Positions 1-64,000 of a DNA stretch of 64,000 nt are shown in pieces. Below the pieces are notes generated by a model. It had not been told where the DNA came from. It saw only the letters and a program-made list of their open reading frames with translations, and made no database searches. A program made the translations under genes and the position numbers. The DNA comes from Naegleria gruberi. Lineage: Eukaryota. Positions within the stretch are counted from its first letter, which is position 1. The number at the start of each line of letters is the position of its first letter. Location of the stretch: assembly GCA_000004985.1 (NCBI GenBank), contig GG738913.1. One strand, given 5' to 3'.

Positions 1-915
1 CAATCTAGTCACCAAATTTCCAATTCCTCATCTTCCATGTTAAAACACAAAGGACACATCAATAGATTCGAATTGTATTTAGAACACAAATCTAGTACTG
101 CACTAGCTCTCTATATCAAAGGACTTTCTCAATTATTTGCTCAACATTTAAAGACAGAAAAGGAAATCCTACATGTTCTTAAAGAGATTTTTGAAATTAC
201 CAATTCAGTTTCCACACAATTTAACGCCCAAAGAGGAAATTTAGAAAATGACACAATTATTTTGACATTTAACACTTCCATAAATGTTAATCATCATGAA
301 TTGAAAGCAGTTGAAGCAGCTAACGTATTACAAGGCAAATTACAAAAACTTTCTGAAAAATGGAACTCTAGTATTGATACTGAACTATTTTACAATCAAC
401 TTAACTTTCGAATTGCAATTTGTAATGATAATACTTTTTGTGGAAATGTTGGAAGTCATGATTGTAAGAATTTTACAAGTATTTCATGTTTGAAACCTCA
501 TTTAGTGAGCTTGTTTGCTAAATCTCAATCCATGAATGTCCAAATTATTCTTTCAGATGCAATTTATAAGAAAGTTTCGTCCAAATTCGAAACTAGATGT
601 ATTGGAAAGATTGATTGGTTGAGTGGAAAGAATGAATTCAGTCTTTTCCCTTCAATTGACCAAACCAATGAACCACCACACCTTACTCATGTCCACGAAT
701 TAGGAAATTCATTGACAATCCAAATGGACGAATGGTTATACGAATTGGAACAAAAAGAAAAATCAAGCAAATGGAAAGTTTACAATGCAGCAATTGATTG
801 TTTTGAAAAGAATGAATTTGAACAGGCAAAACAATTTTTTGAGGAGTTTTTGAGTAAAAATCCGCAAGATATTCCAACTTTGCACATGATTAGAGAATGT
901 GATTTGAAACTATAG
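1..915 (+). CDS. 3' part of a gene (open to the window start) encoding a degenerate class III nucleotidyl-cyclase-homology-like segment followed by a TPR-like C-terminus
   Basis: Frame 1 is open from base 1, before the first listed Met at 37. The residues FRIAICNDNTFCGNVGSHDC...NVQIILSDAIYKKV weakly resemble the RIGIHTG...IQVS..TY cyclase core. The C-terminus KNEFEQAKQFFEEFLSKNPQD is TPR-like. The stop is TAG at 913-915. Confidence 0.4.
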   Translation, partial: QSSHQISNSSSSMLKHKGHINRFELYLEHKSSTALALYIKGLSQLFAQHLKTEKEILHVLKEIFEITNSVSTQFNAQRGNLENDTIILTFNTSINVNHHELKAVEAANVLQGKLQKLSEKWNSSIDTELFYNQLNFRIAICNDNTFCGNVGSHDCKNFTSISCLKPHLVSLFAKSQSMNVQIILSDAIYKKVSSKFETRCIGKIDWLSGKNEFSLFPSIDQTNEPPHLTHVHELGNSLTIQMDEWLYELEQKEKSSKWKVYNAAIDCFEKNEFEQAKQFFEEFLSKNPQDIPTLHMIRECDLKL

Positions 916-974
916 TTTAGTTTCGTATGTATAAAACTAAACTTTGAGTTTACAAAGATTAACAGAAACTACCT

Positions 975-2669
975 TTGGAACTGTCAAAAAAAATGTCGTC
1001 AACAATCAACAGCTTGATAATTGCGCTCACTTTCGTCTTGCTGTTAACTAATCTTGTCGAATGCACCATTAAAAAATCATTTTCACAAGATTTAACACCA
1101 ACTCTCCTAAATCCTCTCCGTGGTTTCGCCAGCTATGAAGATTCGTATAAAACCAACAAGTTTCCACAATCTTTAGAATATCGTTATTTTTCCATGAAGG
1201 AATTAATGAACGGAACACAAAGTTTTACATTTTCAGCAACTTTGGAACCATACTTGAATAATGTCAAGTCAAGAAAGAGACAAGCCATCTTTCGTATATA
1301 TCTTGATTATCCGAATTGTTGTCCTGATGGTCAATATAATACAGGAGTGCCAGATTTTCTATTGACAGGTGCTAATCCAGTTACATTTACATCTTATCCT
1401 GATTATGGTGGTGGTAAATCACCTGATTATTCGAATGAAAGATTAGTTTCGTCCATTGAACAATTAATTGCTGAACTTGCAAGAAAATATGATGGAGACA
1501 ATAGAATTGCATATGTTCAAGTTGGAATTTTAGGATATTGGGGAGAATTCCACACTTATCCAAATACTACATTGATGGCTCCATTGGCCACAAGACTCCG
1601 AGTATTGTCCGCATTTTACAATAATTTCAATATTACAAAATTATTAGTTTCACAAGATTCAATGCAATACTTTTGTCCACCACTTGCTGGAACGACTAAG
1701 AATGCAGGATGTGATGTTTCGGTTACTTCAGCTCCGTATCCAACAGTTTCGTATCCATCTATTGGATTCCACGATGATGCATTTGCGGATTCAACTTATT
1801 CAGCAACCAGTGGTAAAGATTATTACTTTTACAATAGATTACAATCTAGAATTCCAGATATTAATTCATTCTTGACTGCTTCAAATGGAGGTAAGGGAGG
1901 AGGAGTGATGGGTGGTGAATTATATCCATCCTATCAATCGAAAATATTTAAAACAACTTGGACAGGTCAGGATTTCTCACAATGTGTTAAAAAGACCAAT
2001 GCTACATGGTTGTTGAATGATTATGTATTTTCTACTTTGGCTAATTCACCAACTACTGAATGGTATGCTGCAAGAAATGCTTCATTAATGTTGGGTTATG
2101 CATTTACATTGAGAAATGTGGAAATGACAAGTATCACAAGTACTTCATTGACTTTGACATTTGGAATGGAAAATATTGGAAGTGCACCATTCCCATATTT
2201 GGATATTAATTTGGCTGTTTATTTGAAAAATGCAACAACTAAAGCATTGATTGCTTCTAATGAAGCTACTTCAATTTATCAATTGACTCCTGCAAGTGGT
2301 TCACAAAATATTAAGGTAAATTTAAAGTGGTCAACTCCAATTACAACAAGCCCATATGTTTATGTGAATTTGAAGAGTAAGCAAGTTCCATCAACCATCC
2401 CAATTGCATTTGCTGTGAGTGGTGCTCCAACAGATGGTTCAGATTTTTTAGTCATCTCAACTGTTGAGCAAATTTCAACTAATGGAACAACTCCTACCCC
2501 ATCTCCAACACCATCACCACAATCATCTGTCAAGACAAGCTCTAGTACTGGAAATAATGGTGGAATTAAAACAGGAAACTCTACTAGAACAGTTTCAGAA
2601 TCCTCCTTGAATAGTTATGTTTCATCTTGGATCATATTTGCCATTTCTTTAATTTATCTGATTTATTAA
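975..2669 (+). CDS. Secreted, probably GPI-anchored, glycoside-hydrolase-like protein with a Thr/Pro/Ser linker
   Basis: A-rich leader before the ATG. N-terminal signal peptide MSSTINSLIIALTFVLLLTNLVEC. A GILGYWGEFHTYPN motif is reminiscent of DUF4832/GH-like families, but the family is not resolved. C-terminal PTPSPTPSPQSS linker and hydrophobic tail SSWIIFAISLIYLIY. Stop is TAA. Confidence 0.55.
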   Translation: MELSKKMSSTINSLIIALTFVLLLTNLVECTIKKSFSQDLTPTLLNPLRGFASYEDSYKTNKFPQSLEYRYFSMKELMNGTQSFTFSATLEPYLNNVKSRKRQAIFRIYLDYPNCCPDGQYNTGVPDFLLTGANPVTFTSYPDYGGGKSPDYSNERLVSSIEQLIAELARKYDGDNRIAYVQVGILGYWGEFHTYPNTTLMAPLATRLRVLSAFYNNFNITKLLVSQDSMQYFCPPLAGTTKNAGCDVSVTSAPYPTVSYPSIGFHDDAFADSTYSATSGKDYYFYNRLQSRIPDINSFLTASNGGKGGGVMGGELYPSYQSKIFKTTWTGQDFSQCVKKTNATWLLNDYVFSTLANSPTTEWYAARNASLMLGYAFTLRNVEMTSITSTSLTLTFGMENIGSAPFPYLDINLAVYLKNATTKALIASNEATSIYQLTPASGSQNIKVNLKWSTPITTSPYVYVNLKSKQVPSTIPIAFAVSGAPTDGSDFLVISTVEQISTNGTTPTPSPTPSPQSSVKTSSSTGNNGGIKTGNSTRTVSESSLNSYVSSWIIFAISLIYLIY

Positions 2670-2693
2670 AAGATTGATTTTTAGAAATCATTT

Positions 2694-5600
2694 TTATTTG
2701 AATAAGCGAACTAGTTGATAGATTATGAAAATAACCAACATAGCATGGAGAAGGAAATGCACAATCATTGATTTGCTTATCAATGATGACTGCTTTCGTT
2801 CTACAGATTCGAATTGGACGTGTAAAATTCTCATACTTGAAGCCATCAATCCAGCAAATGGAATCCAACTTGGTGCCATGAATGGATATCTTTCTTTCAC
2901 GCCACCAATTTGTTGTCTTTCCTCCATTTGGTATTGCTCTGAAACTAGCTTTGCCTTTCTGTGAAGGGAATGCACAAATGGTTCAGCATCGACAACAAAG
3001 GATTTGAATGGACCTCCCTTATTGAGAGATTTCACAGAGCTTGGTGTGAAGAAATACGGAGCAAAGCCTGACATTTCAAAAAGAATATTACTACCTGGTA
3101 GTTTCTTTTCCAACATTTCGAATATTTGAACAAGTTGTGACTTTTCAAAGTAGAGGAATAGACCTTCTGCAATTACCAAAACTGGAATTGACTCACCAAA
3201 TGATTTTCTTATGAAAGCAAGATCTGAAAATGTTGATTCTTCTAGAATAGATCCACTTTTACATTCGTATAGTGGTTGTTTCGTATTGTCATTATTGTTA
3301 ACAATATTAAAAACTTGTCTTCTCAATTCAATGACATTTGGCAAATCAATATCAATCCAATGCACCTTCTCATTCATTCCAAATAATCTTTCATATCTAG
3401 AACACAATCCACATCCCAAATTAACAATCATTACCTTTTCATGCTTAGCCAAACTCTTACTCACAAATTCTTGTGATTTCCTATCCAAGACAATAGTTCT
3501 CCCAACAATATTAGTTCTGGTAATTCTATCATTCTGAACATCAACAGAGAGATCTTCTGGTAAGTTTTGGAAGATTTTCACAGCAATTGGATCATATAAA
3601 ATTCCATCGCTTTCAAGAGATTCGAGAGCTCTGGAAACGAGTGGAATGTAGAGAGTTCTTTCGAGAGGTGTGAGGACAGAGTTCTTATCTTGAGCAATGT
3701 CTACGTCAAAAGGAGTTGGATTATGTGATGATTGTTGTGGAGAGCCAAGAATGGAATGTGAAATAAGATTCGAATAATGTTTGTCAAGTTGATGTCCACA
3801 ATTCTTAACAGTAATAATATTCAATCCATTTCCTGCAAACTTATTCCAGTTGTTAATTGTATTTCCTGTTACTAATTTATCAAATTCGCCTCTGAGAGCA
3901 ATAACTGGACAGTCAACTTGGTATTTTCCAAAAATGTCATCGTCATAACAATGATATTTCAATAAAAAGTCAAATTGGTGTTTGAAAAGTGGAATTTCCA
4001 TCAAATCTCTAATCTTCTTTGCCTTTTCATCCAAGTTCTCAATTCCTTCTGTTACATTAGGGAACAAGTCAAGATCGACAATTCCATAAATGATCGATTG
4101 ATCTCCCAAAGTTTTAAATTTCACATAAGAATCACCATGAAGCGAATTTCCAGGAGCATTTCCACTAACAATCAATTTTACAGGTTTCTTATTGAACTTG
4201 AATTGAATAAATCTTGTAAATTCAAGAGCAACCAAAGCACCCATGCTGTGTCCATAGATTGTAACCGTATTGGAATTAAATAGTTGATGGACACAATCCC
4301 AAACTTGCATGAAATGAGCAGTCCAATCAGAATTATTTCTCAAATAATCCAAATTAATCACATAAATGGAAAATTCTTCAAGATTTAAATCTCTAAAATC
4401 ATGAACTGTTCCACCAAGTGCTGGAAAACAGAGTAAAACATTCTCTGATGATCTTTCTTGGATAGTTTCTAATAACAAGTGCTTTTCTAATGAATTGGTT
4501 TGATTTGGACTATTAGATTGTTGTGTTAATTGTTGATTGGATGATTTTCCAGAATTGGAAATCATTTCAACAAGAGTAGAAACCGAAACTCCAGATAAGA
4601 GAGTCGAAACTGTAATACTTGATGAAAATTCTCTTGATAGAATATTTCTTATTTCTACACTCATGAGAGAATCAAGACCATAGTCAACAAGTGGTTTCTC
4701 CAGTTGAATTTCACTTTCGTCCATTCCAAAAACTTTGGATACAATATCTGAAACCTTTCTAACAATTCCATCAACGTTAGAATCTGTAGTTGTTGATTTT
4801 CCTTCAATATTTGATTCCTTTCTTTGACGACCAAATGTTACATGAGGTGAAAGTGAATCCTCAGGCATTTCAAATCCAAAGAAGGTCATTGCAGGAGGAA
4901 GATCCATCTCGTGTTCAATCAAATATTCGAAATGATCAAGTAAATCATGAACATGCATAGCTCCAACCCAGAAATATTCATCAACTTCTGCCTTAGTTGC
5001 ATATCCAGCTCCTGTAATCAAACTTAGACCTAAAGATTGTCCAGCCAATCCACAACTTCTTCTATAGCTACACAAAGATTCTAAGAAATAATTTCCACTA
5101 TTATAGTTTGATTGACCGAATGCTCCAACCAAAGAACTGAAAGAGCTCAACATTAAAAAAGTGGATAGATTGCAATTGAGCTTGATTGAACATTGGTGAA
5201 GGTTGAAACCTCCGAGAATCTTTGGTCTGGCAACAGTTTCGTACTTTTCTTTTGTCATCTTATTTGCAGCACAATCGGATAAAACCATTGCTGAATGGAC
5301 AATTCCTGTAATTGGGAATTTTTGATGGATTTCTTGCATTGTTTGATAAAGAGTTGAGTAATTGCAAATATCAGTAATGTAAACATCAATAGATGCATTA
5401 GGGTTATTCAGCATAATCTTGTCAATGATCAATTTTTCAGATTTGTTTGGCATTCTTCTTGTAAGAAGGGCAATGTTTGAGACTTTCATCTTTTCAACAA
5501 GCCATTCGCACATCTTTAATCCAATTCCACCCAATCCTCCACTAATAACCCAACAACCGTTATTCAATATCTTCTTTTGAGATGTCAAAGAATTATAAAT

Positions 5601-8600
5601 AACATTGGAATAAAAGTGAACAAATCTTCCACTTTCAGAATAAACAATTTCATCATGAGTATAAACAGATTCAAGGACATCATCAACAATTTCACCAATT
5701 GAGTTTTCTGAACATTTAGGTTGCATATCAATAACCTTTAACTTCTTTTGGAATATCTCAGTTTGAATTGATCTCAAACATCCAACAATAGAAGATTGAG
5801 AAATGTTACATTCCTGATTGTAACCAAAAACTGAACTAGTTAGAGCAACGAATTTACATCTGCCAGTATTGAACTTGAGTATCTTACAAATTGAGTACAT
5901 AGATTCCACACAATTGGAAACTGTTTCAAACTCGAAAGAGCTTAAAGAAAGTGGCCAACCGAAAATAATTCCACAGATATTCAAAGTTTGATTGAATATT
6001 GATTCGAAATGTTCAAAATCTGCAGGATTAATAACGAATCCAGAATCAAGTTGTTGGAATTTTTCACCTTGAATAATTTTGACAACTTTTACACCTCTAG
6101 ATTTCAATTCTTCACACAATAAATTTTCCTTTTGTGTTTCAGAAGAGAAGAACAACCATCTCTCAACATTTTTCTCTTTCTTCTTTGCTATAATGTAATT
6201 TGCAGTACCAATTGGCAACATGACATTTGAAGGGAAATCACAATCCAATAAAACTTGTTCCCACTCATTTCCTGATAGCAAAGCAGATTGCTTTCTGAAG
6301 GAATCCTTAAAATACCACCATCCCTTCAAAGTACCAACGAAAAAGTGTAAAAATTGAGCTCCAAGAGGATCAGACTCAACTAGGACTAATTGACCATTGG
6401 AAACCAACAAGCTTGAAATGAGTGAAAAGACGGATTTCAAATCTTGAGTAGCATGAACAACATTAGCAGCGATTACCAAATCAAACGAATCCTTTTCAAT
6501 GAATTCTGAAGAAACAAATGGCTTTTCAATATCTAATAAAGAAAATTCCATAAAATATTCGAATTGTGCAAACTTTTCCTTTGCCTTCACCAAAAACAAT
6601 GGTGAAATGTCTGTGAAAACATACTTCACATCTATATAATCTCTCAATGAATCAAGAATTGGTAAAATTTGTTTGGTTGTTCCTCCAAGTCCAGCTCCAA
6701 TTTCCAAAATTCTCAAAGTCTTCTTTTTACCATTCTTTGGAATGGAGTTCAAAATAAAATCAAACAATGGTTTAGTTTGATGAGAAACTTCATCATAATA
6801 ATCATTCAATACATGTTCTTTTCTTGAAAATAGGACAGAAACAGGATCTGCCTCACCAGTTAATAATTGCTTCATGTGAATTAAACTATTTTCCACCAAA
6901 TCGATCAGATTGGAATAAAGATCAATTCTTGGAAATTCTCTCAAGGATTTGATAATATTAAATCTATTAGGAAGATCACTAACTACTGTATAAGTATCTG
7001 AATCATATTGGACAAGATTCATTTGTAAAGCCAACTCAATAGTCAATTGAGCAAGTCTCTTCAAATGTTCTGGTTGAATCCTAGAATTCAAAACAGAAAG
7101 CTCGATAGTAGAACTTTCACATAACTCTTGGAATACATTCAAACAATATTCAACACAAACCTTGGTAACAAATCTATTAAGAGATTCGTGTTCGTTTGAG
7201 TATTCATTGAGTTTGAAATTGAGAATAAACTCTTGCAATGATTCCATAGAAGGAAGAATAGATTTAGAATAGATTGGTTGTGGTGCAAAGTTTGATGATA
7301 CAATAGAAGTTTCTTGAAGTTTCTTTTCTTTGGTTTCCAAAGGTGAAACTTTGAAACCATTGAAAGAAATAAATGGCTCATTAGATTCTCCCAAAACTTG
7401 TAAATCACAAGTAATTTCTTTTGTTTGAGCATTCTTCGAATATTTAACACATCTGGTGATGGTGTGTTTCGAATTGTTTGGTTTTCTATGTGGGATGATT
7501 GTAATTTCGTCTGTGGAAATTGGAAGATAGGTTGTATCCTCTGGCATTGAACAAATCATCATTTGGAAACATGAATCAAGCAATGCAGGATGCCATGTAC
7601 AATATCTTTCGTCATTTTCCAAAGCTTTTGGATGGGAAATTTGTGCCATCAAAACTTCTCTTGTTTCGTCATGTCCAACTTGGCTGTACAAATCCAATCC
7701 TTGGAAACAAGGTCCATAATTGAGGCCACATTTGGACAGATTGAAATAGATATTCTCCTTATGAATGTTTTGTGTTTTTTCATCAAGATTTTCTGTGAAA
7801 TTTCTGAAAATATCAAAGGCTTTCAATTCTCTGTTTGTGAAATTGATGGAATCACCAGAATTAGAAGAATCTAGAGTTTTGAAAGAACCAAAGGCATGTA
7901 AAGTCCAATCACAAGGTAGCTTATTTGATAACTTGGAAGGATCTTTGGAAATTTCTGAATAATTAATAGATAACAAGTCAACCTTCTTTTTGCTGAAAAT
8001 TCTAAACTCATTAGCATACAAATTCAAATGAACTTGAACAATTCTAGGCTCTTGTTGTAAAATCATTGGATTTACCACTTTGAAATTGACTAGACGAAGC
8101 TCTTCAACATTCTTGGACGAGTTATCAAGAATTGCTGCAGAACTAATCTCAACGAAACCAGAATATGGGAAGAATACTTCATTTTCAATCTTGTGATCTC
8201 TAATATACATTTGATCAGTGTTAGAACTAATATCAATAAGACTCTCATAGATAATATCTGGAGAATTTTCCATTGGATTGAATTTTCTGTTACCCAAAAG
8301 TGGATGATTAATAGTTTCGAATTGACCAATTCTCCATCTCAAAGATTCATAAGATTCTGACCAACAAGATTGTTTCTGGAAAGGATATTTAGGAATTCCA
8401 TCCAATATCTTACTATTCTCTCCATATCTATTAATTTGTTTCCAATCAAGTTTAGAATATCCATTCACAAACAATGAGGAGACAACTTGTAACAAACTCA
8501 TTTGTTCATCCTTCTTTCTAATCAATGTTGGAATTACAGAAATAGAATCTTCATTTCCTAATGAAGAAGACGAAATATCCTTAATGTATCCATTCAAAAC

Positions 8601-11184
8601 CGGATGGGAAGATATTTCAATAACATATTTGATTGAGTTTTTGTAAGTGTGAAAAATCTCTTCCATAGCTTGTGAAAACAAAACCTTCCCTCTGACATTA
8701 TTCCACCAATATTCTGGTGTTGACATTTCTTGGAGGTTTGACTTTCTTCCAGTGACAGTAGAGAAAACGGCTTGAATATTATCATTTGGTTTGGTTCCTC
8801 TTTCCTTTTTTGAGATTCTATTAGAAAGAACTTCTAATAACTCTTTCTTGATTACTTCCATATGGCTGGTATGGAATGCAGCTTCATTTCTCAAAAAGAC
8901 ACAGTTGACTCTTGAGTTTGGTTCATTTTCCACATACTTGGTGAGATCAAGTTGCAATTGTTTCAACACATGTTCTTCACCACCAACTACAACGGAGGAA
9001 TTACTATTTACAGATGCAATCTCAACAGTATTGTTAAATCCAAGAATATCCAAAATTGAGGCCAATTTGTCCAATCCTAAATTGATAGCCATCATTTTAC
9101 CTGTTTTAGAAAATTCTTTCAAGATGGTTGCACATTTGTTTTGCAATCTTGCTCTATGATAAATCAAGAATACAGCTTCCTCTAGAGTGAGGCATCCATG
9201 CACGTATGCAGCTGTCACTTCTCCAACTGAATGTCCAACAACAATTCGAGGAGTGACTCCATATGATTTCAATACTTCATAACAACCACATTGTACTGCA
9301 AAGATACATGGTTGAGCAATGTTGGTTGAGTAAATTCTGGTGTCCTTTTCTGTTCTTGTAGTCAACTCTTCTACAATTGACCACTTGTCATTGGTTGGCA
9401 TTATCTTTTGCATTTCTGAATCAATTCTTTCAACTGTGGCAGAGAAAACATTGTTGGTTTCCAATAATTGTCTTCCCATAGCAAACCATTGAGGTCCTTG
9501 TCCAGAGAAAACAAAGCAAATATCGGATTTTTCTTCTCTCTTGCTTGAGTTACCAATGCTAGTTGATTCATTAGATGAAAAATTGGAGGACAATTGGAGG
9601 AGCTTTTCAACGAGCTCATCTTTGTTGTTGTAAATGATAGAAGCTCTGTAGTCTCTGAATTGACTCTTCTTTTCACAATAGTTGAAAAGTAAATCATCTT
9701 GATTGCATTGAGCTGAAAACTCAGCAACGCTACTAGACATCATCTTGAGTGAGTATTCACTCTTGGCAGAAAGTGGAAGAATTCTAATACCTTCTGATAT
9801 GCTATTCTTTCTTTGATGTTCTAATTGCTCAACACTTTGCAAGATGCAATGAGCATTAGTACCACCCATACCAAAGGAATTAATTCCAATAATAACAGGA
9901 TTGATATTAGAAGGGATTTCTTCTTCTTGCATGACAACTCTAATTTGTTTCTTCTCAAACTCAATGTGAGGATTGAGTGTGCTCTCAGTGCAATGAATAC
10001 TCTTAGCTATCTTCCTATGTTTCATCATGAGAATAGCTTTGATAATACTTGCAATCCCACTTGTTGCCTCTGTGTGACCAATATTACTCTTGACAGAACC
10101 AATTGGTAACTTGTCAAGTTTGTGCTTTCTTCTTTCTCTTCCAAAGAATGAATCAAGAGCTTGAGTTTCAATCTTATCTCCAATAGTAGTTCCAGTTCCA
10201 TGACTTTCAACATAATAAACATGTTGTGGAGGAATGCCACTCTTGTTGTACACTTGTTCCAATAATTCAACTTGTCCTTCCAGAGAGGGCATTGTTATTC
10301 CACTCTTTCTTTCTCCATCGTGATTGACCCAAGTTGACATGATCAAAGCATGAACTCTTTCATGTTGTGAAGAATTCGCATGCTTGTATGTGTTGATGAT
10401 GAGATGATGAATCTAATTTCTTCAAAATTAATACAGCAACACCTTCAGATTTTCCATAACCATCAACATGTGAAGAGAAGGTTTTACATCTTCCATCTGG
10501 TGCTGCTGCTCCAATAAGCTTTTGAGATACAAATTCTTGTGGAATGTAGTTTAAATTAACTCCAGCAACAATGGCCATTTCGCATTCATCTCTCTGTAAA
10601 CTTTCACATGCACAATTGAGTGCTACCAAACTTCCTGAACACATGGTATCGAGAGTGAATGACGGGCCTCTCAAATCGAAATGATACGAAATCCTGGCAG
10701 AATTGTTAGCTGGTGAAGAGTTTATCAAACTGTACGAGTTGTAAGTTTGCATGTCATGCCAGCCTTTCATGGTGAGATAATCTTGGTTCATCACAGAACA
10801 AAACACACCAATGTTTCTTCCTCTGATTTCTTCCCATTTAATTCCAGCATCCTCCAAGGCAATGTAAACTTGTTGAAGAAGGAGACGATGTTGTGGATCC
10901 ATGGAGCATGCTTCCTTCTTGGAAATTTCAAAGAATTCAAAATCAAACTCATCTAATGGTTTCTCCAAGAAGTGAGCCCTGTTGTAGGTTTGCTTATTGT
11001 TGTGGAATCTTGATGATTGTCTTTCCTTTGGTATGGTTGAGCTGGTGTCACTACCGTCAAGAAGAACTTGCCAGAATGATTCAACATCCACTGCCTGTCC
11101 AGGGAACATACAACTCATTCCAATGATGCCCATTGGTGAGTTTTCAGCAGAGTTTGATGGAGTAGTAGAATTGATAGAAATCAT
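2694..11184 (-). CDS. Type I iterative polyketide synthase: KS-AT-DH-cMT-KR-ACP-TE with a C-terminal TcmP/LCM-family methyltransferase. The reading frame is broken by a +1 shift at TGA (10360-10362)
   Basis: - The N-terminal ORF 10360..11184 carries the KS start IIGMSCMFPG and the active-site DTMCSGSLVAL.
- The downstream ORF continues the KS (VNHDG, HGTGT, NIGHTEATSG).
- AT: GHSVGE.
- DH: HPLLG.
- C-methyltransferase: LEIGAGLGGTT.
- KR: ISGGLGGIGL.
- ACP: LVDYGLDSLMSVE.
- TE: GHSMGALVALE.
- LCM/TcmP-like methyltransferase: LYIPLVSRALES...VNLGCGLCSRYERL.
- No ER domain is present.
- Stop is TAA. Confidence 0.85.
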
Positions 11185-11705
11185 TTTCTTAATTACAAAG
11201 GTATAGAGTGTTGGTCTTTTTTCTTATAAATTAAAAAACAATAATCAAACACCAAACCATTTTAAATCATGAGTGGTCATTAGCAATTTGGAATCAGCAA
11301 TAACAACAATAATTCATTATTGTCTCATACTGCTAGATAAGTCACAAGAACTTGTTACTTTCCTTTTTAAATCTGCCGCTCTCAGCCAAGTCACAAGTTC
11401 AGCCATTATGAACTAGTTTTTTTCAATGGAGTAGTTCAACTAAGAGATTCAGAAGAGTTCGCATCACTGATACTGAAGTGTTTGTTAGTATAAAAGCTTC
11501 GGGAATCACTGATTGTGATAATACAATTCAATTGTGGGAGTTCGGATGTTGATGTTCTTGAGATACGAACTCCTTGTGATGAAAAAGTGTTGATGATACT
11601 AATCACCCCGGTTCCAATAACAAGTTCTGAATGAGAGTCTGGTCAGTGATACGAGCCCTTTTTATTGGCATCTTGATATGGATTGGATAACATTAAAAAA
11701 TTATC

Positions 11706-11951
11706 ATGATTATCTACATACTTGTGGCTATTCCATTTCTGTTTCTTCTCTATGTTGGCTATCTATTGTGCAAGTTGTATGTATTCAACAGATATCCAAA
11801 GAATGTTTTTCTGGCGCCGCACTATCTAACAGAGAATGTTGTCCAAACCAAAAAGTTCAACAAGAATCCTTTCAAGAAAGAAAAACTTGCAGAGCATTAT
11901 GATGCAATCATTATTGGCTCAGGTGTTAGTGGCATTATTTGGGCAAGATGA
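11706..11951 (+). CDS. First coding segment of the RETSAT-like oxidoreductase: N-terminal TM helix plus FAD-binding GxGxxG. The junction to the main ORF is unresolved
   Basis: A-rich leader before the ATG. Hydrophobic IIYILVAIPFLFLLYVGYLL followed by YDAIIIGSGVSG. It ends at an in-frame TGA (11949-11951). The main ORF is in the +1 frame, but a further TGA and a TAG intervene. Confidence 0.45.
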   Translation: MIIYILVAIPFLFLLYVGYLLCKLYVFNRYPKNVFLAPHYLTENVVQTKKFNKNPFKKEKLAEHYDAIIIGSGVSGIIWAR

Positions 11952-12000
11952 TAGGTCCAGAAAGTGAGCTGATGGATCTTCTCTGTGATAGAAAATTGAG

Positions 12001-13380
12001 ATGTTGTCCCTTGATGAGAACTTTGATAATCTGTCCATTATTAATTCTGCTACAAATGAAAAGTTGTTAGAAATAGAAATTCCTGAAGGTCAAGACAAGT
12101 TAATCAAAAAGCTCAAAGAAGTCTTTCCAGAAGAATCCAAAGCCATTGATGAGTATGTTGAGATATCGTTTCCACCAAAGTATGAAATTATTCCAGTTAT
12201 TATTTTAAAGTGTTTCCCATTCATATTTTCCAAATTATTCAAGTATCTAGTTGCACCAAAATTTATGAATTATGTCCATACTAGTATTGGTCAAGCTCTT
12301 GACAAATTGACGTCCAATCAGCTTCTTAAGAGTGCCATTTGCTATATTGGCATAGATTATGGTTCAAATCCAAAAGCAACTCCACTCTATGAGCATTCAA
12401 TGATTCACAATATTTTCAAGAATGGTGGTCACATTCCAAAGGAAGGAGCAGACGATATTGTCGAAAGTTTGATAAAGGTCATTAGAAAAGGAGGTGGAGA
12501 TGTGATGAGCAAGGCAAATGTTGCTTCAATCCACATCAATAAGGAAGGAAAATGTGGAGGAGTGTGCGTGTTAAAGAACAAGGACTCTATCATTATTGAA
12601 TCTCCGATTGTAATTTCATCTGCTGGAGTTTACAATACTTATTCAAAGCTCATTCCTCGTCCAATAAGAGAAAAACTTGGCTACAATCACTTCAAGTACA
12701 CGCCTTCATATTCTGTTCAGGCAACCTTCCTTGGCTATGATGGCACAATAGAAGAATTAGGATTAAAGTTCCAAAACTATTTCATCATGACTAACCCTGA
12801 TTTTGATGGTCAATTTACCAGATACATGGAAAGTGATGGAGATATTGACCCAAAGAATGGCATTGATATTCCAATCTTGATAGCCAATCTCAGACCTTAT
12901 AATAACAAGGTTTCAATGACTATCCTCAGCTTTGCCAATCATGCATGGTTTCAAGAGTGGAACCATCAACGAGTTGGACAACGTAGTGTTGACTATGAAG
13001 ACTTGAAGGAGAGAATTGCCAATCGAGCCCTCGAATTATTATACATGAAACATCCACAACTTGAAAATAGACACTCTGTAATGAGTACTTCCTCACCAAT
13101 TACATTTAATCATTATCTATCCAATAATTTTGGAGATTACATGGGTTTTAAGAGAGTGGTTGGTAATGATGATGGTGTATTCCGTTGGGGAAGGCCAATG
13201 TCCAATCTGGAGAATTTGTTTTTGGTTGGGCAGGATATCTTTGCAGGAGGTGTGCAGGGAGCAATGTTGAGTGCTTTAATTACATGTGGATGCGTGTTGA
13301 GGAGGAATTTGTTTGATGACTTGGCAAAGGCCGTTGAAGAGATGAAGAAGTGGAAGGCTTTGCTATTTTGTTTTAAATAA
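12001..13380 (+). CDS. All-trans-retinol 13,14-reductase (RETSAT)/CrtI-family FAD-dependent oxidoreductase, main body
   Basis: KKLKEVFPEESKAIDEYVEI aligns with RETSAT KEKFPQEEAIIDKYIKL. The C-terminus FLVGQDIFAGGVQGAMLSALITCGCVLRRNLFDDL aligns with the RETSAT/CrtI C-terminus [34 protein letters not shown]. Stop is TAA. Confidence 0.8.
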   Translation: MLSLDENFDNLSIINSATNEKLLEIEIPEGQDKLIKKLKEVFPEESKAIDEYVEISFPPKYEIIPVIILKCFPFIFSKLFKYLVAPKFMNYVHTSIGQALDKLTSNQLLKSAICYIGIDYGSNPKATPLYEHSMIHNIFKNGGHIPKEGADDIVESLIKVIRKGGGDVMSKANVASIHINKEGKCGGVCVLKNKDSIIIESPIVISSAGVYNTYSKLIPRPIREKLGYNHFKYTPSYSVQATFLGYDGTIEELGLKFQNYFIMTNPDFDGQFTRYMESDGDIDPKNGIDIPILIANLRPYNNKVSMTILSFANHAWFQEWNHQRVGQRSVDYEDLKERIANRALELLYMKHPQLENRHSVMSTSSPITFNHYLSNNFGDYMGFKRVVGNDDGVFRWGRPMSNLENLFLVGQDIFAGGVQGAMLSALITCGCVLRRNLFDDLAKAVEEMKKWKALLFCFK

Positions 13381-14045
13381 CTTTTATTAATTATTTTTTT
13401 TAATTGGGAATCATATTCAAAACTATTCTTACGAGGTCTTCCTCTTGGTCGTTTAGGAAGACTCTTCTTTAATTCTTGTTCTTCCTTCATGGACTCTATT
13501 GTTGATATGAAGAATGTATTATTGTTACCTTTGGTACTTATGACGGTGTTGTTATTATTGGTATTTACAGGGGTGGTAGAAGAGGAGCTGCTAGTGGAGT
13601 AAGCAAGGATCGTCCTATGATTGTTATTATTATTAATATTTACAAATGATGATAAAGATTTTGGGGTTTGTTGCTTGCATTCTTCCATGATAGCAACATT
13701 GTTATTATTAGGAACAACATAATTATTGGATAAATTCAGTGGCTGATTCAATAGTGCCTTGTTTAGATGGTGATTGTTCATTGGCCAATTGTTGTTATCT
13801 TCATCATATGATGGAAGGAAGGAATCATCCACTGTGGGAGCATAATTCTCATGGTAAGGATTATTATTGGAGCTACTTAAAAGCAGATACAACAAGAATA
13901 GTGTCTGCTCGTTTGTGATATTGAAAGGTGAATGGTTTGGAAGCATTTGTTTTGTTACTGGTACCATAACTAATAACACATTATAATAGCCATTTACTAT
14001 GGTATGTGAACCCTGCATTCCTACTCTTCTGGAAATATATCTCAT
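13137..14045 (-). CDS. Asn/Ser-rich low-complexity protein with an AT-hook (KRPRGRPRK), putative DNA-binding
   Basis: Long ORF containing a GRP-core AT-hook and poly-N tracts. The 3' 240 nt overlap the end of the RETSAT-like ORF on the opposite strand, so the true 3' end is uncertain. Confidence 0.35.
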   Translation of the reverse strand: MRYISRRVGMQGSHTIVNGYYNVLLVMVPVTKQMLPNHSPFNITNEQTLFLLYLLLSSSNNNPYHENYAPTVDDSFLPSYDEDNNNWPMNNHHLNKALLNQPLNLSNNYVVPNNNNVAIMEECKQQTPKSLSSFVNINNNNNHRTILAYSTSSSSSTTPVNTNNNNTVISTKGNNNTFFISTIESMKEEQELKKSLPKRPRGRPRKNSFEYDSQLKKIINKSYLKQNSKAFHFFISSTAFAKSSNKFLLNTHPHVIKALNIAPCTPPAKISCPTKNKFSRLDIGLPQRNTPSSLPTTLLKPM

Positions 14046-14151
14046 CCATTTTTAGAATATCTCTAACCGCTCAAAATAGCAATAGGTAACATATATGGCA
14101 ACAGCCAGATCACATTAATAATTCATGGCTAATACCATTCAAAAAGATTTA

Positions 14152-14496
14152 TTAGGGAGGAGAGGATTCATCCTCCTTGAAATCATGTTCCTTAAAATTC
14201 ATGGTTTGTATTAATGAAATATGATCTATGTCGCAAAACCTTTCATATTCTCGGTATAGGGCCAGGGAAATAACATTAGGAACGGTTTTTTGGTTTAATG
14301 ATGAGTATTCGTTAGAGAAATCCTCTAGATTTTCAAAGCTATAGCCCTCTTGAGCCACATCAGACAGTTTCTGATAGATGGCTCTTTCTGATGCGATTTT
14401 AAACATTTTTTTCTTTGGTGTTTGTGTGATATCTCTACAACCATTCTGTTCAAGAATACGAAGTGAAACACTAATGTGTAGTTTTCTAAAATCCAT
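14152..14496 (-). CDS. Hypothetical small protein (114 aa)
   Basis: Isolated ORF ending in TAA with no recognisable domain. Confidence 0.3.
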   Translation of the reverse strand: MDFRKLHISVSLRILEQNGCRDITQTPKKKMFKIASERAIYQKLSDVAQEGYSFENLEDFSNEYSSLNQKTVPNVISLALYREYERFCDIDHISLIQTMNFKEHDFKEDESSPP

Positions 14497-14722
14497 AACT
14501 AGAATTTCTAATAAGTATTACCAAGTTTTTGTTTAGGAATGGTATCACCAATAGACAAATGCAAAACTTCATCTTTCATCCTTTGTAACGAATAGATAGT
14601 AGCGGTTAATTATCATTATTCATATCCAATCTCCCTCTATTCGAAATTGAAGTATGAAGTCACACTTTTCGATTCTTTGACTGATGTAAATTGAAAATTT
14701 ATAATTCGTGGTTCAACAACAT

Positions 14723-16006
14723 TTAAAAAAATCCAACCATGACAGGAAGAGCAAAACCTCCGATAGCTGGAATTCTGAAAACCTCAATTTCAGTAACTTT
14801 GAATTTTCTGCTTCCTCCCAAGTAGCTTCTTGCCTCTTCTGTTTCAAACTTGTATCCATTTGGTAAATGATAGGTTCTTCCAAGATTTGCATAAGATTCA
14901 CTTGAATTGCAATTGTTTACAATGCGAAGATCATGTCCAGCTCCAAACACACAAAGATCATTTTTGCCACATCCCATTGCATAGCTTTGACAAATTTGAT
15001 TTCTGGGTTCGAATTGCTTGAATGTGGAATTCTCAATTTTAAATAAGAAAGCTGTAGGGTCAAGTTTGTGGTCATTAATTTGCAATGCTTCCCAATGCTC
15101 TGATGTGAAACCGCCAAATATATTTCCATGCTCAGATTTGATAATTGAAAGAGTTGGTCCTTTGTAATCACATCTTGAATGGAAATCAACTGCTTGGAAA
15201 CCATCTCTACTTCCTCTATATAACAATTCAGGAGGTTCTTTACAACCAATTGCTAAATAAATTTCAGACATTAATTGATTAGTCAATATACACTCTTGTA
15301 AAATTAGAGAATCAATTTTGAAACGTGGGTCAATACTCTCAGCAAGTTCCTTTTTAAGATTTGTCAATTTGTACGAATCACAGACATGTCGCAATTCTAC
15401 TCTCTCTGAATTTGGAATATCATTTAGAACTGAATTTTGAAACCAATTGATAACATGTTTGAAAATTGTTGGATCGACATCAACGAAATAAACAGGATCT
15501 GAAAAGAGTGGTGATGGAGTTGCATGCATTGGTATCTCACCAATAAACATTTTCCCAAACAAGTTATCAGGTTCATTCTCAATAAATGGTTTCTTTGAAA
15601 TGGTCATAATAACTCCTCTTACATTCAAATGAATGGGTTTTTCAAGTTGAGATTCTTTCTTTGCAATAATGACAGGACAATGATTATCAATGTGATCGAT
15701 CAATTCACCTCTACACATCACACTTCCACACTCTTCACAGCTCACTTTCAACTTGGAAAGCATATTAGTGATACTCTTTGGTGCTGGAATTGCTGTAGAT
15801 TTGAGAGATTCTCCACCACATGTTGGACAATTCTCTGTCAATTCAATGCATTTAAAACAATACATCATGCCACACGCTGCATGAGTTAATGGATTCACAA
15901 GAGGAAGGTTGCAAATTTGACACAACAAGTTCTCGTCAATGCTGTTCAGGTCAACGTATTGGTAAACTGGTTCTATTCTCATTTTTTTGTTGCTGCTCTT
16001 TAACAT
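14723..16006 (-). CDS. RING/zinc-finger plus TLDc-domain protein (putative E3 ligase)
   Basis: N-terminal CQICNLPLVNPLTHAACGMMYCFKCI...CPTCG RING-like cluster and a second Cys/His cluster. The C-terminal LLYRGSRDGFQAVDFHSRCDYKGPTLSIIKSEHGNIFGGFTSEHWE is a TLDc signature. Stop is TAA. Confidence 0.7.
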   Translation of the reverse strand: MLKSSNKKMRIEPVYQYVDLNSIDENLLCQICNLPLVNPLTHAACGMMYCFKCIELTENCPTCGGESLKSTAIPAPKSITNMLSKLKVSCEECGSVMCRGELIDHIDNHCPVIIAKKESQLEKPIHLNVRGVIMTISKKPFIENEPDNLFGKMFIGEIPMHATPSPLFSDPVYFVDVDPTIFKHVINWFQNSVLNDIPNSERVELRHVCDSYKLTNLKKELAESIDPRFKIDSLILQECILTNQLMSEIYLAIGCKEPPELLYRGSRDGFQAVDFHSRCDYKGPTLSIIKSEHGNIFGGFTSEHWEALQINDHKLDPTAFLFKIENSTFKQFEPRNQICQSYAMGCGKNDLCVFGAGHDLRIVNNCNSSESYANLGRTYHLPNGYKFETEEARSYLGGSRKFKVTEIEVFRIPAIGGFALPVMVGFF

Positions 16007-16457
16007 ATCAGAATGGGTATTTAAATCATCTCAGAAGGATTTTTGGCTATTGCCATTGTAACCTTCTATTGTACTGGAATCGATCGATGGATTCTCGATC
16101 CTATCAAAATCCAAAACAAAACCACTTTAGGAAGGACAGAATGAGAGTGTCCATATTGAATTAATTTCATAAAAGAAATCAAATATGCTTGTCGGCTGTT
16201 GAGGAATCTTCTACATTTCTTTTTTTCAAAGCTGCCTCTTCTGCAATAATCATCATGTTGCTTTCTGAATATCAAATTCAAAAAAAAGAAAAAATATGGA
16301 ACTACCAAGCTCAAAAAATCAGGTTTAAGTATTGTTGATTATCTTGATGAATGATGATATTGAGAATGCAAAAATTGGACTATAGATAGACATTGATGAT
16401 GGGTATATATTAATAAATTTGCATGTTGAAAATATAAGACATAAGGTAAAATATTAA

Positions 16458-16528
16458 CTCGAACGCCGGGAATTGAACCCGGGTCGCCAGAGTGACAGTC
16501 TGGAATGCTACCACTATACCACGCCCGA
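16458..16528 (-). tRNA. tRNA-Asp (anticodon GTC)
   Basis: The minus-strand read TCGGGCGTGGTATAGTGGTAGCATTCCAGACTGTCACTCTGGCGACCCGGGTTCAATTCCCGGCGTTCGAG folds as a cloverleaf. The anticodon loop CTGTCAC and the T-arm CCGGGTTCAATTCCCGG match the eukaryotic tRNA-Asp pattern. Confidence 0.8.
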
Positions 16529-16709
16529 TTTCACTTTTCATTAACAATACCACAATATTACCGAAAATGCTATTAATATGCCAACAAAAAAATAAAATTA
16601 AACTTATGAAGATTAACTGGAATATTGGGTTAATTGTTACTGCCTCTTCAGACAAGCTCTGAATTTCAAACTGATATCCAAAAAAACACGTGTTTTCAAT
16701 TCAAAAAAA

Positions 16710-17597
16710 ATGGAAAATCTGCCCAATGAAATTCTCATTCACATATTTTCCTTCCACCAATTTGACTTTATTGATTTAAATCAATCTGCACCTTCTCCAC
16801 ATAATCAAACCATTTCAACTCTCTTTCAATTCTTGATGAATTTGACTGATGACAAGGCTTTGGATATATATAAAGGAGAGAATAATGTTACTTCCGATAC
16901 TAATACTAGTATTGATCAAGAACAATTTCCTGATTCCGATCGCAAATCTCTGCATAAATTATTTAATTATTATGATCCTAGTTCGTATGATAAGGAAGCC
17001 TACTTACTCTATCAGAGATACTCAAATGTTGATGTGGGTTCCATTAGAGAGGAGTGGTTTGAGAATGAGAATAGACAAAATAATATTGAAATATTGTTTT
17101 CATCATCAGAGTCTAAATGGTCGAATAATAGTGAGAGTTATAATGATCGATTGAATTTACTGCACGAATGTGTCAGAGATAAGAAGAAGTTTTTACAAAG
17201 TTTCAATATTGCCTTTATGAATTTGCTGATAGTGCATCAGACATTTGGAATTGGATTTTTGGGGCAGTTTTTAGTGAAATATATTCATCATTATCCATTG
17301 GTGTATTGTAATTTGAGTTTAGTTTCTAGGCAGTGGAAGGAAGCAGCTGATAATCAAAGTTTGTGGGAAGTTTCTACTGGCATGCTTCAACAATTATTAA
17401 GATTAAGATCTGATTTGGAATTTATTAGAAAGAAGCTGTTTTCTAGAATGGATAGTCAACTGGATATGAGTGCTGATGAAAATAATTATTATTCTTTGAA
17501 AACTCCACACGATTCAGGTCTGAAAAGATTTCAGGTAGATGAAAATTGTTCCATTAGACAAAGATTTATAATACTGTCGAGATATAATACTTTGTAA
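16710..17597 (+). CDS. F-box-like protein
   Basis: LPNEILIHIFSF at the N-terminus and a second LVSRQWKEAADNQSLWE F-box consensus. A-rich leader. The TAA stop is embedded in a GTAAGT, so the gene may splice on; see findings. Confidence 0.5.
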   Translation: MENLPNEILIHIFSFHQFDFIDLNQSAPSPHNQTISTLFQFLMNLTDDKALDIYKGENNVTSDTNTSIDQEQFPDSDRKSLHKLFNYYDPSSYDKEAYLLYQRYSNVDVGSIREEWFENENRQNNIEILFSSSESKWSNNSESYNDRLNLLHECVRDKKKFLQSFNIAFMNLLIVHQTFGIGFLGQFLVKYIHHYPLVYCNLSLVSRQWKEAADNQSLWEVSTGMLQQLLRLRSDLEFIRKKLFSRMDSQLDMSADENNYYSLKTPHDSGLKRFQVDENCSIRQRFIILSRYNTL

Positions 17598-17632
17598 GTT
17601 TCCTTCTCACAATTTAATATTAATAAGAAAGA

Positions 17633-19135
17633 TTGGAGAAAAATATCAAAGGTATTCCTCAACTGATTGATCAAGCCAAGACTGAAATTATTGAAAACAA
17701 GCATACTGAAAATATATTCAATCATACTGTCAGCTCTTTTGTAGAATTGAAATCAATTCAAATGAAGGAAAACAAATCTAAAAGAAGAAAGCAAATTTTT
17801 AGATGGTGTGTCAATAATTTTTTGGATAGAGTTTGTTGCAATCCAATCATGAAAAAGGGATTCTTCATTGTTTTCTTTGGAGTGCTTGTGTTCTTAATGT
17901 ATGACATGATAGGAATAGTTGGTGATGGTTTAAATAACCAAATGACCCTCAATGGGACAATTGCAACAAATCAGACGATAGCTCAACAAAATAGTCGATT
18001 CAACTCTGACTCTTTTTTAAGAGATTTAACCATATCGAGTGCTTTAATATTTTCGATTCTAATGGTATTTCAAGAAATGGCTAAACCAGGAATGATACCA
18101 GTTAGTTTAACCAAGTTTTCAATCACAATCTCCACAAGTTTCATACCTCCTGGACATAGTTTTGCAATAATTTCAATGCTTAAAATAATACTAGCGATAG
18201 AATATTTCACTTATATAATATTTGGAGGAGTGGGATTGAAAAATGTGTTGGAAATTTCAATGATTTCGAACATGTTTGTGTTGTTAATGCTAGTCTTATT
18301 GTTTTCTATTGGATTGTATGACGTGCTGAAGTTGAAACAATTGGGCATATTGAAATTGTTCAGATATTTATGTAATGTACAAAAAGAATTCAAAGAAGAG
18401 GAATATTCACTTTCTATTGGAATTCTAGTGATATTTTTGAGACTTTGCATAATTCCATTATTGGGAATACTATTTTGGACTCTTTTCAGTTTAACAATAT
18501 CTTTAGAAATTCGTTCTTATTGGCCCTTAGTTGTTTCAATTTGGTTATTGCAGATAGTCGTGCAAATTATTTTCATTTATGAATATATTTGGGTAAGAAG
18601 AGAAAGGATTAACAAAATTCATCACAATGAGACAATGATTCCAGTGAATGACAGAAGACAACAAGGAGAATACGATGATCAACTAATAATTAAGAGGAGT
18701 GTTGAATACCCATACGAATCAAAGGTTATTCAATTATTGGTGTTATTGGCCAATTTGGCTCTATTTATATCTGGAGTACATCTATTGGTAACTCAACAAT
18801 TCGAAAAATGGTTATGGAGCTCTCCATTCTTTATTATTTACATTGGTATTTGCTTTTACTTTATTAGATATCTTCACTTTCTTACTGGTCATAATCACAC
18901 AATGCTGTATAAGGAATATAAGAAAATGCTCAAAACATACAATCATGAATTATTCAAAATTCACATAGAAAATGAAGGGTCTGTCTCTGAGAGAATTGTT
19001 TGTCGATTGAAAATCAAAGGTGAGGAGGAAAATTCAGATCTAAATTCAGCCATTATTCCACTGGAGGAGGAAACGGATGTAGAAATCGAAATGGATGAAA
19101 CACAAACAGATCAAGATAATGTTAACCTAATTTAA
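17633..19135 (+). CDS. Multi-pass membrane protein, hypothetical
   Basis: At least eight hydrophobic segments and an acidic C-terminus. The ORF track starts at a TTG, and the first ATG is near 17762. Stop is TAA. Confidence 0.45.
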   Translation: MEKNIKGIPQLIDQAKTEIIENKHTENIFNHTVSSFVELKSIQMKENKSKRRKQIFRWCVNNFLDRVCCNPIMKKGFFIVFFGVLVFLMYDMIGIVGDGLNNQMTLNGTIATNQTIAQQNSRFNSDSFLRDLTISSALIFSILMVFQEMAKPGMIPVSLTKFSITISTSFIPPGHSFAIISMLKIILAIEYFTYIIFGGVGLKNVLEISMISNMFVLLMLVLLFSIGLYDVLKLKQLGILKLFRYLCNVQKEFKEEEYSLSIGILVIFLRLCIIPLLGILFWTLFSLTISLEIRSYWPLVVSIWLLQIVVQIIFIYEYIWVRRERINKIHHNETMIPVNDRRQQGEYDDQLIIKRSVEYPYESKVIQLLVLLANLALFISGVHLLVTQQFEKWLWSSPFFIIYIGICFYFIRYLHFLTGHNHTMLYKEYKKMLKTYNHELFKIHIENEGSVSERIVCRLKIKGEEENSDLNSAIIPLEEETDVEIEMDETQTDQDNVNLI

Positions 19136-19418
19136 ATAATGTCCTCAGTTACTTATTATTCAAATCATTTGCTTAAGTGGTAAGAGGAGCCAAATCATGG
19201 AGAGTTGGTTTTTCTGTAATAAGATTATACATTTGAATTTCGATAAAAGAATGGCCTTGTTTTTCTTCCTCCTATTCTATTCGCATCATCAAATGGTATC
19301 ATCATCGGATAGAGTATTACATTAGTTATTCGGATTTATTAAATAATAAAACAAGTGATAAAGAACATTTGTTTAATACTGATACAAAATTGGTAGCTCA
19401 ATGAATTTATTTCTCATG

Positions 19419-22400
19419 TTAAGCCAAGTTAAGTTGTCCAATCAATACAATACAAATCAACACTAAATATACCAATGAAATTGCAGTTGCTGATGCTTCA
19501 GACACACGTTGACTTTTGGATGGTGTCACATTTTTGCTTCCAGAAGTTTTTGGAGTAGTGATACTCTTGCTTGGTTGAGGAATTGAGCCACCAGAAGAAG
19601 TGGATGGTGTTGGAGTAACTGTCTGTTCACACAAACCATTAACCAATGATTCTCCTTGAGAACAAGTTAAGGAAACTTTTCTAATTCTATTGTTCGAATC
19701 ATCTGAAATGTATAATTCACCTACTGAGCTCACTGCCAAACCTGTTGGAAAGTTCAATTGAGCACTTGTTGGTAAAGACCCATCTCCGCTCAATCCTGCA
19801 ATTCCATTTCCAGCACTTGTGCTAATAGTTCCATTGACATTCAATTTACGAATTCTATGGTTATACGAATCAGCAATGAACAAATCACCAGTTGAGCTAA
19901 CAACTAGGCCACTTGGATAATTCAATTGATAAAGTGATGCATTATTTCCTTCACCATTATATCCAGCTGTTCCATTTCCAGCAATTGTTGTAATTATTCC
20001 ATTCAATGAGACCTTACGAATTCTATGATTATTAGTGTCAGAAATCAGCAATTCTCCATTGGAATTGACTGCTACATAGCTTGGATTATTTAATGTGGCA
20101 CTTGTTGCAAGACCACCATCTCCACTAAAACCTGCAACTCCACTTCCAGCCACAGTGCTAATATCACCATTGGTTGCAATCTTTCTAATTCTATGATTAT
20201 TCGAATCAGCAATGAAAATTTCACCACTTTTTGAGCTAATTGCAAATGATTGAGAATTCAAATAAGAGTTAACTGCAGAAGAGCCATCGCCCAAACCACC
20301 AGCAACTGTACTAATCTTTCCACTAGAAAGTTTACGAATTCTTGAATTGAAAGAATCAATAATGAAAACGTCACCGTTCGAATTGGAAGAAACTCCACTT
20401 GGATAATTGAAACATGTACTTGTGGCTGCCAATCCATCACCATTGAAACCAATCGCTCCACTTCCAGCAATGGTTGAAATGTATCCATTCGCAGCTACCT
20501 TTCTAACTCGTTGATTGTATTGGTCAGAAATATAAATTTCTCCAGAGTTTCCAATAGAAATGCTGAATGGGAAATTGAGCTTGGCATTGGTAGCTAATCC
20601 ATTATCTCCACTGAATCCAGAAGTTCCAGTTCCTGCAACAGTTGTAATGATACCAGAGGATGAAGAAACCTTTCGAATTCTATGATTACCAGAATCGGCA
20701 ATATAAATATCATTATTAGTCAAATTGACTGCTACTGCAAATGGAACGAACAATTGAGCATTAATGGCCAACCCATTATCTCCGCTAAATGTTGCCTTAT
20801 ATGCAACTGTTCCATTACCAGCAATTGTTGAAATATAACCACTAGTAGAAACTTTACGAATTCTATTATTACGAGTATCGGTGAAAATCAATTCACCATT
20901 TGAATTCATTGCAATTCCATTTGGATAATGGATTTTGGCAGATATGGCCAGCCCACCATCTCCACTGAATCCAGATTCTCCACTTCCTGCCACAGTTGAA
21001 ATGATACCACCAGTTGAAATCTTTCTAATTCTGTGGTTTTCAGAATCGGAAAAGTAAATTTCACCACTCGAGCTCACTACCACTCCTTTTGGATTATTCA
21101 ATTTGGCACTTGTAGCAGAGGAGCCATCTCCACTGTAGCCACTTGTGCCAGTTCCAGCAATTGTTGTAATGTAACCATTCGAAAGTTTACGAATCTTGTG
21201 ATTGGAAGAATCTGAAAAGTAAGAGTCACCATTAGAAGAGATGAAAATAGAGTTTGGATTATGTAATCTTTCAGTGATTGCTAACCCATCGCCACTGTCA
21301 GCTCCAATAGCACCAGTTCCTGCTACAGCTGTCAAACTTGATTTGATTTTTGACAAATACGAACCAAGATACATGACATATACTTCATTATTATAATAAC
21401 TAACTGCAGAACCCAAAGGAGTTACTGAACTAAGAGTGGAAATTACATTAGTTGACAAATCAACTCTTCTAACTTTTCCATTATCAGTAAATAAAAGATT
21501 ATTTCCATAAATAATAGGATTTCCATTTGGAGAAACAAATGATTTGCTTGCTTGAACATCCTCTCCAAAACTTGAGGTACCAGCAAATGTTGAAATCACC
21601 CCACTTGCAGAAATCTTTCTAATTCTATGATTATACGAATCTGAAATGAAAATTTCACCTACAGAGTTGACCACAATTCCAGAAGGCAACCACAATTGAG
21701 CATTAACGGCCAAACCACCATCTCCACTCAATCCAACAGTTCCTGTTCCTGCAATTGTAATAATGGTACCATTTGTCAAAATCTTTCTAATACGATTGTT
21801 AACAGAATCTGAAATGAAAATTTCACCATTCGAATTGACTGAAATTCCACTTGGATAATTCAATTGAGCATTCTTTGCCAAGATGGAATCTCCATTAAAA
21901 CCAGCAGTTCCAGTTCCTGCAACTGTAGTGACAATACCACTATTCGAAATCTTTCTAATTCGATGATTTCTTGAATCTGCTACAAATAGTTCACCATTCG
22001 AATAGAATGCTGCTCTTGGTGCATTGAATTTGGCATTTGTGGCCTGTCCATTATCACCACTGTATCCAGCAGCTCCAGTTCCTGCAATAGTTGTGATATT
22101 TCCAATGGAGGAAACCTTTCGAATAACATTATTAGAAGTATCGACAATAATAACTTCACCACTTGAGGAATTAAGAGCTAAACCGTATGGAGAGTTTAAA
22201 AGCGCATTCGTAGCAAGACCCCCATCACCACTATAACCATAGGATGAGGCAGTTCCAGCAATGGTTGAGATTTTTCCATTTGTAGAAACCTTTCGAATAA
22301 CATGATTGGAGGTATCAGCAATGAAAGTTTCTCCCAAAGAATTAACAATTACACCATAAGGAAAGTTAATTTCGCTCTGTGTAGCCAATGCACCATCTCC

Positions 22401-22709
22401 ACTAAATGAAGAAGTACCAACGCCTGCAAAAGTTGAAACATCACTAGACGAAACCTTTCTAATACGCTGATTAAACGTATCAGCAATAAGAATTTCACTA
22501 TTCAAGCCTAATGCTATCCCATACGGATATCTCAAGAGAGCATTCCCTGTCATTCCATCACCAATTTTACTTCCACCTCCAATCAATGTTGAAATTTTGA
22601 CAGTTGGCAAGGAAGTTGAATGGACATGTGGAAAATTCATCATCACAACGATGAATGTAATGAGCAACCATATGGTAACGAGAATTTTCAATGGTTTGCG
22701 TGAAATCAT
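19419..22709 (-). CDS. Giant NHL-repeat protein (about 20 NHL units) with a signal peptide and C-terminal TM anchor; teneurin/tenascin-like surface protein
   Basis: Signal peptide MISRKPLKILVTIWLLITFIVVMM. Iterated units of the form IADxxNHRIRKVSxxGxISTIAGTGxxGxSGDGGLATxAxLNxPxGV. C-terminal Ser/Thr/Pro stalk and hydrophobic tail LVYLVLICIVLIGQL. Stop is TAA. Confidence 0.85.
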   Translation of the reverse strand: MISRKPLKILVTIWLLITFIVVMMNFPHVHSTSLPTVKISTLIGGGSKIGDGMTGNALLRYPYGIALGLNSEILIADTFNQRIRKVSSSDVSTFAGVGTSSFSGDGALATQSEINFPYGVIVNSLGETFIADTSNHVIRKVSTNGKISTIAGTASSYGYSGDGGLATNALLNSPYGLALNSSSGEVIIVDTSNNVIRKVSSIGNITTIAGTGAAGYSGDNGQATNAKFNAPRAAFYSNGELFVADSRNHRIRKISNSGIVTTVAGTGTAGFNGDSILAKNAQLNYPSGISVNSNGEIFISDSVNNRIRKILTNGTIITIAGTGTVGLSGDGGLAVNAQLWLPSGIVVNSVGEIFISDSYNHRIRKISASGVISTFAGTSSFGEDVQASKSFVSPNGNPIIYGNNLLFTDNGKVRRVDLSTNVISTLSSVTPLGSAVSYYNNEVYVMYLGSYLSKIKSSLTAVAGTGAIGADSGDGLAITERLHNPNSIFISSNGDSYFSDSSNHKIRKLSNGYITTIAGTGTSGYSGDGSSATSAKLNNPKGVVVSSSGEIYFSDSENHRIRKISTGGIISTVAGSGESGFSGDGGLAISAKIHYPNGIAMNSNGELIFTDTRNNRIRKVSTSGYISTIAGNGTVAYKATFSGDNGLAINAQLFVPFAVAVNLTNNDIYIADSGNHRIRKVSSSSGIITTVAGTGTSGFSGDNGLATNAKLNFPFSISIGNSGEIYISDQYNQRVRKVAANGYISTIAGSGAIGFNGDGLAATSTCFNYPSGVSSNSNGDVFIIDSFNSRIRKLSSGKISTVAGGLGDGSSAVNSYLNSQSFAISSKSGEIFIADSNNHRIRKIATNGDISTVAGSGVAGFSGDGGLATSATLNNPSYVAVNSNGELLISDTNNHRIRKVSLNGIITTIAGNGTAGYNGEGNNASLYQLNYPSGLVVSSTGDLFIADSYNHRIRKLNVNGTISTSAGNGIAGLSGDGSLPTSAQLNFPTGLAVSSVGELYISDDSNNRIRKVSLTCSQGESLVNGLCEQTVTPTPSTSSGGSIPQPSKSITTPKTSGSKNVTPSKSQRVSEASATAISLVYLVLICIVLIGQLNLA
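19800..22450 (-). repeat. Intragenic tandem array of roughly 165-170 nt units encoding the NHL repeats
   Basis: The protein periodicity of about 55 aa (NHRIRK...IAGTG...GDGG) repeats about 20 times. The nucleotide copies are diverged. Confidence 0.6.
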
Positions 22710-22907
22710 TTTTTTTATGTTTCCTAATTTGAACTATTCGAAACAATGATAGTTGACTGAGTGAAAGAGAATAAACTGTTGATGCACCTCAAATAAAGTG
22801 AATATGGACAAGCAATTGCGTAAAGTTTAACACTTTCAACAGGTTTCCAATAATCGCAAATCAACAACTAAACAAGTTTCGTCCAATTCACCCATCATTT
22901 AAAAAAA

Positions 22908-23957
22908 ATGGCAAATTGTAACAATGTTTCCCACCTCAACAGGTCAATCCTGGTGACAATTCTTCTATCCTCCCTTCTGTTCACATGTTTCGTCTCACTT
23001 TCCCACTCAACCATAACCAAGACGAAACTCTACGGTTTAAACTTTGCAGGTGCAGAATACGGATCAATGCCAGGTCGTTACGGCTACGATTATATCTATC
23101 CATCTGCCTCTGATATTAGTTTATATGTTGCCACAATGAATTTGAATGTAATTCGTCTTCCTTTCAAATGGGATAGACTTCAACCGAAACATGGTCAACC
23201 ATTAGATTCTTTGGAATTAGCAAGAATAGACGCAGTTGTTTCAGTATGTGCTACTCATGGGGTGTCTGTTCTATTGGACCCTCATAATTATGGATATTCT
23301 GTGAATGGATTGATTGGCACGTCAGATGAGCCAACTGAAAATTTCACAGATTTTTGGATTCGTCTAGCTCAGCATTATTTAGGATATGATAATGTGATTT
23401 TTGGAATTATGAATGAACCGCATACACATACACCACTTCAATGGGCAGATATTGCTCAAACAACTTTGAATGCTATTAGGTCAACTGGTGCTACTCAATT
23501 GGTTCTTGTTCCTGGAACTTTTTATACTGGAGCTCATTCTTGGACATCTAATGTTCTTGGACAATCAAATGCAGAAGCATTGAAGAATATTAAGGATTCT
23601 GCCAATAATTTCATGTTTGAAATGCATCAATATTTAGACAGTGACAATTCAGGAACTCATTCGACATGTGTCAGCTCAACAATTGGTTCGACAAGATTGA
23701 AAACTACTACTGATTGGTTACGTCAAAATGGATTTAAGGCATTTTTAGGTGAATTTGGAGCTTCTGATGATACAGTTTGCATGCAAGCTCTTTATGACAT
23801 TTTGCAATTTATGGGAAATAATACTGACGTTTGGCATGGATGGACTTATTGGAATGCTTCTCCATGGAGTACAACTTATATTTATGCTGCTTATCCCCCT
23901 GATGAGAATCAACATCCTCAAGTTTCAATCTTGAAAGAAGCAATGGGAGTAGTTTAA
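22908..23957 (+). CDS. Secreted glycoside hydrolase family 5 endo-beta-1,4-glucanase (cellulase)
   Basis: Signal peptide. LYGLNFAGAEYG. The catalytic acid-base motif IFGIMNEPH and the nucleophile motif FLGEFG both follow GH5 spacing. Stop is TAA. Confidence 0.85.
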   Translation: MANCNNVSHLNRSILVTILLSSLLFTCFVSLSHSTITKTKLYGLNFAGAEYGSMPGRYGYDYIYPSASDISLYVATMNLNVIRLPFKWDRLQPKHGQPLDSLELARIDAVVSVCATHGVSVLLDPHNYGYSVNGLIGTSDEPTENFTDFWIRLAQHYLGYDNVIFGIMNEPHTHTPLQWADIAQTTLNAIRSTGATQLVLVPGTFYTGAHSWTSNVLGQSNAEALKNIKDSANNFMFEMHQYLDSDNSGTHSTCVSSTIGSTRLKTTTDWLRQNGFKAFLGEFGASDDTVCMQALYDILQFMGNNTDVWHGWTYWNASPWSTTYIYAAYPPDENQHPQVSILKEAMGVV

Positions 23958-24109
23958 TAATTTTAAAAATTATTAACAATAAAATTTACAATAAAAACTT
24001 GAATGTAAACTAAAATATCCATATTCGATATGAAGAACTATCAACTATTTAATGTCCACTTAAAAACATAAAGATGAATAATTCCAATAATTGTTTATTA
24101 TTTGAAGTT

Positions 24110-25402
24110 TTACAAGAGTAAAACTGCAATCATGACAAATAAAGTCATAACAGAAATGACAGATCTAACTGCAGAGCTACCTCTTGAAGTTGTTGCAATG
24201 ACCTTATCAGTATATTGAACAGAGTATTCCTTTCTGTCCATTTCAAGAGTCCATCCCTTATCGATTTCAGCCTTACCAGCTTCAACAATCCATGGCTTTA
24301 AGACATAGCTTCCTTCAGTTGGTGAGTTTTGAATCTTGACAGACATGGAGAGAGTACCAGTACCAGGAGCAACACTCTTTTGAATTGCCTTACCAAACCA
24401 AGAATAATCTGGTAATCTCAAAAAGTCAACTACAATATCCACATTGACATTGGCAGAATAATCAACATCAACTGTAACAGTTTGACTATTCAATGGAATT
24501 TTAACTGGTGGAGTCTTAATACGAATGGAATTACCAACCAATGGTGCATTATTATTATTGGTTGATCCAGAATTTGAACCAGTTGATGGAGCGGGTGTAG
24601 GAGTAACTGGGTTACCTGTAGATGTAATTTGAGCATCCCAACATGAGGTATATGGAGCACTTCCAGCATTGAATACCCATCTCCATTGGAAAGCATAACG
24701 ACCCTCAGGAGTGTTAGCTGGAATTGTGAAACAATTAGTACACAATGCCTTATCCATATTTTCACAGAATTTTGGACAATTTTGGAATCCTTTACCACCA
24801 CCATTTTCCAAAGTATTTGGAGCAACGTTATTTCCCCAATCTTGCAATAATTTCCAATCATTAGCACCTGGATCACTGGTTGGATTCAAACTAGAGTAGT
24901 AAATCTTGTTTCCATTATCTGGAATGTATTGGTTGGTGCATGAAGCAGCAACGTGATTCTTGGCTGGATATGCAAGACAAACCTTTTGTCCTGGTCTGTA
25001 TGTGGCCATTGGATATGATGATCTGTAAAAAAATCATGTGGTCAACCAGGACATGTTAAAATTGCAGAGAAACTTACGTATAGAAAGATTGATAGTTTCC
25101 ATTGGTAAGACCATATTTACAACTAGTATCTTGGTGATTGTATCCAGTATCTCCACCGAAAGCGCTGTTAATAGCTATTAGAAAGTTGAAGAAATAAATA
25201 TTCGAAATGTAAATATATTCGAATTAAATGAACTTTACGTACCAGCATGTGCAGACCAATTTCTTGGACGTGCTCTACATTTAGAAGCACTGTAATATTG
25301 ACCGTTTTCTTCAGTATAATCAGTGCAGTCAATCCATGAGTGAGCATAGACAGCAGACAGACACAAGCTCAACACGAATAATGAAAGAATAACTTTGTGC
25401 AT
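24110..25402 (-). CDS. Three-exon gene for a secreted Cys-rich protein whose predicted mature N-terminus is His (LPMO/X325-like copper-protein candidate), with a Thr/Pro linker and C-terminal hydrophobic (GPI-like) tail
   Basis: Exons at about 25402-25243, 25174-25078 and 25022-24110. The introns are 68 and 55 nt, with GTACGT and GTAAGT donors and AG acceptors. Signal peptide MHKVILSLFVLSLCLSAVYA, then HSWIDC. TPTPAPSTGS linker. Tail VISVMTLFVMIAVLLL. Stop is TAA. Confidence 0.6.
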
Positions 25403-25944
25403 TTTTTTCCTTGATGATTCGTATTAAAAAGAAGCAATCGATGGATTATAATGTCACACCTTCATAATTAAATCGGGTGGCTACTTGACATCTTGTGCTC
25501 ATCAACATACCACCCGCAAGAATCCTTGCCAAACATTGTTTCAGTGTGCTTATTGATATTCACTTTTCAATTATTACAATAAAATATTTGAATTGATTTG
25601 GAAGAGACATTGTTAATTATTGTAGTTGATATAATTGATATTGAACGAAAATTATAAAGATGAAACCTGTTATCTGTTAATATCTTTGAACGGTTGGATA
25701 TTTTGGCCCATGTTTGGGTTCTCATTGTTAAATTCTAACAAACGTCTGGATAAAATAGTTGTGTGGCTAAACCCTTCGGAAATTTCAATGCTGATTTCGT
25801 GATTTGAAAGCACTTAATCTAGAGTTGAATATCCAGAAATTAATAATGGAATGGTATGTAGATTCCATTTATTCCATTGTATAAGATTTACAGTAGTAGC
25901 AGATGATGAAGGTGTGAAATCTTATTGTGTGTTTAATCCATCAT

Positions 25945-27255
25945 TCATAGAGACTCAATGAAACTGTCCATTGTTTCAGAGAGTGGAAGTACAATAGTGT
26001 TGCTTGACTTGTTTTGAATCCAATCCTTCAAAACAGGTGGTAAATTAGAATCATTATAGAGTTGGAGGAAAATGTCTGGAATGATGAATAGGATTGGAGT
26101 GTTCTTCTTGATATCATTCAAGAGTTTGTTCATTGGGAATCTTGAGAGTGGGACACCTAACACGACAACCAGATCACAATTTTCAAAATCACTTCTCTTA
26201 TTATCTGAAATGGAGGATGGATAGCTCTCTCCCAACATGAGAATATTTGGTTTCAGACTGCAATCCTTCTTGGCCATTTGTTCACATTTTCCCTTCTTAT
26301 TGGTTGGAACATCCTTGTTAGGGAACATGGCAGCTCCTGTTTTGAAATCAAAAGTCTTTTCACAAGTTGAGCAAGTAAAACTATCAAGTGTTCCCAAGCA
26401 ATTAATAACTTTTTCATCTTCAAATGGTAATTTTTCAATACTTTCACTGTAAATCCTTTGAATTTTCTCTTGTTCATCGAGACTCATTAAAAACTTCAAT
26501 ACCTTGCTTGGCTTTTTATAAATTCTACTCCATCCATATGTTAATTTCTCCAAATAATTCAATAATGGTCTTGGATTTTCCACAAATCGATCAAAATTAA
26601 ATAAATCATCAGTACTTCCTTCATTAACTTCCAAATCCTGTTTCATATCTTGCTTTCTAGTCTTGATTTGTTCAAGTTGAAAATTCTGAATTTCCTCAAC
26701 GGATGCATATTCAATTCCCTCAACAACTTTCTCAGCCTTATGCTCAATATTATAGAGAATGTGTAAATCACCAAAAACATGACTCGAATGCACAGCATTT
26801 GTCTGTTGATAATACTTGATTGTTGCCTTTTCAAAAACATCCTTCGGAAGCACAGCTTGTGTCGTTATCGTCGGTCCAGTCACTACAATAATCTTCTCCT
26901 TTTCCTTTAGTAGATTTCTAGCCTTTTCCAAGAGAGTAGAAGAAGAAGACTTTTCCTCTTGAATTTTCCTCTTTAATTGATCCGTTAGTGATTGTTTTTG
27001 TATTCTTTTCTGAGAAGTTGTTGTATAATAGCCTTCTTCATTATTCTCTTCTTCTATTGTTGTTGTTGCTTCTAATTCTTCTTTGAAAGTTGTTCTTGTT
27101 CTTGTGGAGGAAAAAGCCTTCACTGATGAGTGAGAGAAAAATCTCGTTTGTTGAATTAATGATGATGATGAAGAAGAAAATAATGTTCTTGTTCTTCTTG
27201 TGGATTTGATGATGATTTTATTGTTGGATAAAATTGAGGATGGAATTTTGAACAT
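25945..27255 (-). CDS. Sirtuin (Sir2)-family protein with an N-terminal mitochondrial-type presequence and an atypical NAD-binding motif
   Basis: Ser/Arg/Thr-rich N-terminus. The zinc ribbon CSTCEKTFD...KCEQ..C followed by LKPNILMLGES...DLVVVLGVPLS matches sirtuin C..C...C..C, LKPDVVFFGE and DLLLVIGTSL. The canonical GAGIS is replaced by VVTGPTIT. Stop is TGA. Confidence 0.55.
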   Translation of the reverse strand: MFKIPSSILSNNKIIIKSTRRTRTLFSSSSSSLIQQTRFFSHSSVKAFSSTRTRTTFKEELEATTTIEEENNEEGYYTTTSQKRIQKQSLTDQLKRKIQEEKSSSSTLLEKARNLLKEKEKIIVVTGPTITTQAVLPKDVFEKATIKYYQQTNAVHSSHVFGDLHILYNIEHKAEKVVEGIEYASVEEIQNFQLEQIKTRKQDMKQDLEVNEGSTDDLFNFDRFVENPRPLLNYLEKLTYGWSRIYKKPSKVLKFLMSLDEQEKIQRIYSESIEKLPFEDEKVINCLGTLDSFTCSTCEKTFDFKTGAAMFPNKDVPTNKKGKCEQMAKKDCSLKPNILMLGESYPSSISDNKRSDFENCDLVVVLGVPLSRFPMNKLLNDIKKNTPILFIIPDIFLQLYNDSNLPPVLKDWIQNKSSNTIVLPLSETMDSFIESL

Positions 27256-27305
27256 TTTTTGTGTTTTATTATAATTTCATAAATAATAATATTTATTATT
27301 AATAT

Positions 27306-28379
27306 TTATTCGTAAATATCAATTTTCTTATCTACAAGTGTGTAATACAAATAAGGTCCATCCAAAGCTAGTGAATTTGGTTTACTTCCCAAAACTTTAA
27401 TTTCCTTTACTGATCTTTCTACATCAATTATGAGTAAGCCAAGTGCAGTTGAGCATAGGATCTTATTCGAATCTCTATCACAGGTCAAATACAAGCATTC
27501 GGTATTATCAAAGCTCTTGATGCATCTCCAATCTCTTCTTCTGTCCTTCTCCAAAATAAGTATTTTATCGAATAGAGAAACAACTAAATGTCTGTCATTG
27601 AGAAAATCAACCGATTGTAAAATTCCATTAAAACTAAACTCAATCATGGTTAATGGTTCTCCTGTAGAAGCTTCCAAAATTGCAATACAATCACTTTCTC
27701 TATCACAAACATATAGAGTATTCTCAGAGAAATGATACTTTTCATTGAATGATTTAGATCCATACGAAACAGCTGTAGAATAGGGACTATCAAAATTATC
27801 TTGTACCCAAACTTGACATTCACGTATATTTGCATCTGGTGCACAAAGTTTTTCCAAATCGTATTTAATTAATTTTCCATAACTTCCATAAGCAATATAT
27901 AAGGCATCCGTTCTACTATCACAATATTCTAATTCCAAGGCAAGTGAATCTCCTTCTCGTTCAGTTTCTACACATGAACAGAATTCCAAAGAATTTACAT
28001 CAAAAATTAGTAATCTTTCCAATATATTATCCAAGACAATGATAGCTTGGTGAGTATGTGAAATTTTCACATCATATGGATTAGTAAATAGACAATCACC
28101 AATAATTCCTTCAACTTCTATAGATCCATCAATCGAATCGACACAATTAAACTGATACTTGAATGTACTCAATTTCCTCTTCTCCCAATGTCTTTTCAAT
28201 TTCACCATGGAATTTAATAATTCCTCCCTTTCATTAAAATTCCACAAATTAACTTTTACACAATCTTCATTAACTTTCTGATCAGCATTCTTCTTGATTT
28301 TTTTCTGTGATGATTCTCCACCCGATGATGAAACTCGTTTTCCTGATGATGAAATTTTCACCCCACCAATTTTTTTCAT
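27306..28379 (-). CDS. Beta-propeller (NHL/SGL-like) repeat protein, hypothetical
   Basis: Repeated DALYIAYGSYGKLIKYD, NTLYVCDRESDCIAILEASTG and GPYLYYTLVDKKIDIYE blades. Stop is TAA. Confidence 0.45.
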   Translation of the reverse strand: MKKIGGVKISSSGKRVSSSGGESSQKKIKKNADQKVNEDCVKVNLWNFNEREELLNSMVKLKRHWEKRKLSTFKYQFNCVDSIDGSIEVEGIIGDCLFTNPYDVKISHTHQAIIVLDNILERLLIFDVNSLEFCSCVETEREGDSLALELEYCDSRTDALYIAYGSYGKLIKYDLEKLCAPDANIRECQVWVQDNFDSPYSTAVSYGSKSFNEKYHFSENTLYVCDRESDCIAILEASTGEPLTMIEFSFNGILQSVDFLNDRHLVVSLFDKILILEKDRRRDWRCIKSFDNTECLYLTCDRDSNKILCSTALGLLIIDVERSVKEIKVLGSKPNSLALDGPYLYYTLVDKKIDIYE

Positions 28380-28537
28380 TTTTTTAAATTGGGAATTGTC
28401 TATTTTTAAATTCCCTTGTTTGGTTCTATTTAGAATCTATGGTTGTATTGGAATTACAACATTAGTATTGGATCCTGATGGCTTTATTAATAAATGAAAC
28501 TGATCTATCTTGTTTACAATCATGAAGAACAACTAGT

Positions 28538-29453
28538 TTAATAAAGGACAACTAGATTTCTCTTACCAATGTTTGAAATTATCATTCTTCCATTCCTTTC
28601 ATTAATGACCAGGCAACGATTATTACTAAATTCTTCAAACTTATGTTGTGAAATAGGTTCTAAATCTTTTGTAAACACAAAAATGGCACCAATTGCATCA
28701 CTCACATATACCTTTTCTGATTTTTCTTCATAAAATATTGAAAAACATCGACTAATTTCCAGTTCACTTGTTGGTCTTACTTCTTTGTGGGCATTCCAAT
28801 ATCCATTCTCGTCTTTCCTAAATAGTCCAATAAAATTATTTCCACAAGCTATCAAATCACCGTTTGGTAAGCACTTTACATCTGCTAAATTTTTTATAAT
28901 CTAAAATACTCGTAATGTATTCACCACTTTTTGAATCAAAAATTTGAATAGTATCATTATAGTCAACCACAAATAATTGATTGTCCATTGAGTCAAATCC
29001 CACAAGAAGTGAGCATGTAGTTTGCTGTTCCCAAATAAGAGCTGTGTAAAGGGATTCATTGGTTAGTTTTTCATCCAATATTTTCTTTAAATCATACTTG
29101 TAGAGCATCTTTTCTGAACCTACAAGAATGATGTTTAATTCAGAAGGTGTTCTTTCCAAATTCACAAAATCCAATTCATTTCCAAAAAGAAGAGAATACA
29201 CCACATTATACGAATCCAAATCCAAAAATTTAACTCCATTTACAACAACAACCAACAATAAATTGTATTCTCTAACAATTACGAAACTAAACGAACAACA
29301 ACCCAAATCAATTACCCTTTCAATAGCAAATCGACCAGAAAATTCCACCATTGTAGGTTCTTTAAATTTTCCTTTTAAATAATTTTGTAATGTTGAATTG
29401 GCTTCCGGTGTATCAATCAAGTCAAACACCACACAACACTCATCTTGTGCCAT
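28538..29453 (-). CDS. Second beta-propeller repeat protein in tandem with the previous gene; the frame is broken by a +1 shift at TGA (28857-28859)
   Basis: ORF 28857..29453 ends in CGG TGA T. ORF 28538..28855 continues in the +1 frame as D-LIACGNNFIG. Similar blade motifs (DNQLFVVDYNDTIQIFDSKSG, KVYVSDAIGAIFVF). The final stop is TAA. Confidence 0.45.
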
Positions 29454-29701
29454 TTTTTTGTGGATTCTTTTGAAAAAACACCAAAATAATAACTTGGAAC
29501 TTGAAAAACATGGAAAAGAATGCAGATGGTGAACCTTGTCTTCAAGACCAACCGCTTAAAGAGTAGAAAGGGATAGGTACAAGTGAATTGTAAAGTTCAA
29601 GTACCATTACAGTAAACCAATTATTCTTTCCAAAGTTTACTATTTATCTGAATTTATTTCTTTCCATTTTTAGGCTAGACAGTACTTGCTTAATCGAAAA
29701 T

Positions 29702-29785
29702 CTTAAAAGGTTCCGATGAGACGGAATTGAACCGCCGACCATAGGATGACAGAGCTAACTACAGTCCCATGCTCTACCAACTGAG
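29702..29785 (-). tRNA. tRNA-Tyr (anticodon GTA) with an 11-nt intron after position 37
   Basis: The minus-strand read is CCGATGATAGCTCAGTTGGTAGAGCATGGGACTGTAG[TTAGCTCTGTC]ATCCTATGGTCGGCGGTTCAATTCCGTCTCATCGG. The acceptor stem CCGATGA/TCATCGG is perfectly paired. The intron position is canonical for eukaryotic tRNA-Tyr. Confidence 0.85.
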
Positions 29786-29922
29786 CTATCATCGGATATG
29801 ATTGGAAAGTCGAAATAACTTTTTATAAATACTTGTCATCAAGTCTCCTTTTAATCAGACATTGCTGCAAAAGCATGCTTTTTGGTGTTAGGCCTAACAA
29901 TTCATTAAAATTCTTGAGAAAA

Positions 29923-31140
29923 CTAAATCACCATTGCCTGGCAAAGTTTTGGAGGCAATCTTGATACTGTCTCGCTATCATAAAAGAGTTTTTTTCTATT
30001 TTGAATTCCAAATTTTAACAACTCTTTGAAAAAACTTTCAAAAAATTCCAAATCAATATAATTTTCACATATTGAAACAATGTCAAAATAATTATCAATT
30101 GTAATTCTAAAGTTATTCTTGCAATATATTACTAAATATTTAACTTCATATTTCATTGCCATATCTAGGAGGCTAATAATCTTTTCAGATTTATTGAGAT
30201 CAGCAAATGTTGATCCACAGTCAAACATAGCGTTAAATAATGAACTTGTTGAGCTTAAAATCGTTTTGTGGCAGTACAAGTAATTATTTTCATCCATTTG
30301 AATTTTTAAATCACTTGTTTTCTTATCATTGTATAATTGATTAATTTTCAAAGGTTCTATTTCAATTATTTCATTTAAAATTATTGGATTTGGTTGAGAT
30401 AATACAATTTTAGAGAAAATATTAACACAATATCTAGTCATGATTGGAAGAGTTGGTAAATATTTCGAACCTTCTTCGGTTTTCGTTTGAATGGCAGCAA
30501 ATTCAACACAGTAATTATGCAAATATTCAAGAATATAATTTTTTAAGTGCAATTCATTTGTGCATTGAGATAAATAAAGTTCAATTTCTTCCCATTTCTT
30601 GGAAAGATTTTGAATGGTCAGAGATTGAATAAATTGGAATACACACAACTTTTTCAATTCTATAAATTCATTATTCTGGAATAATCCTAAAATGAATAAT
30701 ACATTCAAAATTTCGTCATCATTAAATTTCAATTTAATCTCATTATAAAGTTGCGAGTCAATTAGGTTTTGAATAATTTGCTGTTGAGTTGAATTCAGAG
30801 ATGAAATTAGTGGCTCGTTCTTTAAAATCAATTTAGAAAATAATGGTGATAATATTTCAATGAGAGGAATGAATGCATAAATTGAGGTTTTGAATAGTAA
30901 ATCTCTTGAATGTTTTTTTAACTTGATTTCAAGTTTTTGTGGATATTTAAATCCACCAATATGAGGATTTTTTGATATATCAAAAGTAGAATCACCTCCA
31001 TGTCCTCGTTTTCCATTTCCAGCAATTGTTATAATATTTCCATTCTTCAATATTTTTCTAATTTTATGATTGTTAAAGTCTGTCGGCAATGTATACTTCA
31101 TTATTTGTTGCTGAAACGAAAACGCATTGTGGATCATCAA
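29923..31140 (-). CDS. Protein with a single N-terminal NHL-repeat unit and a C-terminal BTB/POZ-like domain
   Basis: NHKIRKILKNGNIITIAGNGKRGHGGDS is one NHL unit. YLYCHKTILSSTSSLFNAMFDCG...ISLLDMAMKYEV is BTB-like. Stop is TAG. Confidence 0.5.
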   Translation of the reverse strand: MMIHNAFSFQQQIMKYTLPTDFNNHKIRKILKNGNIITIAGNGKRGHGGDSTFDISKNPHIGGFKYPQKLEIKLKKHSRDLLFKTSIYAFIPLIEILSPLFSKLILKNEPLISSLNSTQQQIIQNLIDSQLYNEIKLKFNDDEILNVLFILGLFQNNEFIELKKLCVFQFIQSLTIQNLSKKWEEIELYLSQCTNELHLKNYILEYLHNYCVEFAAIQTKTEEGSKYLPTLPIMTRYCVNIFSKIVLSQPNPIILNEIIEIEPLKINQLYNDKKTSDLKIQMDENNYLYCHKTILSSTSSLFNAMFDCGSTFADLNKSEKIISLLDMAMKYEVKYLVIYCKNNFRITIDNYFDIVSICENYIDLEFFESFFKELLKFGIQNRKKLFYDSETVSRLPPKLCQAMVI

Positions 31141-31475
31141 GTTGTGAGGTTGTCATGGATTTGTGTGTTTCGCTTATTTTTTTAGAAATTGTTTATTATT
31201 AACATGCAAAGTTCTTGTTTGGAGATGAACCATAATACTAGATTGAAAATTTTAAATTGGCAGTGTGGATTTATTTCCACAAAAGTAATGATTAACTAAT
31301 ACATATTGGAGCAAAATAGCCACAAACTTGTGCTTCAAAAAGTTTTGCTTTCCAGCAAGTAAACTATTAATAAATCTCATAACTTTTTGCTCTGCACTAT
31401 TAATACCATTGGTGAACGTGTTTAGAAAAAAATCAAAACAAAAAAAAACAATTAAATAACCCACAACATATCATA

Positions 31476-33362
31476 ATGATCAGAAAATCCATTATTCCAG
31501 CAATCTTTTTTAAAGAAGGTCAATTCGAAGAATTTATCATGCCATCCCCAAAGACATTTAAAATCCACACTCCAGCAATTAACCATAGAAAGAAATTAGT
31601 TATTGGTCCACTTTCAGCATTTCTCCCATTAGAAATAATTGAATGTGTACTTTCATTCATATCTCATCAAGATTTCATTCAAGCTCTTTCAGGTTGTTTG
31701 TATTCTCTTGAGGGAGGAAAGAAATTTGCATTAAATCCACCAAACGAAACTGAATTTGATGAAGATTTGAATGTCACTCGATTGGAATTACTTCAATTAG
31801 TGAAGAGAAGAGGAGGTGTCATTGCCTCAAGTATTAAGGATGTTGAGGTTTTGAGTGCAATTTTCTCGATTCGTATACCAGTTGATGATTCGTTTAAACT
31901 CAAGATTCATTTGATGAATATCGACAATTTGAGTAACAAGCTGATCGATTTACTTGAACAGTTTCACACTGTAGAATTGGATAACATTAATCTGAAATTT
32001 TCAGATATTCATTCCATTCTCAATCTAAGAACAAGCAAAATTAACAAACTAATCATTAACAGGTGCAAAACCATTGAATTTAAAGAAAAAGCAATTTCTT
32101 GGAATAGAGTTGCTGCCAGAGAAATTGTGAAATGTTTCAAATCACTTACAATTATTGAAAGTCCAGATATGGTTGAGTTTTGTAATACGTGTAAATTCAA
32201 TGACCTGGAAAAATTGCATGTCATTGATGAGCGTTGCATCAATCTACCAATTTTAAATCCCAATGAATATCCAAATTTGACAGATTTTGGTAATAACCAC
32301 TTTAAAGTCAAAAATCAAAGAGCTCTGAAGAAACTCTTTCTCAATAGAATTGACAGTTTAAATTTTAATCAAGAAACAGCCAATTTGTGGTCTTCCATTA
32401 TTGTAAAATATCCACCTTATAGAATTAGAGATGTATCCTATCTGAAAGTGCCTGAATTGACCATTCTAAGTGAGGAAAGTAATTTATCCTTACATGAAAT
32501 GATGGAAAAAGTTGCAGTTTTTGAACATGTTATCATTCCAGAAACATTCATAAGATTAACTACTGAAAGTTTAAGTGAAATTTCCAATCCAAATCTTAGA
32601 AGAATTACAATTATGACCTCACGTCAAAGTAGAATTATTGTAAAGATTTTGAAAGCTCGATTGGAATGCATGTTTCCAAATGCATGTATTTTCATAAAAG
32701 AAATGGAAGAAAGAATAATCACAAAGCCATCTAAACAATTTGGTATCTTTAAATGGGAAGATGAGAGACTTGGAAATATATTCGAAAGACTTTTGAGAAG
32801 AATTGATTCCATTTCTAATCAATGCATTTATTTGAGAGAGGAGGCATCCAAAACATTTATTCAACAAATTAAAGAATCAATGAAGACTCTTGGTGAATTA
32901 TTTGAAGAAAGAAACAGCTCTCGGAGAAACATTACCAAAGAATTAATGATATTCCAAACTGAAACCTATTTACTTGAAGGTTTGAAAGCCAACATTGAAT
33001 TTGCATTACACAATGTCAAACACGCCATTGAAATCTACGAAGAAGTCATTGGAAAAGATGAAATCATAGCAAGGGTCATTTCCAAATACGAAGCAACTCT
33101 AAACTCTTCTGTCAGTGGTCAATTCCTCAATCAGAATCTCAAACTTTTGGAAGAAAGCTTTGATGACATGAAATACCACTTTGAAATGAAGGGTTTCACC
33201 TACAAATTGCTGTTCAAGAATTTGTGGCAAGCAGATGATGTTGTCGAGTTCTATAGAGATGGATATTTTGATAATGAAGAGGAAGAATTATTTCTAGATG
33301 AAGAGGATAATATCTTGTTTGAAGATGAAGAATGGTTATCAGAGTTTAGTGATGAAGAATGA
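31476..33362 (+). CDS. F-box-like protein with an acidic C-terminus
   Basis: LPLEIIECVLSFISHQDFIQAL F-box-like motif. DEEDNILFEDEEWLSEFSDEE tail. It ends at TGA, and the +1 frame continues GAA TAT TAA. Confidence 0.45.
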   Translation: MIRKSIIPAIFFKEGQFEEFIMPSPKTFKIHTPAINHRKKLVIGPLSAFLPLEIIECVLSFISHQDFIQALSGCLYSLEGGKKFALNPPNETEFDEDLNVTRLELLQLVKRRGGVIASSIKDVEVLSAIFSIRIPVDDSFKLKIHLMNIDNLSNKLIDLLEQFHTVELDNINLKFSDIHSILNLRTSKINKLIINRCKTIEFKEKAISWNRVAAREIVKCFKSLTIIESPDMVEFCNTCKFNDLEKLHVIDERCINLPILNPNEYPNLTDFGNNHFKVKNQRALKKLFLNRIDSLNFNQETANLWSSIIVKYPPYRIRDVSYLKVPELTILSEESNLSLHEMMEKVAVFEHVIIPETFIRLTTESLSEISNPNLRRITIMTSRQSRIIVKILKARLECMFPNACIFIKEMEERIITKPSKQFGIFKWEDERLGNIFERLLRRIDSISNQCIYLREEASKTFIQQIKESMKTLGELFEERNSSRRNITKELMIFQTETYLLEGLKANIEFALHNVKHAIEIYEEVIGKDEIIARVISKYEATLNSSVSGQFLNQNLKLLEESFDDMKYHFEMKGFTYKLLFKNLWQADDVVEFYRDGYFDNEEEELFLDEEDNILFEDEEWLSEFSDEE

Positions 33363-33395
33363 ATATTAAGTGTTTGATTCTTAATATAAATTGTA

Positions 33396-33431
33396 AATAT
33401 TGTAAATATTGTAAATAGCATATAAAAATAT
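33396..33431. repeat. Short tandem repeat (aatattgtaaat, three copies) in the 3' flank of the 31476..33362 gene
   Basis: Read directly: aaatattgtaaatattgtaaatattgtaaatag. Confidence 0.5.
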
Positions 33432-33639
33432 AACATTAAATTAAATAGAGGGCCTATATCGAACGAAATAGCTATGACTGATTGGATGTAAAGTCTTCCT
33501 GTCTATTGATGTTGTTGCTTATTAAGTAGATTGCTCATTTTTTTTAAAATATTTAATTTATTTAATATTTATTTAATATTTCCAATATTTTCCTTAACCA
33601 TGCTTGTGAATCTGTTGACTCTGTTGAATTATCATAGTT

Positions 33640-35028
33640 TTAAAGTGAGATTGTTACATCTGTTAATTGGTTAAATTTCAATGTATGTAATAATTTCTTA
33701 TTAAATTGAATTCTTTCTCCAGTGTAAATTGAAACATGCAATTCATCAACACATTCTTCTGTAATAGAATCCTCTAAATCATTATCATCAGTATTTGTGT
33801 AAAAAACTAAAATTCTTCCATCACTTGTACAAATAAATAAATTATTTCCATCTTTGGACCATTTCATTAATTTAAAATTTTCATTCTTTGCAACTTGTTT
33901 TGGTGTTAAAATAGTATGTGTTTCTACTGCTAAAAAGAATGTTGATACTTGATTTTTTGTTAATACTATCGTTTGATATTTTTTTTCATTAATATTAATT
34001 TGTAATACTTTAAAATATTAAATATTAAATAATAATTAATGCTTACTTTCATCAGATTTTAGTAATATGGTATTGGTATTTATGTGCGTCGAAAATAAAG
34101 CATCTGGATAACCTGAAAAGTAATCAACATTATGTGAATATCTTGCAATTTCTTCTTCAACAATTTCATTGCTTTCAACCTCTTCAATTTTCTCTTCATT
34201 TAACGTCTGTTTAGAATAATCATTATTATTATCTGTAAGAATATTTAATTCTTCATTATCTTCATTTTTAAATGTTTTCTTTTCATTTAGACCACTACTG
34301 ACCATTAGTAGACTATCATCTGGACTTATTTCCATCAGTTTAATACTATCATCATAAATTCTTTCATTATATCGTGCACATTCTTCACTACTGATACTAT
34401 ACATTGCTAATAATGAATCACTCCATAGTATTAAACATTTGCTATTGTACATTGAACCTCCATGTACGTAATAATTAATATAAACTTGTTCTTCTCTTAA
34501 TTTAAAATCTAAATTTTCATTCATAATTTTGTAATTTTGTTTAATATCTAATTGAATTTTTTTATAATTTCCATTTCTATTTCTAGTAAAAATATAAATA
34601 GTATGATCTGCAGATTGAATTCCAACTATATTTTGAATGTATAATATTTGTAATTGATTCATATCTTTATCATTGAAAATTAATTCATTCTCAGACCATG
34701 TTAATATTAATTTATAATATTTTTCATAATAACAACCTAAAATTCTATCGGAATGAACTTGTTTACAATAATTTCCATCTTTTTTAATGGTATTCAATTC
34801 TTCATGTGTCCAATATTGTGTTTGTACATTTTTACTATTTTTTCTATCATAAATTGTTGATGAGAGGTAACCATTATAATATCCGATTAATATTTGATCA
34901 TAATCATGTTGCTTTTGTTGACTTGTTGTTGTATCATTTAATTTCAATGATGATGAATATGATGAAGGGCTAAAAGAATGTTGAATTGTATAAAAACATG
35001 ATGGTTCCCATAATTGTTGTCTCGGCAT
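33640..35028 (-). CDS. WD40/beta-propeller-like protein, two exons joined by a 38-nt intron
   Basis: ATG at about 35028 after an A-rich leader. The donor GAA A|GTAAGC is at about 34046 and the acceptor TTTTAAAG| is at about 34008, which keeps the frame into ORF 33640..33867. WD-like segments HTILTPKQV...KWSKDGNNLFICTSDGRILVF. Stop is TAA. Confidence 0.5.
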
Positions 35029-35163
35029 TTTTTTTTGATCAAAGAACAAAGAACAGTGAAATTTCGTAAAGTTCAAAAGTTCATCCAAACAACAATCAAA
35101 AAATGTGTGGAGCGTAAGTTTGTGTTTTTTATCCACAACCATAACCACAACCATGGTGAATAA

Positions 35164-36963
35164 ATGTATAAAATTCACGTTGATGATGATCATCATCATA
35201 GTCCCCCAATTTTTATATTTCCCACAATTTCACCGGAATGGACAAGGTTTTGGAGAGACAAATTTGATAAGATTGGTGAGACCAATGCAGCCATTATGGA
35301 ATTATACAAGAATAGACAAGAAAATTATGTGGCCCATCGATTGGAAAGTAACTGTTCATTGAGCATTGAGGAGATGAAGAAACACTCGGAGGATTTGAAT
35401 GAGAAGGACAAGGGGGAATTGTGTAGCATGTTGATGAGGAGAAGTATTGCGAGAATGGAAATTTCCAAGTTTGAGGAAGCTGTTGAAGATGTGGAAATGG
35501 CCATTTGGTTGATGGATACAGAGGAGAGAAGAAATCATTTCATTGTATTGTATATTCTTGGTATGGCTCAGTATGGAGCTTGTTTGTATCGAGATGCTGC
35601 TCATACTTTTATGAAAGCCATCGATAATAGAGAATCTATGAATCAGTATGTAAATGAGGAGGAATTTGTGGAAATGGAAAAGGAATTTTTGAATTGGCAA
35701 CTTGAATCTAAAAAACCATTTGAAAAGACAATTCTTGGAATTAATCAAGGAATGACAAATTGGAATAATTCAATTTTTAATGCTAAAAATTCTGTCAAGA
35801 ATTGGTTAAACCATAGTTTGGGTCTAAATACTTCAGATGCTATCATTCAATCAAGACCAAAAACTGTTATTACTTTGGAATTGTTGTATATTAGAGCTGG
35901 GTTGGCTTATTTTGATGCAAATATTTATCAAAATGCCATTCCGTTGTTTACACATGCTATTGATTTGGGTTCTAAATACAAATCAGATAATGTGGGATCG
36001 TCATTTTACAATAGAGGTCTTTGTTATTATTTTTCATGGGATTTTCAACAAGCTTTGGAAGATTTTAGTCATAGTATTCAAGTTCAAACGAAACCAAATG
36101 AGAAACCATTCATTATGAGATCAAGTTTATTTTCTAGAATTGGAAAACAAGATGAATACGAAGAAGATTACAATTGTGCCAGAAATATCAATCCAAGAGT
36201 TTACAAAAGTGGTCTATCTCAATATAGACACATGTCTGAGGATACCTTCTTCCACATGTTGAGCTTTTTAGAAACCAAGCAAATTGTTCAAGTTGTCAGA
36301 ACTTGTAAACACTGGAAGAGTTTGGTGACCAAATATTTACAAGAAAAACCAGTACTCCTTTCTGATACATTCATTGTGGATAAGAGAGTTGCTTTCAATC
36401 AAGATCCTCGAAGTCCTATCATGCAAACATTTTTCCCAAAAAAGACAGTTTCCTTTGCAGAATTTTTTAGAAATGCCTTGATTGTTCCAATACTTTGTCA
36501 GAATGTTGCTCATGCTGTATGTTTTGAATCAGATGATTACTGGAAATACAACAATTACACATCTCTCACACAAGATTTAGTTAAACATTACAAAAATCTC
36601 AAAACATTGAAGACCAGTGAATCGCTCTATGATGATGATTTTAATAATCTTGCATATAATTCACCAAATATAGAAAGTATTGAACTGGATGTGCAATGTC
36701 AATCCAATCAAGTCAGTAATTTACTCACAAAATTTGACAAGTTGACAAGAATTAGATTTGGTAGTATATTCTTCACTCCAAACATGTTTGCCAACCACAA
36801 TCCATCCCTCAAAACTGTAGAATATAGATATCCAACAAAGAAAGATGTTTCCTATCTTCTCGAAACCACAACGTATGAACAACTTGTCGCTGATTCTGAT
36901 AATGAAATGAAATCTCATCCAGAAATTACTTTCCAAGTCCACAAATATCCAAATATCCAATAA
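35164..36963 (+). CDS. TPR-repeat plus F-box protein
   Basis: TPR-like helices (AIWLMDTEERRNHFIVLYILGMAQYGACLYRDAAHTFMKAI). F-box FFHMLSFLETKQIVQVVRTCKHWKSLV. Stop is TAA. Confidence 0.55.
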   Translation: MYKIHVDDDHHHSPPIFIFPTISPEWTRFWRDKFDKIGETNAAIMELYKNRQENYVAHRLESNCSLSIEEMKKHSEDLNEKDKGELCSMLMRRSIARMEISKFEEAVEDVEMAIWLMDTEERRNHFIVLYILGMAQYGACLYRDAAHTFMKAIDNRESMNQYVNEEEFVEMEKEFLNWQLESKKPFEKTILGINQGMTNWNNSIFNAKNSVKNWLNHSLGLNTSDAIIQSRPKTVITLELLYIRAGLAYFDANIYQNAIPLFTHAIDLGSKYKSDNVGSSFYNRGLCYYFSWDFQQALEDFSHSIQVQTKPNEKPFIMRSSLFSRIGKQDEYEEDYNCARNINPRVYKSGLSQYRHMSEDTFFHMLSFLETKQIVQVVRTCKHWKSLVTKYLQEKPVLLSDTFIVDKRVAFNQDPRSPIMQTFFPKKTVSFAEFFRNALIVPILCQNVAHAVCFESDDYWKYNNYTSLTQDLVKHYKNLKTLKTSESLYDDDFNNLAYNSPNIESIELDVQCQSNQVSNLLTKFDKLTRIRFGSIFFTPNMFANHNPSLKTVEYRYPTKKDVSYLLETTTYEQLVADSDNEMKSHPEITFQVHKYPNIQ

Positions 36964-37049
36964 ATGAAGAAAATTTAGTGAGCTGGAATTATTTGGTTAT
37001 TAAGTTTGTTGGCGCAAAATGAATTAGTTTTTGTTAAGATTGTAGAACT

Positions 37050-38495
37050 TTAGGCGAGTTTAGTCTTTTTCTTTGGAGGCTTAACGTCATCAACTAATTC
37101 AACACTATACACGATAGAATTAGGAGCAGAGTTTGGTAATACAGTTCCATCTTCACCCTTACAACAGAATCTTTCTACATTAGAAACAAGATTGCAAATG
37201 GACGGTCTGTTATTCTTCTCCTTCCTTTCTTCTAAGATGGAAATCAATGTGGAAGAGAGTTCTTTCTTTGTCGTGTTGGCAGCATGTACTATTGAAATAT
37301 TTTCCATTACAGTTTTGAGCTCGTTCAATAATAATTGTTCACAGAATGTTGTATAAAGTTCTTCAACAGGTTTCTCACCGAATAGATCAATTCTTTCGAA
37401 TAAATCCTTTTCATCTGTAGCAAAGAAACACAATGAACACAGATCATAGTCATTTTCATCCAATTTGTGATACCTAAAACCTCTGACTTTATCCATGCAC
37501 TTATTGCATGAATATGTTCCAAACTCCTCTTCACCAACCGATTGGAATGTATGATCGTGAGGATGATCAGCATTTTCACACATTTTCAATGTTGATCCTT
37601 TTTGTTTCATAATGACCTTTTCACAACAATATCCACACAAATCATACTCATCACAATCCAAACAATTATATCTGATTCCATGAATTGGTTCTTCACAAAT
37701 ATCACATGAGAATTCTGGTAATTCCTCTTCATCTTCCAATTCATCTTCATCCTCAGAATGTTTTCCACTTAAACTTGAACCATGAACATCGCCAAACATT
37801 TTAGATCTATAAAGTGTATCAATAATATCTTGTTTGTAACCAGAATTTCCTGTTATAAATGTCAAGACATGTGGATAACGTTTTCTGAAATCTTCCTTAT
37901 CCACACAACCAAGATGAAGTGCCTTCCTTTTACCTAACCCAGTCAATTCAATAAATGGTTCATCATCATCAATTCCCTCTTTACAGTTTTCACAATTATG
38001 AAACCTTTTACGTCTCTTCTCAACTGGAATTGGTTCATGGAATACATATTTCGAAGATGAAAATAACGCAAAACGCATCTTGTAAAAAGTTCTCCATGAA
38101 TCCACAAAGCTCTCTTTAAAGTTATTAGAAAGTTCCAATCTCTTCTTGAAATCTTCCCATGTACTGGTATTGAACTTTATCATACATCCTGAATCGTAAC
38201 GATAATGCATGAGTTTCTCCCACAAATCATCACTCCGAGAAAACTTTTCGAATAATTTACAAGTAGGTTGAATAGAAAGTGCCAAATCAAACTCATCCAA
38301 ATAGGTCAAGATATTCATAAATACGCCTCTATACCCATCGTAATAATTATCAATCTTGTCATCTAGAATTATTCTTCCGTGATCATTTTGATCATTGCAA
38401 GATGATGAATGGATTGATGATGATGATGATGACAATTTCTCATCAGCGAAAAGTTTGATAAATTCTTGGAGTATCCTGCGCTTTGGGTCTTTCAT
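37050..38495 (-). CDS. F-box protein with two ZZ-type zinc fingers
   Basis: N-terminal ILTYLDEFDLALSIQPTCKLFEKFSRSDDLWEKL F-box. CDICEEPIHGIRYNCLDCDEYDLCGYCC and CNKCMDKVRGFRYHKLDENDYDLCSLCF ZZ motifs. Stop is TAA. Confidence 0.7.
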   Translation of the reverse strand: MKDPKRRILQEFIKLFADEKLSSSSSSIHSSSCNDQNDHGRIILDDKIDNYYDGYRGVFMNILTYLDEFDLALSIQPTCKLFEKFSRSDDLWEKLMHYRYDSGCMIKFNTSTWEDFKKRLELSNNFKESFVDSWRTFYKMRFALFSSSKYVFHEPIPVEKRRKRFHNCENCKEGIDDDEPFIELTGLGKRKALHLGCVDKEDFRKRYPHVLTFITGNSGYKQDIIDTLYRSKMFGDVHGSSLSGKHSEDEDELEDEEELPEFSCDICEEPIHGIRYNCLDCDEYDLCGYCCEKVIMKQKGSTLKMCENADHPHDHTFQSVGEEEFGTYSCNKCMDKVRGFRYHKLDENDYDLCSLCFFATDEKDLFERIDLFGEKPVEELYTTFCEQLLLNELKTVMENISIVHAANTTKKELSSTLISILEERKEKNNRPSICNLVSNVERFCCKGEDGTVLPNSAPNSIVYSVELVDDVKPPKKKTKLA

Positions 38496-39060
38496 TTTTT
38501 TTTAATAAATTTTGGTTTTATTCAACAGACTTTACAATTTCCCATTCCGAATAATAAAAAAATATTCGCATCGAATCCATGCTGATTTTCGGAATGGTTT
38601 CACATCATGAAAGCATCAAACTTTCACATCTCAACATCATCTGAATAGTAATAATAATAGTAATTTTTATTAGTGGATTATTATCATCAAATAGGAATTT
38701 TTCATGTATTTGTCCAAAATAGTATTTGTGGAAATTAATAGTGTATTATAATTTAATTTTCGTGAAAGTCATCATTTTCACTAAATCTCCCTGCTTGGAA
38801 TTTAAATGAGTTGGATTTACCGTCAAACAATAGTATTTTCATCAAGTTAGGATATTTGAAAGTAACATGTTTTTTACTATTATTTATTAGCAGATTTTCA
38901 TCATGTTGTCAATTTACCAAGTATATGATGTTGATTTCTAGTACACTCGTAGGAAACATCACAAGAAGTATGTGAACATTCCACTCTCTACCTAATAAAT
39001 TCTACGATTACAGATTTTACTCTTACAGTTGAGTGAAAAGTAGCCACAAATTCATTTCAA

Positions 39061-40460
39061 TTATTTAAAAGTTATGGAGATATCAGAAAATCCAGAAAGG
39101 TTTCTATAGTTTCTTATAAATTTTGCTAATAACTGATTTCTAGTTGTCGATACATGATTAACCAAAACGTACATTTCGGTACTAGAGCTCATTAGAATTC
39201 TATCATCTCTACTAATTTGATCAAATTTGAATACCAGTGTTGGAATATTGTTGTAGACAAGCTGTTGTTTCAATTTCTGTTTAACTAGACTCATAACGTA
39301 ATGATGTCCAGTATTATAAATGCTTCCATTATTTGTCAGAAAGTGTGTATTATCAGTTCCACATGTCATGCTTCTAATTTCATCTCCTTTCCATTGAATT
39401 TCAGTAATTGGATATACCTCATCATTTTTAGCGTCAATACCCAACTCACCATCCCTCTGAGTTCCAAAAGTATATAAACAACCATCCTGAGTAATAATCA
39501 TAGAAAATCCATAACTTGATATCATATTCTTGACAGTTTTTTCCTTGCTCTTTGAAAAGAAGTCAATCAAGACAGGCTCAACTTTGTAAACTCTTTCCCA
39601 ACATTCTTCAGTGATAACCCCATCAACATAATCATACTTTTCCCAATATTGCTCTGTCAATTGCCCAAATTCCATATAACCACAAGCATATAATTGTTTC
39701 AGATAATTTGTTGATGCACTTGGAGTGGTTAAAAAGAATACATTGTGTTCTCCACAATAAATAGTTTCCAACTCAATCTTTCCCTTCCCAAACATTTCCA
39801 ATTTGGTTGGTAGCAAGACACTCTCAGATTTATATCCCAGTCCAAGCTGACCCCAATGATTCAATCCAAATCCATAAACTTCAGAATCTTGGGTCAATAC
39901 CATTGAAAAGAAAGTTCCACAGACCAATTTCTTAATATTCAAACCATTCAAACTCTCAATTTTCACAAAATCGTTCTGATTTAAGTTATTTCCAACTCCC
40001 AACTGCCCATTTTCATTCTCTCCAATTCCATAAATACCATCATTTGTAATAAAGAATGTAAAATAAGCTCCAGAAACTATATCCACAATATATAACCCTC
40101 TCTCCTCAAAGAAACTAAACCTAATACACTCTTCATTATGTCCATATTTATCAATCAATTCTGGATCTCTAGTAAAACCCCACAATTCCTGTTTCTTCTT
40201 CTCCCCACAATCAAATGCATTCACAACAAGAAAATATCTTCTCCAATGCGTGCACGACATCTTCTCAATAATCGGAATCAAGTGCTCCGACTCTGGAAAC
40301 AACTCTCGCATACTTGTCATTGCCTTCGAACCCATCGTGGAATTTTCAAAGGCTTTGGGATGAGTCAGTCTAGGATTCTTCCATAAATTATAGTAGAGAG
40401 AACATGAACCCGAGTAGTAGGCTGGAGAATTATTGTCGGAAGCGTGTGGGGAGTACATTA
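39061..40460 (-). CDS. RCC1-repeat protein
   Basis: GIYGIGENENGQLGVGNN and VYGFGLNHWGQLGLG RCC1 signatures. The ATG at about 40460 follows an A-rich leader, and the ORF track extends artefactually to 40632. Stop is TAA. Confidence 0.75.
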
Positions 40461-40802
40461 GATGTGAAGATATTTTTTTTAAAATAAATTTAAAAACTAA
40501 ATTTTCCTTTTTTATATGAAAATTGTTGGCTATGGTGTAACATTTATTGATATTTACATTGAAAACGGATGAAAGTGTAACATTTATTGAAGGAAACATT
40601 AAGTTTGCATTCAAATTTATTTTAAATTTCATTGTAAATAGTTAATAATTTTGTAAACTTTTATTACATCCACCTTATGTCAATTCCCTCTTATTCAATT
40701 TTACAAATAACCAAGCCCATAATCTTATCATCCTACACTTCTTCATTATCTTTTCTCACTTATTAATTATAAAGCTAAATCACAACTTAATTTTGCAAAA
40801 AA

Positions 40803-41965
40803 ATGTCTATCTCAACTACCTTATATAAAGAATACACAATCCACAAAGCCCCAAGTATTCTCAGATTGTGTAGGTATAATGGCAAGGTCGATAACCCTGA
40901 ACAACAAGACAAAACAGTTGTGCTAAAGTTCAACTTCGTTATTTCTCCTTCCTCCGAAATCCATCTTTACAAATCCAATCTCACAAGAATACATTGAGGT
41001 TTTCATGGATGACCAAAAATTGTCTGGAGCCATGAGTAATTGTTGGAGGAAAAAGATTGGCGAGAGGAAGAATTGCTTCTTTCATTGCAACAAATCATTG
41101 GTCAAAAGGCCTATCAAAGAAAGTGACTTTATGATTGTTGAAGAGAATTCAAGTGAATTTGATGAGAATTTATATGAGGTTGTGGCAGAATTTTTGGTGA
41201 TCAGAAAGAAGTTTATTTGCAAAACCAATCCCAATGCGATATTAACCATTGACCTTACCGAATTTCCCTTTGGAGACACTTTTGTCGTATTTGGCTTCCA
41301 AGTCAAGCTTTTAGAGGAAGATTTATTTGAAATGTTAAATCGAGATTCCCATATGTCGAGAGAATTAGATTTGAAACCATGCAGAAGTAAGATTATTGAA
41401 TACTTTTATAGACACAACAGACAAGTATATGAGAAACTTTCCAACAAGATTGTTCCAAATTTCCAATATGTTGCAATGAGTTCAACTTCTCTTATATCAG
41501 GTTTTCACTCTCAAAGCAAATATTCTCAATGGATTAATTCTTGTAAAGGAAAAATACCCAATATTACAATTCTTTCCAATAACATTGGGTGCTCACCAAG
41601 GAAAGTATTGACATTTTTGAAAGGAAGAATGGTTGGTAGAAGAGAGCTACTTTTAATTGAACAATTCGTCAAGTATTCTCCCGCCACAAAGAAGAGAATG
41701 ACGAAACAATTCGACAAGTCGACAACTAATATTTTGTTCAATAGTTATCTTGATTCCAAAAGAGAATTCAAAGAGGAATTTCTAGAATTAAGGAACATTA
41801 TGATAAGGTCTGGGGCTATTCAATTAGTCACTTGTATGGATTTCCATCATTGAACTGGAAGTTGAATGTGGTGATTTAGAATTTATTGAAGATAAATTCT
41901 CCAAAGATATTGAAAGTGGATGGGTAAGAATATTGGAAGGTAAACCACCAAACTTTCAAGTTTAA
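40803..41965 (+). CDS. Hypothetical protein read as three co-linear segments joined by +1 shifts at TGA (40995-40997 and 41851-41853)
   Basis: ORF 40803..40997 ends CAT TGA G, and ORF 41005..41853 is in the +1 frame. ORF 41005..41853 ends CAT TGA A, and the +1 frame stays open for 37 codons (ELEVECGDLEFIEDKFSKDIESGWVRILEGKPPNFQV) to a TAA at about 41963. No domain was recognised. Confidence 0.35.
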
Positions 41966-42281
41966 TCAACAAATCAACTACTATTCGAAACCGAACTTAT
42001 CTTTGAAGGTTTGAAAGCAATCATTGACTTTTTGAAATCTCGAATCCGTTCTTCATTTCAAGCACGATTGCTGTAAAATGTTCACAGTTCATTCCAATTT
42101 CCTTATTTATTCTCAAATTGGATAATTTAAAATCGAGCGTTTGTAAACATGTCAATAATCGTTAATACTCTTTAATTTCAAATGTTCTCTATTCACTAGA
42201 ACCGAAAATGACTGAACACAATCACTTTCATAAAAAATCAACTTGTGAATTGGAAGAAATAACAAATTCACATTAAAAAAA

Positions 42282-45200
42282 ATGGTCCTTTCATGTCAGT
42301 CATGCAAAACAACAATATTCACACATATTCTGTGTGGTTTATTGGTAGTTTACTTGGTGATGATGGTTGGAAGTGTGCAGGGTTTAGAAAATTTAAATAC
42401 GAAACTGGACGCAAGAAGCCGAATGAGCTCCGAAGGTCTTTCAAAGAGAGGATTGACAGGTATGGCACAAGCAATGGCAACGGATGTTTATATGAGGGCC
42501 TATGTGGATCCAATTAATGGTAATAATGATGTTTCGAATAATTGTAGTATGCAGAGTTCTCCCTGTGCTAGTCTAAAGATGGTTTTTAACATATTAGAAA
42601 GGATTCCGAATTATGTTGAAGATGGAAAAACAGCCTATCTAGCAATTTTCCTCATGAATAATATTGGACAAGCACAAATTAATGAAAATTGTGGAATTGT
42701 AGTTTCGAATGCTTTTCAAAAGAAGTTTCCAGAAATATTATTTTCCACAGATTCGACACTCTACTTGAGAAAGTTGAGTTGTGGCAGTAATCAAGGGTTT
42801 TTGAAAAGTAACAATGAAGTAATTCCATTCCTGATCCAATTTTTCTATATGGACCTTTCTAATATTGCAATTTCAGTACAAAACAACACTGAGGTTTGGA
42901 CTCTACTTTGTATCATTTCTGATTCATCATTCAAAAGTGAAAGAGTAACATTTGATACTTCTGAAATCTTTGGAATCAATTCAGTCGATTCGAATAATTT
43001 CATAATTGATGGAACAACTTTACGAAATGCAACTTTAAATTTTATTTGCATGGAAGCTAGTTTAACGATTAGATATAGTAACTTTATTGATTCGGCATTG
43101 ACATTGGATCCTCAACGATTATCCAGTACGAGAAGTATTACCATTTCGAGTTCACATTTTAAATATTCGAATCGTCCAAATTTGAAGAGTTTTCCAAGTT
43201 ATTTCATTACTAATAATAGATATCCATTTGAGAAGTTTATAATTAGGGACAGTACGTTTGAGGGAAGTGGAAGGGATTCGGATAATATTGGAGGAATTTC
43301 TATTCCTCATATTTATCCATTTATTTTGGATGTCGATGGATCAAACTTTAAGAAACTCTATTCGAAAGAAGGTGGAGCTCTTAATATTGCTGGTTATTCT
43401 ACAGTTATCATCAGTCGAACAGTATTTGATTCGAATAGAGCTTTATACATGGGTGGCTCTATTCGATTGAAAGGTTTAGCATCAAGAGCCAACTTTCTCC
43501 AATGCACCTTCCTAAACAATGAACAAATTGTACAAAATTATGCATCTTCCAGTAGTGAACTATCTTCCAATGCACTCTATGGAGGAGGTGCCATTTACTT
43601 TTCACAAGATTCGCCTTCTTCTATTCTATTTAACACTTGTGTCTTTAAGAATAATAGTGCAGGAGGTTTGGGTGGGGCTTTTTTGAGTTATTCTGGAAGA
43701 TCAGATGAGTTTATATTTGTGGAATCTGAAATTAATGGAAATAGGGCTGGATATTATGGTGGAGGAATTGCAGTTTTGGTCAACCCATCACTTTCCATTT
43801 ATGATGAATATGTTTCAATATTTGATGCCAAAAAAACAAAGATTTTGAGAAATGAAGCAACTATAGGAGGTGGATTATTCTTCAATACATTGGATACAAT
43901 TAGTTTGGATTCAGAATCGTCAATTTCCAACAATGTTGCCACCAAATATTCACCAGGAGTATTTTACAATAAGATTAATAAGTTGCAGAATTCTGCAGTG
44001 GTTGACAATAACTATATTAGAGATGGTTCATCAATTATTCAATCCCAAACTAATCAATATCCTTCAACAATATCTCTATTTCAGCAGGATCAAATTAGTG
44101 AACTTTCTAATGCTGAAATTATTCCTGGCTACACTCAAATATTTTATGCCAAGTTTAAGGATGCAAATGGAAACCTTGCAAATACTTCACTCCTATTCAA
44201 CATGCAAACCTATTGGAAACTCACACTAACTTCAATTGAGGGAACCATTATTATTGATGATTTGAATTTCAGTCCATCTGGAGACTTTCTCATGATTGAA
44301 TGCAAAACCTCCTTATTGAGAAGAGACATTAAGGGAGACAGATTTTCATTAAGTATGACAATGGACACAAAATCTGCTCTTCAGGCATTTTCTGACATGC
44401 AAGTTGTCAAATCTTTCAATATTTCTGTTGGATCATGCGGAGCCGCTGAATATATTGAAGTGAGAACAGCCAACGATGGAAATGACTATTATATTTGTTC
44501 AAACAGACCATCTATCATTGTTGGAGTTACGATTTCAGCATTGTTTGTGGGTTGCATTGTTTGTATTGTGTTGGTTATTTTCACTGTGAAATTCTGTTTC
44601 TTGTATAAGGACCAGAGAAGAAAGGCCAAGAAGGAAAAGGAATTGGAAATGAAATTAAGAGATTTTGAGTTGAATTATACTAAACTTGGCGACACTAATG
44701 CTTCTGCACTTTCTAGTCAATCTGCTTCTGGCATTGATTATTGGATGATTAAGGAAGAGGACATTGAAATTCAACAAAAGGTTGCAGAAGGCGCTCAGGG
44801 TAGTGTTTTTAAAGGAAAATGGTAAGTTTAGTTCTGTTTCTGCTTGTTTGTTAAATTTTGAAAAAGGAAAAACAAGACACAAGTTGCCATCAAAACATTC
44901 AAATTGACATTGGAGGAGGAGGCAGAGGCATCATTCCAACAAGAAGTAGGTTTACTGAGAGCTGTTCACCATGAAAATATTGTCACATTCTATGGAGTTG
45001 TGGTTTTGGAAACGACAAGATGTATGGTTACTGAATTTGTGCCAAACAACTCATTAGAATTTTGGATTACCAAAATGAAGAAGGGAGAAAAGAAGATTTC
45101 ATTCAAGGAAAAGTTGAAAATCTTGTTGGATATTGCAGCAGCCATGAGTTATTTGCATGAACTCAATCCTCCAATTATTCACAGGTAGGTTTATTGAAAT

Positions 45201-45828
45201 TTTGATTAGCAATATTTATTCGAAATTCAGAGATTTGAAACCTGGAAATGTATTACTTGACAATCAAATGAAAGCCAAAATTTGTGATTTGGGAGTTAGT
45301 AAAATTGTGGCCGACAACATGGTCGAGAAAACAAATCAAATTGGAACTTTCAATTTCATGGCCATCGAGACCTTTAATGGAACTGAGTATAATGAGAAGT
45401 GTGATGTTTTCAGTTATGCAATCATTTTGTGGCAATTGATTTTTGAGGAGAATGCAATTTATTCCAATGAATTATTGAAAAACAAACGAGTGAGCTATTT
45501 CATGACTGATCAGGATAGACAAGTTTATGAAAAGTTGACACCTCAAAATTTCAATAATTATTATATTGCCAAGTTGATTAGTGAAGGATTGAGATATCCA
45601 CTGCCTTCAATATCTAAAAGTTTGGAAGAGGAAAAGAAACTCTTTGTATGGGTTGAGGAATATATGAACCAGGAAGGAATTGATACTAGTAGACTCACTA
45701 TTCGAATCTTACCAATTTATTTCTCATTAATTGAGTCATGTTGGAGAGCAGATTACAATCAAAGACCAAGTTTTTCATTCATTGTAAAGAAACTCCAAGA
45801 AATGATTGAGTTGGCAGATAAAATTTAA
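42282..45828 (+). CDS. Receptor-like protein kinase: signal peptide, Pmp-type parallel beta-helix ectodomain, single TM, cytoplasmic TKL-like kinase (three exons)
   Basis: GGAI and FxxN repeats (FLNNEQI...GGGAIYF, FKNNSAGGLGGAFL, NGNRAGYYGGGIAV). TM IIVGVTISALFVGCIVCIVLVIF. Kinase motifs GAQGSVFKGKW, VAIK, HRDLKPGNVLLD and DLGVSK. Introns at 44823-44876 (GTAAGT, 54 nt) and 45185-45230 (GTAGGT, 46 nt). Stop is TAA. Confidence 0.8.
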
Positions 45829-46771
45829 ATCACTTCCATCACGTTTAGTTATTTTTAGATTCATTTCTCATTTGAAAAAAATGTGCAAACGATCAAGACA
45901 ATTATTCGATGAAGGTAGTGATGATAAAAAATCAAATGTTGAACCATTATTATTAGAATTGGAACATTTTTCGGATCAAAATTCCACCATCTTTATTGAT
46001 GATCATGTAGATGAAATTTTATCGTTTTTTGATGATTTTAAATTTATTGTTCTGAATTGTGCATTAGTTTCTAAACAGTGGTTGAGAGTCATATCGGAAA
46101 GAGTAAGATTTTCGCTCACTTGCAAAAGTAGCCAGAATTTGCAAGGTGAATTTTTGCAAAATATTCAAAATCTTAAAGTGAAAGAACACAAGGAAATAGT
46201 ATTCGATTGTCAAGTATTTAGTTTGATGAAATCATTGACTAGTCTTGATATTTCTTTTAATAACATTAGTTATCGATCTCATTATTTTAAAGAACTGAGA
46301 CAATTACCTAAATTGACTAATTTAAATATTAGTGGCAACAAGATTGAGGCTATTGGAGCCATGCAGATTAGTAAAATGAGGCAATTAACTTGCCTTAGTG
46401 TTTCTAATAATAATATTGGAAATGAAGGATTCAAATTCATTTGTGAAATGAAGCAATTAACCTATCTCGATGTTGGTAGAAATGATATTAATAGTAAAGG
46501 ACTCAATCATATCACTAACCTTGATAAGTTAAAAGATCTTCGTATTTATTACAATAGTGTTGGAGATGGAGCTAAATACATAAGTGAAATGAAACAATTG
46601 ACTAATCTTAATGTAAATACAGCTTGCATTAATGAAAAAGGTGCCAAGTTCATTAGTGAGCTGCCACTGGTCACTAATCTCAATATCAGTTTCAATGAAA
46701 TAGGCAATCAAGGACTCGAACACATTAGTAGAATGAAAACCGTATTAAATTGTATAAATAATTACAATTAA
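45806..46771 (+). CDS. F-box/LRR (ribonuclease-inhibitor-like leucine-rich repeat) protein; paralog of 58658..59515
   Basis: FIVLNCALVSKQWLRVISERV F-box-like. Repeated LTNLNISGNKIEAIGA, LTCLSVSNNNIGNEG and LTYLDVGRNDINSKG LRRs. The probable ATG is at about 45883. Stop is TAA. Confidence 0.6.
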   Translation: MSWQIKFKSLPSRLVIFRFISHLKKMCKRSRQLFDEGSDDKKSNVEPLLLELEHFSDQNSTIFIDDHVDEILSFFDDFKFIVLNCALVSKQWLRVISERVRFSLTCKSSQNLQGEFLQNIQNLKVKEHKEIVFDCQVFSLMKSLTSLDISFNNISYRSHYFKELRQLPKLTNLNISGNKIEAIGAMQISKMRQLTCLSVSNNNIGNEGFKFICEMKQLTYLDVGRNDINSKGLNHITNLDKLKDLRIYYNSVGDGAKYISEMKQLTNLNVNTACINEKGAKFISELPLVTNLNISFNEIGNQGLEHISRMKTVLNCINNYN

Positions 46772-46799
46772 TAATAATAATTACTAGTATTTAAAAATT

Positions 46800-48077
46800 T
46801 GTAAATTGTTTTAAAAAAAATAGCAAAATTTGATGATCAATTTTCTTTCCTCAAGATCGGAAAATAGTTTCTGTCAGTTTTTTGTGTAATTGGTTACTTC
46901 GGAAGAAACTAGACACTCCTACAATAGTTTGCTAGGAAGAGGCTCACCTAGTTGAATTAAAACCATTCCCGAAATGTGCTTTAATTCATCATTCGAAAGT
47001 GTTACTTCATTTATACGATTACTGCACATAAATTGGAACTTGCTTCTACTAAATTATTGGAAACTTCTATTCTTTCTCGACCTACATTTGAGAAATTGTG
47101 GAAAACAGCAAGTTAAAAGATGTGGTAGTATACTCACTTGTGGATGATTGACTTATGAAATCGAAGTTAAGTATTGATTCGGTCTGTATTGTAAAGATTT
47201 CGAATTGTGAAACAATCAACCTCCAAATTAAGGTCTTTCTATTTTAGCCACTTCATGCTCAATTTAAAAAAAAGCCTCACCATTACATCAATCATGCATA
47301 AGAGCATGATAATTGGGCCTATTAATATTTAATAATGAATACTAAATGTTAAATCGGGGTCCAATAGGAAGCAGTATATCAATGGGTCATTCATTGCCAT
47401 TTTCGCTCCCTCCTACATCATTGAAGAATTTATCAGTTTCCTTTAAGATTTGACAACAACCGCCTTATTGCCTCTTCCAAAGGAACTTATTTGCACTAAT
47501 GAAGAACTTAACAGTTTCCTTGGTCTTTCAGTGTTTAATATTATTCAAGTGGTGGCCCCATTCATCTAATCAGTCCTCTATTTTACCATCTATGTGAAAA
47601 AATGGAGGAGTAATATTTTTCGCCGTTTCTTTGATTTTGCCTCTGAGGAGACCTATTTTGTTGGCAACGAAAATGATCCTCTCAGAAGATTAAGTAGGGT
47701 GTGTTATTAAGGTTAGTTTGCTCACTCGCCTTAATGTGTTTGTCATTTAGTGAAATGCATCAATCATGAAGCGCGTCCATCCACAACGTCACATCTTCAT
47801 AGTGCCGAATTGGCTCTCAAGTTGAACTTGAAAAAAAGGCAACATTCACTCTCTCAAATAATTAGTTCGAAAATTTACAGATCATAACAAATTCATCAAA
47901 ATTGAAACAATTCAACGACAAAGCGTTTTCTTGTCGTTGAGACAGTGTGGAAACAAAAATCTATAGATCCGTTCACAACAAGTTGACACACAACACCAAG
48001 TCCTTAATTACAATCAACAAAAAGAACATCATCAATAGGAATATAGAAATATTTTATCAACAACCAAACAAAAAACA
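46800..48077. other. 1.28 kb ORF-free region, more GC-balanced than the surrounding AT-rich spacers, upstream of the cyclase gene
   Basis: No ORF of at least 60 aa in any frame. Composition is visibly less AT-rich than other intergenic spacers. It contains a 9-bp stem hairpin at 47913-47939. Confidence 0.4.
47913..47939 (+). promoter_or_regulatory. Perfect inverted repeat CAACGACAA-(9 nt loop)-TTGTCGTTG, about 140 nt upstream of the cyclase ATG
   Basis: Read directly: caacgacaa agcgttttc ttgtcgttg. Confidence 0.4.
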
Positions 48078-51000
48078 ATGACAGAATCACCACATGCATC
48101 ATTGAGTTCATTGGCTCGTCCAGTAACCTTCAATCTTGCTACTGCAACAGCAAACACTTCACACAGTGGCACTAATTTGAGGCCAGCCCTCAAGATTTAT
48201 TCTAATTATGAAACGACAGCATCTACTCATTCAGGAGATGATGAAGATGCAGTCTCTGCTCAACCAACATCTGTGGAGGAGGGTTCAACTGCTGATAAGA
48301 TCTCCTCTAATCAATTCACTGAGGAATACATTGTTCCATCACTTAAATCGATAAGAACACATCCATGGGATGATTTACCACATGTTTCGAGTTTATTAAT
48401 CTTTGGTATCATTCAACCAATACAATTTATTGCACTTTCTTTCATTCCCATTGATCAGTGGGGTTCCATCTCACGATATATCATAGATTATGGCATCAAG
48501 AGCATGTATACATTCGGGTTACACTTACTGCCCTACGAAGGATCAGCAGCCTTTCTCTTCATCTTTCTGCTTTTGGAAATGTTATGTGGAATAGCTCTTT
48601 ATTTGTCCAAAGAATCTATAGGCAAAGATGCCAAGCTTTGGAAATTAATGCCAAAGATATATACTTACATGACCTTTCTGTGCACTGTATTGTACCTCCC
48701 AATAACGAGTATTTATTCAACCTTCTGGTCATGTGATTATGTCCACGGAAAGAAGGAAGTTCAATCTGATATTACATCAACAATAACGACCAATTATTAT
48801 TTGAAAGTTTACCCAGATGTGGAGTGTTGGGATACTCCTAACCTTGTGTTTTCAATCTTTTCCATGATTGGACTGATTTTTCACATTGTGGCAATTCCAG
48901 TTTTGTTCACATTGACGGTGGCCAGTCCTTCCATTATTTTAGTTCCAACAAAGATAAGGACTGCATGGTGGCACAGAGTCATCAAGAAGGCATTCTTCAA
49001 TACACTGCGTCCTATTGTTCCTGTGGCTGTGTCCATAATGAGTGGATTTTATATTGTGTTTCAACAGATGGTACCCTCGTACACCGAGTTTTCATTCCTC
49101 TATCCAAGTGTAATGATAGCAATAGCCATAGCATCAGCTGGAATAATAATATACACGCTTCCTTATCATCGCCCTAAAGAAAACAGCTTTCAGTTCGCTG
49201 TAAACTTGGCAAAACTAGGGCCAAGTTCAGTAATGCTCATTTGTTCACTTCAAAATACAATTTCGGATGTCAATCACATCAGTGGAACGCTTTACCAATG
49301 GGAAGCTGGTTTAATTTATCTGGGAACTTCTCTAGCTTCTTGCCTTACTATTTTCCTGTTTGCCTTTTTTGGATGTCAAGCTTATCAGAAAATTTACATT
49401 GAAAAATTGGCAAAACAATTGAATGAGAAGATTTCGGAAAATTCTGGTGCCTTTTCGAATGATTTATTGGAAGATATTGGTGAAACTAATATGGGAAGAG
49501 TTGCACAATTCGCCTTAAATGTCGATGAGAAGGCAATTTCCAAAGTTGACATTGAACTGTTGGTAATTTCTAAAAAGATTATTACCGAAATGAAACGAAA
49601 CAAATTGACACCAACGGATACTTTCTTTGCAAGCTCACTTTCCTGCTTGGTTATTAAATTATTCAAGGAAAAGGATCCAAGATATGGAATCATGTATTCT
49701 TTACAATTACTTTCAGGTCAATTGAAAAGAAGAATCAATATTTGGGATCGTTTAGTTATTTCTTTACAAAAACATGAGAAAGATGTTTTGAAGAAACGTG
49801 AAGAAATCAAGCCAGGTTCAAGAAAAGCCGAAGAGATTGATAAGAAAATATCACAACTCTACAAGAAGCAAACTCAGCTTTCTAATTTGCATAGAAATTA
49901 TTGGAAACTTGTTTTGAATGAGAATAGCGATGATTCGAATGCCATTCTTCAAGTTTCTGATGAATTGTACATTTTGCAAAATGAAACTAGAAGCATGTTT
50001 GAAGAACTCTTCTCCCAACACTCAACCAGTGTCACAGTTTTAAGAAACTATTCACGTTTCGCTGAAAAATTCCTATTCCAACCTGAACTTGCAGAAGATT
50101 TACAAGCTGCTGTTTTGGAAGAGGAAGAAGAAAACAATAGAAAGAAGCAAGCATTCAAGGGTGGAAGAAGAGGAAGTAGAGCAGTACCTGGTTTCCAACA
50201 AGAAACCATTGATTTGAGTAAATTTGACGATTTGGACGAACTGCCAGAGGAAGCCGAATGTTTAGAAGAAGAGAATAGAAAACAAAAGGAAGGAAATAAG
50301 AATTTGATCAACAAGCATCCAGATTTCACATGGTTATTGATTGTTATTTTGATTATTCCATGCTATGTCATTTTGGGAATCACCGGAGGATTAATAGCAG
50401 AGATTATCCAAGGAACTTCCACAAAAGGAAGTTCTACCAAAGGTTTTGAATCCAAAGTTTGGATGTATTATGAATTATGTGATGCTGCAAATGTTCCTTT
50501 CTATGTCCTTGTAGACTATAGAGCTTTACAAAAGTTGAAACTCTTCTCTGGAAACACTGCATACATTACCAAATTAGAAAAAGATCACAAGGAGAGATTT
50601 TCCTCGTATAGTCAAAGAATGAAGAGTATGATGTTGGATTATTCATCAAGTACTGACAATTTAATCAGTGCTGTGGTCAAGGGCTATCAGCAAACCTACT
50701 ATGAAGTTTACATTCCAAAAGCAGTTTCTAATGCCTCATCATTTCAAGAAGGAACCAAGAAGAAAGTGACCTTATCCGAAATCTACTCCATGATGGCTGT
50801 TCAATTGGAAAATATCGTTCAACAAGATGATAGTATGAGTTTGAAAACAATTGAAAACTTTCCATTCATGTTCTTTTGGGAAAATCGAGAAATTATGCCA
50901 ACAATAATTTCCAATTTTTGTTCTACAATTATTGAAGATCACAGAAATTTGTTAATTGACCAATTGAGAGATTTCATTTTGGGTATGTCAATAGCCATGG

Positions 51001-53467
51001 CGAGCTTTATGATGGTAGCTTTTGGTATCTTTGGTGTCATTATTTACAAATTTAGAGATCGTCAACGTTTAATCAATTTATTCAAGAAATTGCCAAAGGA
51101 TGAAGTTGGACGAATCTATCAAGAATTGAAGGCTGGATGCTCCAACGATAAGCACTCACTTTCCAATGATAAGAAACAATTTATTCTCACTCGATTCTTA
51201 AGAAATCCAGTTTATGCCGTTCCATCTCTTCTCATGCTTTCATTTGCTATTGGCGGAATTGCCTTCTCTGTCTTTATTTACGATTCCACTAATAACATGA
51301 ATCTACAGTATAGTTCCATGTTGAAATTGAGAAATTCTGTTGATATCCAAGTTGATTACCATAAGGGTTTGTTCAATTTGGTCGAGTTGATTAGTGGAGA
51401 TAGTTCACTACCAACAAATAGTTCACTTGTTTATAATGAAGTGACGAATAGTATGAGAGGATTGGTAGATAACTTTTTAGTTTTCACAAGAGGAGATAGT
51501 CAGAAAGGTTACAACCCAATCAGAAGTTTCAGCACAGATATTGAAATACTCATGATTTCGAATACTTGTTCCAATAATTTTACTTCTATCAATAGAACTA
51601 TTGGATCAAATACTACTTCAACAACATTGCCAGCTTCATCTAAAACATGGAATTCTAACTTTACACTCTCTCAAAATTTGGATTTCTTCTCTTGTCTTTC
51701 GATTGAAGACCTAATGTCATATATTTTATCTGGAATGGAACAATTCAAGGAAGAATCTTTCAAGAATATTCGTACTTCAGGCTATTTTATTGAAACCTTC
51801 TTCAAGGATCATGTTTCCTTGAGTTTATCCTTCAGAGCAAAGGTCGACAAGGTTTTACTCGTTCTAGTATCTGTCATTGATAACATTGTGTCAATTACTC
51901 CAAGTTTGACAGCTTGTTTAATGATTGTTGTCTTGTGTATGCTCATTAATTACATTGTATTTACTTCATGGAAGGTCTACACATCTGAAATGACCCAACT
52001 TCGTCACATGTTTCATTTCATTTCTTGGGAAACAATCGAAAGCAACGAAATCTTCCTAAACTATATAATGAACTATGAATTAGTCAGAAAAAAGAAAGGT
52101 TCAAGAATTCATCCTGGAGATGAAGGTGCAGATAGTGATAGTACCACCATGCTTAAGAAAGTTTTGGATAGTTGTGTTGATGGAGCTGTTATTTTCAATC
52201 AGGAAGGAATTGTGGAAAATATTAATCAAGTTGCCTTGTCAATGTTTGGAATTAGATCTCAATCTGATGTTGTAGGAACTGAATTTTATGGACTTTTCCA
52301 ATCTAAAGATGTCATTGCCAAGACAATTAGTGACATTTCCAAGTCAGCTAATTCTCATGGTGAAATTCTTGAAGTTGAAGCTAAAAGATCTCAAAATATG
52401 CTCAATTCCAAGACATTCCCTGTAAGACTGAATTTATGTGTTGCATTTTCTGGTGGAAAGAGCAAAAAGGTCACATTTGCTGGTATTTTAAGTGATGTAA
52501 CATCAGAGAAGAAATCTCTTGAATTGCTAAATGTGGAAAAGAAAAAGTCAGAAGACCTGTTGAAGAGTATCTTCCCAGAAGCTGTTGCTGCTCGTTTAAA
52601 GAAAGGAGATACCTTCATTGCTGAGAAGTTTGATGATATTACTTGTTTCTTCTCAGATATGGTTGGTTTTACCAAAATGAGTAGCACTTTGCAACCAACT
52701 GAACTAGTAGAAATGTTGAACGATTTAGTGAATGGTTTTGATGAAGTGTGTACAAAGTATAATTTGGAAAAGATTAAGACTATTGGTGATGCTTATTTTG
52801 CAGCTGGGTAGGTTTTCTTCTTTTTGGAATATTTAAATTATTTATTTAACAATTAAATAGTGGATTGCATGGTCAACAGAGTGATCACCCTGAAAGAGTT
52901 TTAAGATTTTCAATTGATGTTTTTGGACTATTGCACAGATATAATATTACCAGAAATAGAAGTGTTGACAATTCTATTAATTTGCGAATTGGTATAAATA
53001 CTGGAAGTGTTGTCGGTGGTGTTATTGGTAAAAAGAAATTTGCCTACGTGAGTTTTCAATTTTTTTCAATGTTTATTTACAATAATGTTAATTATTTTAA
53101 TTTAATATTAAACAAATAGGATTTATGGGGAGATGCAGTCAATACAGCCTCAAGAATGGAATCAACTTCATTCCCAGGTCGTATTCAAGTTTCCAGAACA
53201 ACTTACGAAAGAATTCACGATCTAGTTCTTTACGATTTGGATCAAAGATTAAATCCTAATGGAAAGGGAATTATGGTGGAATTTGAGGAGAAACGAGTTG
53301 AAGTGAAAGGAAAGGGATTGATGCAAACCTATGTTCTTTTGGAAAAGTTCCATGAAAGAGCATTGTTTGAACATTTGGCAATGCATATTGATCATTCTCA
53401 AGACTCAGCATTGGTTCCATCTGTTGCACTTTCTAACCAATCATTATCAGATAAACATTCAGATTAG
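48078..53467 (+). CDS. Membrane nucleotidyl cyclase: about 12 TM N-terminal domain, PAS domain and a single class III cyclase catalytic domain (three exons)
   Basis: Multiple hydrophobic helices. PAS-like LKKVLDSCVDGAVIFNQEGIVENINQVALSMFGIRS. Cyclase core FPEAVAARLKKGDTF...FSDMVGFTKMSS...IKTIGDAYFAAG | LHGQQSDHPERVLRF...RIGINTGSVVGGVIGKKKFAY | DLWGDAVNTASRMESTSFPGRIQVS. Introns at 52808-52860 (GTAGGT, 53 nt) and 53048-53119 (GTGAGT, 72 nt). Stop is TAG. Confidence 0.85.
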
Positions 53468-53479
53468 GGAATTTATTGA

Positions 53480-54469
53480 TTAGGCAAAATGTCTGGATAC
53501 TTGTTCGAGAATAACCTTGATATTTTGGATAGTGTCTTTTTGTAATTGAAGAACTTGTTCAATAAATTCGTTAGAGTGGTTAGAATTCATTTCTGGAAGT
53601 GGAATTTGATCTAGATCTAAAATGATAAGTTCTAATTGAGATTGTGCATGGTCCAATATTCTAGAATCTGTGCTCAAAATACATTGATCCTTGAGATAGG
53701 TCTTGATACACTTGATGATTCTAATGACTATTTGCAAGTAGTGTTTGAGAAGAATTCGTTTTGGTACTGAACTTCTTGGTTGTTTTGGAAAATCAAATTC
53801 CATTGTAGTATGCTGAAAATGGAATGAAATATCGGTCAATGGATGAGAAGCTTCATCTTGAGCTGCCTTACATGGATTAGTGTAAACATTTCCATTAAAG
53901 GAAAATAATGGCTTGATCCATTTGTCAGAACCTGTTGATGTACATTCTTTGGATTGAAGGATTTTGTCATTATCGGATTGGAAATTAATATATGTTTCCT
54001 TTGCCAATTTATCAATTCTATTCATCACCAAATTCAAAACTGTCTTTCCAGTTGGAAATTCCAATTCAGCTTTCATTTCGAATACTTGCAGCAAGTGCAA
54101 TACCACATCTCTGGCATATTTGAACATACATTCTTTGAATTGTGTACATAAACCATACTCTTCTGTTTGTTTCTTAAAGAAGAGTGATGAAACTTTTTGT
54201 AAAATCAATTCTTGACAATCAATCTTGTCATTATTCGTTGAAAGTCTACTAGGAATTGGTTGCTTACTAATCAGAATCTTCTTCAACTCCTCTGGATCAT
54301 CCACCACTTGATTATTATATACAATCTTTCCATTGTAATATGGATCTTCCTCATCTACAACAGCATGAAACGAAAGTCCACCCAATTCAAACTGAGCACA
54401 AACAACAGTCAATAAAACTGCCACCACCACGACCACTATCAATAGTGATACTTGTATTGTTTTTTTCAT
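53480..54469 (-). CDS. Secreted or type II membrane hypothetical protein
   Basis: ATG at about 54469 after an A-rich leader. N-terminal MKKTIQVSLLIVVVVVAVLLTVVCA. The TAA stop lies 12 bp from the cyclase TAG on the opposite strand. Confidence 0.5.
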   Translation of the reverse strand: MKKTIQVSLLIVVVVVAVLLTVVCAQFELGGLSFHAVVDEEDPYYNGKIVYNNQVVDDPEELKKILISKQPIPSRLSTNNDKIDCQELILQKVSSLFFKKQTEEYGLCTQFKECMFKYARDVVLHLLQVFEMKAELEFPTGKTVLNLVMNRIDKLAKETYINFQSDNDKILQSKECTSTGSDKWIKPLFSFNGNVYTNPCKAAQDEASHPLTDISFHFQHTTMEFDFPKQPRSSVPKRILLKHYLQIVIRIIKCIKTYLKDQCILSTDSRILDHAQSQLELIILDLDQIPLPEMNSNHSNEFIEQVLQLQKDTIQNIKVILEQVSRHFA

Positions 54470-54960
54470 TCTTGTATGTTGAAGGCTTTTAAATCCAAGC
54501 TCCAAATTAATAGCACTTCCTTCATCACGTTTCTTTCCAAATTAATATCAAAGAAATATATTGTGGATTATTTTAGGATGGTCAGATTCAGGTGTGTGGA
54601 ACACGTTTTTCTATTGTTCTACTTCTTCTTCATAATTCAACACGTAGGAAAGGAAGCCTTCCTTGCTGAACGATTTTGTTACTAATTAACTATCGAAAAT
54701 CCATTATAATTACTCTATAGGTGCTTCAGTTCTAATTCACGTTTTATACAGTCAGAGTAGGATGATAAGAAAAAGTTTATGATGATGAAATTCCTTCCAT
54801 GATGAGAATCAAGCTAATTTTTTCTAATTATCAAACTTCTGTTGGCGGTAACAAAACTAGCCGTTACAAGAATTAAATTCAAAAAAAAGCAAATTAAAAA
54901 AAAATCAAAACTTCTTTCTCAAATTTTTATTTATCTTCTTATGATGAAATCGACGACGAA

Positions 54961-56430
54961 TTAACTTCTATTATTTGTAGGAGACTGACTGAATGGCAAA
55001 GTACCCCCAGTATTCTCATCAATCCAATACATCTTGCCATCAATTACCGTGTATCCCTTCAGAGGAGCAGCCTTTGATGGCTCATCACCCGAAGATGATG
55101 ACGATTGAACAATTTGATTGCTCTGTGCGAGTGGAGTATTCGTCTCTACCAAGCTACCATCCTCATTGACCATGTAAATCCTTCCATCATTGTAATAGTA
55201 AGTCTTCTTTCGTGAGGTGCTGGCAGAGTTTGCTGCTGTTGCCGAATTGCCTATTGCCACAGTTTGAAGATTGGATGGGCAGGCAATGTGTTCTCCCAAT
55301 TGATTGAGCATGAAACATTGACCACTCACTGGATCAATGTAGTAGGATTCACCTGTTTCTGAGTTTTGGTATGTGGCCATTCCGTTCTGATCCTTGTAGT
55401 AGACTCTACCTTGTGAATCAACAAAAGGACCACCTGCCAAACCATTTGGATTAACAATTTGGGCACTGCCTGATGGTGTATTCACATAGATGGAAGATGT
55501 TTGTCCATTGTTATTGTTATTGGAATTACCAGAAGTGGTAGTAGAACCAGTACCAGTGGTACTTCCTGTGCTTCCTGTATTTCCTGTATTTCCTGAAGAA
55601 GTAGTTGGTTTGATTGTGGAGCTGGCTACAGGTTTTGGAGGATGTGGTCTTTTTGAAGGAACAGGCACAGGAATTGGAATTCCAACAATAGGAGAAGGTA
55701 CTGGTCTGACCACAACGACTATTGGTGGTTTAGTTCCAGTTGTAGGGGTTGAAGTTGTTGGAGTGGCTTGGGTTGTACCAGGACTTGGAATGTCTGCCAA
55801 ATTCAAGCCAGGTATTTCCTTAACTTTGGATGGAGGAAGAAAGAAGATTTGTCTTCCTGTTTTGCCATCAATGTAATAGTATCTACCAAGTGAATCTCTA
55901 AAGAAGATTCTATCATAACTATCTACAAAGTATTCCTTATTGTTATTGTCAATGTAGAAAGGGAGTCCAGTTTTTGCATCCATATAGAATGCATTTCCTT
56001 GCGAGTCGACAAAATAACGACGATTCTTATTATCTGTTAGAGCTTTGGATTGGAGTGAGGTTGGAAAATTTGGACTCGATGGATTGCTTGAATCAAAATA
56101 CTTGATATTACCATTCTGAGCAACGTAGAATGGTCTTCCAAGAGCATCTGCAAAGGTTTGATATTTGGTTCCTCCAACCTCAATATCAATGCCAAGTGGT
56201 TTGTCCTTGGATGGAGTGGATACACCATTCAGTGATGAGTATGAAGATTTGGATTCAACCACTACTGTTGTGGTGCTAGAACTGTAGGAAACGGTACTGC
56301 TACTACCTCCATTGTTGTTATTATTTACTATTGGTTTGGAAGGAACCTCAACTGGTTGCTGACCATGGGCAAGTTGACCAAACAAAACCACTTGAATGAG
56401 CAAAATTGTGGCCAAAACAATTGCTTTCAT
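54961..56430 (-). CDS. Secreted Ser/Thr/Pro-rich protein with short aromatic repeats (xYYxDxxG type)
   Basis: Signal peptide MKAIVLATILLIQVVLFGQLAHG. Repeats RRYFVDSQGNAFYMD, LPFYIDNNNKEYFVD, GRYYYIDGKTG and GRVYYKDQNG. A TTSTPTTGTKPP linker and low-complexity GNTGSTGSTTGTGSTTTSGN. Stop is TAA. Confidence 0.55.
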   Translation of the reverse strand: MKAIVLATILLIQVVLFGQLAHGQQPVEVPSKPIVNNNNNGGSSSTVSYSSSTTTVVVESKSSYSSLNGVSTPSKDKPLGIDIEVGGTKYQTFADALGRPFYVAQNGNIKYFDSSNPSSPNFPTSLQSKALTDNKNRRYFVDSQGNAFYMDAKTGLPFYIDNNNKEYFVDSYDRIFFRDSLGRYYYIDGKTGRQIFFLPPSKVKEIPGLNLADIPSPGTTQATPTTSTPTTGTKPPIVVVVRPVPSPIVGIPIPVPVPSKRPHPPKPVASSTIKPTTSSGNTGNTGSTGSTTGTGSTTTSGNSNNNNNGQTSSIYVNTPSGSAQIVNPNGLAGGPFVDSQGRVYYKDQNGMATYQNSETGESYYIDPVSGQCFMLNQLGEHIACPSNLQTVAIGNSATAANSASTSRKKTYYYNDGRIYMVNEDGSLVETNTPLAQSNQIVQSSSSSGDEPSKAAPLKGYTVIDGKMYWIDENTGGTLPFSQSPTNNRS

Positions 56431-56639
56431 TTTTAATTATCTTTTGTGATTGGAAAGATTGTGCTTATCTTCTCTCTTATAGATTACCAAATTTGTACAT
56501 TGGACAATGCAGGTTCTATTTCAAAATAGTTAATCTATTTAATGGTACAATTACTTTATATTGACCCAAATAGATTGTTACCACTCTACTTGATACAAAT
56601 TGGATGAAAATGAAGTACCAATTTATTATTCTAATATAT

Positions 56640-57572
56640 TTACAAATATTTGTCCTTGTGTTGGTTAAAGAATTCTTCAACACTTCTTGGCTTCTTTCCA
56701 GTTATTAATTGATAATCTCCATGAACGTTTGCTGTAGTTCCATTGAGTTTGAAAACTTGATACAATCTAACAAATGGGAAAATAAGGAATGGTGGAACGC
56801 CACTCTTTCTCAATAATTCACCATATTCAAATTCGTCCAATTCAACAAATTTGATTTCCTTTCCAAGTGACTTGGAAATGATTTGGGCAACTTGTTCGTA
56901 GGTCAAACTCTGTGGACCTGTCAAATTATAGGTTTGATTAGCGTGTTGCTCTGGAGGTTGAATCAAGATTTGAGCAACCATTTCTGAAATATCACGAGTA
57001 TCAACATGACTAATTCTATATGGTAATCCATGGTCATGCTTTGGTCTATAGAATACTCCACTATTCTTGATATCTGCCAAGTCACCTCTCACATAATTTT
57101 GAATGAACATGTTTGGTCTAATGACCACATACGAAATTGAGGTATTTTTCAAAGCTTTTCTGACACTGGTTTCAGAATCATGAAGATTTTTGAAAAAGTT
57201 GTTTTGCTCAAGATCTCCAGAGGCTCCCAAAGCTGAAATCTTGACAACTTGTTTCAAACCCTTTGAGGTCTTGACAGCTAGTTCCACAACTTGTCTTTCC
57301 AATTGAGCAACATTTGGAGTGGCAATTGTTACAAAGAAAATTCTCTCAACATCTTGGAATATAGTTGGAAGTGATGAAATGGTTTCAAATTCTCCCAGAA
57401 CATATTCAATATCTAAATTGGTGCATTCCTCGAATAACTTGTAGGCCTTTTCCACGTTTCTAACCAACAATTTGAGTTTCAACTTGGTTTCTGTTGGAGA
57501 AGAATTCAAAATACGAATCAATTCACTTCCAATATTACCAGTTGCTCCAGTAATGAAAATCTTGCTTGCCAT
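56640..57572 (-). CDS. NmrA-like/atypical SDR NAD(P)-binding protein
   Basis: N-terminal KIFITGATGNIGSELIRIL Rossmann motif with NmrA-family length and layout. Stop is TAA. Confidence 0.8.
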   Translation of the reverse strand: MASKIFITGATGNIGSELIRILNSSPTETKLKLKLLVRNVEKAYKLFEECTNLDIEYVLGEFETISSLPTIFQDVERIFFVTIATPNVAQLERQVVELAVKTSKGLKQVVKISALGASGDLEQNNFFKNLHDSETSVRKALKNTSISYVVIRPNMFIQNYVRGDLADIKNSGVFYRPKHDHGLPYRISHVDTRDISEMVAQILIQPPEQHANQTYNLTGPQSLTYEQVAQIISKSLGKEIKFVELDEFEYGELLRKSGVPPFLIFPFVRLYQVFKLNGTTANVHGDYQLITGKKPRSVEEFFNQHKDKYL

Positions 57573-58139
57573 CTATCTTTCAGTAGATTGTTTTTTTTAA
57601 TGAAATTTGGTTTCACAGAATTGTCCTTGACCTTGCAGTTTTATAACAAAATTAATCCTCACGAGGTTTCAAAAGAGTTATGGCATAACTTGGTTTCTTT
57701 TCATGAAGAATGTTGTGGAGAAATTTCCATTGCTTTGTGGCTCCGTCCGTTCCTCGCTCATATTTGAGGGGTTTCTTCCAAACAATATACAAATAATAAA
57801 AAAAACGTGTAAGTTTATTAATGTCTCTTATATCAATAACGACCTGAGAGACCACACGTATGATAACTTGTCTAGTTTATTAAGGTAGTAAGTGAACGAA
57901 ACTATTGTAACTTACCGAAAGTTCATGAAGAATAAAGTCACTGACACGCATTATTGTAAACCATCTCACGAACGCCATTTTCACAACAACGCCATCAATT
58001 CTAAATATCTCCATATTAGTACAATTTTACAACTCGTCCATAAAAGTAACCCAACAAGTGTCAAAAAATTCAAATAAATAGCACGACAAGTAACACCCAA
58101 CATTTCACAAAACAAAAACAATTAAAAACAAAATCAAAA

Positions 58140-58499
58140 ATGTCCTATCCAATCCCAACCCCATACGAATGGTCAACCACTCTCGATATTGGCAATGCTG
58201 AATTAAACGAACAACACAAGAAACTCTTCACTCTCATCAATGCCTTAGATGCCAAGAGAAGTTGTGGCACCACCTTGAAGGAATTATTGGATTACGTTGT
58301 TTTCCACTTCAAGACTGAAGAAGATTTGTTTGCAAAGGCTGGTTGGTCTGAATCGGCCTCTCATAAGGAAACTCATGATAAGTTTGTTCAGGATGCTTTG
58401 GCATTGACAAGTGTTGGAGATGCTGAGATGCAATTTATTAAGCAATGGTTGATTACTCACATTTGTGCTTCTGATATGAAGTATAAGGGAGTTATTTAA
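58140..58499 (+). CDS. Hemerythrin-like protein (HHE cation-binding domain)
   Basis: W...DIGNAELNEQHKKLF...HFKTEE...HKETHDKF...WLITHICASD gives the H, HxxxE, H, HxxxD pattern of bacteriohemerythrin-type domains. Length is 119 aa. Stop is TAA. Confidence 0.8.
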   Translation: MSYPIPTPYEWSTTLDIGNAELNEQHKKLFTLINALDAKRSCGTTLKELLDYVVFHFKTEEDLFAKAGWSESASHKETHDKFVQDALALTSVGDAEMQFIKQWLITHICASDMKYKGVI

Positions 58500-58657
58500 A
58501 TAAAGCGAGTGTGTTGAATGTTTTGTATTCGAAACTGTTTAGTTTTCAAAATTCAAGAAGAATTGGTGAAACAAAGGCCAATATTGTGTAATTGGTTAAG
58601 CCTTTCGTTTCGAATAATTGCCATCACCTCGTATCTCATTAAACTGTTTCAGTTCCT

Positions 58658-59515
58658 TCAAAAATAAAACTCCTTCTCATCAATTCTATTATAACTAACA
58701 TCCAGTATTGTTAATTGTTTCATTTTCGTTAAATATTTGACTCCATTTGCTCCAATACTATTGTTAGAAATATCAAGTTTAGTTAATTGTTCAAGTTGAG
58801 TGAGATGTTCAACTCCCTTCTCTTCAATCATATTATTATGAATATCAAGAGTTCTTAATTGTTTCATTTCTCCAATAAATTTAACACCCTCTTCGAATAT
58901 ACTATTATTACTAATATTGAGTTCTGTTAAGTATTCCAAGTTACTAATAGCTTTTGCTCCTTGTTGTCCAATAAGATTTCCAGAAATATTGAGAATTGTT
59001 AAATGTTTCAATTTGCTAATGTGCTTGGCTCCATAAACACCAATAGTATTGTGAGAAATATTGAGATTTGTCAACTGTGGAGCCAATTCTCCAATTAACT
59101 TTGCTTGACTGAATGTAAATAAATTAACCGAAACATCAAGTTGAGTCAAATGTTTCATCAATCCAAACAATCGACAATCAAATAGTTCAAAAGCAATAGT
59201 CCCAATTCTCACTTTCAGATTTTCAATATTTTGTAAAAATTGACCTTGCATTTTCGAATCACTGCCACAAACTAATGAAAATTTCAATCTTTCCGAAATG
59301 ACATTCAACCACTGTTTTGAAACCAAAGCACAATTCATCACCATAAATATAAAATCATTCCGATGATAATTTAAAATTTCATAAATTACATCATCAGAGA
59401 ATATTTCAAATGGTGAGAGTTTTGTCTTTTTTGCTTCTTGTTGAGATGAATGGGAATTGTTTTCTGATATTAAAATATCGGCAGATGTAATGTCTTCTCT
59501 TATTCGTTTGTTCAT
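58658..59515 (-). CDS. F-box/LRR protein; paralog of 45806..46771 in inverted orientation
   Basis: FMVMNCALVSKQWLNVISERLKFSL closely matches FIVLNCALVSKQWLRVISERVRFSL. LRRs LTNLNISHNTIGVYGA and LTILNISGNLIGQQGA. It ends at TGA, and the +1 frame reads EGTETV then TAA. Confidence 0.6.
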   Translation of the reverse strand: MNKRIREDITSADILISENNSHSSQQEAKKTKLSPFEIFSDDVIYEILNYHRNDFIFMVMNCALVSKQWLNVISERLKFSLVCGSDSKMQGQFLQNIENLKVRIGTIAFELFDCRLFGLMKHLTQLDVSVNLFTFSQAKLIGELAPQLTNLNISHNTIGVYGAKHISKLKHLTILNISGNLIGQQGAKAISNLEYLTELNISNNSIFEEGVKFIGEMKQLRTLDIHNNMIEEKGVEHLTQLEQLTKLDISNNSIGANGVKYLTKMKQLTILDVSYNRIDEKEFYF

Positions 59516-59632
59516 TTTTTTGTTTTTTAAATTAAGATTAAAATCTTCAGTTAAATAGATTGATTACAATGACAGAGAGTGTTCAATTTACTTCTGTCAC
59601 TTATTTTGAACACGAATGTGAAAGAAATTAAA

Positions 59633-60290
59633 TTACTCTTCTAATTCTTCTAATTCTTCTAATTCACAACTCCACATTATGATGTTGTCTTTCAATATTT
59701 GTAAAAGGAGTATGGCTTCCCTATACCATTCATCACTTAAATAATCGACTTCAGGAATTGCCTTATCAAATTCTGATTGAGCCATTTCAATTGCCTTTTT
59801 CTTATCTTTCAAAACATCGCTGTAATATACAACAAGTGAAATGATCAAACTCAATCTAGTTGGATCCACAATTGAGAGACTTTTGATTGTTTCTATACCT
59901 GATTCATATGAGTTCAAACATTTTTCTTTCAATAATTCATCTTTGGCGGATTCTGGGTCAACAGTAAGAACGTGTCTATAGAAATCTCCTTTGAGTTGTG
60001 CATAGAAAACCAATTCTTGATCAGTCAATCCTTTTACTTTCAAAATTCTGTCAATCATCTCAATCAACTGTTCAGCAAGTTGATGAATTTCATTTAAAAC
60101 TTTCCTGGTAAACATGTTTGATACGTCCGAGGGATCATATTGATGAAGCTACATTATAAACAGCTCTCTTTTTCTTCATTGTCTCTGTAAAGGCCAACTT
60201 TAACAATTTTCTTTCCTCTTGTGAAGGAATAAATTCTCCCGATGATGCAAGAATTAATTCATCAAATGACTTGTACAATACAGCAGCCAT
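59633..60290 (-). CDS. Divergent 14-3-3-like protein; the frame is broken by a +1 shift at TGA (about 60136-60138)
   Basis: The upstream segment (ATG at about 60290) gives IPSQEERKLLKLAFTETMKKKRAVYNVASSI, which matches 14-3-3 [29 protein letters not shown]. The downstream ORF gives KGDFYRHVLTV...LSLIISLVVYYSDVL...EWYREAILLLQILKDNIIMWS, which matches GDYYRYLAEV...LGLALNFSVFYYEIL...YKDSTLIMQLLRDNLTLWT. The junction is ATA TGA TCC, and the +1 frame reads DPSDVSNMF. Final stop is TAA. Confidence 0.7.
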
Positions 60291-60640
60291 TTCTATTCAA
60301 CAAAACAACAATCATGTTAATCCATTATTCTCTTGTTCTTCCTTACTTCATACTTTTCAGAATCACGACAAATTAAGGCCCAAATTACATAATCTTCTCT
60401 TGAAGAGAGAGTTGGTACATCCCTTCCTTCTTGTTGTTGTTTCATTTTTTTCAAAGTTCATCCTTAACAAACAACTAAGCTACAATTAACACGAATGAAC
60501 TTTTTTTACTAAGGGAGAAATATAAAAGACTTATAAACCATTACTTTACATTTTCTTCTTGTGGAAGGAAAAAGGAAGTTGGATAGTAACAAAGGAATGT
60601 GAAAATGGAACTTGAACTTGAATGAAAAAATTGAAAAAAA

Positions 60641-61753
60641 ATGACAGATGTTCAATCTTTGATTTTGGATATTGGATCGGGATCGATAAAGGCTGGATTA
60701 CATTTTCATGATGAACCTTCATTAATTATTTCATCAATGATTGGAAGAGTGAAATATAAACCTGTCATGATGACAAATGTCAAATTGGGATATGTTGGAA
60801 ATGAAGCAATGAGGAGGAGAGGGATATTGGATATTTCGTATCCGATCAGGAGAGGAATTGTTCAAGATTGGGATGATTTGGAATTATTATTTCAATATAT
60901 ATTCGAAAGTGAATTAAAGGTGGATCCACACGAGTTTTCACTTTTTCTTTCTGATTCTCTTCTCAATCCAGATTCTAACCGAGAGAAAATGGTAGAATTA
61001 CTATTCGAAACCTTTGGCATTCCAGGGCTTTATTTCGAATATCAACCCTTGCTATCTCTATATTCGTCTGGAAGAACTTGCGGAGCTGTTTTACATTCCG
61101 GAGAGGGACTTTCTCAAATAGTTTCAATTTCTAATGGATATGTTCTTCCCCAAACTATTCGTCGACTAAATTTGGGAGGTTTTGATCTGACGGAATATTC
61201 AAGAAAATTACTAAATACGAAAGGTCATTGTTTCAAAATGAAAGCAGATTTTGAAATTGTGAGAGAATTGAAAGAGAAATGTGCAAGAATTTCACTTTCT
61301 AACGATGATTTGCAGCATATAGATTCATCTGAATTATTTTACGAATTACCTGATGGAAATCGAATAGAAATTGGAAACGAAAGATTTGAAATAGGAGAAG
61401 CCTTATTCAATCCACAATGCCTAGGAATAGATTCCATTGGAATTGACCAATTACTAATTGACTCAATACAGAAATGTGAAATTGACACTCAAAGAGACAT
61501 GTTTGGAAACATTATTCTTGATGGAGGGAATTCACGAATTCCAAACTATTCCACTCGAATAGTGAATCAAGTTGAGAAGAGTGCCTCACCATCAATGAAA
61601 GTAAGGCATGTCAACATGTCAAATGAATACTCTGAATGGATTGGAGCTGCCTTCATGATTCTCCATTCTCAAATGAATTACATGTGGTATTGCAGAGAAC
61701 ATTATGATGAATTTGGAACAAATTTTATTCATAAACATGGAGAAACATTTTAA
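60641..61753 (+). CDS. Actin-related protein (divergent actin/Arp)
   Basis: LILDIGSGSIKAG matches actin DNGSGMCKAG. Conserved GIVQDWDDLE and LNPDSNREKMVELLFETFGIPGLY (actin LNPKANREKMTQIMFETF). Stop is TAA. Confidence 0.8.
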   Translation: MTDVQSLILDIGSGSIKAGLHFHDEPSLIISSMIGRVKYKPVMMTNVKLGYVGNEAMRRRGILDISYPIRRGIVQDWDDLELLFQYIFESELKVDPHEFSLFLSDSLLNPDSNREKMVELLFETFGIPGLYFEYQPLLSLYSSGRTCGAVLHSGEGLSQIVSISNGYVLPQTIRRLNLGGFDLTEYSRKLLNTKGHCFKMKADFEIVRELKEKCARISLSNDDLQHIDSSELFYELPDGNRIEIGNERFEIGEALFNPQCLGIDSIGIDQLLIDSIQKCEIDTQRDMFGNIILDGGNSRIPNYSTRIVNQVEKSASPSMKVRHVNMSNEYSEWIGAAFMILHSQMNYMWYCREHYDEFGTNFIHKHGETF

Positions 61754-61973
61754 TTTTGTTCACAAATTTTGTAATCTATATTTCAAACCAACTGTCTTTC
61801 ATATATTGAATTCATAATTCATTGTTGAAAATAATGAATGAATAATAATTATAATGATGTTCATTAAGAAGAGATTGAACTTGCATCTTCAATTCTAAAA
61901 AAAAGATCAAAAAACTTTTCATAAAGCCCGCTTTTTTTTATCCTCTTAAATTTTATATTTAATTTGAAAAAAG

Positions 61974-63473
61974 ATGGAAGCGAATGTATTTGCGGCTGGT
62001 ATGACCGATAATTATGAATATCCAGCAGTAAAGAATCCGGGTGGTAAGTAAACGAGCATCACTACAAAATTCTCAAGAAGTTTTGGCTTTTTTATGTGTG
62101 ATTGTGATCGGAATGAATTTTGATCTATTTTTGTATGATGGTGTATTATTTAAATCATGATCATGATAATTTAATTGATTTTTAATGGTGATGAAAAAAG
62201 CCTTTGTTCCTCTTGAGCCTTCATTGTTTGGATATGAAAGAATTAAACATGCTGCATGTGGATATAGAACTTCTTTCTTTCTGACCGAGTCAGATCAATT
62301 GTATTGTTGTGGGCAGAATTCATCAGGAGAGTTGGGGAATGGAACTAGTGTTGATTATGAACCTCTCTCGAAGAATAGAACTCTGATTCCACATTATGGA
62401 ACCATAGAGACAATATTAGGAGGAGATACATTTACATTCTTTATCATGAAGGGTATGTTGCTTTGTTGGCCAAGTGTTTAATGGAATTGATTGCATACAT
62501 GACGAATTTGTAAAGATGGTACTTTTTGGAGATGTGGATCTAATAATGATGGCCAACTTGGAGCTGGATCAAAAAGTAAATTATTGGTACCTGAACCGGT
62601 CAATCCTACACCTTGGGGAGCTCACAGAGTGATGAAGATTGCATTTGGATATTATCACTCTGCAGTTCTTGTTAATAATACAGTGTACATATCAGGAAAA
62701 CTTTCAGGAAGTGATACCACCCATGCATATACTAAAATTGCAGATGCAGATCAGAAAATGATTGGAGAAATTGTGGATGTTTCTTGTGGAGTTTTTAACA
62801 CAATGGTTGTAAATAGTATGTTGTTGTGAATTATTGAATTTGAGATTAATTTTCAACAACAGGAAGAGGACATTTGTATAGTATTGGTCAATCAGTTGAA
62901 AATGCTTCAACTTCAGCATGGACCAGAATGAATATTGATGCACCTGTTTCCAAGATTTTTTGTGGATCACTTTCCGGCATTGCAATAACATCACAAGATG
63001 AGGTCTATTGTTGGGGAGATAACGGCTCAGGTGAGACTGGAATTCCAAGCTCAAGAGTTTCTAATTGGACAATGAATCACGATTTGTGCTATAAGGAAAT
63101 TACCAATGTTGGTATTCACACCTATCAAACCATTATCCTTACTCGTTCAGGACAAGTACTCATTTGTGGAAATAATTCCAACAATCAATTGGGAGCAGTC
63201 ATGGAAACTAGTCAAGGTGTAAAAAGAAGTACTCAATTAGAGGAATTATGTAGGAAATTCTCAAACAAGACAGCATTTGTTACAGGAGGATTTCAACACA
63301 TGATTGTCTATTTTGCTGATGGTGGTAAGTAATTTCATCTATTCATCTACATTTTAATCATCCATTTCAAAGCCATGTCAAAAGGAAAAACCTACATGAT
63401 TGCAATGCTTCGTCAAGCAAGTCAATCCTCAGAATTGAGTGATATTTCATTTGATTTCCTAAATACATTGTAA
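61974..63473 (+). CDS. RCC1-like repeat protein, about five exons
   Basis: Exons at about 61974-62043, 62201-62452, 62516-62815, 62863-63324 and 63373-63473. Donors GTAAGT, GTATGT, GTATGT and GTAAGT. Introns of about 157, 63, 47 and 48 nt keep one frame. Repeats CCGQNSSGELGNG, CGSNNDGQLGAG, CWGDNGSGETG and CGNNSNNQLG. Stop is TAA. Confidence 0.6.
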
Positions 63474-63764
63474 AAAAAATTGTAAATTTAAATATTTTTG
63501 GAATGTTACTGCTATTTATTGAATATTATTTATTAACATTTTAATTTTCGTGTTCCAATTCGCCCAATTCGAATGAGAATGGAAATTAAATTCCAAAATT
63601 GCAAATTTTCCAAAACTCAAAAAAGGCTACAAACAAAAATTTAACAAAAAAAATACCTCAACCTATTTAGCGAAGCTTTTTTTCAATTTTGAATACAACA
63701 CACGTATTATTAATACATCATCATCGTCATCATAATTTAAATTATATCGGAATAATAGTAGAAA

Positions 63765-64000
63765 ATGGAACGATCTATAATGATGGTACATGCAACCTTG
63801 TTTTGGTTGATTTTCCTTCTCTTGTCTGTGTCTAATAGTTTTCTCCGAGAATCAGTGTATGAACCTTTAGCAGGTGAATTGTGGAGTCATATATTTGCAA
63901 CATCTAGTCTTGTTTTGATTAATTTACTATTAATGTATTACTTTTTTATGCAAAAGAGAAGTTATAAAAAGCAAGCCTTGATAAAGGAGAAGAGAGAAAG
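63765..64000 (+). CDS. Start of a membrane protein gene running off the window
   Basis: ATG at 63765. MERSIMMVHATLFWLIFLLLSVSNSF..., a second hydrophobic segment SSLVLINLLLMYYFF, and the frame is open to the window end. Confidence 0.3.
   Translation, partial: MERSIMMVHATLFWLIFLLLSVSNSFLRESVYEPLAGELWSHIFATSSLVLINLLLMYYFFMQKRSYKKQALIKEKRE

Follow-up and report, generated by a model that had tools for sequence, protein, structure and literature searches.

We identified a conserved two-gene unit in a 64-kb stretch of Naegleria gruberi DNA (the whole stretch analyzed, hereafter the window), in which the gene for one type I polyketide synthase (PKS; 2694..11184, minus strand) is transcribed divergently from a gene for a FAD oxidoreductase of the RetSat/CrtI family (11706..13380, plus strand). 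On balance, we favor the reading that this unit provides a membrane-anchored path to a methyl-branched unsaturated acid, which would be released by a thioesterase (TE), methyl-esterified and partly saturated, and that the unit is disabled in this copy; the chemistry is predicted from the domains. We know of no Naegleria polyketide. A pangenome study of the genus merely counts 16 PKS genes and asks for their further study (PMC9928731). The PKS/RetSat unit is one of the few with a clear conserved partner gene and, being intact in the brain-eating N. fowleri, it gives a tangible starting point for the study of secondary metabolism in amoebae. The literature searched did not contain its architecture, namely a membrane-anchored PKS in which a TE is followed by a carboxyl-type methyltransferase (a "release and cap" module), with a RetSat-type tailoring partner. 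Moreover, both the PKS and the flavoenzyme are misrepresented in the public protein models of N. gruberi.

A single-module PKS with a methyltransferase tail

The PKS is encoded in the window by two minus-strand open reading frames (ORFs) in different frames, 10360-11184 (274 aa) and 2694-10346 (2550 aa). The first-pass annotation had proposed a 2,824 aa assembled protein, which proved to be the bare concatenation of these ORFs; the real junction is a frameshift within the KS, and an open frame of 2830 aa is recovered once 2 nt are restored from its relative L019, a wild N. gruberi-like contig. In the public model (XP_002670671.1 / NAEGRDRAFT_74353), the methyltransferase is cut off and conserved segments are spliced out. 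Among the 120 best homologs, the nearest kin outside Naegleria are bacterial PKSs at 24-32% identity.

A domain order of KS-AT-DH-cMT-KR-ACP-TE lacking an ER had been read from the sequence, and Pfam finds each of these families and no ER family. The KS comprises an N-terminal part (10411..11136, as all PKS features on the minus strand; PF00109, E 2.3e-66) with the active-site Cys in DTMCSGS and a C-terminal part (9990..10343; PF02801, E 1.3e-35) with the histidines of HGTGT and NIGHTE; all three motifs align with those of the orthologs, and the reading frame is broken by the 2-nt deletion. Next come an acyltransferase (AT; 8466..9515; PF00698, E 2.1e-49; GHSVGE), which by the usual motif rules would be malonyl-type given its AAFH motif, a dehydratase (DH; 7326..8306; PF21089 and PF14765; HPLLG and LLDSCFQ), a C-methyltransferase (cMT; 6297..6767; PF08242, Methyltransf_12, E 6.3e-15; LEIGAGLGG), a ketoreductase (KR; 5016..5558; PF08659, E 6.2e-43; GGLGGIG, with the Tyr in SNYNSGN), and an acyl carrier protein (ACP; 4518..4781; PF00550 and PF23297; GLDSLMS). 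The AT (GHSxG), DH (HxxxG...D), KR (NADPH motif and Tyr), and ACP (DSL) lie on one polypeptide as a single module, an architecture from which we assume that the PKS is presumably iterative. The ER families ADH_zinc_N and ADH_N were absent from the window PKS, including its cMT-KR interval, and from P0002 and P0003 in a Pfam search that detected both of them, and hence an ER, in the distant relative P0004.

The TE (3702..4436) is a type II-like alpha/beta hydrolase whose PF00975 score is marginal in the window (27.1 bits vs a cut-off of 26.4) and reaches 34.2 and 29.1 bits in the orthologs and 44.4 bits in P0004. It matches solved type II thioesterases (PDB 5ugz, E 2.2e-7; also RedJ, 3qmw/3qmv), with a GHSMGA nucleophile motif and with an Asp (D of EFD) and a His (H of CGHQ) that align to 5ugz. 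The catalytic motifs of all seven domains from KS to TE are intact and conserved in alignment with the orthologs.

Behind the TE lies an LCM/TcmP-type SAM-dependent methyltransferase (MT) domain (2808..3674; VNLGCGLCSR, DIDLPNV, IAEGLFLYF). Its earlier assignment to PF04072, staked on a profile match, was confirmed: LCM matches at residues 2237-2411 (E 1.7e-9, 38.3 bits vs a cut-off of 22.3), the two motifs quoted for the domain, LYIPLVSRALES and VNLGCGLCSRYERL, are both found in the window, and the PKS orthologs score 38.6 and 43.4 bits. The domain can be aligned end to end with standalone methyltransferases of ~270 aa, its SAM-binding motifs are intact and conserved, and all eight family-invariant columns are kept (D38, R69, D74, G99, R106, W116, D120, and G181). 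A profile of the MT matches LCMT1/Ppm1 in the PDB (E 4.5e-14), and its predicted structure (pLDDT 90.1) has ML2640c, Ppm1/LCMT1, TYW4, and Rv0731c as top Foldseek matches (E 3e-12 to 5e-11). TM-scores on target length are 0.60-0.74 for ML2640c, Ppm1, and Rv0731c; for TYW4, which is about twice as long, they are 0.32-0.33 on target length and 0.58-0.60 on query length. Carboxyl O-methylation is the established activity of LCMT1/Ppm1, TYW4, and TcmP; by this family precedent we infer that the MT substrate is a carboxyl group.

Such a tail is as unusual on a PKS as had been supposed, since PF04072 occurs in just three of the 120 best PKS homologs, the two Naegleria orthologs and a metagenomic PKS from a protist. 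Similarly, among the best 150 relatives of a TE-MT-tail query, only three exceed 2000 aa and align through the MT: the public model of this very gene, P0004, and P0141. The search for a PKS-TE-LCMT architecture in related genomes suggested by the first-pass annotation yielded the orthologs of N. lovaniensis and N. fowleri, which have the same domain order as the window PKS and carry PF04072. The protein ends in a hydrophobic helix (2700..2774; helix 311-335 in the predicted structure, with a Kyte-Doolittle mean of 2.31 across 19 residues), a predicted tail anchor that is kept in the aligned orthologs and is followed by a fused P450 in P0004.

The divergent flavoenzyme gene and the conservation of the pair

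The neighboring gene had been placed in the RETSAT/CrtI family, and the comparisons agree. The flavoenzyme aligns with TIGR02734 (crtI_fam) over positions 93-489 (E 2.6e-16), at 59 bits, below the cut-off of 238; a carotenoid isomerase profile and PDB 4dgk, a phytoene dehydrogenase (E 9e-5), also match, and the best named homologs are animal RetSat proteins (31% identity, E 1e-55). Given that this score and the TIGR00027 score of the MT domain (E 9.1e-10, 38 bits vs 93.55) both fall under the NCBIfam cut-offs, the MT and the flavoenzyme are divergent members of their superfamilies. The N. lovaniensis ortholog bears the UniRef name all-trans-retinol 13,14-reductase; the known reaction of RetSat is saturation of all-trans-retinol at its 13,14 double bond, and it is from such family precedent that the reaction of the Naegleria enzyme is predicted.

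In the window this gene is disrupted and is read in three successive frames: the N-terminal anchor and GSGVSG (11706-11933), a remnant HYLGK...CDRK (11933-11995), and an ORF of 459 aa (12001-13380), all on the plus strand. The last of these gave no Pfam match when searched alone, and it is all that the public model (XP_002670622.1) contains. Of the FAD-binding beta-alpha-beta fold (GxGxxG ... acidic residue ... GG), the window retains GSGVSG alone, and the fold is complete in L019 (P0279), N. lovaniensis, N. fowleri, and L003, a metagenome contig from a distant protist. The predicted N-terminal anchor is kept in the orthologs, so that predicted hydrophobic anchors persist in all orthologs of both proteins; the first-pass annotation mentions neither of them.

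The two genes share an upstream region that measures 521 bp (11185..11705), against the 520 bp first reported, and that would act as a divergent promoter. It contains an inverted AGAACTTGTT pair at 11347-11356 (+) and 11619-11628 (-), and one 9-mer is common to three Naegleria promoters (53/2000 shuffles). Five genomes or contigs retain the divergent pair (the window, N. lovaniensis, N. fowleri, L019, and L003, where it includes two RetSat copies), with no other shared neighbors: the 10-kb flanks on each side have nothing in common with the 64-kb window. In addition, a PKS paralog without the MT tail in the L003 organism has no RetSat neighbor, and one RetSat paralog in Naegleria lacks a PKS beside it. 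A functional pairing of the PKS with the RetSat-like gene is therefore well supported by gene order. P0004 has an ER and yet two RetSat genes, which argues that the flavoenzyme is no simple substitute for the absent ER.

Lesions in the sequenced copy

Lesions were mapped against L019, which is 98.5-99.5% identical to the window and in which both genes are intact, as they are in N. fowleri and N. lovaniensis. The PKS frameshift falls in a surface loop of the KS (10372..10377, minus strand), where the window reads GCGAATTC vs GCGAAATTTC in L019, with 2 nt missing. In the FAD gene, a 136-nt deletion (11932..11933, plus strand) takes out most of the FAD-binding fold, with helix alpha1, strand beta2, and the EKH..GG motif, and a single-A deletion (11989..11991, plus strand; GATAAGAAAATT in L019 vs GATAGAAAATT in the window) causes a second frameshift. 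Near 6600, in the cMT, the window is also shorter than L019 by 15 nt (5 codons, in frame). Substitutions relative to L019 are 35 synonymous and 21 non-synonymous in the PKS (pN/pS 0.15), and 5 synonymous and 0 non-synonymous in the FAD gene. This signature of purifying selection implies that the lesions are either recent or reference errors, and the unit in the sequenced reference strain appears to have been recently disabled, unless the reference is in error here. The earlier proposal of a compact pathway consequently stands in part: the gene pairing is well supported, with five genomes or contigs and unshared flanks, but both genes have broken frames here, which the first-pass annotation overlooked, so either the pathway is probably idle in the strain that was sequenced or the reference is mistaken. 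Functional work would probably be better done in an organism other than the reference strain.

Proposed pathway, alternatives and known systems

We hypothesize that both genes are expressed from the shared divergent promoter of 0.3-0.5 kb and that all steps take place at the membrane surface, where both proteins would be anchored. The PKS would condense malonyl units into an unsaturated chain with SAM-derived methyl branches, KR and DH being active and an ER absent. The TE may then free the acid by hydrolysis of its thioester link to the ACP, and the adjacent LCM-type domain may convert the freed carboxylate to a methyl ester, as proposed because the characterized relatives (LCMT1/Ppm1, TYW4, and TcmP) all methylate carboxyl groups. 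Finally, the RetSat-like enzyme would act on the methyl-branched polyene, saturating (or isomerizing or desaturating) at least one double bond. A bolder extension, which we offer as a long shot, is that a polyketide rather than an isoprenoid route leads, in Naegleria including the pathogen N. fowleri, to a retinoid- or juvenoid-like lipid. Such a product would be the methyl ester of a methyl-branched polyenoic acid in which a RetSat homolog has saturated one bond; it would be made on an assembly line tethered to the membrane by the PKS tail anchor and the flavoenzyme signal anchor, would serve as a signal or defence compound, and would have been lost very quickly in the axenic laboratory strain chosen for sequencing.

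We considered two other roles for the tail, each of which we judge improbable. The LCM-type domain could instead methylate the free carboxyl of malonyl-ACP as an on-line starter, following BioC/Art28 logic, so that the chain would be a methyl-ester-capped dicarboxylate that the "TE" releases or from which it later removes the ester. Malonyl-ACP O-methylation with an esterase has been proven experimentally as PKS initiation for Art28/Art9 and BioC/BioH, but Art28 and BioC belong to a UbiE/Methyltransf_11-type family and not to PF04072 (PMC8302727). Similarly, a carboxyl-type MT does adjoin an alpha/beta hydrolase in Naegleria, both fused downstream of the ACP; against this role, the PKS has no separate loading ACP, placement of the MT after the TE better suits post-release tailoring, and the hydrolase looks like the type II thioesterases that release or edit chains, and presumably not like BioH-type esterases. 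Alternatively, the tail may not act on carboxyl groups at all, serving in hydroxyl or enol O-methylation, in C-methylation of the product, or as a non-catalytic scaffold between PKS and membrane. Most PF04072/TIGR00027 members (in mycobacteria ML2640c and Rv0731c, and also the standalone relatives of ~270 aa) have no known substrate, and the Asp of the GxGxD motif is Cys here (LGCGLCSR); however, the same change occurs in many standalone family members, the family-invariant columns are all retained, and five eukaryotic sequences at 34-56% identity share 54 invariant columns, which argues for a conserved active enzyme. Every characterized LCM relative, to our knowledge, methylates a carboxyl group.

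Two further alternatives concern the pair rather than the tail. That the genes are neighbors merely through a bidirectional promoter, with no common pathway, seems quite improbable to us: the genome is compact, with other genes 25-80 bp apart, and divergent pairs are therefore common, but adjacency and orientation persist across the five genomes or contigs, even at protein identities as low as 30-35%, while the remaining neighbors all differ, the partner is absent beside paralogs of either gene, the lesions strike both genes in one strain, and the 9-mer is common to the three Naegleria promoters. Errors in the N. gruberi reference assembly, with the pair intact and functional in the sequenced strain, would be a less likely explanation. 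In its favor, the remaining stretches are fully open over 2550 and 459 codons in 33% G+C DNA, purifying selection relative to L019 is strong, three of the four lesions are differences of 1-2 nt, and every one except the 136-nt deletion amounts to 1-3 nt in an A/T-rich context. Base-calling cannot explain the clean 136-nt loss, though, and four frame-affecting indels fall within 7.4 kb, whereas the non-coding spacer has only two indels (37 nt and 1 nt); the reference gene predictors were likewise forced to invent introns or truncate their models.

The preferred reading, of a membrane-anchored pathway ending in release, esterification, and partial saturation, has partial counterparts among known systems. 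Like the fungal highly reducing iterative PKSs of the LovB/LovC type, the Naegleria enzyme is a single-module KS-AT-DH-cMT-KR-ACP megasynthase without a working ER, with predicted SAM-derived methyl branches and a separate clustered reductase expected to set the saturation pattern. Unlike that system, it belongs to a heterolobosean amoeba, its partner is a membrane-anchored RetSat/CrtI FAD enzyme rather than an MDR-type enoyl reductase, and the PKS itself is extended by a fused TE and LCM-type MT and by a membrane anchor. The MT shares with the LCM superfamily (LCMT1/Ppm1, TYW4, and TcmP; ML2640c and Rv0731c) a PF04072 score above gathering, profile and fold matches, and SAM motifs, but is only 13-17% identical to solved members, falls under the TIGR00027 cut-off, and is covalently joined behind a PKS thioesterase and before a membrane helix. 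BioC/BioH and Art28/Art9 likewise combine a SAM-dependent carboxyl O-methyltransferase with an alpha/beta hydrolase in an acyl-ACP pathway, where a methyl ester is put on and then taken off ACP-bound dicarboxylates (PMC8302727); these differ in MT family, in being separate proteins, and in their initiation role, whereas both Naegleria domains come after the ACP, at the end where release would occur. The intact flavoenzyme orthologs resemble vertebrate RetSat and bacterial and plant CrtI/CrtISO in their N-terminal anchor and FAD fold (GxGxxG...E..GG), but the gene clusters with a PKS and not an isoprenoid pathway, its scores lie far under the family cut-offs, and the window copy has lost the FAD-binding core. 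Lastly, the Dictyostelium "Steely" hybrid PKSs are also protist type I PKSs in which an extra catalytic domain, fused at the C-terminus, acts on the ACP-bound product; in Steely this tail is a type III PKS, whereas the Naegleria tail is a TE, a carboxyl-type MT, and an anchor, and the two tails are unrelated in sequence.

Domain architecture of the polyketide synthase and its tail

The window, with a G+C content of 33% and the standard genetic code, is very gene-dense, and two of its open reading frames correspond to public proteins of Naegleria gruberi. A minus-strand ORF of 2550 codons shares 99% identity with XP_002670671.1 (NAEGRDRAFT_74353) and a plus-strand ORF of 459 codons shares 100% identity with XP_002670622.1 (NAEGRDRAFT_81787), the genes for which lie on one 236,320-nt scaffold; the window is accordingly reference DNA of N. 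gruberi. The strain sequenced is taken here to be NEG-M (Fritz-Laylin et al. 2010). The former belongs to a polyketide synthase (PKS) gene (2694-11184, -) and the latter to a flavoenzyme gene (11706-13380, +). The convergent gene for a secreted DUF4832 protein (975-2669) ends 24 nt from the PKS stop codon (2669-2694) and other spacers measure 50-80 bp, which makes for an extremely compact genome. Other features of the window include minus-strand genes for tRNA-Asp(GTC) (16458-16528) and tRNA-Leu(TAG) (29709-29796), a zinc-finger/BTB/TLDc protein (14723-16006, -), an NHL-repeat protein of 1096 aa (19419-22709, -) and a GH5 cellulase (22908-23957, +); none of these three protein-coding neighbors is kept beside the PKS in other species. 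An Asn-rich ORF of 302 codons with an AT-hook-like RPRGRPRK (13137-14045, -) overlaps, on the opposite strand, the final 244 nt of the flavoenzyme ORF.

Pfam searches of the two minus-strand PKS ORFs (10360-11184 and 2694-10346) identified KS, AT, DH, Methyltransf_12, KR, ACP and Thioesterase domains and no match to the ER family, in agreement with the domain content proposed in the first-pass annotation. Catalytic motifs are intact when compared with those of orthologs. The annotation had also assigned the C-terminus to PF04072 (LCM), and the profile search returned that family at residues 2237-2411 (E 1.7e-9, 38.3 bits against a gathering score of 22.3). The lack of a PF04072 match, which would have refuted the annotation, was thus not observed. 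The thioesterase (TE) upstream of this methyltransferase (MT) tail is type II-like, carries GHSMGA together with Asp and His, and matches 5ugz at E 2.2e-7. A hydrophobic helix (Kyte-Doolittle mean 2.31), also kept in orthologs, makes up the last ~25 residues.

Using the final 608 residues (the TE-MT tail) as the query, an exhaustive HMMER search recovered 1635 relatives at E ≤ 0.001 and 372 at E ≤ 1e-10, almost all of them standalone proteins of about 270 aa, whereas a word-indexed search with the tail alone found no relatives. The MT tail aligns end to end with these standalone relatives and retains 8/8 invariant columns, and its sequence has the motifs VNLGCGLCSR, DIDLP and IAEGLFLYF. TIGR00027 was matched by 40/40 aligned family members, with the window domain itself falling under the cut-off. 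A profile built from the MT alignment matched LCMT1/Ppm1 (E 4.5e-14) as well as Rv0731c and ML2640, and an AlphaFold model of the domain (mean pLDDT 90.1) has ML2640c, Ppm1/LCMT1, TYW4 and Rv0731c as its nearest structures. Membership of the tail in the LCM superfamily is thus well supported by motif and column conservation, the profile match to LCMT1/Ppm1 and the structural neighbors of the model.

Conservation of the divergent gene pair

The PKS and flavoenzyme genes are separated by a spacer of 521 bp (11185-11705). The flavoenzyme matches TIGR02734 over positions 93-489 (E 2.6e-16, below the cut-off) and phytoene dehydrogenase 4dgk (E 9e-5); its N. lovaniensis ortholog is annotated as all-trans-retinol 13,14-reductase, and among more distant named homologs an animal RetSat scores best (E 1e-55). 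These matches bear out the earlier description of a divergent RetSat/CrtI-family neighbor. The PKS-TE-LCM architecture was likewise found in related genomes: orthologs in N. lovaniensis and N. fowleri, at 55-56% identity, have an unchanged domain order, and a divergent RetSat-like gene (614 or 626 aa) lies 412-419 bp upstream of each. Immediately downstream of the PKS, N. lovaniensis carries a DDE_1/Tc5-type transposase gene (18764-20074 of its contig, L001) that is absent at this position in N. fowleri.

A more distant counterpart exists on L003, a metagenome contig of eukaryotic origin, in which the PKS (P0004, 10001-20587; 35% identity) contains ER, TE, LCM and anchor regions and a fused P450, and is preceded by two tandem, divergent RetSat-like genes (5630-9425) with 30% identity to those of Naegleria (E 1e-85). 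The cytochrome P450 follows the TE-LCM-anchor tail, and a degenerate cMT-like motif (LEIGEGIIGT) is present. In the gene calls the N-terminal KS portion of this PKS stands apart as an overlapping gene of 114 aa, which may point to an intron or a frameshift. L016, another contig of that metagenome, has PRP3 adjoining a homologous PKS.

Synteny is limited to the PKS/RetSat pair: when the 10-kb flanks of L001, L002 (the N. fowleri contig) and L003 were compared by tblastx with all 64 kb of the window, nothing was returned at E ≤ 1e-6. As controls, a paralogous PKS without the MT tail in the L003 metagenome had no RetSat neighbor, and a Naegleria RetSat paralog had no PKS neighbor. The PKS and RetSat-like genes are a conserved unit shared between Naegleria species, N. 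fowleri among them, and at least one further protist.

The spacer itself contains a possible shared cis-element: the sole non-trivial 9-mer common to the three Naegleria spacers is GAACTTGTT (any shared 9-mer arose in 53/2000 shuffles). AGAACTTGTT has four copies in the window (0.34 expected), two of which make up an inverted pair within the spacer (11347-11356, +; 11619-11628, -).

Broken reading frames and public gene models

The observation behind the first-pass annotation is real and far beyond chance, and its interpretation was largely right. What it overlooked, as comparison with a wild N. gruberi-like contig reveals, is the disruption of both genes in this copy; its 2,824-aa protein was a mere joining of two ORFs from different frames. 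P0279, a 588-aa flavoenzyme (ENA/Logan metagenome) that clusters with the 459-aa protein, is encoded on this 7.5-kb contig (L019), which is 98.5-99.5% identical to window positions 6003-13401 and has an intact flavoenzyme gene and a PKS 5' part uninterrupted for 1734 codons.

Relative to L019, the window PKS lacks an AT at about 10375, which shifts the frame in a KS loop (GCGAAATTTC to GCGAATTC), and, in frame, one His codon at about 10394 and 15 nt at about 6600. With the AT restored, the PKS is an open frame of 2830 codons. The flavoenzyme gene lacks 136 nt at 11932, with loss of the FAD-binding fold core, one A at about 11990, a second frameshift, and one A at about 13353, by which the last residues are altered; it lies in three reading frames, and a remnant, HYLGKMIGPESELMDLLCDRK, is still recognizable. 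In L019 the flavoenzyme stop falls nine codons earlier than in the window, and the window spacer has 37 additional nt at 11478-11514 (GTGTTTGTTAGTATAAAAGCTTCGGGAATCACTGATT) and one additional A at 11582.

Several other accounts of the break at the KS junction were rejected. Alternative genetic codes 4, 6, 10 and 15 do not bridge it, and the standard code fits. Removal of 28 nt at 10362-10389 yields an open 2820-aa frame, yet the true lesion is a 2-nt deletion: rather than a tiny or non-canonical intron or an insertion, L019 has genuine coding sequence there, with a loop 11 codons longer. The 52-nt GT..AG intron with which the public PKS model (XP_002670671.1) spans the frameshift removes the conserved strand VLILKK, present in all orthologs and L019, and its two further introns take out the conserved VCVEYCLNVFQE as well as the MT's second half. 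All three modeled introns excise ortholog-conserved sequence, and the model truncates the MT domain and membrane anchor. Since the modeled MT continues after ELRRQ with 20 unrelated residues to its end, PF04072 is not listed for this protein. The public flavoenzyme model is the 459-aa fragment only.

Substitutions between window and L019 number 35 synonymous and 21 non-synonymous in the PKS (pN/pS 0.15) and five synonymous and zero non-synonymous in the flavoenzyme gene, a synonymous excess which argues that both genes were under purifying selection until very recently. We consider it probable that the frame lesions are very recent mutations in the sequenced strain; that they are errors in the reference is unlikely. 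The occurrence of such lesions in both partners is suggestive, and only that, of a shared function.

Proposed chemistry and relation to known systems

The domain content with its intact catalytic motifs, the fold, the anchors and the conserved pairing are established by the analysis above. LCMT1, TYW4 and TcmP carry out carboxyl O-methylation of their own substrates. By analogy with these enzymes and from what is known of the families involved, we hypothesize that malonyl units (AAFH motif) would be assembled iteratively into a SAM-methyl-branched, unsaturated chain, which the TE would hydrolyze and the LCM-type domain would then O-methylate at its carboxyl. The RetSat-like enzyme may saturate or isomerize a double bond, being more than a substitute for the absent ER given that P0004 has an ER yet retains two RetSat genes. 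Both proteins would probably be held at the membrane, and the P450 behind the anchor of P0004 fits assembly at a membrane surface. The main rival reading is that the MT methylates a malonyl-ACP starter, for which BioC/Art28-type methylation offers precedent (PMC8302727); alternatively, the MT may have a non-carboxyl or non-catalytic role.

Fusions of this kind are rare. PF04072 is listed in three of the 120 best PKS homologs, namely P0002 of N. lovaniensis, P0003 of N. fowleri and the metagenomic P0004. Four proteins exceed 2000 aa among the best 150 of the 1635 tail relatives, and three of these align via the methyltransferase: the gene's own public model, P0004 and P0141. The fourth, P0005, is matched in its thioesterase part and not in the methyltransferase. 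Scanning metagenomes with the alignment of eukaryotic MTs turned up just 10 loci, all distant (25-29% identity) and with the match lying in ORFs of 158-577 codons; no further PKS fusion was among them. PKS-LCM fusions occur in bacteria too, as in P0141, a 2195-aa bacterial MAG protein (L005 2017-8604), a KS, another KS-like region and a KR are combined with PF04072 (64.2 bits) at the C-terminus. The nearest standalone MT relative (P0121, 356 aa, L004 2097-3167; 36% identity) ends in a long hydrophobic segment; another organism may thus have a free-standing form of the enzyme that is anchored in the membrane.

No description of a PKS with a TE-LCM-anchor tail was found in the literature searched, in which Naegleria PKSs have so far merely been counted (PMC9928731). 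The gene pair comprises a type I PKS with an undescribed tail of TE, LCM-methyltransferase and anchor, together with a RetSat-type partner.

What the first reader, a model, noticed from the sequence alone, without database searches (positions are those of the whole stretch)
10344..10440. The PKS ketosynthase domain is interrupted between the catalytic Cys half and the VNHDG/HGTGT half by a +1 shift at TGA
ORF 10360..11184 ends ...VLILKKLDSSSHHQHIQACEFFTT-TGA. ORF 2694..10346 starts in the +1 frame, and that frame is open for about 20 codons upstream. No GT-AG intron exists between the halves: the only GT lies after all the AG dinucleotides. A low-complexity Ser/His insert precedes the site.
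Basis: seen in the sequence. Interest (0 to 1): 0.6.

Follow-up and report, generated by a model that had tools for sequence, protein, structure and literature searches.

The report
Frameshift break in a Naegleria PKS gene
A large, otherwise intact polyketide synthase gene of the amoeba Naegleria gruberi is broken by one frameshift in a floppy surface loop, which looks like an ordinary very recent mutation or a sequencing error, not an intron or a programmed recoding signal.

Summary
On the minus strand, ORF A (11184..10360, 274 aa) holds the ketosynthase (KS) N-terminal half with the catalytic Cys and stops at TGA 10362-10360. The KS C-terminal half and the rest of a ~2,830-aa iterative type I PKS continue in the +1 frame to 2694.

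The window is Naegleria gruberi NEG-M nuclear DNA. Four homology-verified introns in the window are canonical: GTRRGT..AG, 46-72 nt, 71-86% AT. Nothing like them can bridge the break. Every GT-AG option deletes the conserved strand VAVLILKKL.

The break lies in a 58-nt low-complexity stretch that encodes a disordered surface loop, 10 residues longer than in 98.6% of KS domains. Homology and codon usage cannot place the shift within 10413..10362. The TGA is only the first off-frame stop.

I found no +1 slippery codon, no downstream RNA structure, and an overlap no longer than chance predicts. All catalytic motifs are intact, and 2,555 downstream codons are open. So the lesion is either very young or a consensus error; reads or PCR would decide.

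Programmed +1 frameshifting is not excluded (~6%).

Interest: low.

The parts
10360..11184 (-). ORF A: start codon, 17-residue leader and KS N-terminal half with the catalytic Cys (DTMCSGS), ending at the premature TGA
   Evidence: PF00109, 2.3e-66, profile positions 3-250 of 252. (308 bits against a profile of 40 KS homologs).
10360..10362 (-). TGA, the first stop in frame A after the frame change. It is not the genome's preferred terminator.
   Evidence: 26 long ORFs in the window end in TAA 20 times, TGA 4 times, TAG 2 times.
10362..10413 (-). Zone where the A-to-B frame change must lie, with both frames open. One extra nucleotide (3n+1), or two missing, somewhere in here.
   Evidence: equal profile scores for a 1-nt deletion at each of the 17 positions tried, 10412 to 10364; the codon log-likelihood is flat.
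10356..10413 (-). A 58-nt low-complexity stretch that encodes the loop. It is 31 nt longer than the 27 nt typical of KS domains and would encode a +10-residue S/H/Q-rich insert. Composition is 64% AT, coding-like.
   Evidence: In the AlphaFold model, residues 264-274 are the only internal segment with pLDDT below 50, lying between strands 248-256 and 279-288.
10395..10410 (-). Perfect 8-nt tandem duplication TCATCATC|TCATCATC inside the zone. It also reads as an 11-nt imperfect tandem, 10409-10388. This is a sign of non-triplet slippage, but deleting one copy does not restore the frame.
10343..10387 (-). A 45-nt imperfect hairpin (quasi-palindrome) enclosing the TGA. It contains GCATGC and GAATTC back to back.
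   Evidence: -12.2 kcal/mol, z = -2.5, 5 of 200 shuffles fold as well; it was chosen post hoc; the 12-mer occurs once, and 19 of 100 shuffles give at least one match.
2694..10361 (-). Frame B coding region. It starts with ERVHALIMSTWVNHDG (KS strand plus C-terminal half with HGTGT and NIGHTE), followed by AT, DH, C-methyltransferase, KR, ACP, TE and an LCM-like methyltransferase. There are 2,555 open codons.
   Evidence: frame B homology begins at or before 10361; all catalytic motifs are present.
10338..10340 (-). First ATG of frame B, 19 nt after the TGA. It lies inside the conserved strand VHALIMSTWV, so it is not a natural start.

Best explanation
The recorded DNA carries a single frameshifting lesion: one nucleotide too many (3n+1), or two too few. 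It lies somewhere in the 52-nt zone 10413..10362, within the slippage-prone low-complexity DNA that encodes a disordered surface loop joining the two thiolase-fold halves of the KS domain of a Naegleria gruberi iterative type I PKS.

Read as recorded, the mRNA is translated from ATG 11184, runs out of frame within the loop, and stops at the first off-frame stop (TGA 10362-10360). The product is a 274-residue KS fragment. The remaining 2,555 codons are not translated. This allele is therefore a null.

Because that long downstream frame and every catalytic motif are still intact, the lesion must be extremely young. I take it as most likely a genuine strain- or haplotype-specific null allele. That would fit a dispensable secondary-metabolism gene in the axenically kept laboratory strain NEG-M.

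Shown: the break, its frame relation, its location in a loop, the absence of an intron, and the absence of recoding signals.
Inferred: that the lesion is a real mutation and not a consensus error, and its youth.
For: - Organism and context: window proteins are identical to N. gruberi XP_002670632, XP_002670682 and XP_002670623.
- KS halves in frames A and A+1.
- Any of the 17 single-base deletions tried between 10412 and 10364 restores a full KS with the same profile score, about 519 bits.
- The repaired KS folds with pLDDT 90.5 and pTM 0.92. Its only disordered internal segment is the insert, residues 264-274.
- A 10-residue gap sits exactly here against the solved KS structures 7zma and 2hg4. 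Inserts of +4 to +12 residues at this loop occur in 7 of 981 KS domains, so the loop tolerates them.
- All catalytic motifs are intact.
- The nonsense target size of ORF B means P(no stop) falls to 5% at 0.72% neutral divergence, or about 0.29% if indels are included (the indel rate is an assumption). The only other N. gruberi-like DNA found differs by 0.75-1.25%.
- A perfect 8-nt tandem duplication inside the zone shows non-triplet slippage there.
- The stop is TGA, a minority terminator here.
- The overlap length is expected by chance.
Against: - No independent copy of this junction could be found, whether reads, cDNA, a second strain or an ortholog. A real mutation therefore cannot be told apart from a consensus error.
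- There is no homopolymer run in the zone, which is the usual site of 1-nt indels.
- The 8-nt duplication alone does not explain the shift: 8 = 2 mod 3, and 3n+1 is needed.
- A single lesion in an otherwise perfect 8.5-kb gene is also exactly what a functional recoded gene would look like.
Confidence: 0.46

Rival explanations
1. Consensus or base-calling error in the draft Sanger whole-genome assembly. The real NEG-M gene has one base fewer (or two more) in the loop-coding stretch and encodes an intact ~2,830-residue PKS.
For: - There is exactly one lesion in 8.5 kb. Everything else is intact, including all catalytic motifs and 2,555 open codons.
- The lesion lies in a 45-nt hairpin-forming quasi-palindrome containing GCATGC and GAATTC. 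From general knowledge of Sanger chemistry, this is the kind of context where band compressions occur.
- No other frameshift-type break was noticed among about 30 genes in the window. Errors of this kind are therefore rare, but a gene five times the average length (1,677 bp on average, PMC8296547) is a proportionally bigger target.
Against: - The context is not a homopolymer and is only 36% GC.
- Draft consensus errors are rare. From my own knowledge, they run at roughly 1 per 10^4 to 10^5 bases.
- The zone shows real slippage products, the perfect 8-nt duplication.
- This cannot be tested here, because no reads are available.
Confidence: 0.37
2. Programmed +1 ribosomal frameshifting at ACA-UGA-A. 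The ribosome pauses at the UGA with tRNA-Thr in the P site, skips the U and reads GAA, giving ...EFFTT-ERVHALI... and a full-length PKS. This is antizyme-like stop-codon-dependent +1 recoding.
For: - Frame B homology (ERVHALI against the profile drilavi) begins with the GAA that overlaps the TGA.
- A stop codon in the A site is the classic pause signal.
- The product would have a 29-residue loop segment, a length seen in 3 of the 7 other KS domains with a longer loop, and it folds well.
- The gene is otherwise perfectly intact.
- A modest hairpin encloses the site (z = -2.5).
Against: - ACA cannot re-pair in the +1 frame (CAU), and no codon in the overlap can.
- It matches none of the known +1 heptamers: UCC-UGA-U, CUU-AGG-C, GCG-AGU-U, AAA-UAR.
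- The 63 nt 3' of the stop are less structured than shuffles (z = +2.0). The 111-nt window gives z = +0.55.
- The overlap length is as expected by chance (P about 0.41).
- The same protein quality is obtained from a shift anywhere in 51 nt.
- To my knowledge there is no precedent for programmed frameshifting in a PKS or in Heterolobosea.
Confidence: 0.06
3. RNA-level repair by an unconventional excision of 3n+1 nt: a tiny or non-canonical intron (for example the 25-nt GC-AG 10379-10355, or one of the AT-AC options), or editing.
For: - Removing 31 nt (for example 10397-10367, AT..AC) gives a loop of canonical length and the best profile score, 532.5 against 519 bits.
- The loop is 31 nt (3n+1) longer than the canonical 27 nt.
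Against: - Four homology-verified N. gruberi introns in this window are 46-72 nt, GT[AG][AG]GT..AG and 71-86% AT. The annotated mean intron length is 203 bp (PMC8296547).
- The junction interval is 64% AT, the same as coding DNA.
- All GT-AG options remove the conserved strand VAVLILKKL and score lower.
- The AT-AC pairs lack the U12 donor motif ATATCC.
- The higher score for a 31-nt removal only reflects the absence of a gap penalty.
- To my knowledge, nuclear mRNA editing is not known in Naegleria.
Confidence: 0.04
4. A truly split KS: ORF A and ORF B are made as two polypeptides, with termination at TGA and reinitiation at ATG 10340, and they reassemble into one KS fold.
For: - The break coincides with the boundary between the two Pfam KS half-domains, which are the two thiolase halves.
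- An ATG lies 19 nt after the stop.
Against: - The ATG lies in the middle of strand 279-288, VHALI-M-STWV.
- Frame B is homologous to KS upstream of that ATG, at ERVHALI, so the coding sequence predates the ATG 'start'.
- By established knowledge of eukaryotic translation, reinitiation after a 274-codon ORF is very inefficient.
Confidence: 0.02

Closest known systems
Young unitary pseudogene or null allele caused by a single frameshift indel in low-complexity coding DNA
   Same: One lesion and a premature stop a few codons downstream. The rest of the gene is intact. The lesion sits in slippage-prone repeat DNA that encodes a dispensable loop.
   Different: It is not shown that the lesion exists in the organism's DNA as opposed to only in the assembly. 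The lesion is not at a homopolymer, and the visible 8-nt duplication does not by itself account for the shift.
Antizyme-type +1 programmed ribosomal frameshift (UCC-UGA-U with a 3' pseudoknot)
   Same: A +1 frame relation, with a UGA stop as the last zero-frame codon. The downstream frame carries the essential part of the protein.
   Different: The P-site codon differs (ACA). No 3' stimulatory structure is predicted. No conservation data exist. The overlap is no longer than chance predicts. The gene family has no known recoding.
Iterative (highly reducing-type) type I PKSs of amoebae and fungi, for example Dictyostelium PKS16 (PDB 9nju) and fungal HR-PKS
   Same: A single module, KS-AT-DH-cMT-KR-ACP, with all catalytic motifs. 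PDB hits include Dictyostelium 'Probable polyketide synthase 16'.
   Different: - No ER domain was detected.
- The C-terminus carries a TE plus an LCM-like methyltransferase and a hydrophobic tail.
- The closest sequences are bacterial or rotifer, at no more than 41% identity.
- The KS carries a 10-residue loop insert and the frameshift.
Canonical N. gruberi spliceosomal introns
   Same: Like an intron, the feature interrupts the reading frame of a nuclear gene.
   Different: No usable GT..AG pair, no AT enrichment, and coding-like composition. The verified introns in the window are 46-72 nt and GTRRGT..AG.

Membership tests
U2-type spliceosomal intron (as in N. gruberi) | GT (or GC) donor and AG acceptor placed so that removal joins the conserved exons in frame | tested here: not met
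   within 10413-10356 no GT precedes an AG. Every GT-AG 3n+1 excision starts at or upstream of 10434 and deletes the conserved VAVLILKKL. The only GC-AG option is 25 nt long.
U2-type spliceosomal intron (as in N. gruberi) | Length and composition like the genome's real introns (GTRRGT donor, AT-rich, at least ~46 nt) | tested here: not met
   four verified introns are 46-72 nt and 71-86% AT. The junction interval is 64% AT, against 66% for the ORF.
U12-type (AT-AC) intron | Donor /ATATCCTT and a branch-point TCCTTAAC near the acceptor | tested here: not met
   the AT..AC pairs exist only as chance dinucleotides, and neither consensus motif is in the interval.
Programmed +1 ribosomal frameshift site | Slow-to-decode zero-frame A-site codon (a stop or a rare codon) | tested here: met
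   UGA at 10362-10360. This is trivially true of any frameshift-induced stop.
Programmed +1 ribosomal frameshift site | P-site codon able to re-pair in +1, or a known shift heptamer | tested here: not met
   ACA going to CAU cannot re-pair. No X-XXY type codon occurs in GAU UCA UCA UCU CAU CAU CAA CAC AUA CAA GCA UGC GAA UUC UUC ACA ACA.
Programmed +1 ribosomal frameshift site | Stimulatory RNA structure 3' of the shift site | tested here: not met
   for 10362-10300, MFE is -6.1 kcal/mol, z = +2.0, and 198 of 200 shuffles fold at least as well; z = +0.55.
Programmed +1 ribosomal frameshift site | Conservation of the shift site and overlap in orthologs | not testable with these tools
   No ortholog or second copy of the junction was found.
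Old (decayed) pseudogene | Several independent disabling mutations and loss of catalytic motifs | tested here: not met
   There is one lesion only. 2,555 codons are open and all motifs are present.
Translational bypassing (T4 gene 60 type) | Matching take-off and landing codons flanking a 3n+1 gap | tested here: not met
   The take-off codon would be ACA before UGA. There is no ACA landing codon in frame B downstream.
Type I iterative polyketide synthase | KS (Cys-His-His), AT (GHSxG), ACP (DSL) and optional DH, MT, KR and TE on one polypeptide | tested here: met
   One search gives the Pfam domains. One search gives the motifs DTMCSGS, HGTGT, NIGHTE, GHSVGE, HPLLG, LEIGAGLGG, GGLGGIG, GLDSL and GHSMG. 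This holds only if the two frames are joined.

The most novel reading that the evidence does not exclude
The frameshift is real, fixed and decoded. N. gruberi would express a full-length PKS through stop-codon-dependent +1 ribosomal frameshifting at ACA-UGA-A, possibly to tune PKS dosage. This would be the first programmed frameshift in a polyketide synthase and in Heterolobosea, and it would use a shift site unlike any known motif.
Probability: 0.05. Interest if true: 0.75.

Novelty: new member of a known kind. Interest (0 to 1): 0.15.

Why it matters
Mostly as a caution.

- Gene finders tend to bridge a lesion like this with a fake intron, or to split the gene in two. Either outcome would misreport the domain content of one of the few PKS genes of Naegleria, a genus whose secondary metabolism is said to deserve study (PMC9928731).
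- If the lesion is real, NEG-M is a natural or laboratory knockout of this PKS, which is useful to know before looking for its product.
- If it is an artefact, the reference needs a one-base correction.
- Only the unlikely recoding reading would be of broad interest.

Tried and rejected
1. Giant-virus or bacterial origin. I suspected this at first from the dense ORFs and the F-box, BTB and NHL proteins. It was rejected because window proteins are identical to N. gruberi proteins and the window contains canonical introns.
2. Finding orthologs or a second copy of the junction. None turned up.
   - Two searches of the 5.8e9-cluster database gave at most 41% and 36% identity, mostly bacterial.
   - A junction-centred 140-aa query gave nothing.
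   - Viral and JGI metagenome scans gave nothing.
   - The lists contained no protein longer than about 1,900 aa, so a long N. gruberi gene model may simply be invisible there.
3. The exhaustive representative search was swamped by multi-KS megasynthases, whose scores are summed. It was wasted.
4. Exact look-ups found nothing. I tried ORF A, ORF B from either ATG, and two GT-AG-bridged models (c3, c7). Look-ups of neighbouring genes did not return the N. gruberi scaffold annotation.
5. Locating the shift by KS-profile score or codon statistics gave flat results and no localisation.
6. A local source for the extra 31 nt: blastn-short against the window gave only chance matches.
7. The 8-nt and 11-nt tandem repeats as the lesion: their lengths are 2 mod 3 and 3n+1 is needed, so they are not sufficient alone.
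8. GCATGCGAATTC as a vector or polylinker remnant: it is a single 12-mer, at least one match at up to one mismatch occurs in 19 of 100 shuffles, and I recall no matching polylinker. Dropped.
9. Literature. PKSs are noted in Naegleria (PMC9928731, PMC7285305), but nothing on this gene, on frameshifts or on pseudogenes. Supplement searches for its peptides and the neighbouring UniProt ids were empty. The 2010 genome paper is not held.

Full report
**What is there.** On the minus strand, frame A reads from ATG 11184 through a 17-residue leader and the N-terminal half of a ketosynthase (KS). It ends ...DGYGKSEGVAVLILKKLDSSSHHQHIQACEFFTT, then TGA at 10362-10360. Frame B is frame A +1. It is open from 10412, after TAG 10415-10413, and reads IHHLIINTYKHANSSQHERVHALIMSTWVNHDGERKSGITMPS...YYVESHGTGT... 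It then continues without a stop to 2694.

Pfam places ketoacyl-synt (N-terminal domain, profile positions 3-250 of 252) in ORF A. In ORF B it places, in order:
- Ketoacyl-synt_C (positions 4-118 of 119) and the KS C-terminal extension
- AT
- DH
- a C-methyltransferase
- KR
- ACP
- a thioesterase
- a C-terminal LCM-like methyltransferase

Against a profile built from 40 KS homologs, frame A aligns up to LKKLDSSSHH. Frame B aligns from HANSSQHERVHALI onward.

**Where it comes from.** The gene content includes actin, RCC1, ZZ, WW and LRR proteins, F-box, BTB/TLDc, a kinase, and an adenylate cyclase interrupted mid-domain. This pointed to a eukaryote. Exact look-ups settled it. The actin, NmrA-like and F-box ORFs are identical to Naegleria gruberi XP_002670632, XP_002670682 and XP_002670623, on a 236,320-bp scaffold. 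Published figures for N. gruberi NEG-M are 33% GC, 1.7 exons per gene and a mean intron length of 203 bp (PMC8296547). That matches the window's 28-37% GC.

**Not an intron.** Four introns in the window can be verified by protein homology running across them:
- 52808-52860 (53 nt) in the cyclase catalytic domain
- 53048-53119 (72 nt) in the cyclase catalytic domain
- 44822-44883 (62 nt) in a kinase
- 45185-45230 (46 nt) in the same kinase, joining ...IIHR|DLKPGN

All four begin GT[AG][AG]GT, end AG, and are 71-86% AT.

I enumerated every GT-AG, GC-AG and AT-AC excision of length 3n+1 around the junction.
- Every GT-AG candidate has its donor at or upstream of 10434. Each therefore deletes the conserved strand VAVLILKKL and scores lower.
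- The only GC-AG candidate that spares the strand is 25 nt long.
- The AT-AC pairs are chance dinucleotides without U12 motifs.
- The 58-nt junction interval is 64% AT, like the ORF at 66%.

**Where exactly the frame changes cannot be told.** I deleted one base at 17 positions, one per codon from 10412 to 10364. Each deletion gave a full KS with the same profile score, 517.5-519.9 bits. A codon-usage likelihood is flat across the zone. The TGA is simply the first stop met after leaving the true frame. Off-frame stop densities are 5.1% and 9.8% per codon. A 17-codon two-frame overlap is therefore unremarkable, with P about 0.41.

**The site is a dispensable loop.**
- Across 981 KS domains, 967 have exactly 19 residues between profile positions 268 and 286. 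Seven have 4-12 extra. This gene, once repaired, would have 29.
- Alignments to the solved KS structures 7zma and DEBS 2hg4 show a 10-residue gap exactly here.
- An AlphaFold model of the repaired KS has mean pLDDT 90.5 and pTM 0.92. Strand 248-256 (VAVLILKKL) and strand 279-288 (VHALIMSTWV) flank the loop. The only internal segment with pLDDT below 50 is residues 264-274, which is the insert.
- The coding DNA is microsatellite-like. It contains a perfect 8-nt tandem duplication, TCATCATC x2 at 10410-10395. That shows non-triplet slippage has occurred here. However, deleting one copy does not restore the frame.

**No recoding signals.**
- No codon in the overlap can re-pair in the +1 frame.
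- ACA-UGA-A resembles no known +1 heptamer.
- The 63 nt downstream of the stop fold worse than shuffled sequence (z = +2.0).
- A 45-nt hairpin encloses the stop. It was picked post hoc and is only modest: -12.2 kcal/mol, z = -2.5.
- In 26 long ORFs of the window, stops are TAA 20 times, TGA 4 times and TAG 2 times. The TGA is not the preferred terminator.

**Age.** All catalytic motifs survive: KS Cys-His-His, AT GHSVG, DH HPLLG, the methyltransferase GAGLGG, the KR Rossmann motif and Tyr, ACP DSL, and TE GHSMG.

ORF B offers 1,245 nonsense-creating substitutions out of 22,995 possible. Under neutral drift the chance of remaining open drops to 5% at 0.72% divergence. It drops at about 0.29% if frameshifting indels are added at an assumed 10% of the substitution rate.

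The only other N. gruberi-like DNA I could find is an ENA metagenome contig, L001. It differs from the window by 0.75-1.25%. So there are three possibilities: the lesion is younger than the split between those strains, it is not in the organism at all, or it is decoded.

**Verdict.** The simplest account is an ordinary one-lesion frameshift at the DNA level, in slippage-prone loop-coding sequence.
- I give about 0.46 to a genuine, very young null allele. That is plausible for a long, dispensable secondary-metabolism gene in an axenic laboratory strain.
- I give about 0.37 to a consensus error in the draft assembly.
- The tools here cannot separate these two. No reads, cDNA, second strain or ortholog covering the junction could be retrieved.
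- Programmed +1 frameshifting at the TGA remains possible but unsupported (about 0.06).
- Unconventional RNA excision gets about 0.04. A two-polypeptide split KS gets about 0.02 and is contradicted by specific observations.

The finding is real but ordinary. Its practical value is as a flag for re-sequencing and for careful gene modelling of this PKS.

Noticed in passing
window 2694-11184 (-): The PKS has an unusual single-module architecture: KS-AT-DH-cMT-KR-ACP-TE, then a C-terminal leucine-carboxyl-methyltransferase-like domain and a hydrophobic tail (...MIVHFLLHAMLVIFIIYQLVRLFK). No ER domain was detected. Its nearest relatives in 5.8e9 protein clusters are mostly bacterial, with bdelloid-rotifer PKSs among them, at no more than 41% identity. 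That hints at a laterally acquired or very divergent gene.
   Followed up: partly
window 24091-26472 vs locus L001 (ENA ERZ929261, contig k127_568908): A metagenome contig is 98.8-99.2% identical to this N. gruberi region but lacks 261 nt (window 25416-25676). The missing stretch has no GT..AG ends, so it is an indel polymorphism and not an intron. This implies a second N. gruberi-like strain in a public metagenome. No contig of that strain covering the PKS was found.
   Followed up: partly
window 10372-10383 (-): GCATGCGAATTC: the SphI and EcoRI palindromes sit back to back inside the frameshift zone, at the base of the 45-nt hairpin. It occurs once in the window. At least one match (up to one mismatch) appears in 19 of 100 shuffles, so it is probably chance.
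   Followed up: yes
window 44822-44883, 45185-45230, 52808-52860, 53048-53119 (+): Four short canonical introns (46-72 nt, GTRRGT..AG) are verified by kinase and cyclase domain continuity. They are much shorter than the published annotated mean of 203 bp for N. gruberi.
   Followed up: yes
window 16458-16528 (-) and 29709-29796 (-): tRNA-Asp(GTC) and tRNA-Leu(TAG) genes lie between protein-coding genes.
   Followed up: no
window 12001-13380 (+) and 13137-14045 (-): Two long ORFs on opposite strands overlap by 244 nt. Neither has a Pfam hit, neither is in the protein collection as an exact sequence, and 12001-13380 is also absent from the encoding-contig index. The true gene model here, possibly including 11706-11951 with a GSGVSG dinucleotide-binding motif, is unclear.
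   Followed up: no
window 48078-53400 (+): A large (over 1,577 aa) TPR/PAS-containing adenylate/guanylate cyclase has two introns inside its catalytic domain. It is typical of the expanded cyclase family of Naegleria.
   Followed up: partly

What the first reader, a model, noticed from the sequence alone, without database searches (positions are those of the whole stretch)
22908..25402. Secreted His1 protein (LPMO/X325-like candidate) immediately downstream of, and convergent with, a GH5 cellulase
Signal-peptide cleavage after AVYA is predicted to expose His as residue 1 (HSWIDC...), the hallmark of the copper histidine brace. The protein is Cys-rich, has a Thr/Pro linker and a C-terminal hydrophobic tail suggesting a GPI anchor, as in X325/Bim1-like proteins. 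N-terminal HSW does not match the canonical AA9-AA17 starts, so this may be a new or divergent family. Adjacency to a cellulase hints at polysaccharide remodelling.
Basis: inference. Interest (0 to 1): 0.6.

Follow-up and report, generated by a model that had tools for sequence, protein, structure and literature searches.

The report
Surface-anchored copper oxidase of uncharacterised family
A Naegleria-like amoeba encodes a secreted, probably lipid-anchored protein with the fold and copper-binding residues of the polysaccharide-cleaving LPMO enzymes, but it belongs to an uncharacterised protist family whose other members are fused to cellulases and cellulose-binding modules.

Summary
A three-exon gene on the minus strand (25402..24110) encodes a 387-aa protein. 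It has a signal peptide ending AVYA, then HSWIDC, a Cys-rich domain, a Thr/Pro/Ser/Asn linker, a second beta-sandwich domain and a C-terminal hydrophobic tail. It converges on an intact GH5 endoglucanase gene (22908..23957).

- **Copper-site residues:** His follows the signal peptide in 102 of 106 homologues. A second His is invariant (106/106) and a Tyr is present in 104/106.
- **Sequence:** Profiles reach only AA11, weakly. That alignment places the conserved Tyr on AA11's axial Tyr. Pfam gives only DUF7492.
- **C-domain:** It resembles a porphyran-binding CBM (PDB 8WAE; Pfam PF27624).
- **Family:** About 600 sequence clusters, from Heterolobosea, oomycetes and other protists. Every carbohydrate module fused to members is cellulose-related (CBM1, CBM2, CBM49, GH5, GH45).
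- **GH5 adjacency:** It is not conserved in N. fowleri or N. lovaniensis.

Verdict: a likely GPI-anchored LPMO of an uncharacterised family, probably acting on cellulose. Copper binding and activity are untested.

The parts
24110..25402 (-). Whole gene for the LPMO-like protein: three exons and two introns, 387 aa.
   Evidence: Gene model assembled from the sequence. Both introns have canonical GT..AG ends. tblastn of the product recovers the three exons. The product is colinear with the orthologues P0002, P0003 and P0004.
25343..25402 (-). Signal peptide, residues 1-20 (MHKVILSLFVLSLCLSAVYA).
   Evidence: Hydrophobic leader with Val at -3 and Ala at -1. Equivalent leaders of 12-27 residues with a small -1 residue precede His in 102 of 106 homologues. 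No predictor was run.
25340..25342 (-). Codon CAC for His21, which is His1 of the mature protein and the proposed N-terminal ligand of the histidine brace.
   Evidence: His in 102 of 106 aligned homologues, within the motif H-S-W-[ILV]-x-C.
24629..25342 (-). LPMO-fold catalytic-type domain, residues 21-215. The span includes introns 25238..25165 and 25077..25023.
24953..24955 (-). Codon CAC for His107 (mature His87), the proposed second histidine of the brace, in the motif P-x-K-N-H-V-A.
   Evidence: Invariant in 106 of 106 homologues. It aligns weakly with the His of the 'SATHGGGSC' segment of the AA11 chain 7p3u.
24650..24652 (-). Codon TAT for Tyr208 (mature Tyr188), the proposed axial tyrosine, in the motif W-x-W-x-F-N-(x)n-Y-x-x-C.
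   Evidence: Tyr in 104 of 106 homologues. It aligns with the Tyr of 'EMYMNC' in AoAA11 4mah. I count that residue as position 140, which I recall as the axial Tyr140 of AoAA11.
24539..24628 (-). Thr/Pro/Ser/Asn-rich linker, about residues 216-245.
   Evidence: Composition read from the sequence. pLDDT is below 50 at residues 230-240 of the full-length model.
24209..24538 (-). C-terminal beta-sandwich domain, about residues 246-355. It is CBM-like and corresponds to Pfam PF27624 'Porph_assoc'.
   Evidence: phmmer to PDB 8wae gives E=2.2e-6. Foldseek to 8wae_A/B, described as 'novel porphyran-binding carbohydrate binding module', gives TM 0.75-0.80 at 26-28% identity. PF27624 is precomputed on the orthologues. 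pLDDT is above 90 across the domain.
24113..24202 (-). Probable GPI-attachment signal, residues about 358-387: small residues (RGSS), a short spacer, then an uncharged hydrophobic tail that ends the protein.
   Evidence: Mean Kyte-Doolittle hydropathy of the last 15 residues is 2.9, with no charged residue. All heterolobosean orthologues have the same feature, and 16 of 106 family members overall. No GPI predictor was run.
22908..23957 (+). Convergent neighbour: an intronless GH5 endo-beta-1,4-glucanase-type gene, 349 aa, with an N-terminal hydrophobic leader.
   Evidence: PF00150 E=3.2e-56. The closest solved chains are cellulases 5hpc and 4w7u (E about 1e-83) and fungal EGI/EG-II endoglucanases. 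NEP and GEFG motifs are present in the translation.

Best explanation
The gene encodes a cell-surface copper enzyme of the lytic polysaccharide monooxygenase (LPMO) type. It belongs to an uncharacterised eukaryotic family that overlaps Pfam DUF7492 and is most similar to AA11.

Proposed mechanism:
1. The signal peptide is cut after Ala20, which makes His the first residue (inferred).
2. The amino group and side chain of His1, together with His87, hold one copper ion in a histidine brace, with Tyr188 in the axial position (inferred from homology).
3. The reduced copper uses H2O2 or O2 to oxidise a glycosidic carbon and break a polysaccharide chain (inferred).
4. A flexible, probably O-glycosylated Thr/Pro/Ser linker joins this domain to a beta-sandwich related to a bacterial carbohydrate-binding module.
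5. A C-terminal GPI signal tethers the whole protein to the outer face of the amoeba's plasma membrane (inferred).

The most likely substrate is cellulose or another beta-1,4-glucan, either in the organism's own cyst wall or in food. This is inferred from domain fusions in the family and from the neighbouring GH5 endoglucanase.

Shown here: the gene model, the conservation of the three residues, the LPMO fold, the CBM-like fold and the fusions. Not shown: copper binding, catalysis, substrate, the cleavage site and the anchor.
For: - Gene model and product.
- His directly after the signal peptide in 102 of 106 homologues; His107 in 106 of 106; Tyr208 in 104 of 106. The same motifs occur in 90 of 111 further cluster representatives.
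- Sequence link to AA11: profile hits at E=1.8e-5 (4mah) and 5.5e-3 (7p3u) align Tyr208 with the AA11 Tyr.
- Perfect C99/C181 covariation supports the modelled sandwich.
- The C-domain is related to a porphyran-binding CBM.
- GPI-like tails are conserved in the orthologues.
- Cellulose link: among 217 members scanned, the carbohydrate modules found were CBM1 (17), GH5 (3), GH45 (1), CBM49 (1) and CBM2 (1). Precomputed Pfam marks one more GH5 fusion, P0096, which was not in those scans.
- In the fusions the LPMO-like domain is N-terminal, as a His1 enzyme requires.
- The fused GH5 of P0050 is closest to solved endo-1,4-beta-glucanases, among them Acidothermus cellulolyticus E1.
- The window GH5 is an endoglucanase type.
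Against: - No biochemical data exist for any member, and no paper on the family was found.
- The copper-site geometry could not be measured, because the tools do not expose model coordinates.
- The N/Q/E-x-F/Y second-sphere motif of other LPMOs is not conserved here. The position two residues before the Tyr is Asp in 48, Ala in 21, a gap in 14, Pro in 11 and Thr in 6 of 106 sequences.
- An invariant Asp (mature Asp99) of unknown position could be an extra ligand, as I recall for X325.
- GPI anchoring is also typical of the non-catalytic X325/Bim1 proteins.
- The GH5 adjacency is absent at the orthologous loci of N. lovaniensis and N. fowleri. The convergent arrangement also implies no shared promoter.
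- The nearest solved relative of the C-domain binds a sulfated galactan, not cellulose.
- AA11, the nearest family, is chitin-active.
Confidence: 0.6

Rival explanations
1. It is an X325/Bim1-like copper-binding protein. On this reading the GPI-anchored histidine-brace protein captures or hands over copper at the cell surface for uptake or homeostasis and does not cleave polysaccharides.
For: - It has the same overall layout as X325 proteins as I recall them: signal peptide, His1 domain, Ser/Thr-rich linker and GPI signal.
- An invariant Asp (mature Asp99) could in principle be an additional copper ligand.
- The usual Gln/Glu-x-Tyr second-sphere motif is not conserved.
Against: - Members of this family are fused to CBM1, CBM2, CBM49, GH5 and GH45, which makes sense for polysaccharide-active enzymes rather than copper carriers.
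- This protein itself carries a CBM-like domain.
- The only sequence-level link is to the catalytic family AA11.
Confidence: 0.2
2. It is a chitin-active LPMO, functionally like AA11, AA10 or AA15. It would act on chitin in the cyst wall or in prey such as fungi rather than on cellulose.
For: - AA11, the nearest family by both sequence and structure, is chitin-active (substrate from my own knowledge and PMC8615602).
- UniRef automatically names the N. fowleri and several Saprolegnia and Aphanomyces homologues 'Chitin-binding type-4 domain-containing protein'.
Against: - No chitin-specific module (for example CBM14, CBM18 or CBM5/12) was found among 217 members. All carbohydrate fusions found are cellulose-related.
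- No member matched Pfam LPMO_10 at E<=0.01.
- The family is abundant in oomycetes, whose walls are mainly cellulose and beta-glucan (established knowledge).
- The neighbour here is an endoglucanase.
Confidence: 0.15
3. It is a non-enzymatic surface lectin or adhesin. On this reading the LPMO-like and CBM-like sandwiches only bind glycans, for example for attachment to prey or substrate, and the N-terminal His is conserved for structural reasons.
For: It has two beta-sandwich domains on a glycosylated stalk with a membrane anchor. LPMOs were themselves first classed as binding modules (CBM33; PMC13431639).
Against: Conservation of exactly His1, the second His and the axial Tyr across about 600 sequence clusters, with His always placed directly at the signal-peptide junction, is the signature of the copper site and not of a lectin.
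Confidence: 0.05

Closest known systems
AA11 lytic polysaccharide monooxygenases (fungal, chitin-active; AoAA11 4MAH/4MAI, AfAA11 7P3U/9EXJ)
   Same: - The only family reached by sequence profile (E 1.8e-5 to 5.5e-3).
- Shared C-terminal motif G-x-Y-T-x-x-W-x-W-x-F-N...Y-x-x-C, which contains the axial Tyr.
- His1 directly after the signal peptide.
   Different: - Only 17-19% identity over 126 aligned residues.
- The profile match covers only the last 40-70 residues.
- The N-terminus is H-S-W-x-x-C. I recall that AA11 has an Ala two residues before the second His, where this family has K-N-H.
- The Cys pattern differs (8-10 Cys).
- The family occurs in Heterolobosea, oomycetes and other protists, and no named fungal sequence was found.
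- Its fusions point to cellulose rather than chitin.
Pfam DUF7492 (PF24320)
   Same: This is the only Pfam-A match: E=7.7e-7 and 29 bits against a 27-bit cut-off, covering residues 19-138, which includes the His1 region. 83 of 217 family members match it.
   Different: The match covers only the first half of the 265-position model and is marginal, and most members score below the threshold. The window protein's family is therefore at the edge of, or sister to, the sequences Pfam modelled. The entry carries no functional annotation, and no paper mentions it.
X325 / Bim1 LPMO-like copper proteins (LaX325, 6IBH)
   Different: It is a lower structural match than five catalytic families, with no sequence-level match. 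This family carries CBMs and is fused to cellulases.
AA15 and AA17, the LPMO families known from oomycetes and protists
   Same: They share the LPMO fold and a His1 start. AA15 is reported in oomycetes, algae and protists (PMC5823890), and AA17 in oomycetes (PMC10952591).
   Different: - No Phytophthora sequence appears among the 120 best hits listed of 218.
Porphyran-binding CBM of a bacterial beta-agarase (PDB 8WAE) / Pfam PF27624 Porph_assoc
   Same: The C-terminal domain matches at E=2.2e-6 by sequence and TM 0.75-0.80 by structure, with 26-28% identity. PF27624 is precomputed on the orthologues.
   Different: Here it is attached to an LPMO-like domain in a eukaryote rather than to an agarase in a bacterium. 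Its ligand is unknown, and at this identity level specificity cannot be transferred.

Membership tests
LPMO superfamily (histidine-brace copper proteins with an Ig/FnIII-like beta-sandwich) | N-terminal His exposed by signal-peptide cleavage | tested here: met
   AVYA|HSW follows the -3/-1 rule. His lies directly after the leader in 102 of 106 homologues and in 90 of 111 further representatives. Cleavage itself was not measured.
LPMO superfamily (histidine-brace copper proteins with an Ig/FnIII-like beta-sandwich) | Second conserved His, plus an axial Tyr or Phe | tested here: met
   His107 in 106 of 106 and Tyr208 in 104 of 106 homologues. Tyr208 aligns with the AoAA11 Tyr in the HMM alignment. 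His107 aligns weakly with the His of the 'SATHGGGSC' segment of the AA11 chain 7p3u.
LPMO superfamily (histidine-brace copper proteins with an Ig/FnIII-like beta-sandwich) | LPMO-type beta-sandwich fold | tested here: met
   [not shown]
LPMO superfamily (histidine-brace copper proteins with an Ig/FnIII-like beta-sandwich) | The three ligand residues are juxtaposed in space and bind one copper ion | not testable with these tools
LPMO superfamily (histidine-brace copper proteins with an Ig/FnIII-like beta-sandwich) | Oxidative cleavage of a polysaccharide | not testable with these tools
   This needs an experiment. The only indirect support is the fusion of family members to cellulases and cellulose-binding CBMs.
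CAZy AA11 | Significant sequence similarity over the whole catalytic module to characterised AA11 enzymes | tested here: not met
   The profile hits cover only about 40-70 C-terminal residues (E 1.8e-5 with A1, 5.5e-3 with A3). Structural alignment gives 17-19% identity. The dbCAN AA11 model was not available.
CAZy AA17 | Sequence or close structural similarity to PiAA17C or PsAA17 | tested here: not met
   [not shown]
CAZy AA15 | Sequence similarity to TdAA15A-type enzymes | tested here: not met
   [not shown]
CAZy AA16 | Sequence similarity to AaAA16-type enzymes and the conserved Q-T/N-Y motif (PMC6420742) | tested here: not met
   [not shown]
X325 / Bim1-like | Similarity to LaX325, with an additional Asp copper ligand and no polysaccharide activity | tested here: inconclusive
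   [not shown]
Pfam DUF7492 (PF24320) | Score above the Pfam gathering threshold | tested here: met
   29.0 bits against a 27-bit cut-off, E=7.7e-7. Only model positions 2-128 of 265 are matched, so the match is marginal.
GPI-anchored proteins | N-terminal signal peptide plus a C-terminal omega region of small residues, a short spacer and an uncharged hydrophobic tail that ends the protein | tested here: met
   ...TSRGSSAVRSVISVMTLFVMIAVLLL has tail hydropathy 2.9 and no charged residue. The feature is conserved in all heterolobosean orthologues. This is a heuristic only: no dedicated predictor was run and there is no biochemical test.

The most novel reading that the evidence does not exclude
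This protein and its roughly 600 relatives form a new CAZy auxiliary-activity family of cellulose-active LPMOs. The family is confined to protists (Heterolobosea, oomycetes and other stramenopiles). In amoebae such as Naegleria, the enzyme would sit on the cell surface via a GPI anchor and a previously eukaryote-unknown CBM, and would remodel the cyst wall or attack cellulosic food together with GH5 endoglucanases.
Probability: 0.4. Interest if true: 0.75.

Novelty: new variant of a known kind. Interest (0 to 1): 0.58.

Why it matters
Each new LPMO family so far (AA11, AA13, AA14, AA15, AA16, AA17) has widened the known substrates and biological roles of copper-dependent polysaccharide oxidation. 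This family has several features that would make it worth characterising.

- It has a distinct signature: H-S-W-x-x-C at the N-terminus, K-N-H at the second His, and W-x-W-x-F-N...Y-x-x-C at the Tyr.
- It is absent from the characterised families tested here.
- It is found in free-living and pathogenic amoebae, including an N. fowleri orthologue, and in animal- and plant-pathogenic oomycetes (Saprolegnia, Aphanomyces, Pythium insidiosum, Albugo).

If active, it would be the first LPMO described in Heterolobosea. It would also be a candidate player in cyst-wall or cell-wall dynamics of organisms that are hard to kill in the encysted state. Natural fusions to GH5, GH45 and CBM1 give a directly testable substrate hypothesis. 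The attached PF27624 domain would extend a newly described bacterial CBM type to eukaryotes.

Tried and rejected
- **AA18:** Papers list LPMO families up to AA18 and cite Santos et al. 2025. From memory this is the bacterial CelOCE enzyme, which is unrelated to a His1 brace, so I did not pursue it.
- **Full-length model in Foldseek:** The results were dominated by multi-domain Ig-like proteins (RbmA, macroglobulins). They were not informative for the N-domain, so I modelled that domain alone.
- **Conserved synteny with GH5:** Not found in N. lovaniensis or N. fowleri.
- **Window GH5 versus the fused GH5:** The window GH5 is only distantly related to the GH5 fused in P0050 (26% identity over 114 residues).
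- **Homologue search with the C-domain alone:** It returned nothing because the query shared too few exact words.
- **Exact-sequence lookup of the GH5 product:** Not on record, so the source organism could not be named beyond 'Naegleria-like heterolobosean'.
- **Paralogues:** No second copy of the gene lies in the window.
- **Literature:** Searches for DUF7492, for LPMO with Naegleria, for 8WAE, and for structure-based LPMO mining found nothing on this family.
- **Naegleria cyst-wall composition:** The papers found make only general statements about free-living amoebae and deal mostly with Acanthamoeba. The cyst-wall role is therefore a suggestion only.
Full report
**1. What is in the sequence**

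The window is AT-rich (about 33% G+C) and eukaryotic, with short spliceosomal introns. On the minus strand, an ATG at 25402 opens a reading frame that the ORF list breaks into pieces. Reading the DNA and joining the pieces at canonical splice sites gives three exons:
- Exon 1: 25402..25239
- Exon 2: 25164..25078
- Exon 3: 25022..24110

The introns are GTAAAG...CAG and GTAAGT...CAG, and the coding sequence of 1164 nt encodes 387 aa. tblastn of the product back onto the window recovers exactly these three segments and finds no second copy. The product is colinear across both junctions with annotated proteins of Naegleria lovaniensis (68% identity), Willaertia magna (63%) and N. fowleri (64%). 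The source is therefore a Naegleria-like heterolobosean. A 2.2-kb ENA metagenome contig is 99% identical to this locus.

**2.

- **Leader and cleavage site.** The leader MHKVILSLFVLSLCLSAVYA is followed by HSWIDC, with Val at -3 and Ala at -1. No signal-peptide predictor was available, so I used comparative evidence. In an alignment of 106 homologues, 102 have His at this column. In each, it comes directly after a 12-27 residue hydrophobic leader ending in a small residue (A, G, S, C or T; one Q).
- **Wider support.** Among 111 further cluster representatives, 90 carry H[STA]WxxC, mostly 13-25 residues from the start.
- **Cysteines.** The domain is Cys-rich, with eight conserved Cys. One additional pair, C99/C181, is either Cys/Cys (57 sequences) or absent from both positions, and never a single Cys. 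That is the signature of a disulfide.
- **Linker.** A Thr/Pro/Ser/Asn linker follows and has low model confidence.
- **C-terminus.** The protein ends in an uncharged hydrophobic tail preceded by small residues (RGSS). All heterolobosean orthologues share this GPI-type signal.
- **GH5 neighbour.** The ORF at 22908..23957 matches PF00150 at E=3e-56 and keeps the NEP and GEFG catalytic motifs. Its closest solved relatives are endo-beta-1,4-glucanases. It converges on the candidate gene with 152 bp between the stop codons.

**3. What the N-terminal domain is**

- **Pfam.** The only match is DUF7492 (E=7.7e-7), just above threshold and over half the model.
- **Conservation.** His21 is nearly invariant, His107 is invariant and Tyr208 is nearly invariant. 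The conserved motifs are P-x-K-N-H-V-A, G-F-Q-N-C-P-x-F-C and Y-x-F-x-W-x-W-x-F-N...Y-x-x-C.
- **Sequence profiles against the PDB.** A profile of the family hits only AA11 LPMOs: 4mah at E=1.8e-5 with A1, and 7p3u at E=5.5e-3 with the trimmed A3. Both hits lie over the C-terminal motif. Counting along the 4mah alignment, Tyr208 falls on residue 140 of AoAA11, which I recall as its axial Tyr. A weaker segment pairs His107 with the His of the 'SATHGGGSC' segment of the AA11 chain 7p3u.
- **Structure model.** The AlphaFold2 model of mature residues 1-200 is confident (pLDDT 89.3, pTM 0.88).
- **Foldseek.** The top 50 hits are all AA9, AA10 or AA11 LPMOs, with TM about 0.4-0.5.

The domain therefore has the LPMO fold and all three copper-site residues. 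It is roughly equally distant from several families and nearest to AA11. It meets the superfamily criteria I could test. It fails the membership tests for AA11, AA15, AA16 and AA17.

**4. The C-terminal half**

Residues about 246-355 are a well-modelled beta-sandwich. The domain matches PDB 8WAE, deposited as a novel porphyran-binding carbohydrate-binding module of a beta-agarase. The match is E=2.2e-6 by sequence and TM 0.75-0.80 by structure, at 26-28% identity. The orthologues carry the precomputed Pfam domain PF27624 'Porph_assoc'. The full architecture is therefore:

signal peptide, LPMO-like domain, linker, CBM-like domain, GPI signal.

At this level of identity the ligand of the CBM-like domain cannot be inferred.

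**5. The family and its hints about substrate**

An exhaustive HMM search of 1.84 billion cluster representatives finds 603 proteins at E<=1e-3 and 369 at E<=1e-10. Named members come from these groups:
- Heterolobosea: Naegleria, Willaertia, Acrasis
- Oomycetes: Saprolegnia, Achlya, Thraustotheca, Aphanomyces, Pythium, Albugo
- The stramenopile alga Phaeothamnion
- One bryozoan genome

Most members are from metagenomes or metatranscriptomes. None is functionally annotated. Some are auto-named 'Chitin-binding type-4 domain-containing protein'.

Scanning 217 members against Pfam found these carbohydrate modules: CBM1 (17), GH5 (3), GH45 (1), CBM49 (1) and CBM2 (1). Precomputed Pfam marks one more GH5 fusion, P0096, which was not in those scans. 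All of these modules are cellulose-associated. In the GH5 fusions the LPMO-like domain is N-terminal, directly after the signal peptide. The fused GH5 of P0050 is closest to solved endo-1,4-beta-glucanases, among them A. cellulolyticus E1. This is the main argument for cellulose or a related beta-1,4-glucan as substrate.

The local GH5 adjacency is weaker evidence. The genes are convergent, so they share no promoter. The orthologous loci in N. lovaniensis and N. fowleri have housekeeping neighbours and no GH5. The other neighbours in the window are also unrelated: an NHL-repeat protein, a Sir2-like protein, and F-box and BTB proteins.

**6. Mechanism proposed**

1. Cleavage before His21 exposes His1.
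2. His1 (amino group and imidazole) and His87 chelate copper, with Tyr188 axial.
3. The reduced copper, with H2O2 or O2, oxidises C1 or C4 of a glycosidic bond.
4. The CBM-like domain and the GPI anchor keep the enzyme at the cell surface and near its substrate.

The fold, the residues and the architecture are shown here. Copper binding, catalysis, substrate, cleavage site and anchoring are inferred.

The main rival is an X325/Bim1-type copper-handling protein. Its layout is very similar, and an invariant Asp could be an extra ligand. The cellulase and CBM fusions and the lower structural score argue against it, but I could not inspect the model's copper site. A chitin substrate, as for AA11, is a second alternative within the LPMO reading.

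**7. Novelty**

No paper in the searchable library mentions DUF7492 or links LPMOs to Naegleria. The current LPMO families are AA9-AA11 and AA13-AA18. The family has been noticed only by automatic pipelines, as a Pfam DUF and through the UniRef 'chitin-binding type-4' names.

I rate it a new variant of a known kind: an uncharacterised family within the LPMO superfamily, with an unusual CBM-like partner and a protist distribution. The dbCAN/CAZy models could not be run, so an existing CAZy assignment of the oomycete members cannot be fully excluded.

Noticed in passing
window 25416-25676: Compared with a 99%-identical ENA metagenome contig (L003, ERZ929261), the window carries an extra 261 bp. 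The insertion starts 14 bp upstream of the start codon of the LPMO-like gene, so it is an indel polymorphism in the 5' flank or promoter region.
   Followed up: no
window 19419-22709 (-): A 1096-aa ORF encodes an NHL/teneurin-NHL repeat protein (PF01436 E=4e-95). It has an N-terminal hydrophobic leader, a Ser/Thr/Pro-rich stalk and a C-terminal hydrophobic tail, so it is another probable surface-anchored protein. It lies directly upstream of the GH5 gene.
   Followed up: partly
window 22908-23957 (+): The GH5 gene has no intron and is very similar to solved chains 5hpc and 4w7u (E about 1e-83). From memory these are a bacterial (Xanthomonas) cellulase. They score higher than the fungal GH5_5 enzymes, so a bacterial origin by horizontal transfer is possible but was not tested.
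   Followed up: no
protein P0164 (Watersipora subatra, bryozoan): A family member with 47% identity to the N-domain is annotated on a 61-Mb scaffold of an animal genome. All other named members are protists. Possible explanations are horizontal transfer, contamination or a wider distribution.
   Followed up: no
window 25945-27255 (-): The upstream neighbour is a 436-aa ORF with a partial Sir2-family match (E=4e-14, residues 214-370). It has long low-complexity N-terminal sequence and appears unrelated to the finding.
   Followed up: no
L001 6001-7614 and L002 6001-7713 (N. lovaniensis, N. fowleri): The orthologues sit between a Torus/RRM gene and a ribosomal L18-family (PF17135) gene in both species. 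That synteny is conserved between them but is not seen around the gene in this window. Either the gene has moved in this lineage or it is a paralogue.
   Followed up: partly
family alignment A1, columns of residues 99 and 181: A fifth disulfide is present in 57 of 106 members, including this protein, and is replaced mostly by Thr/Thr in the rest. This splits the family into two structural subtypes.
   Followed up: partly
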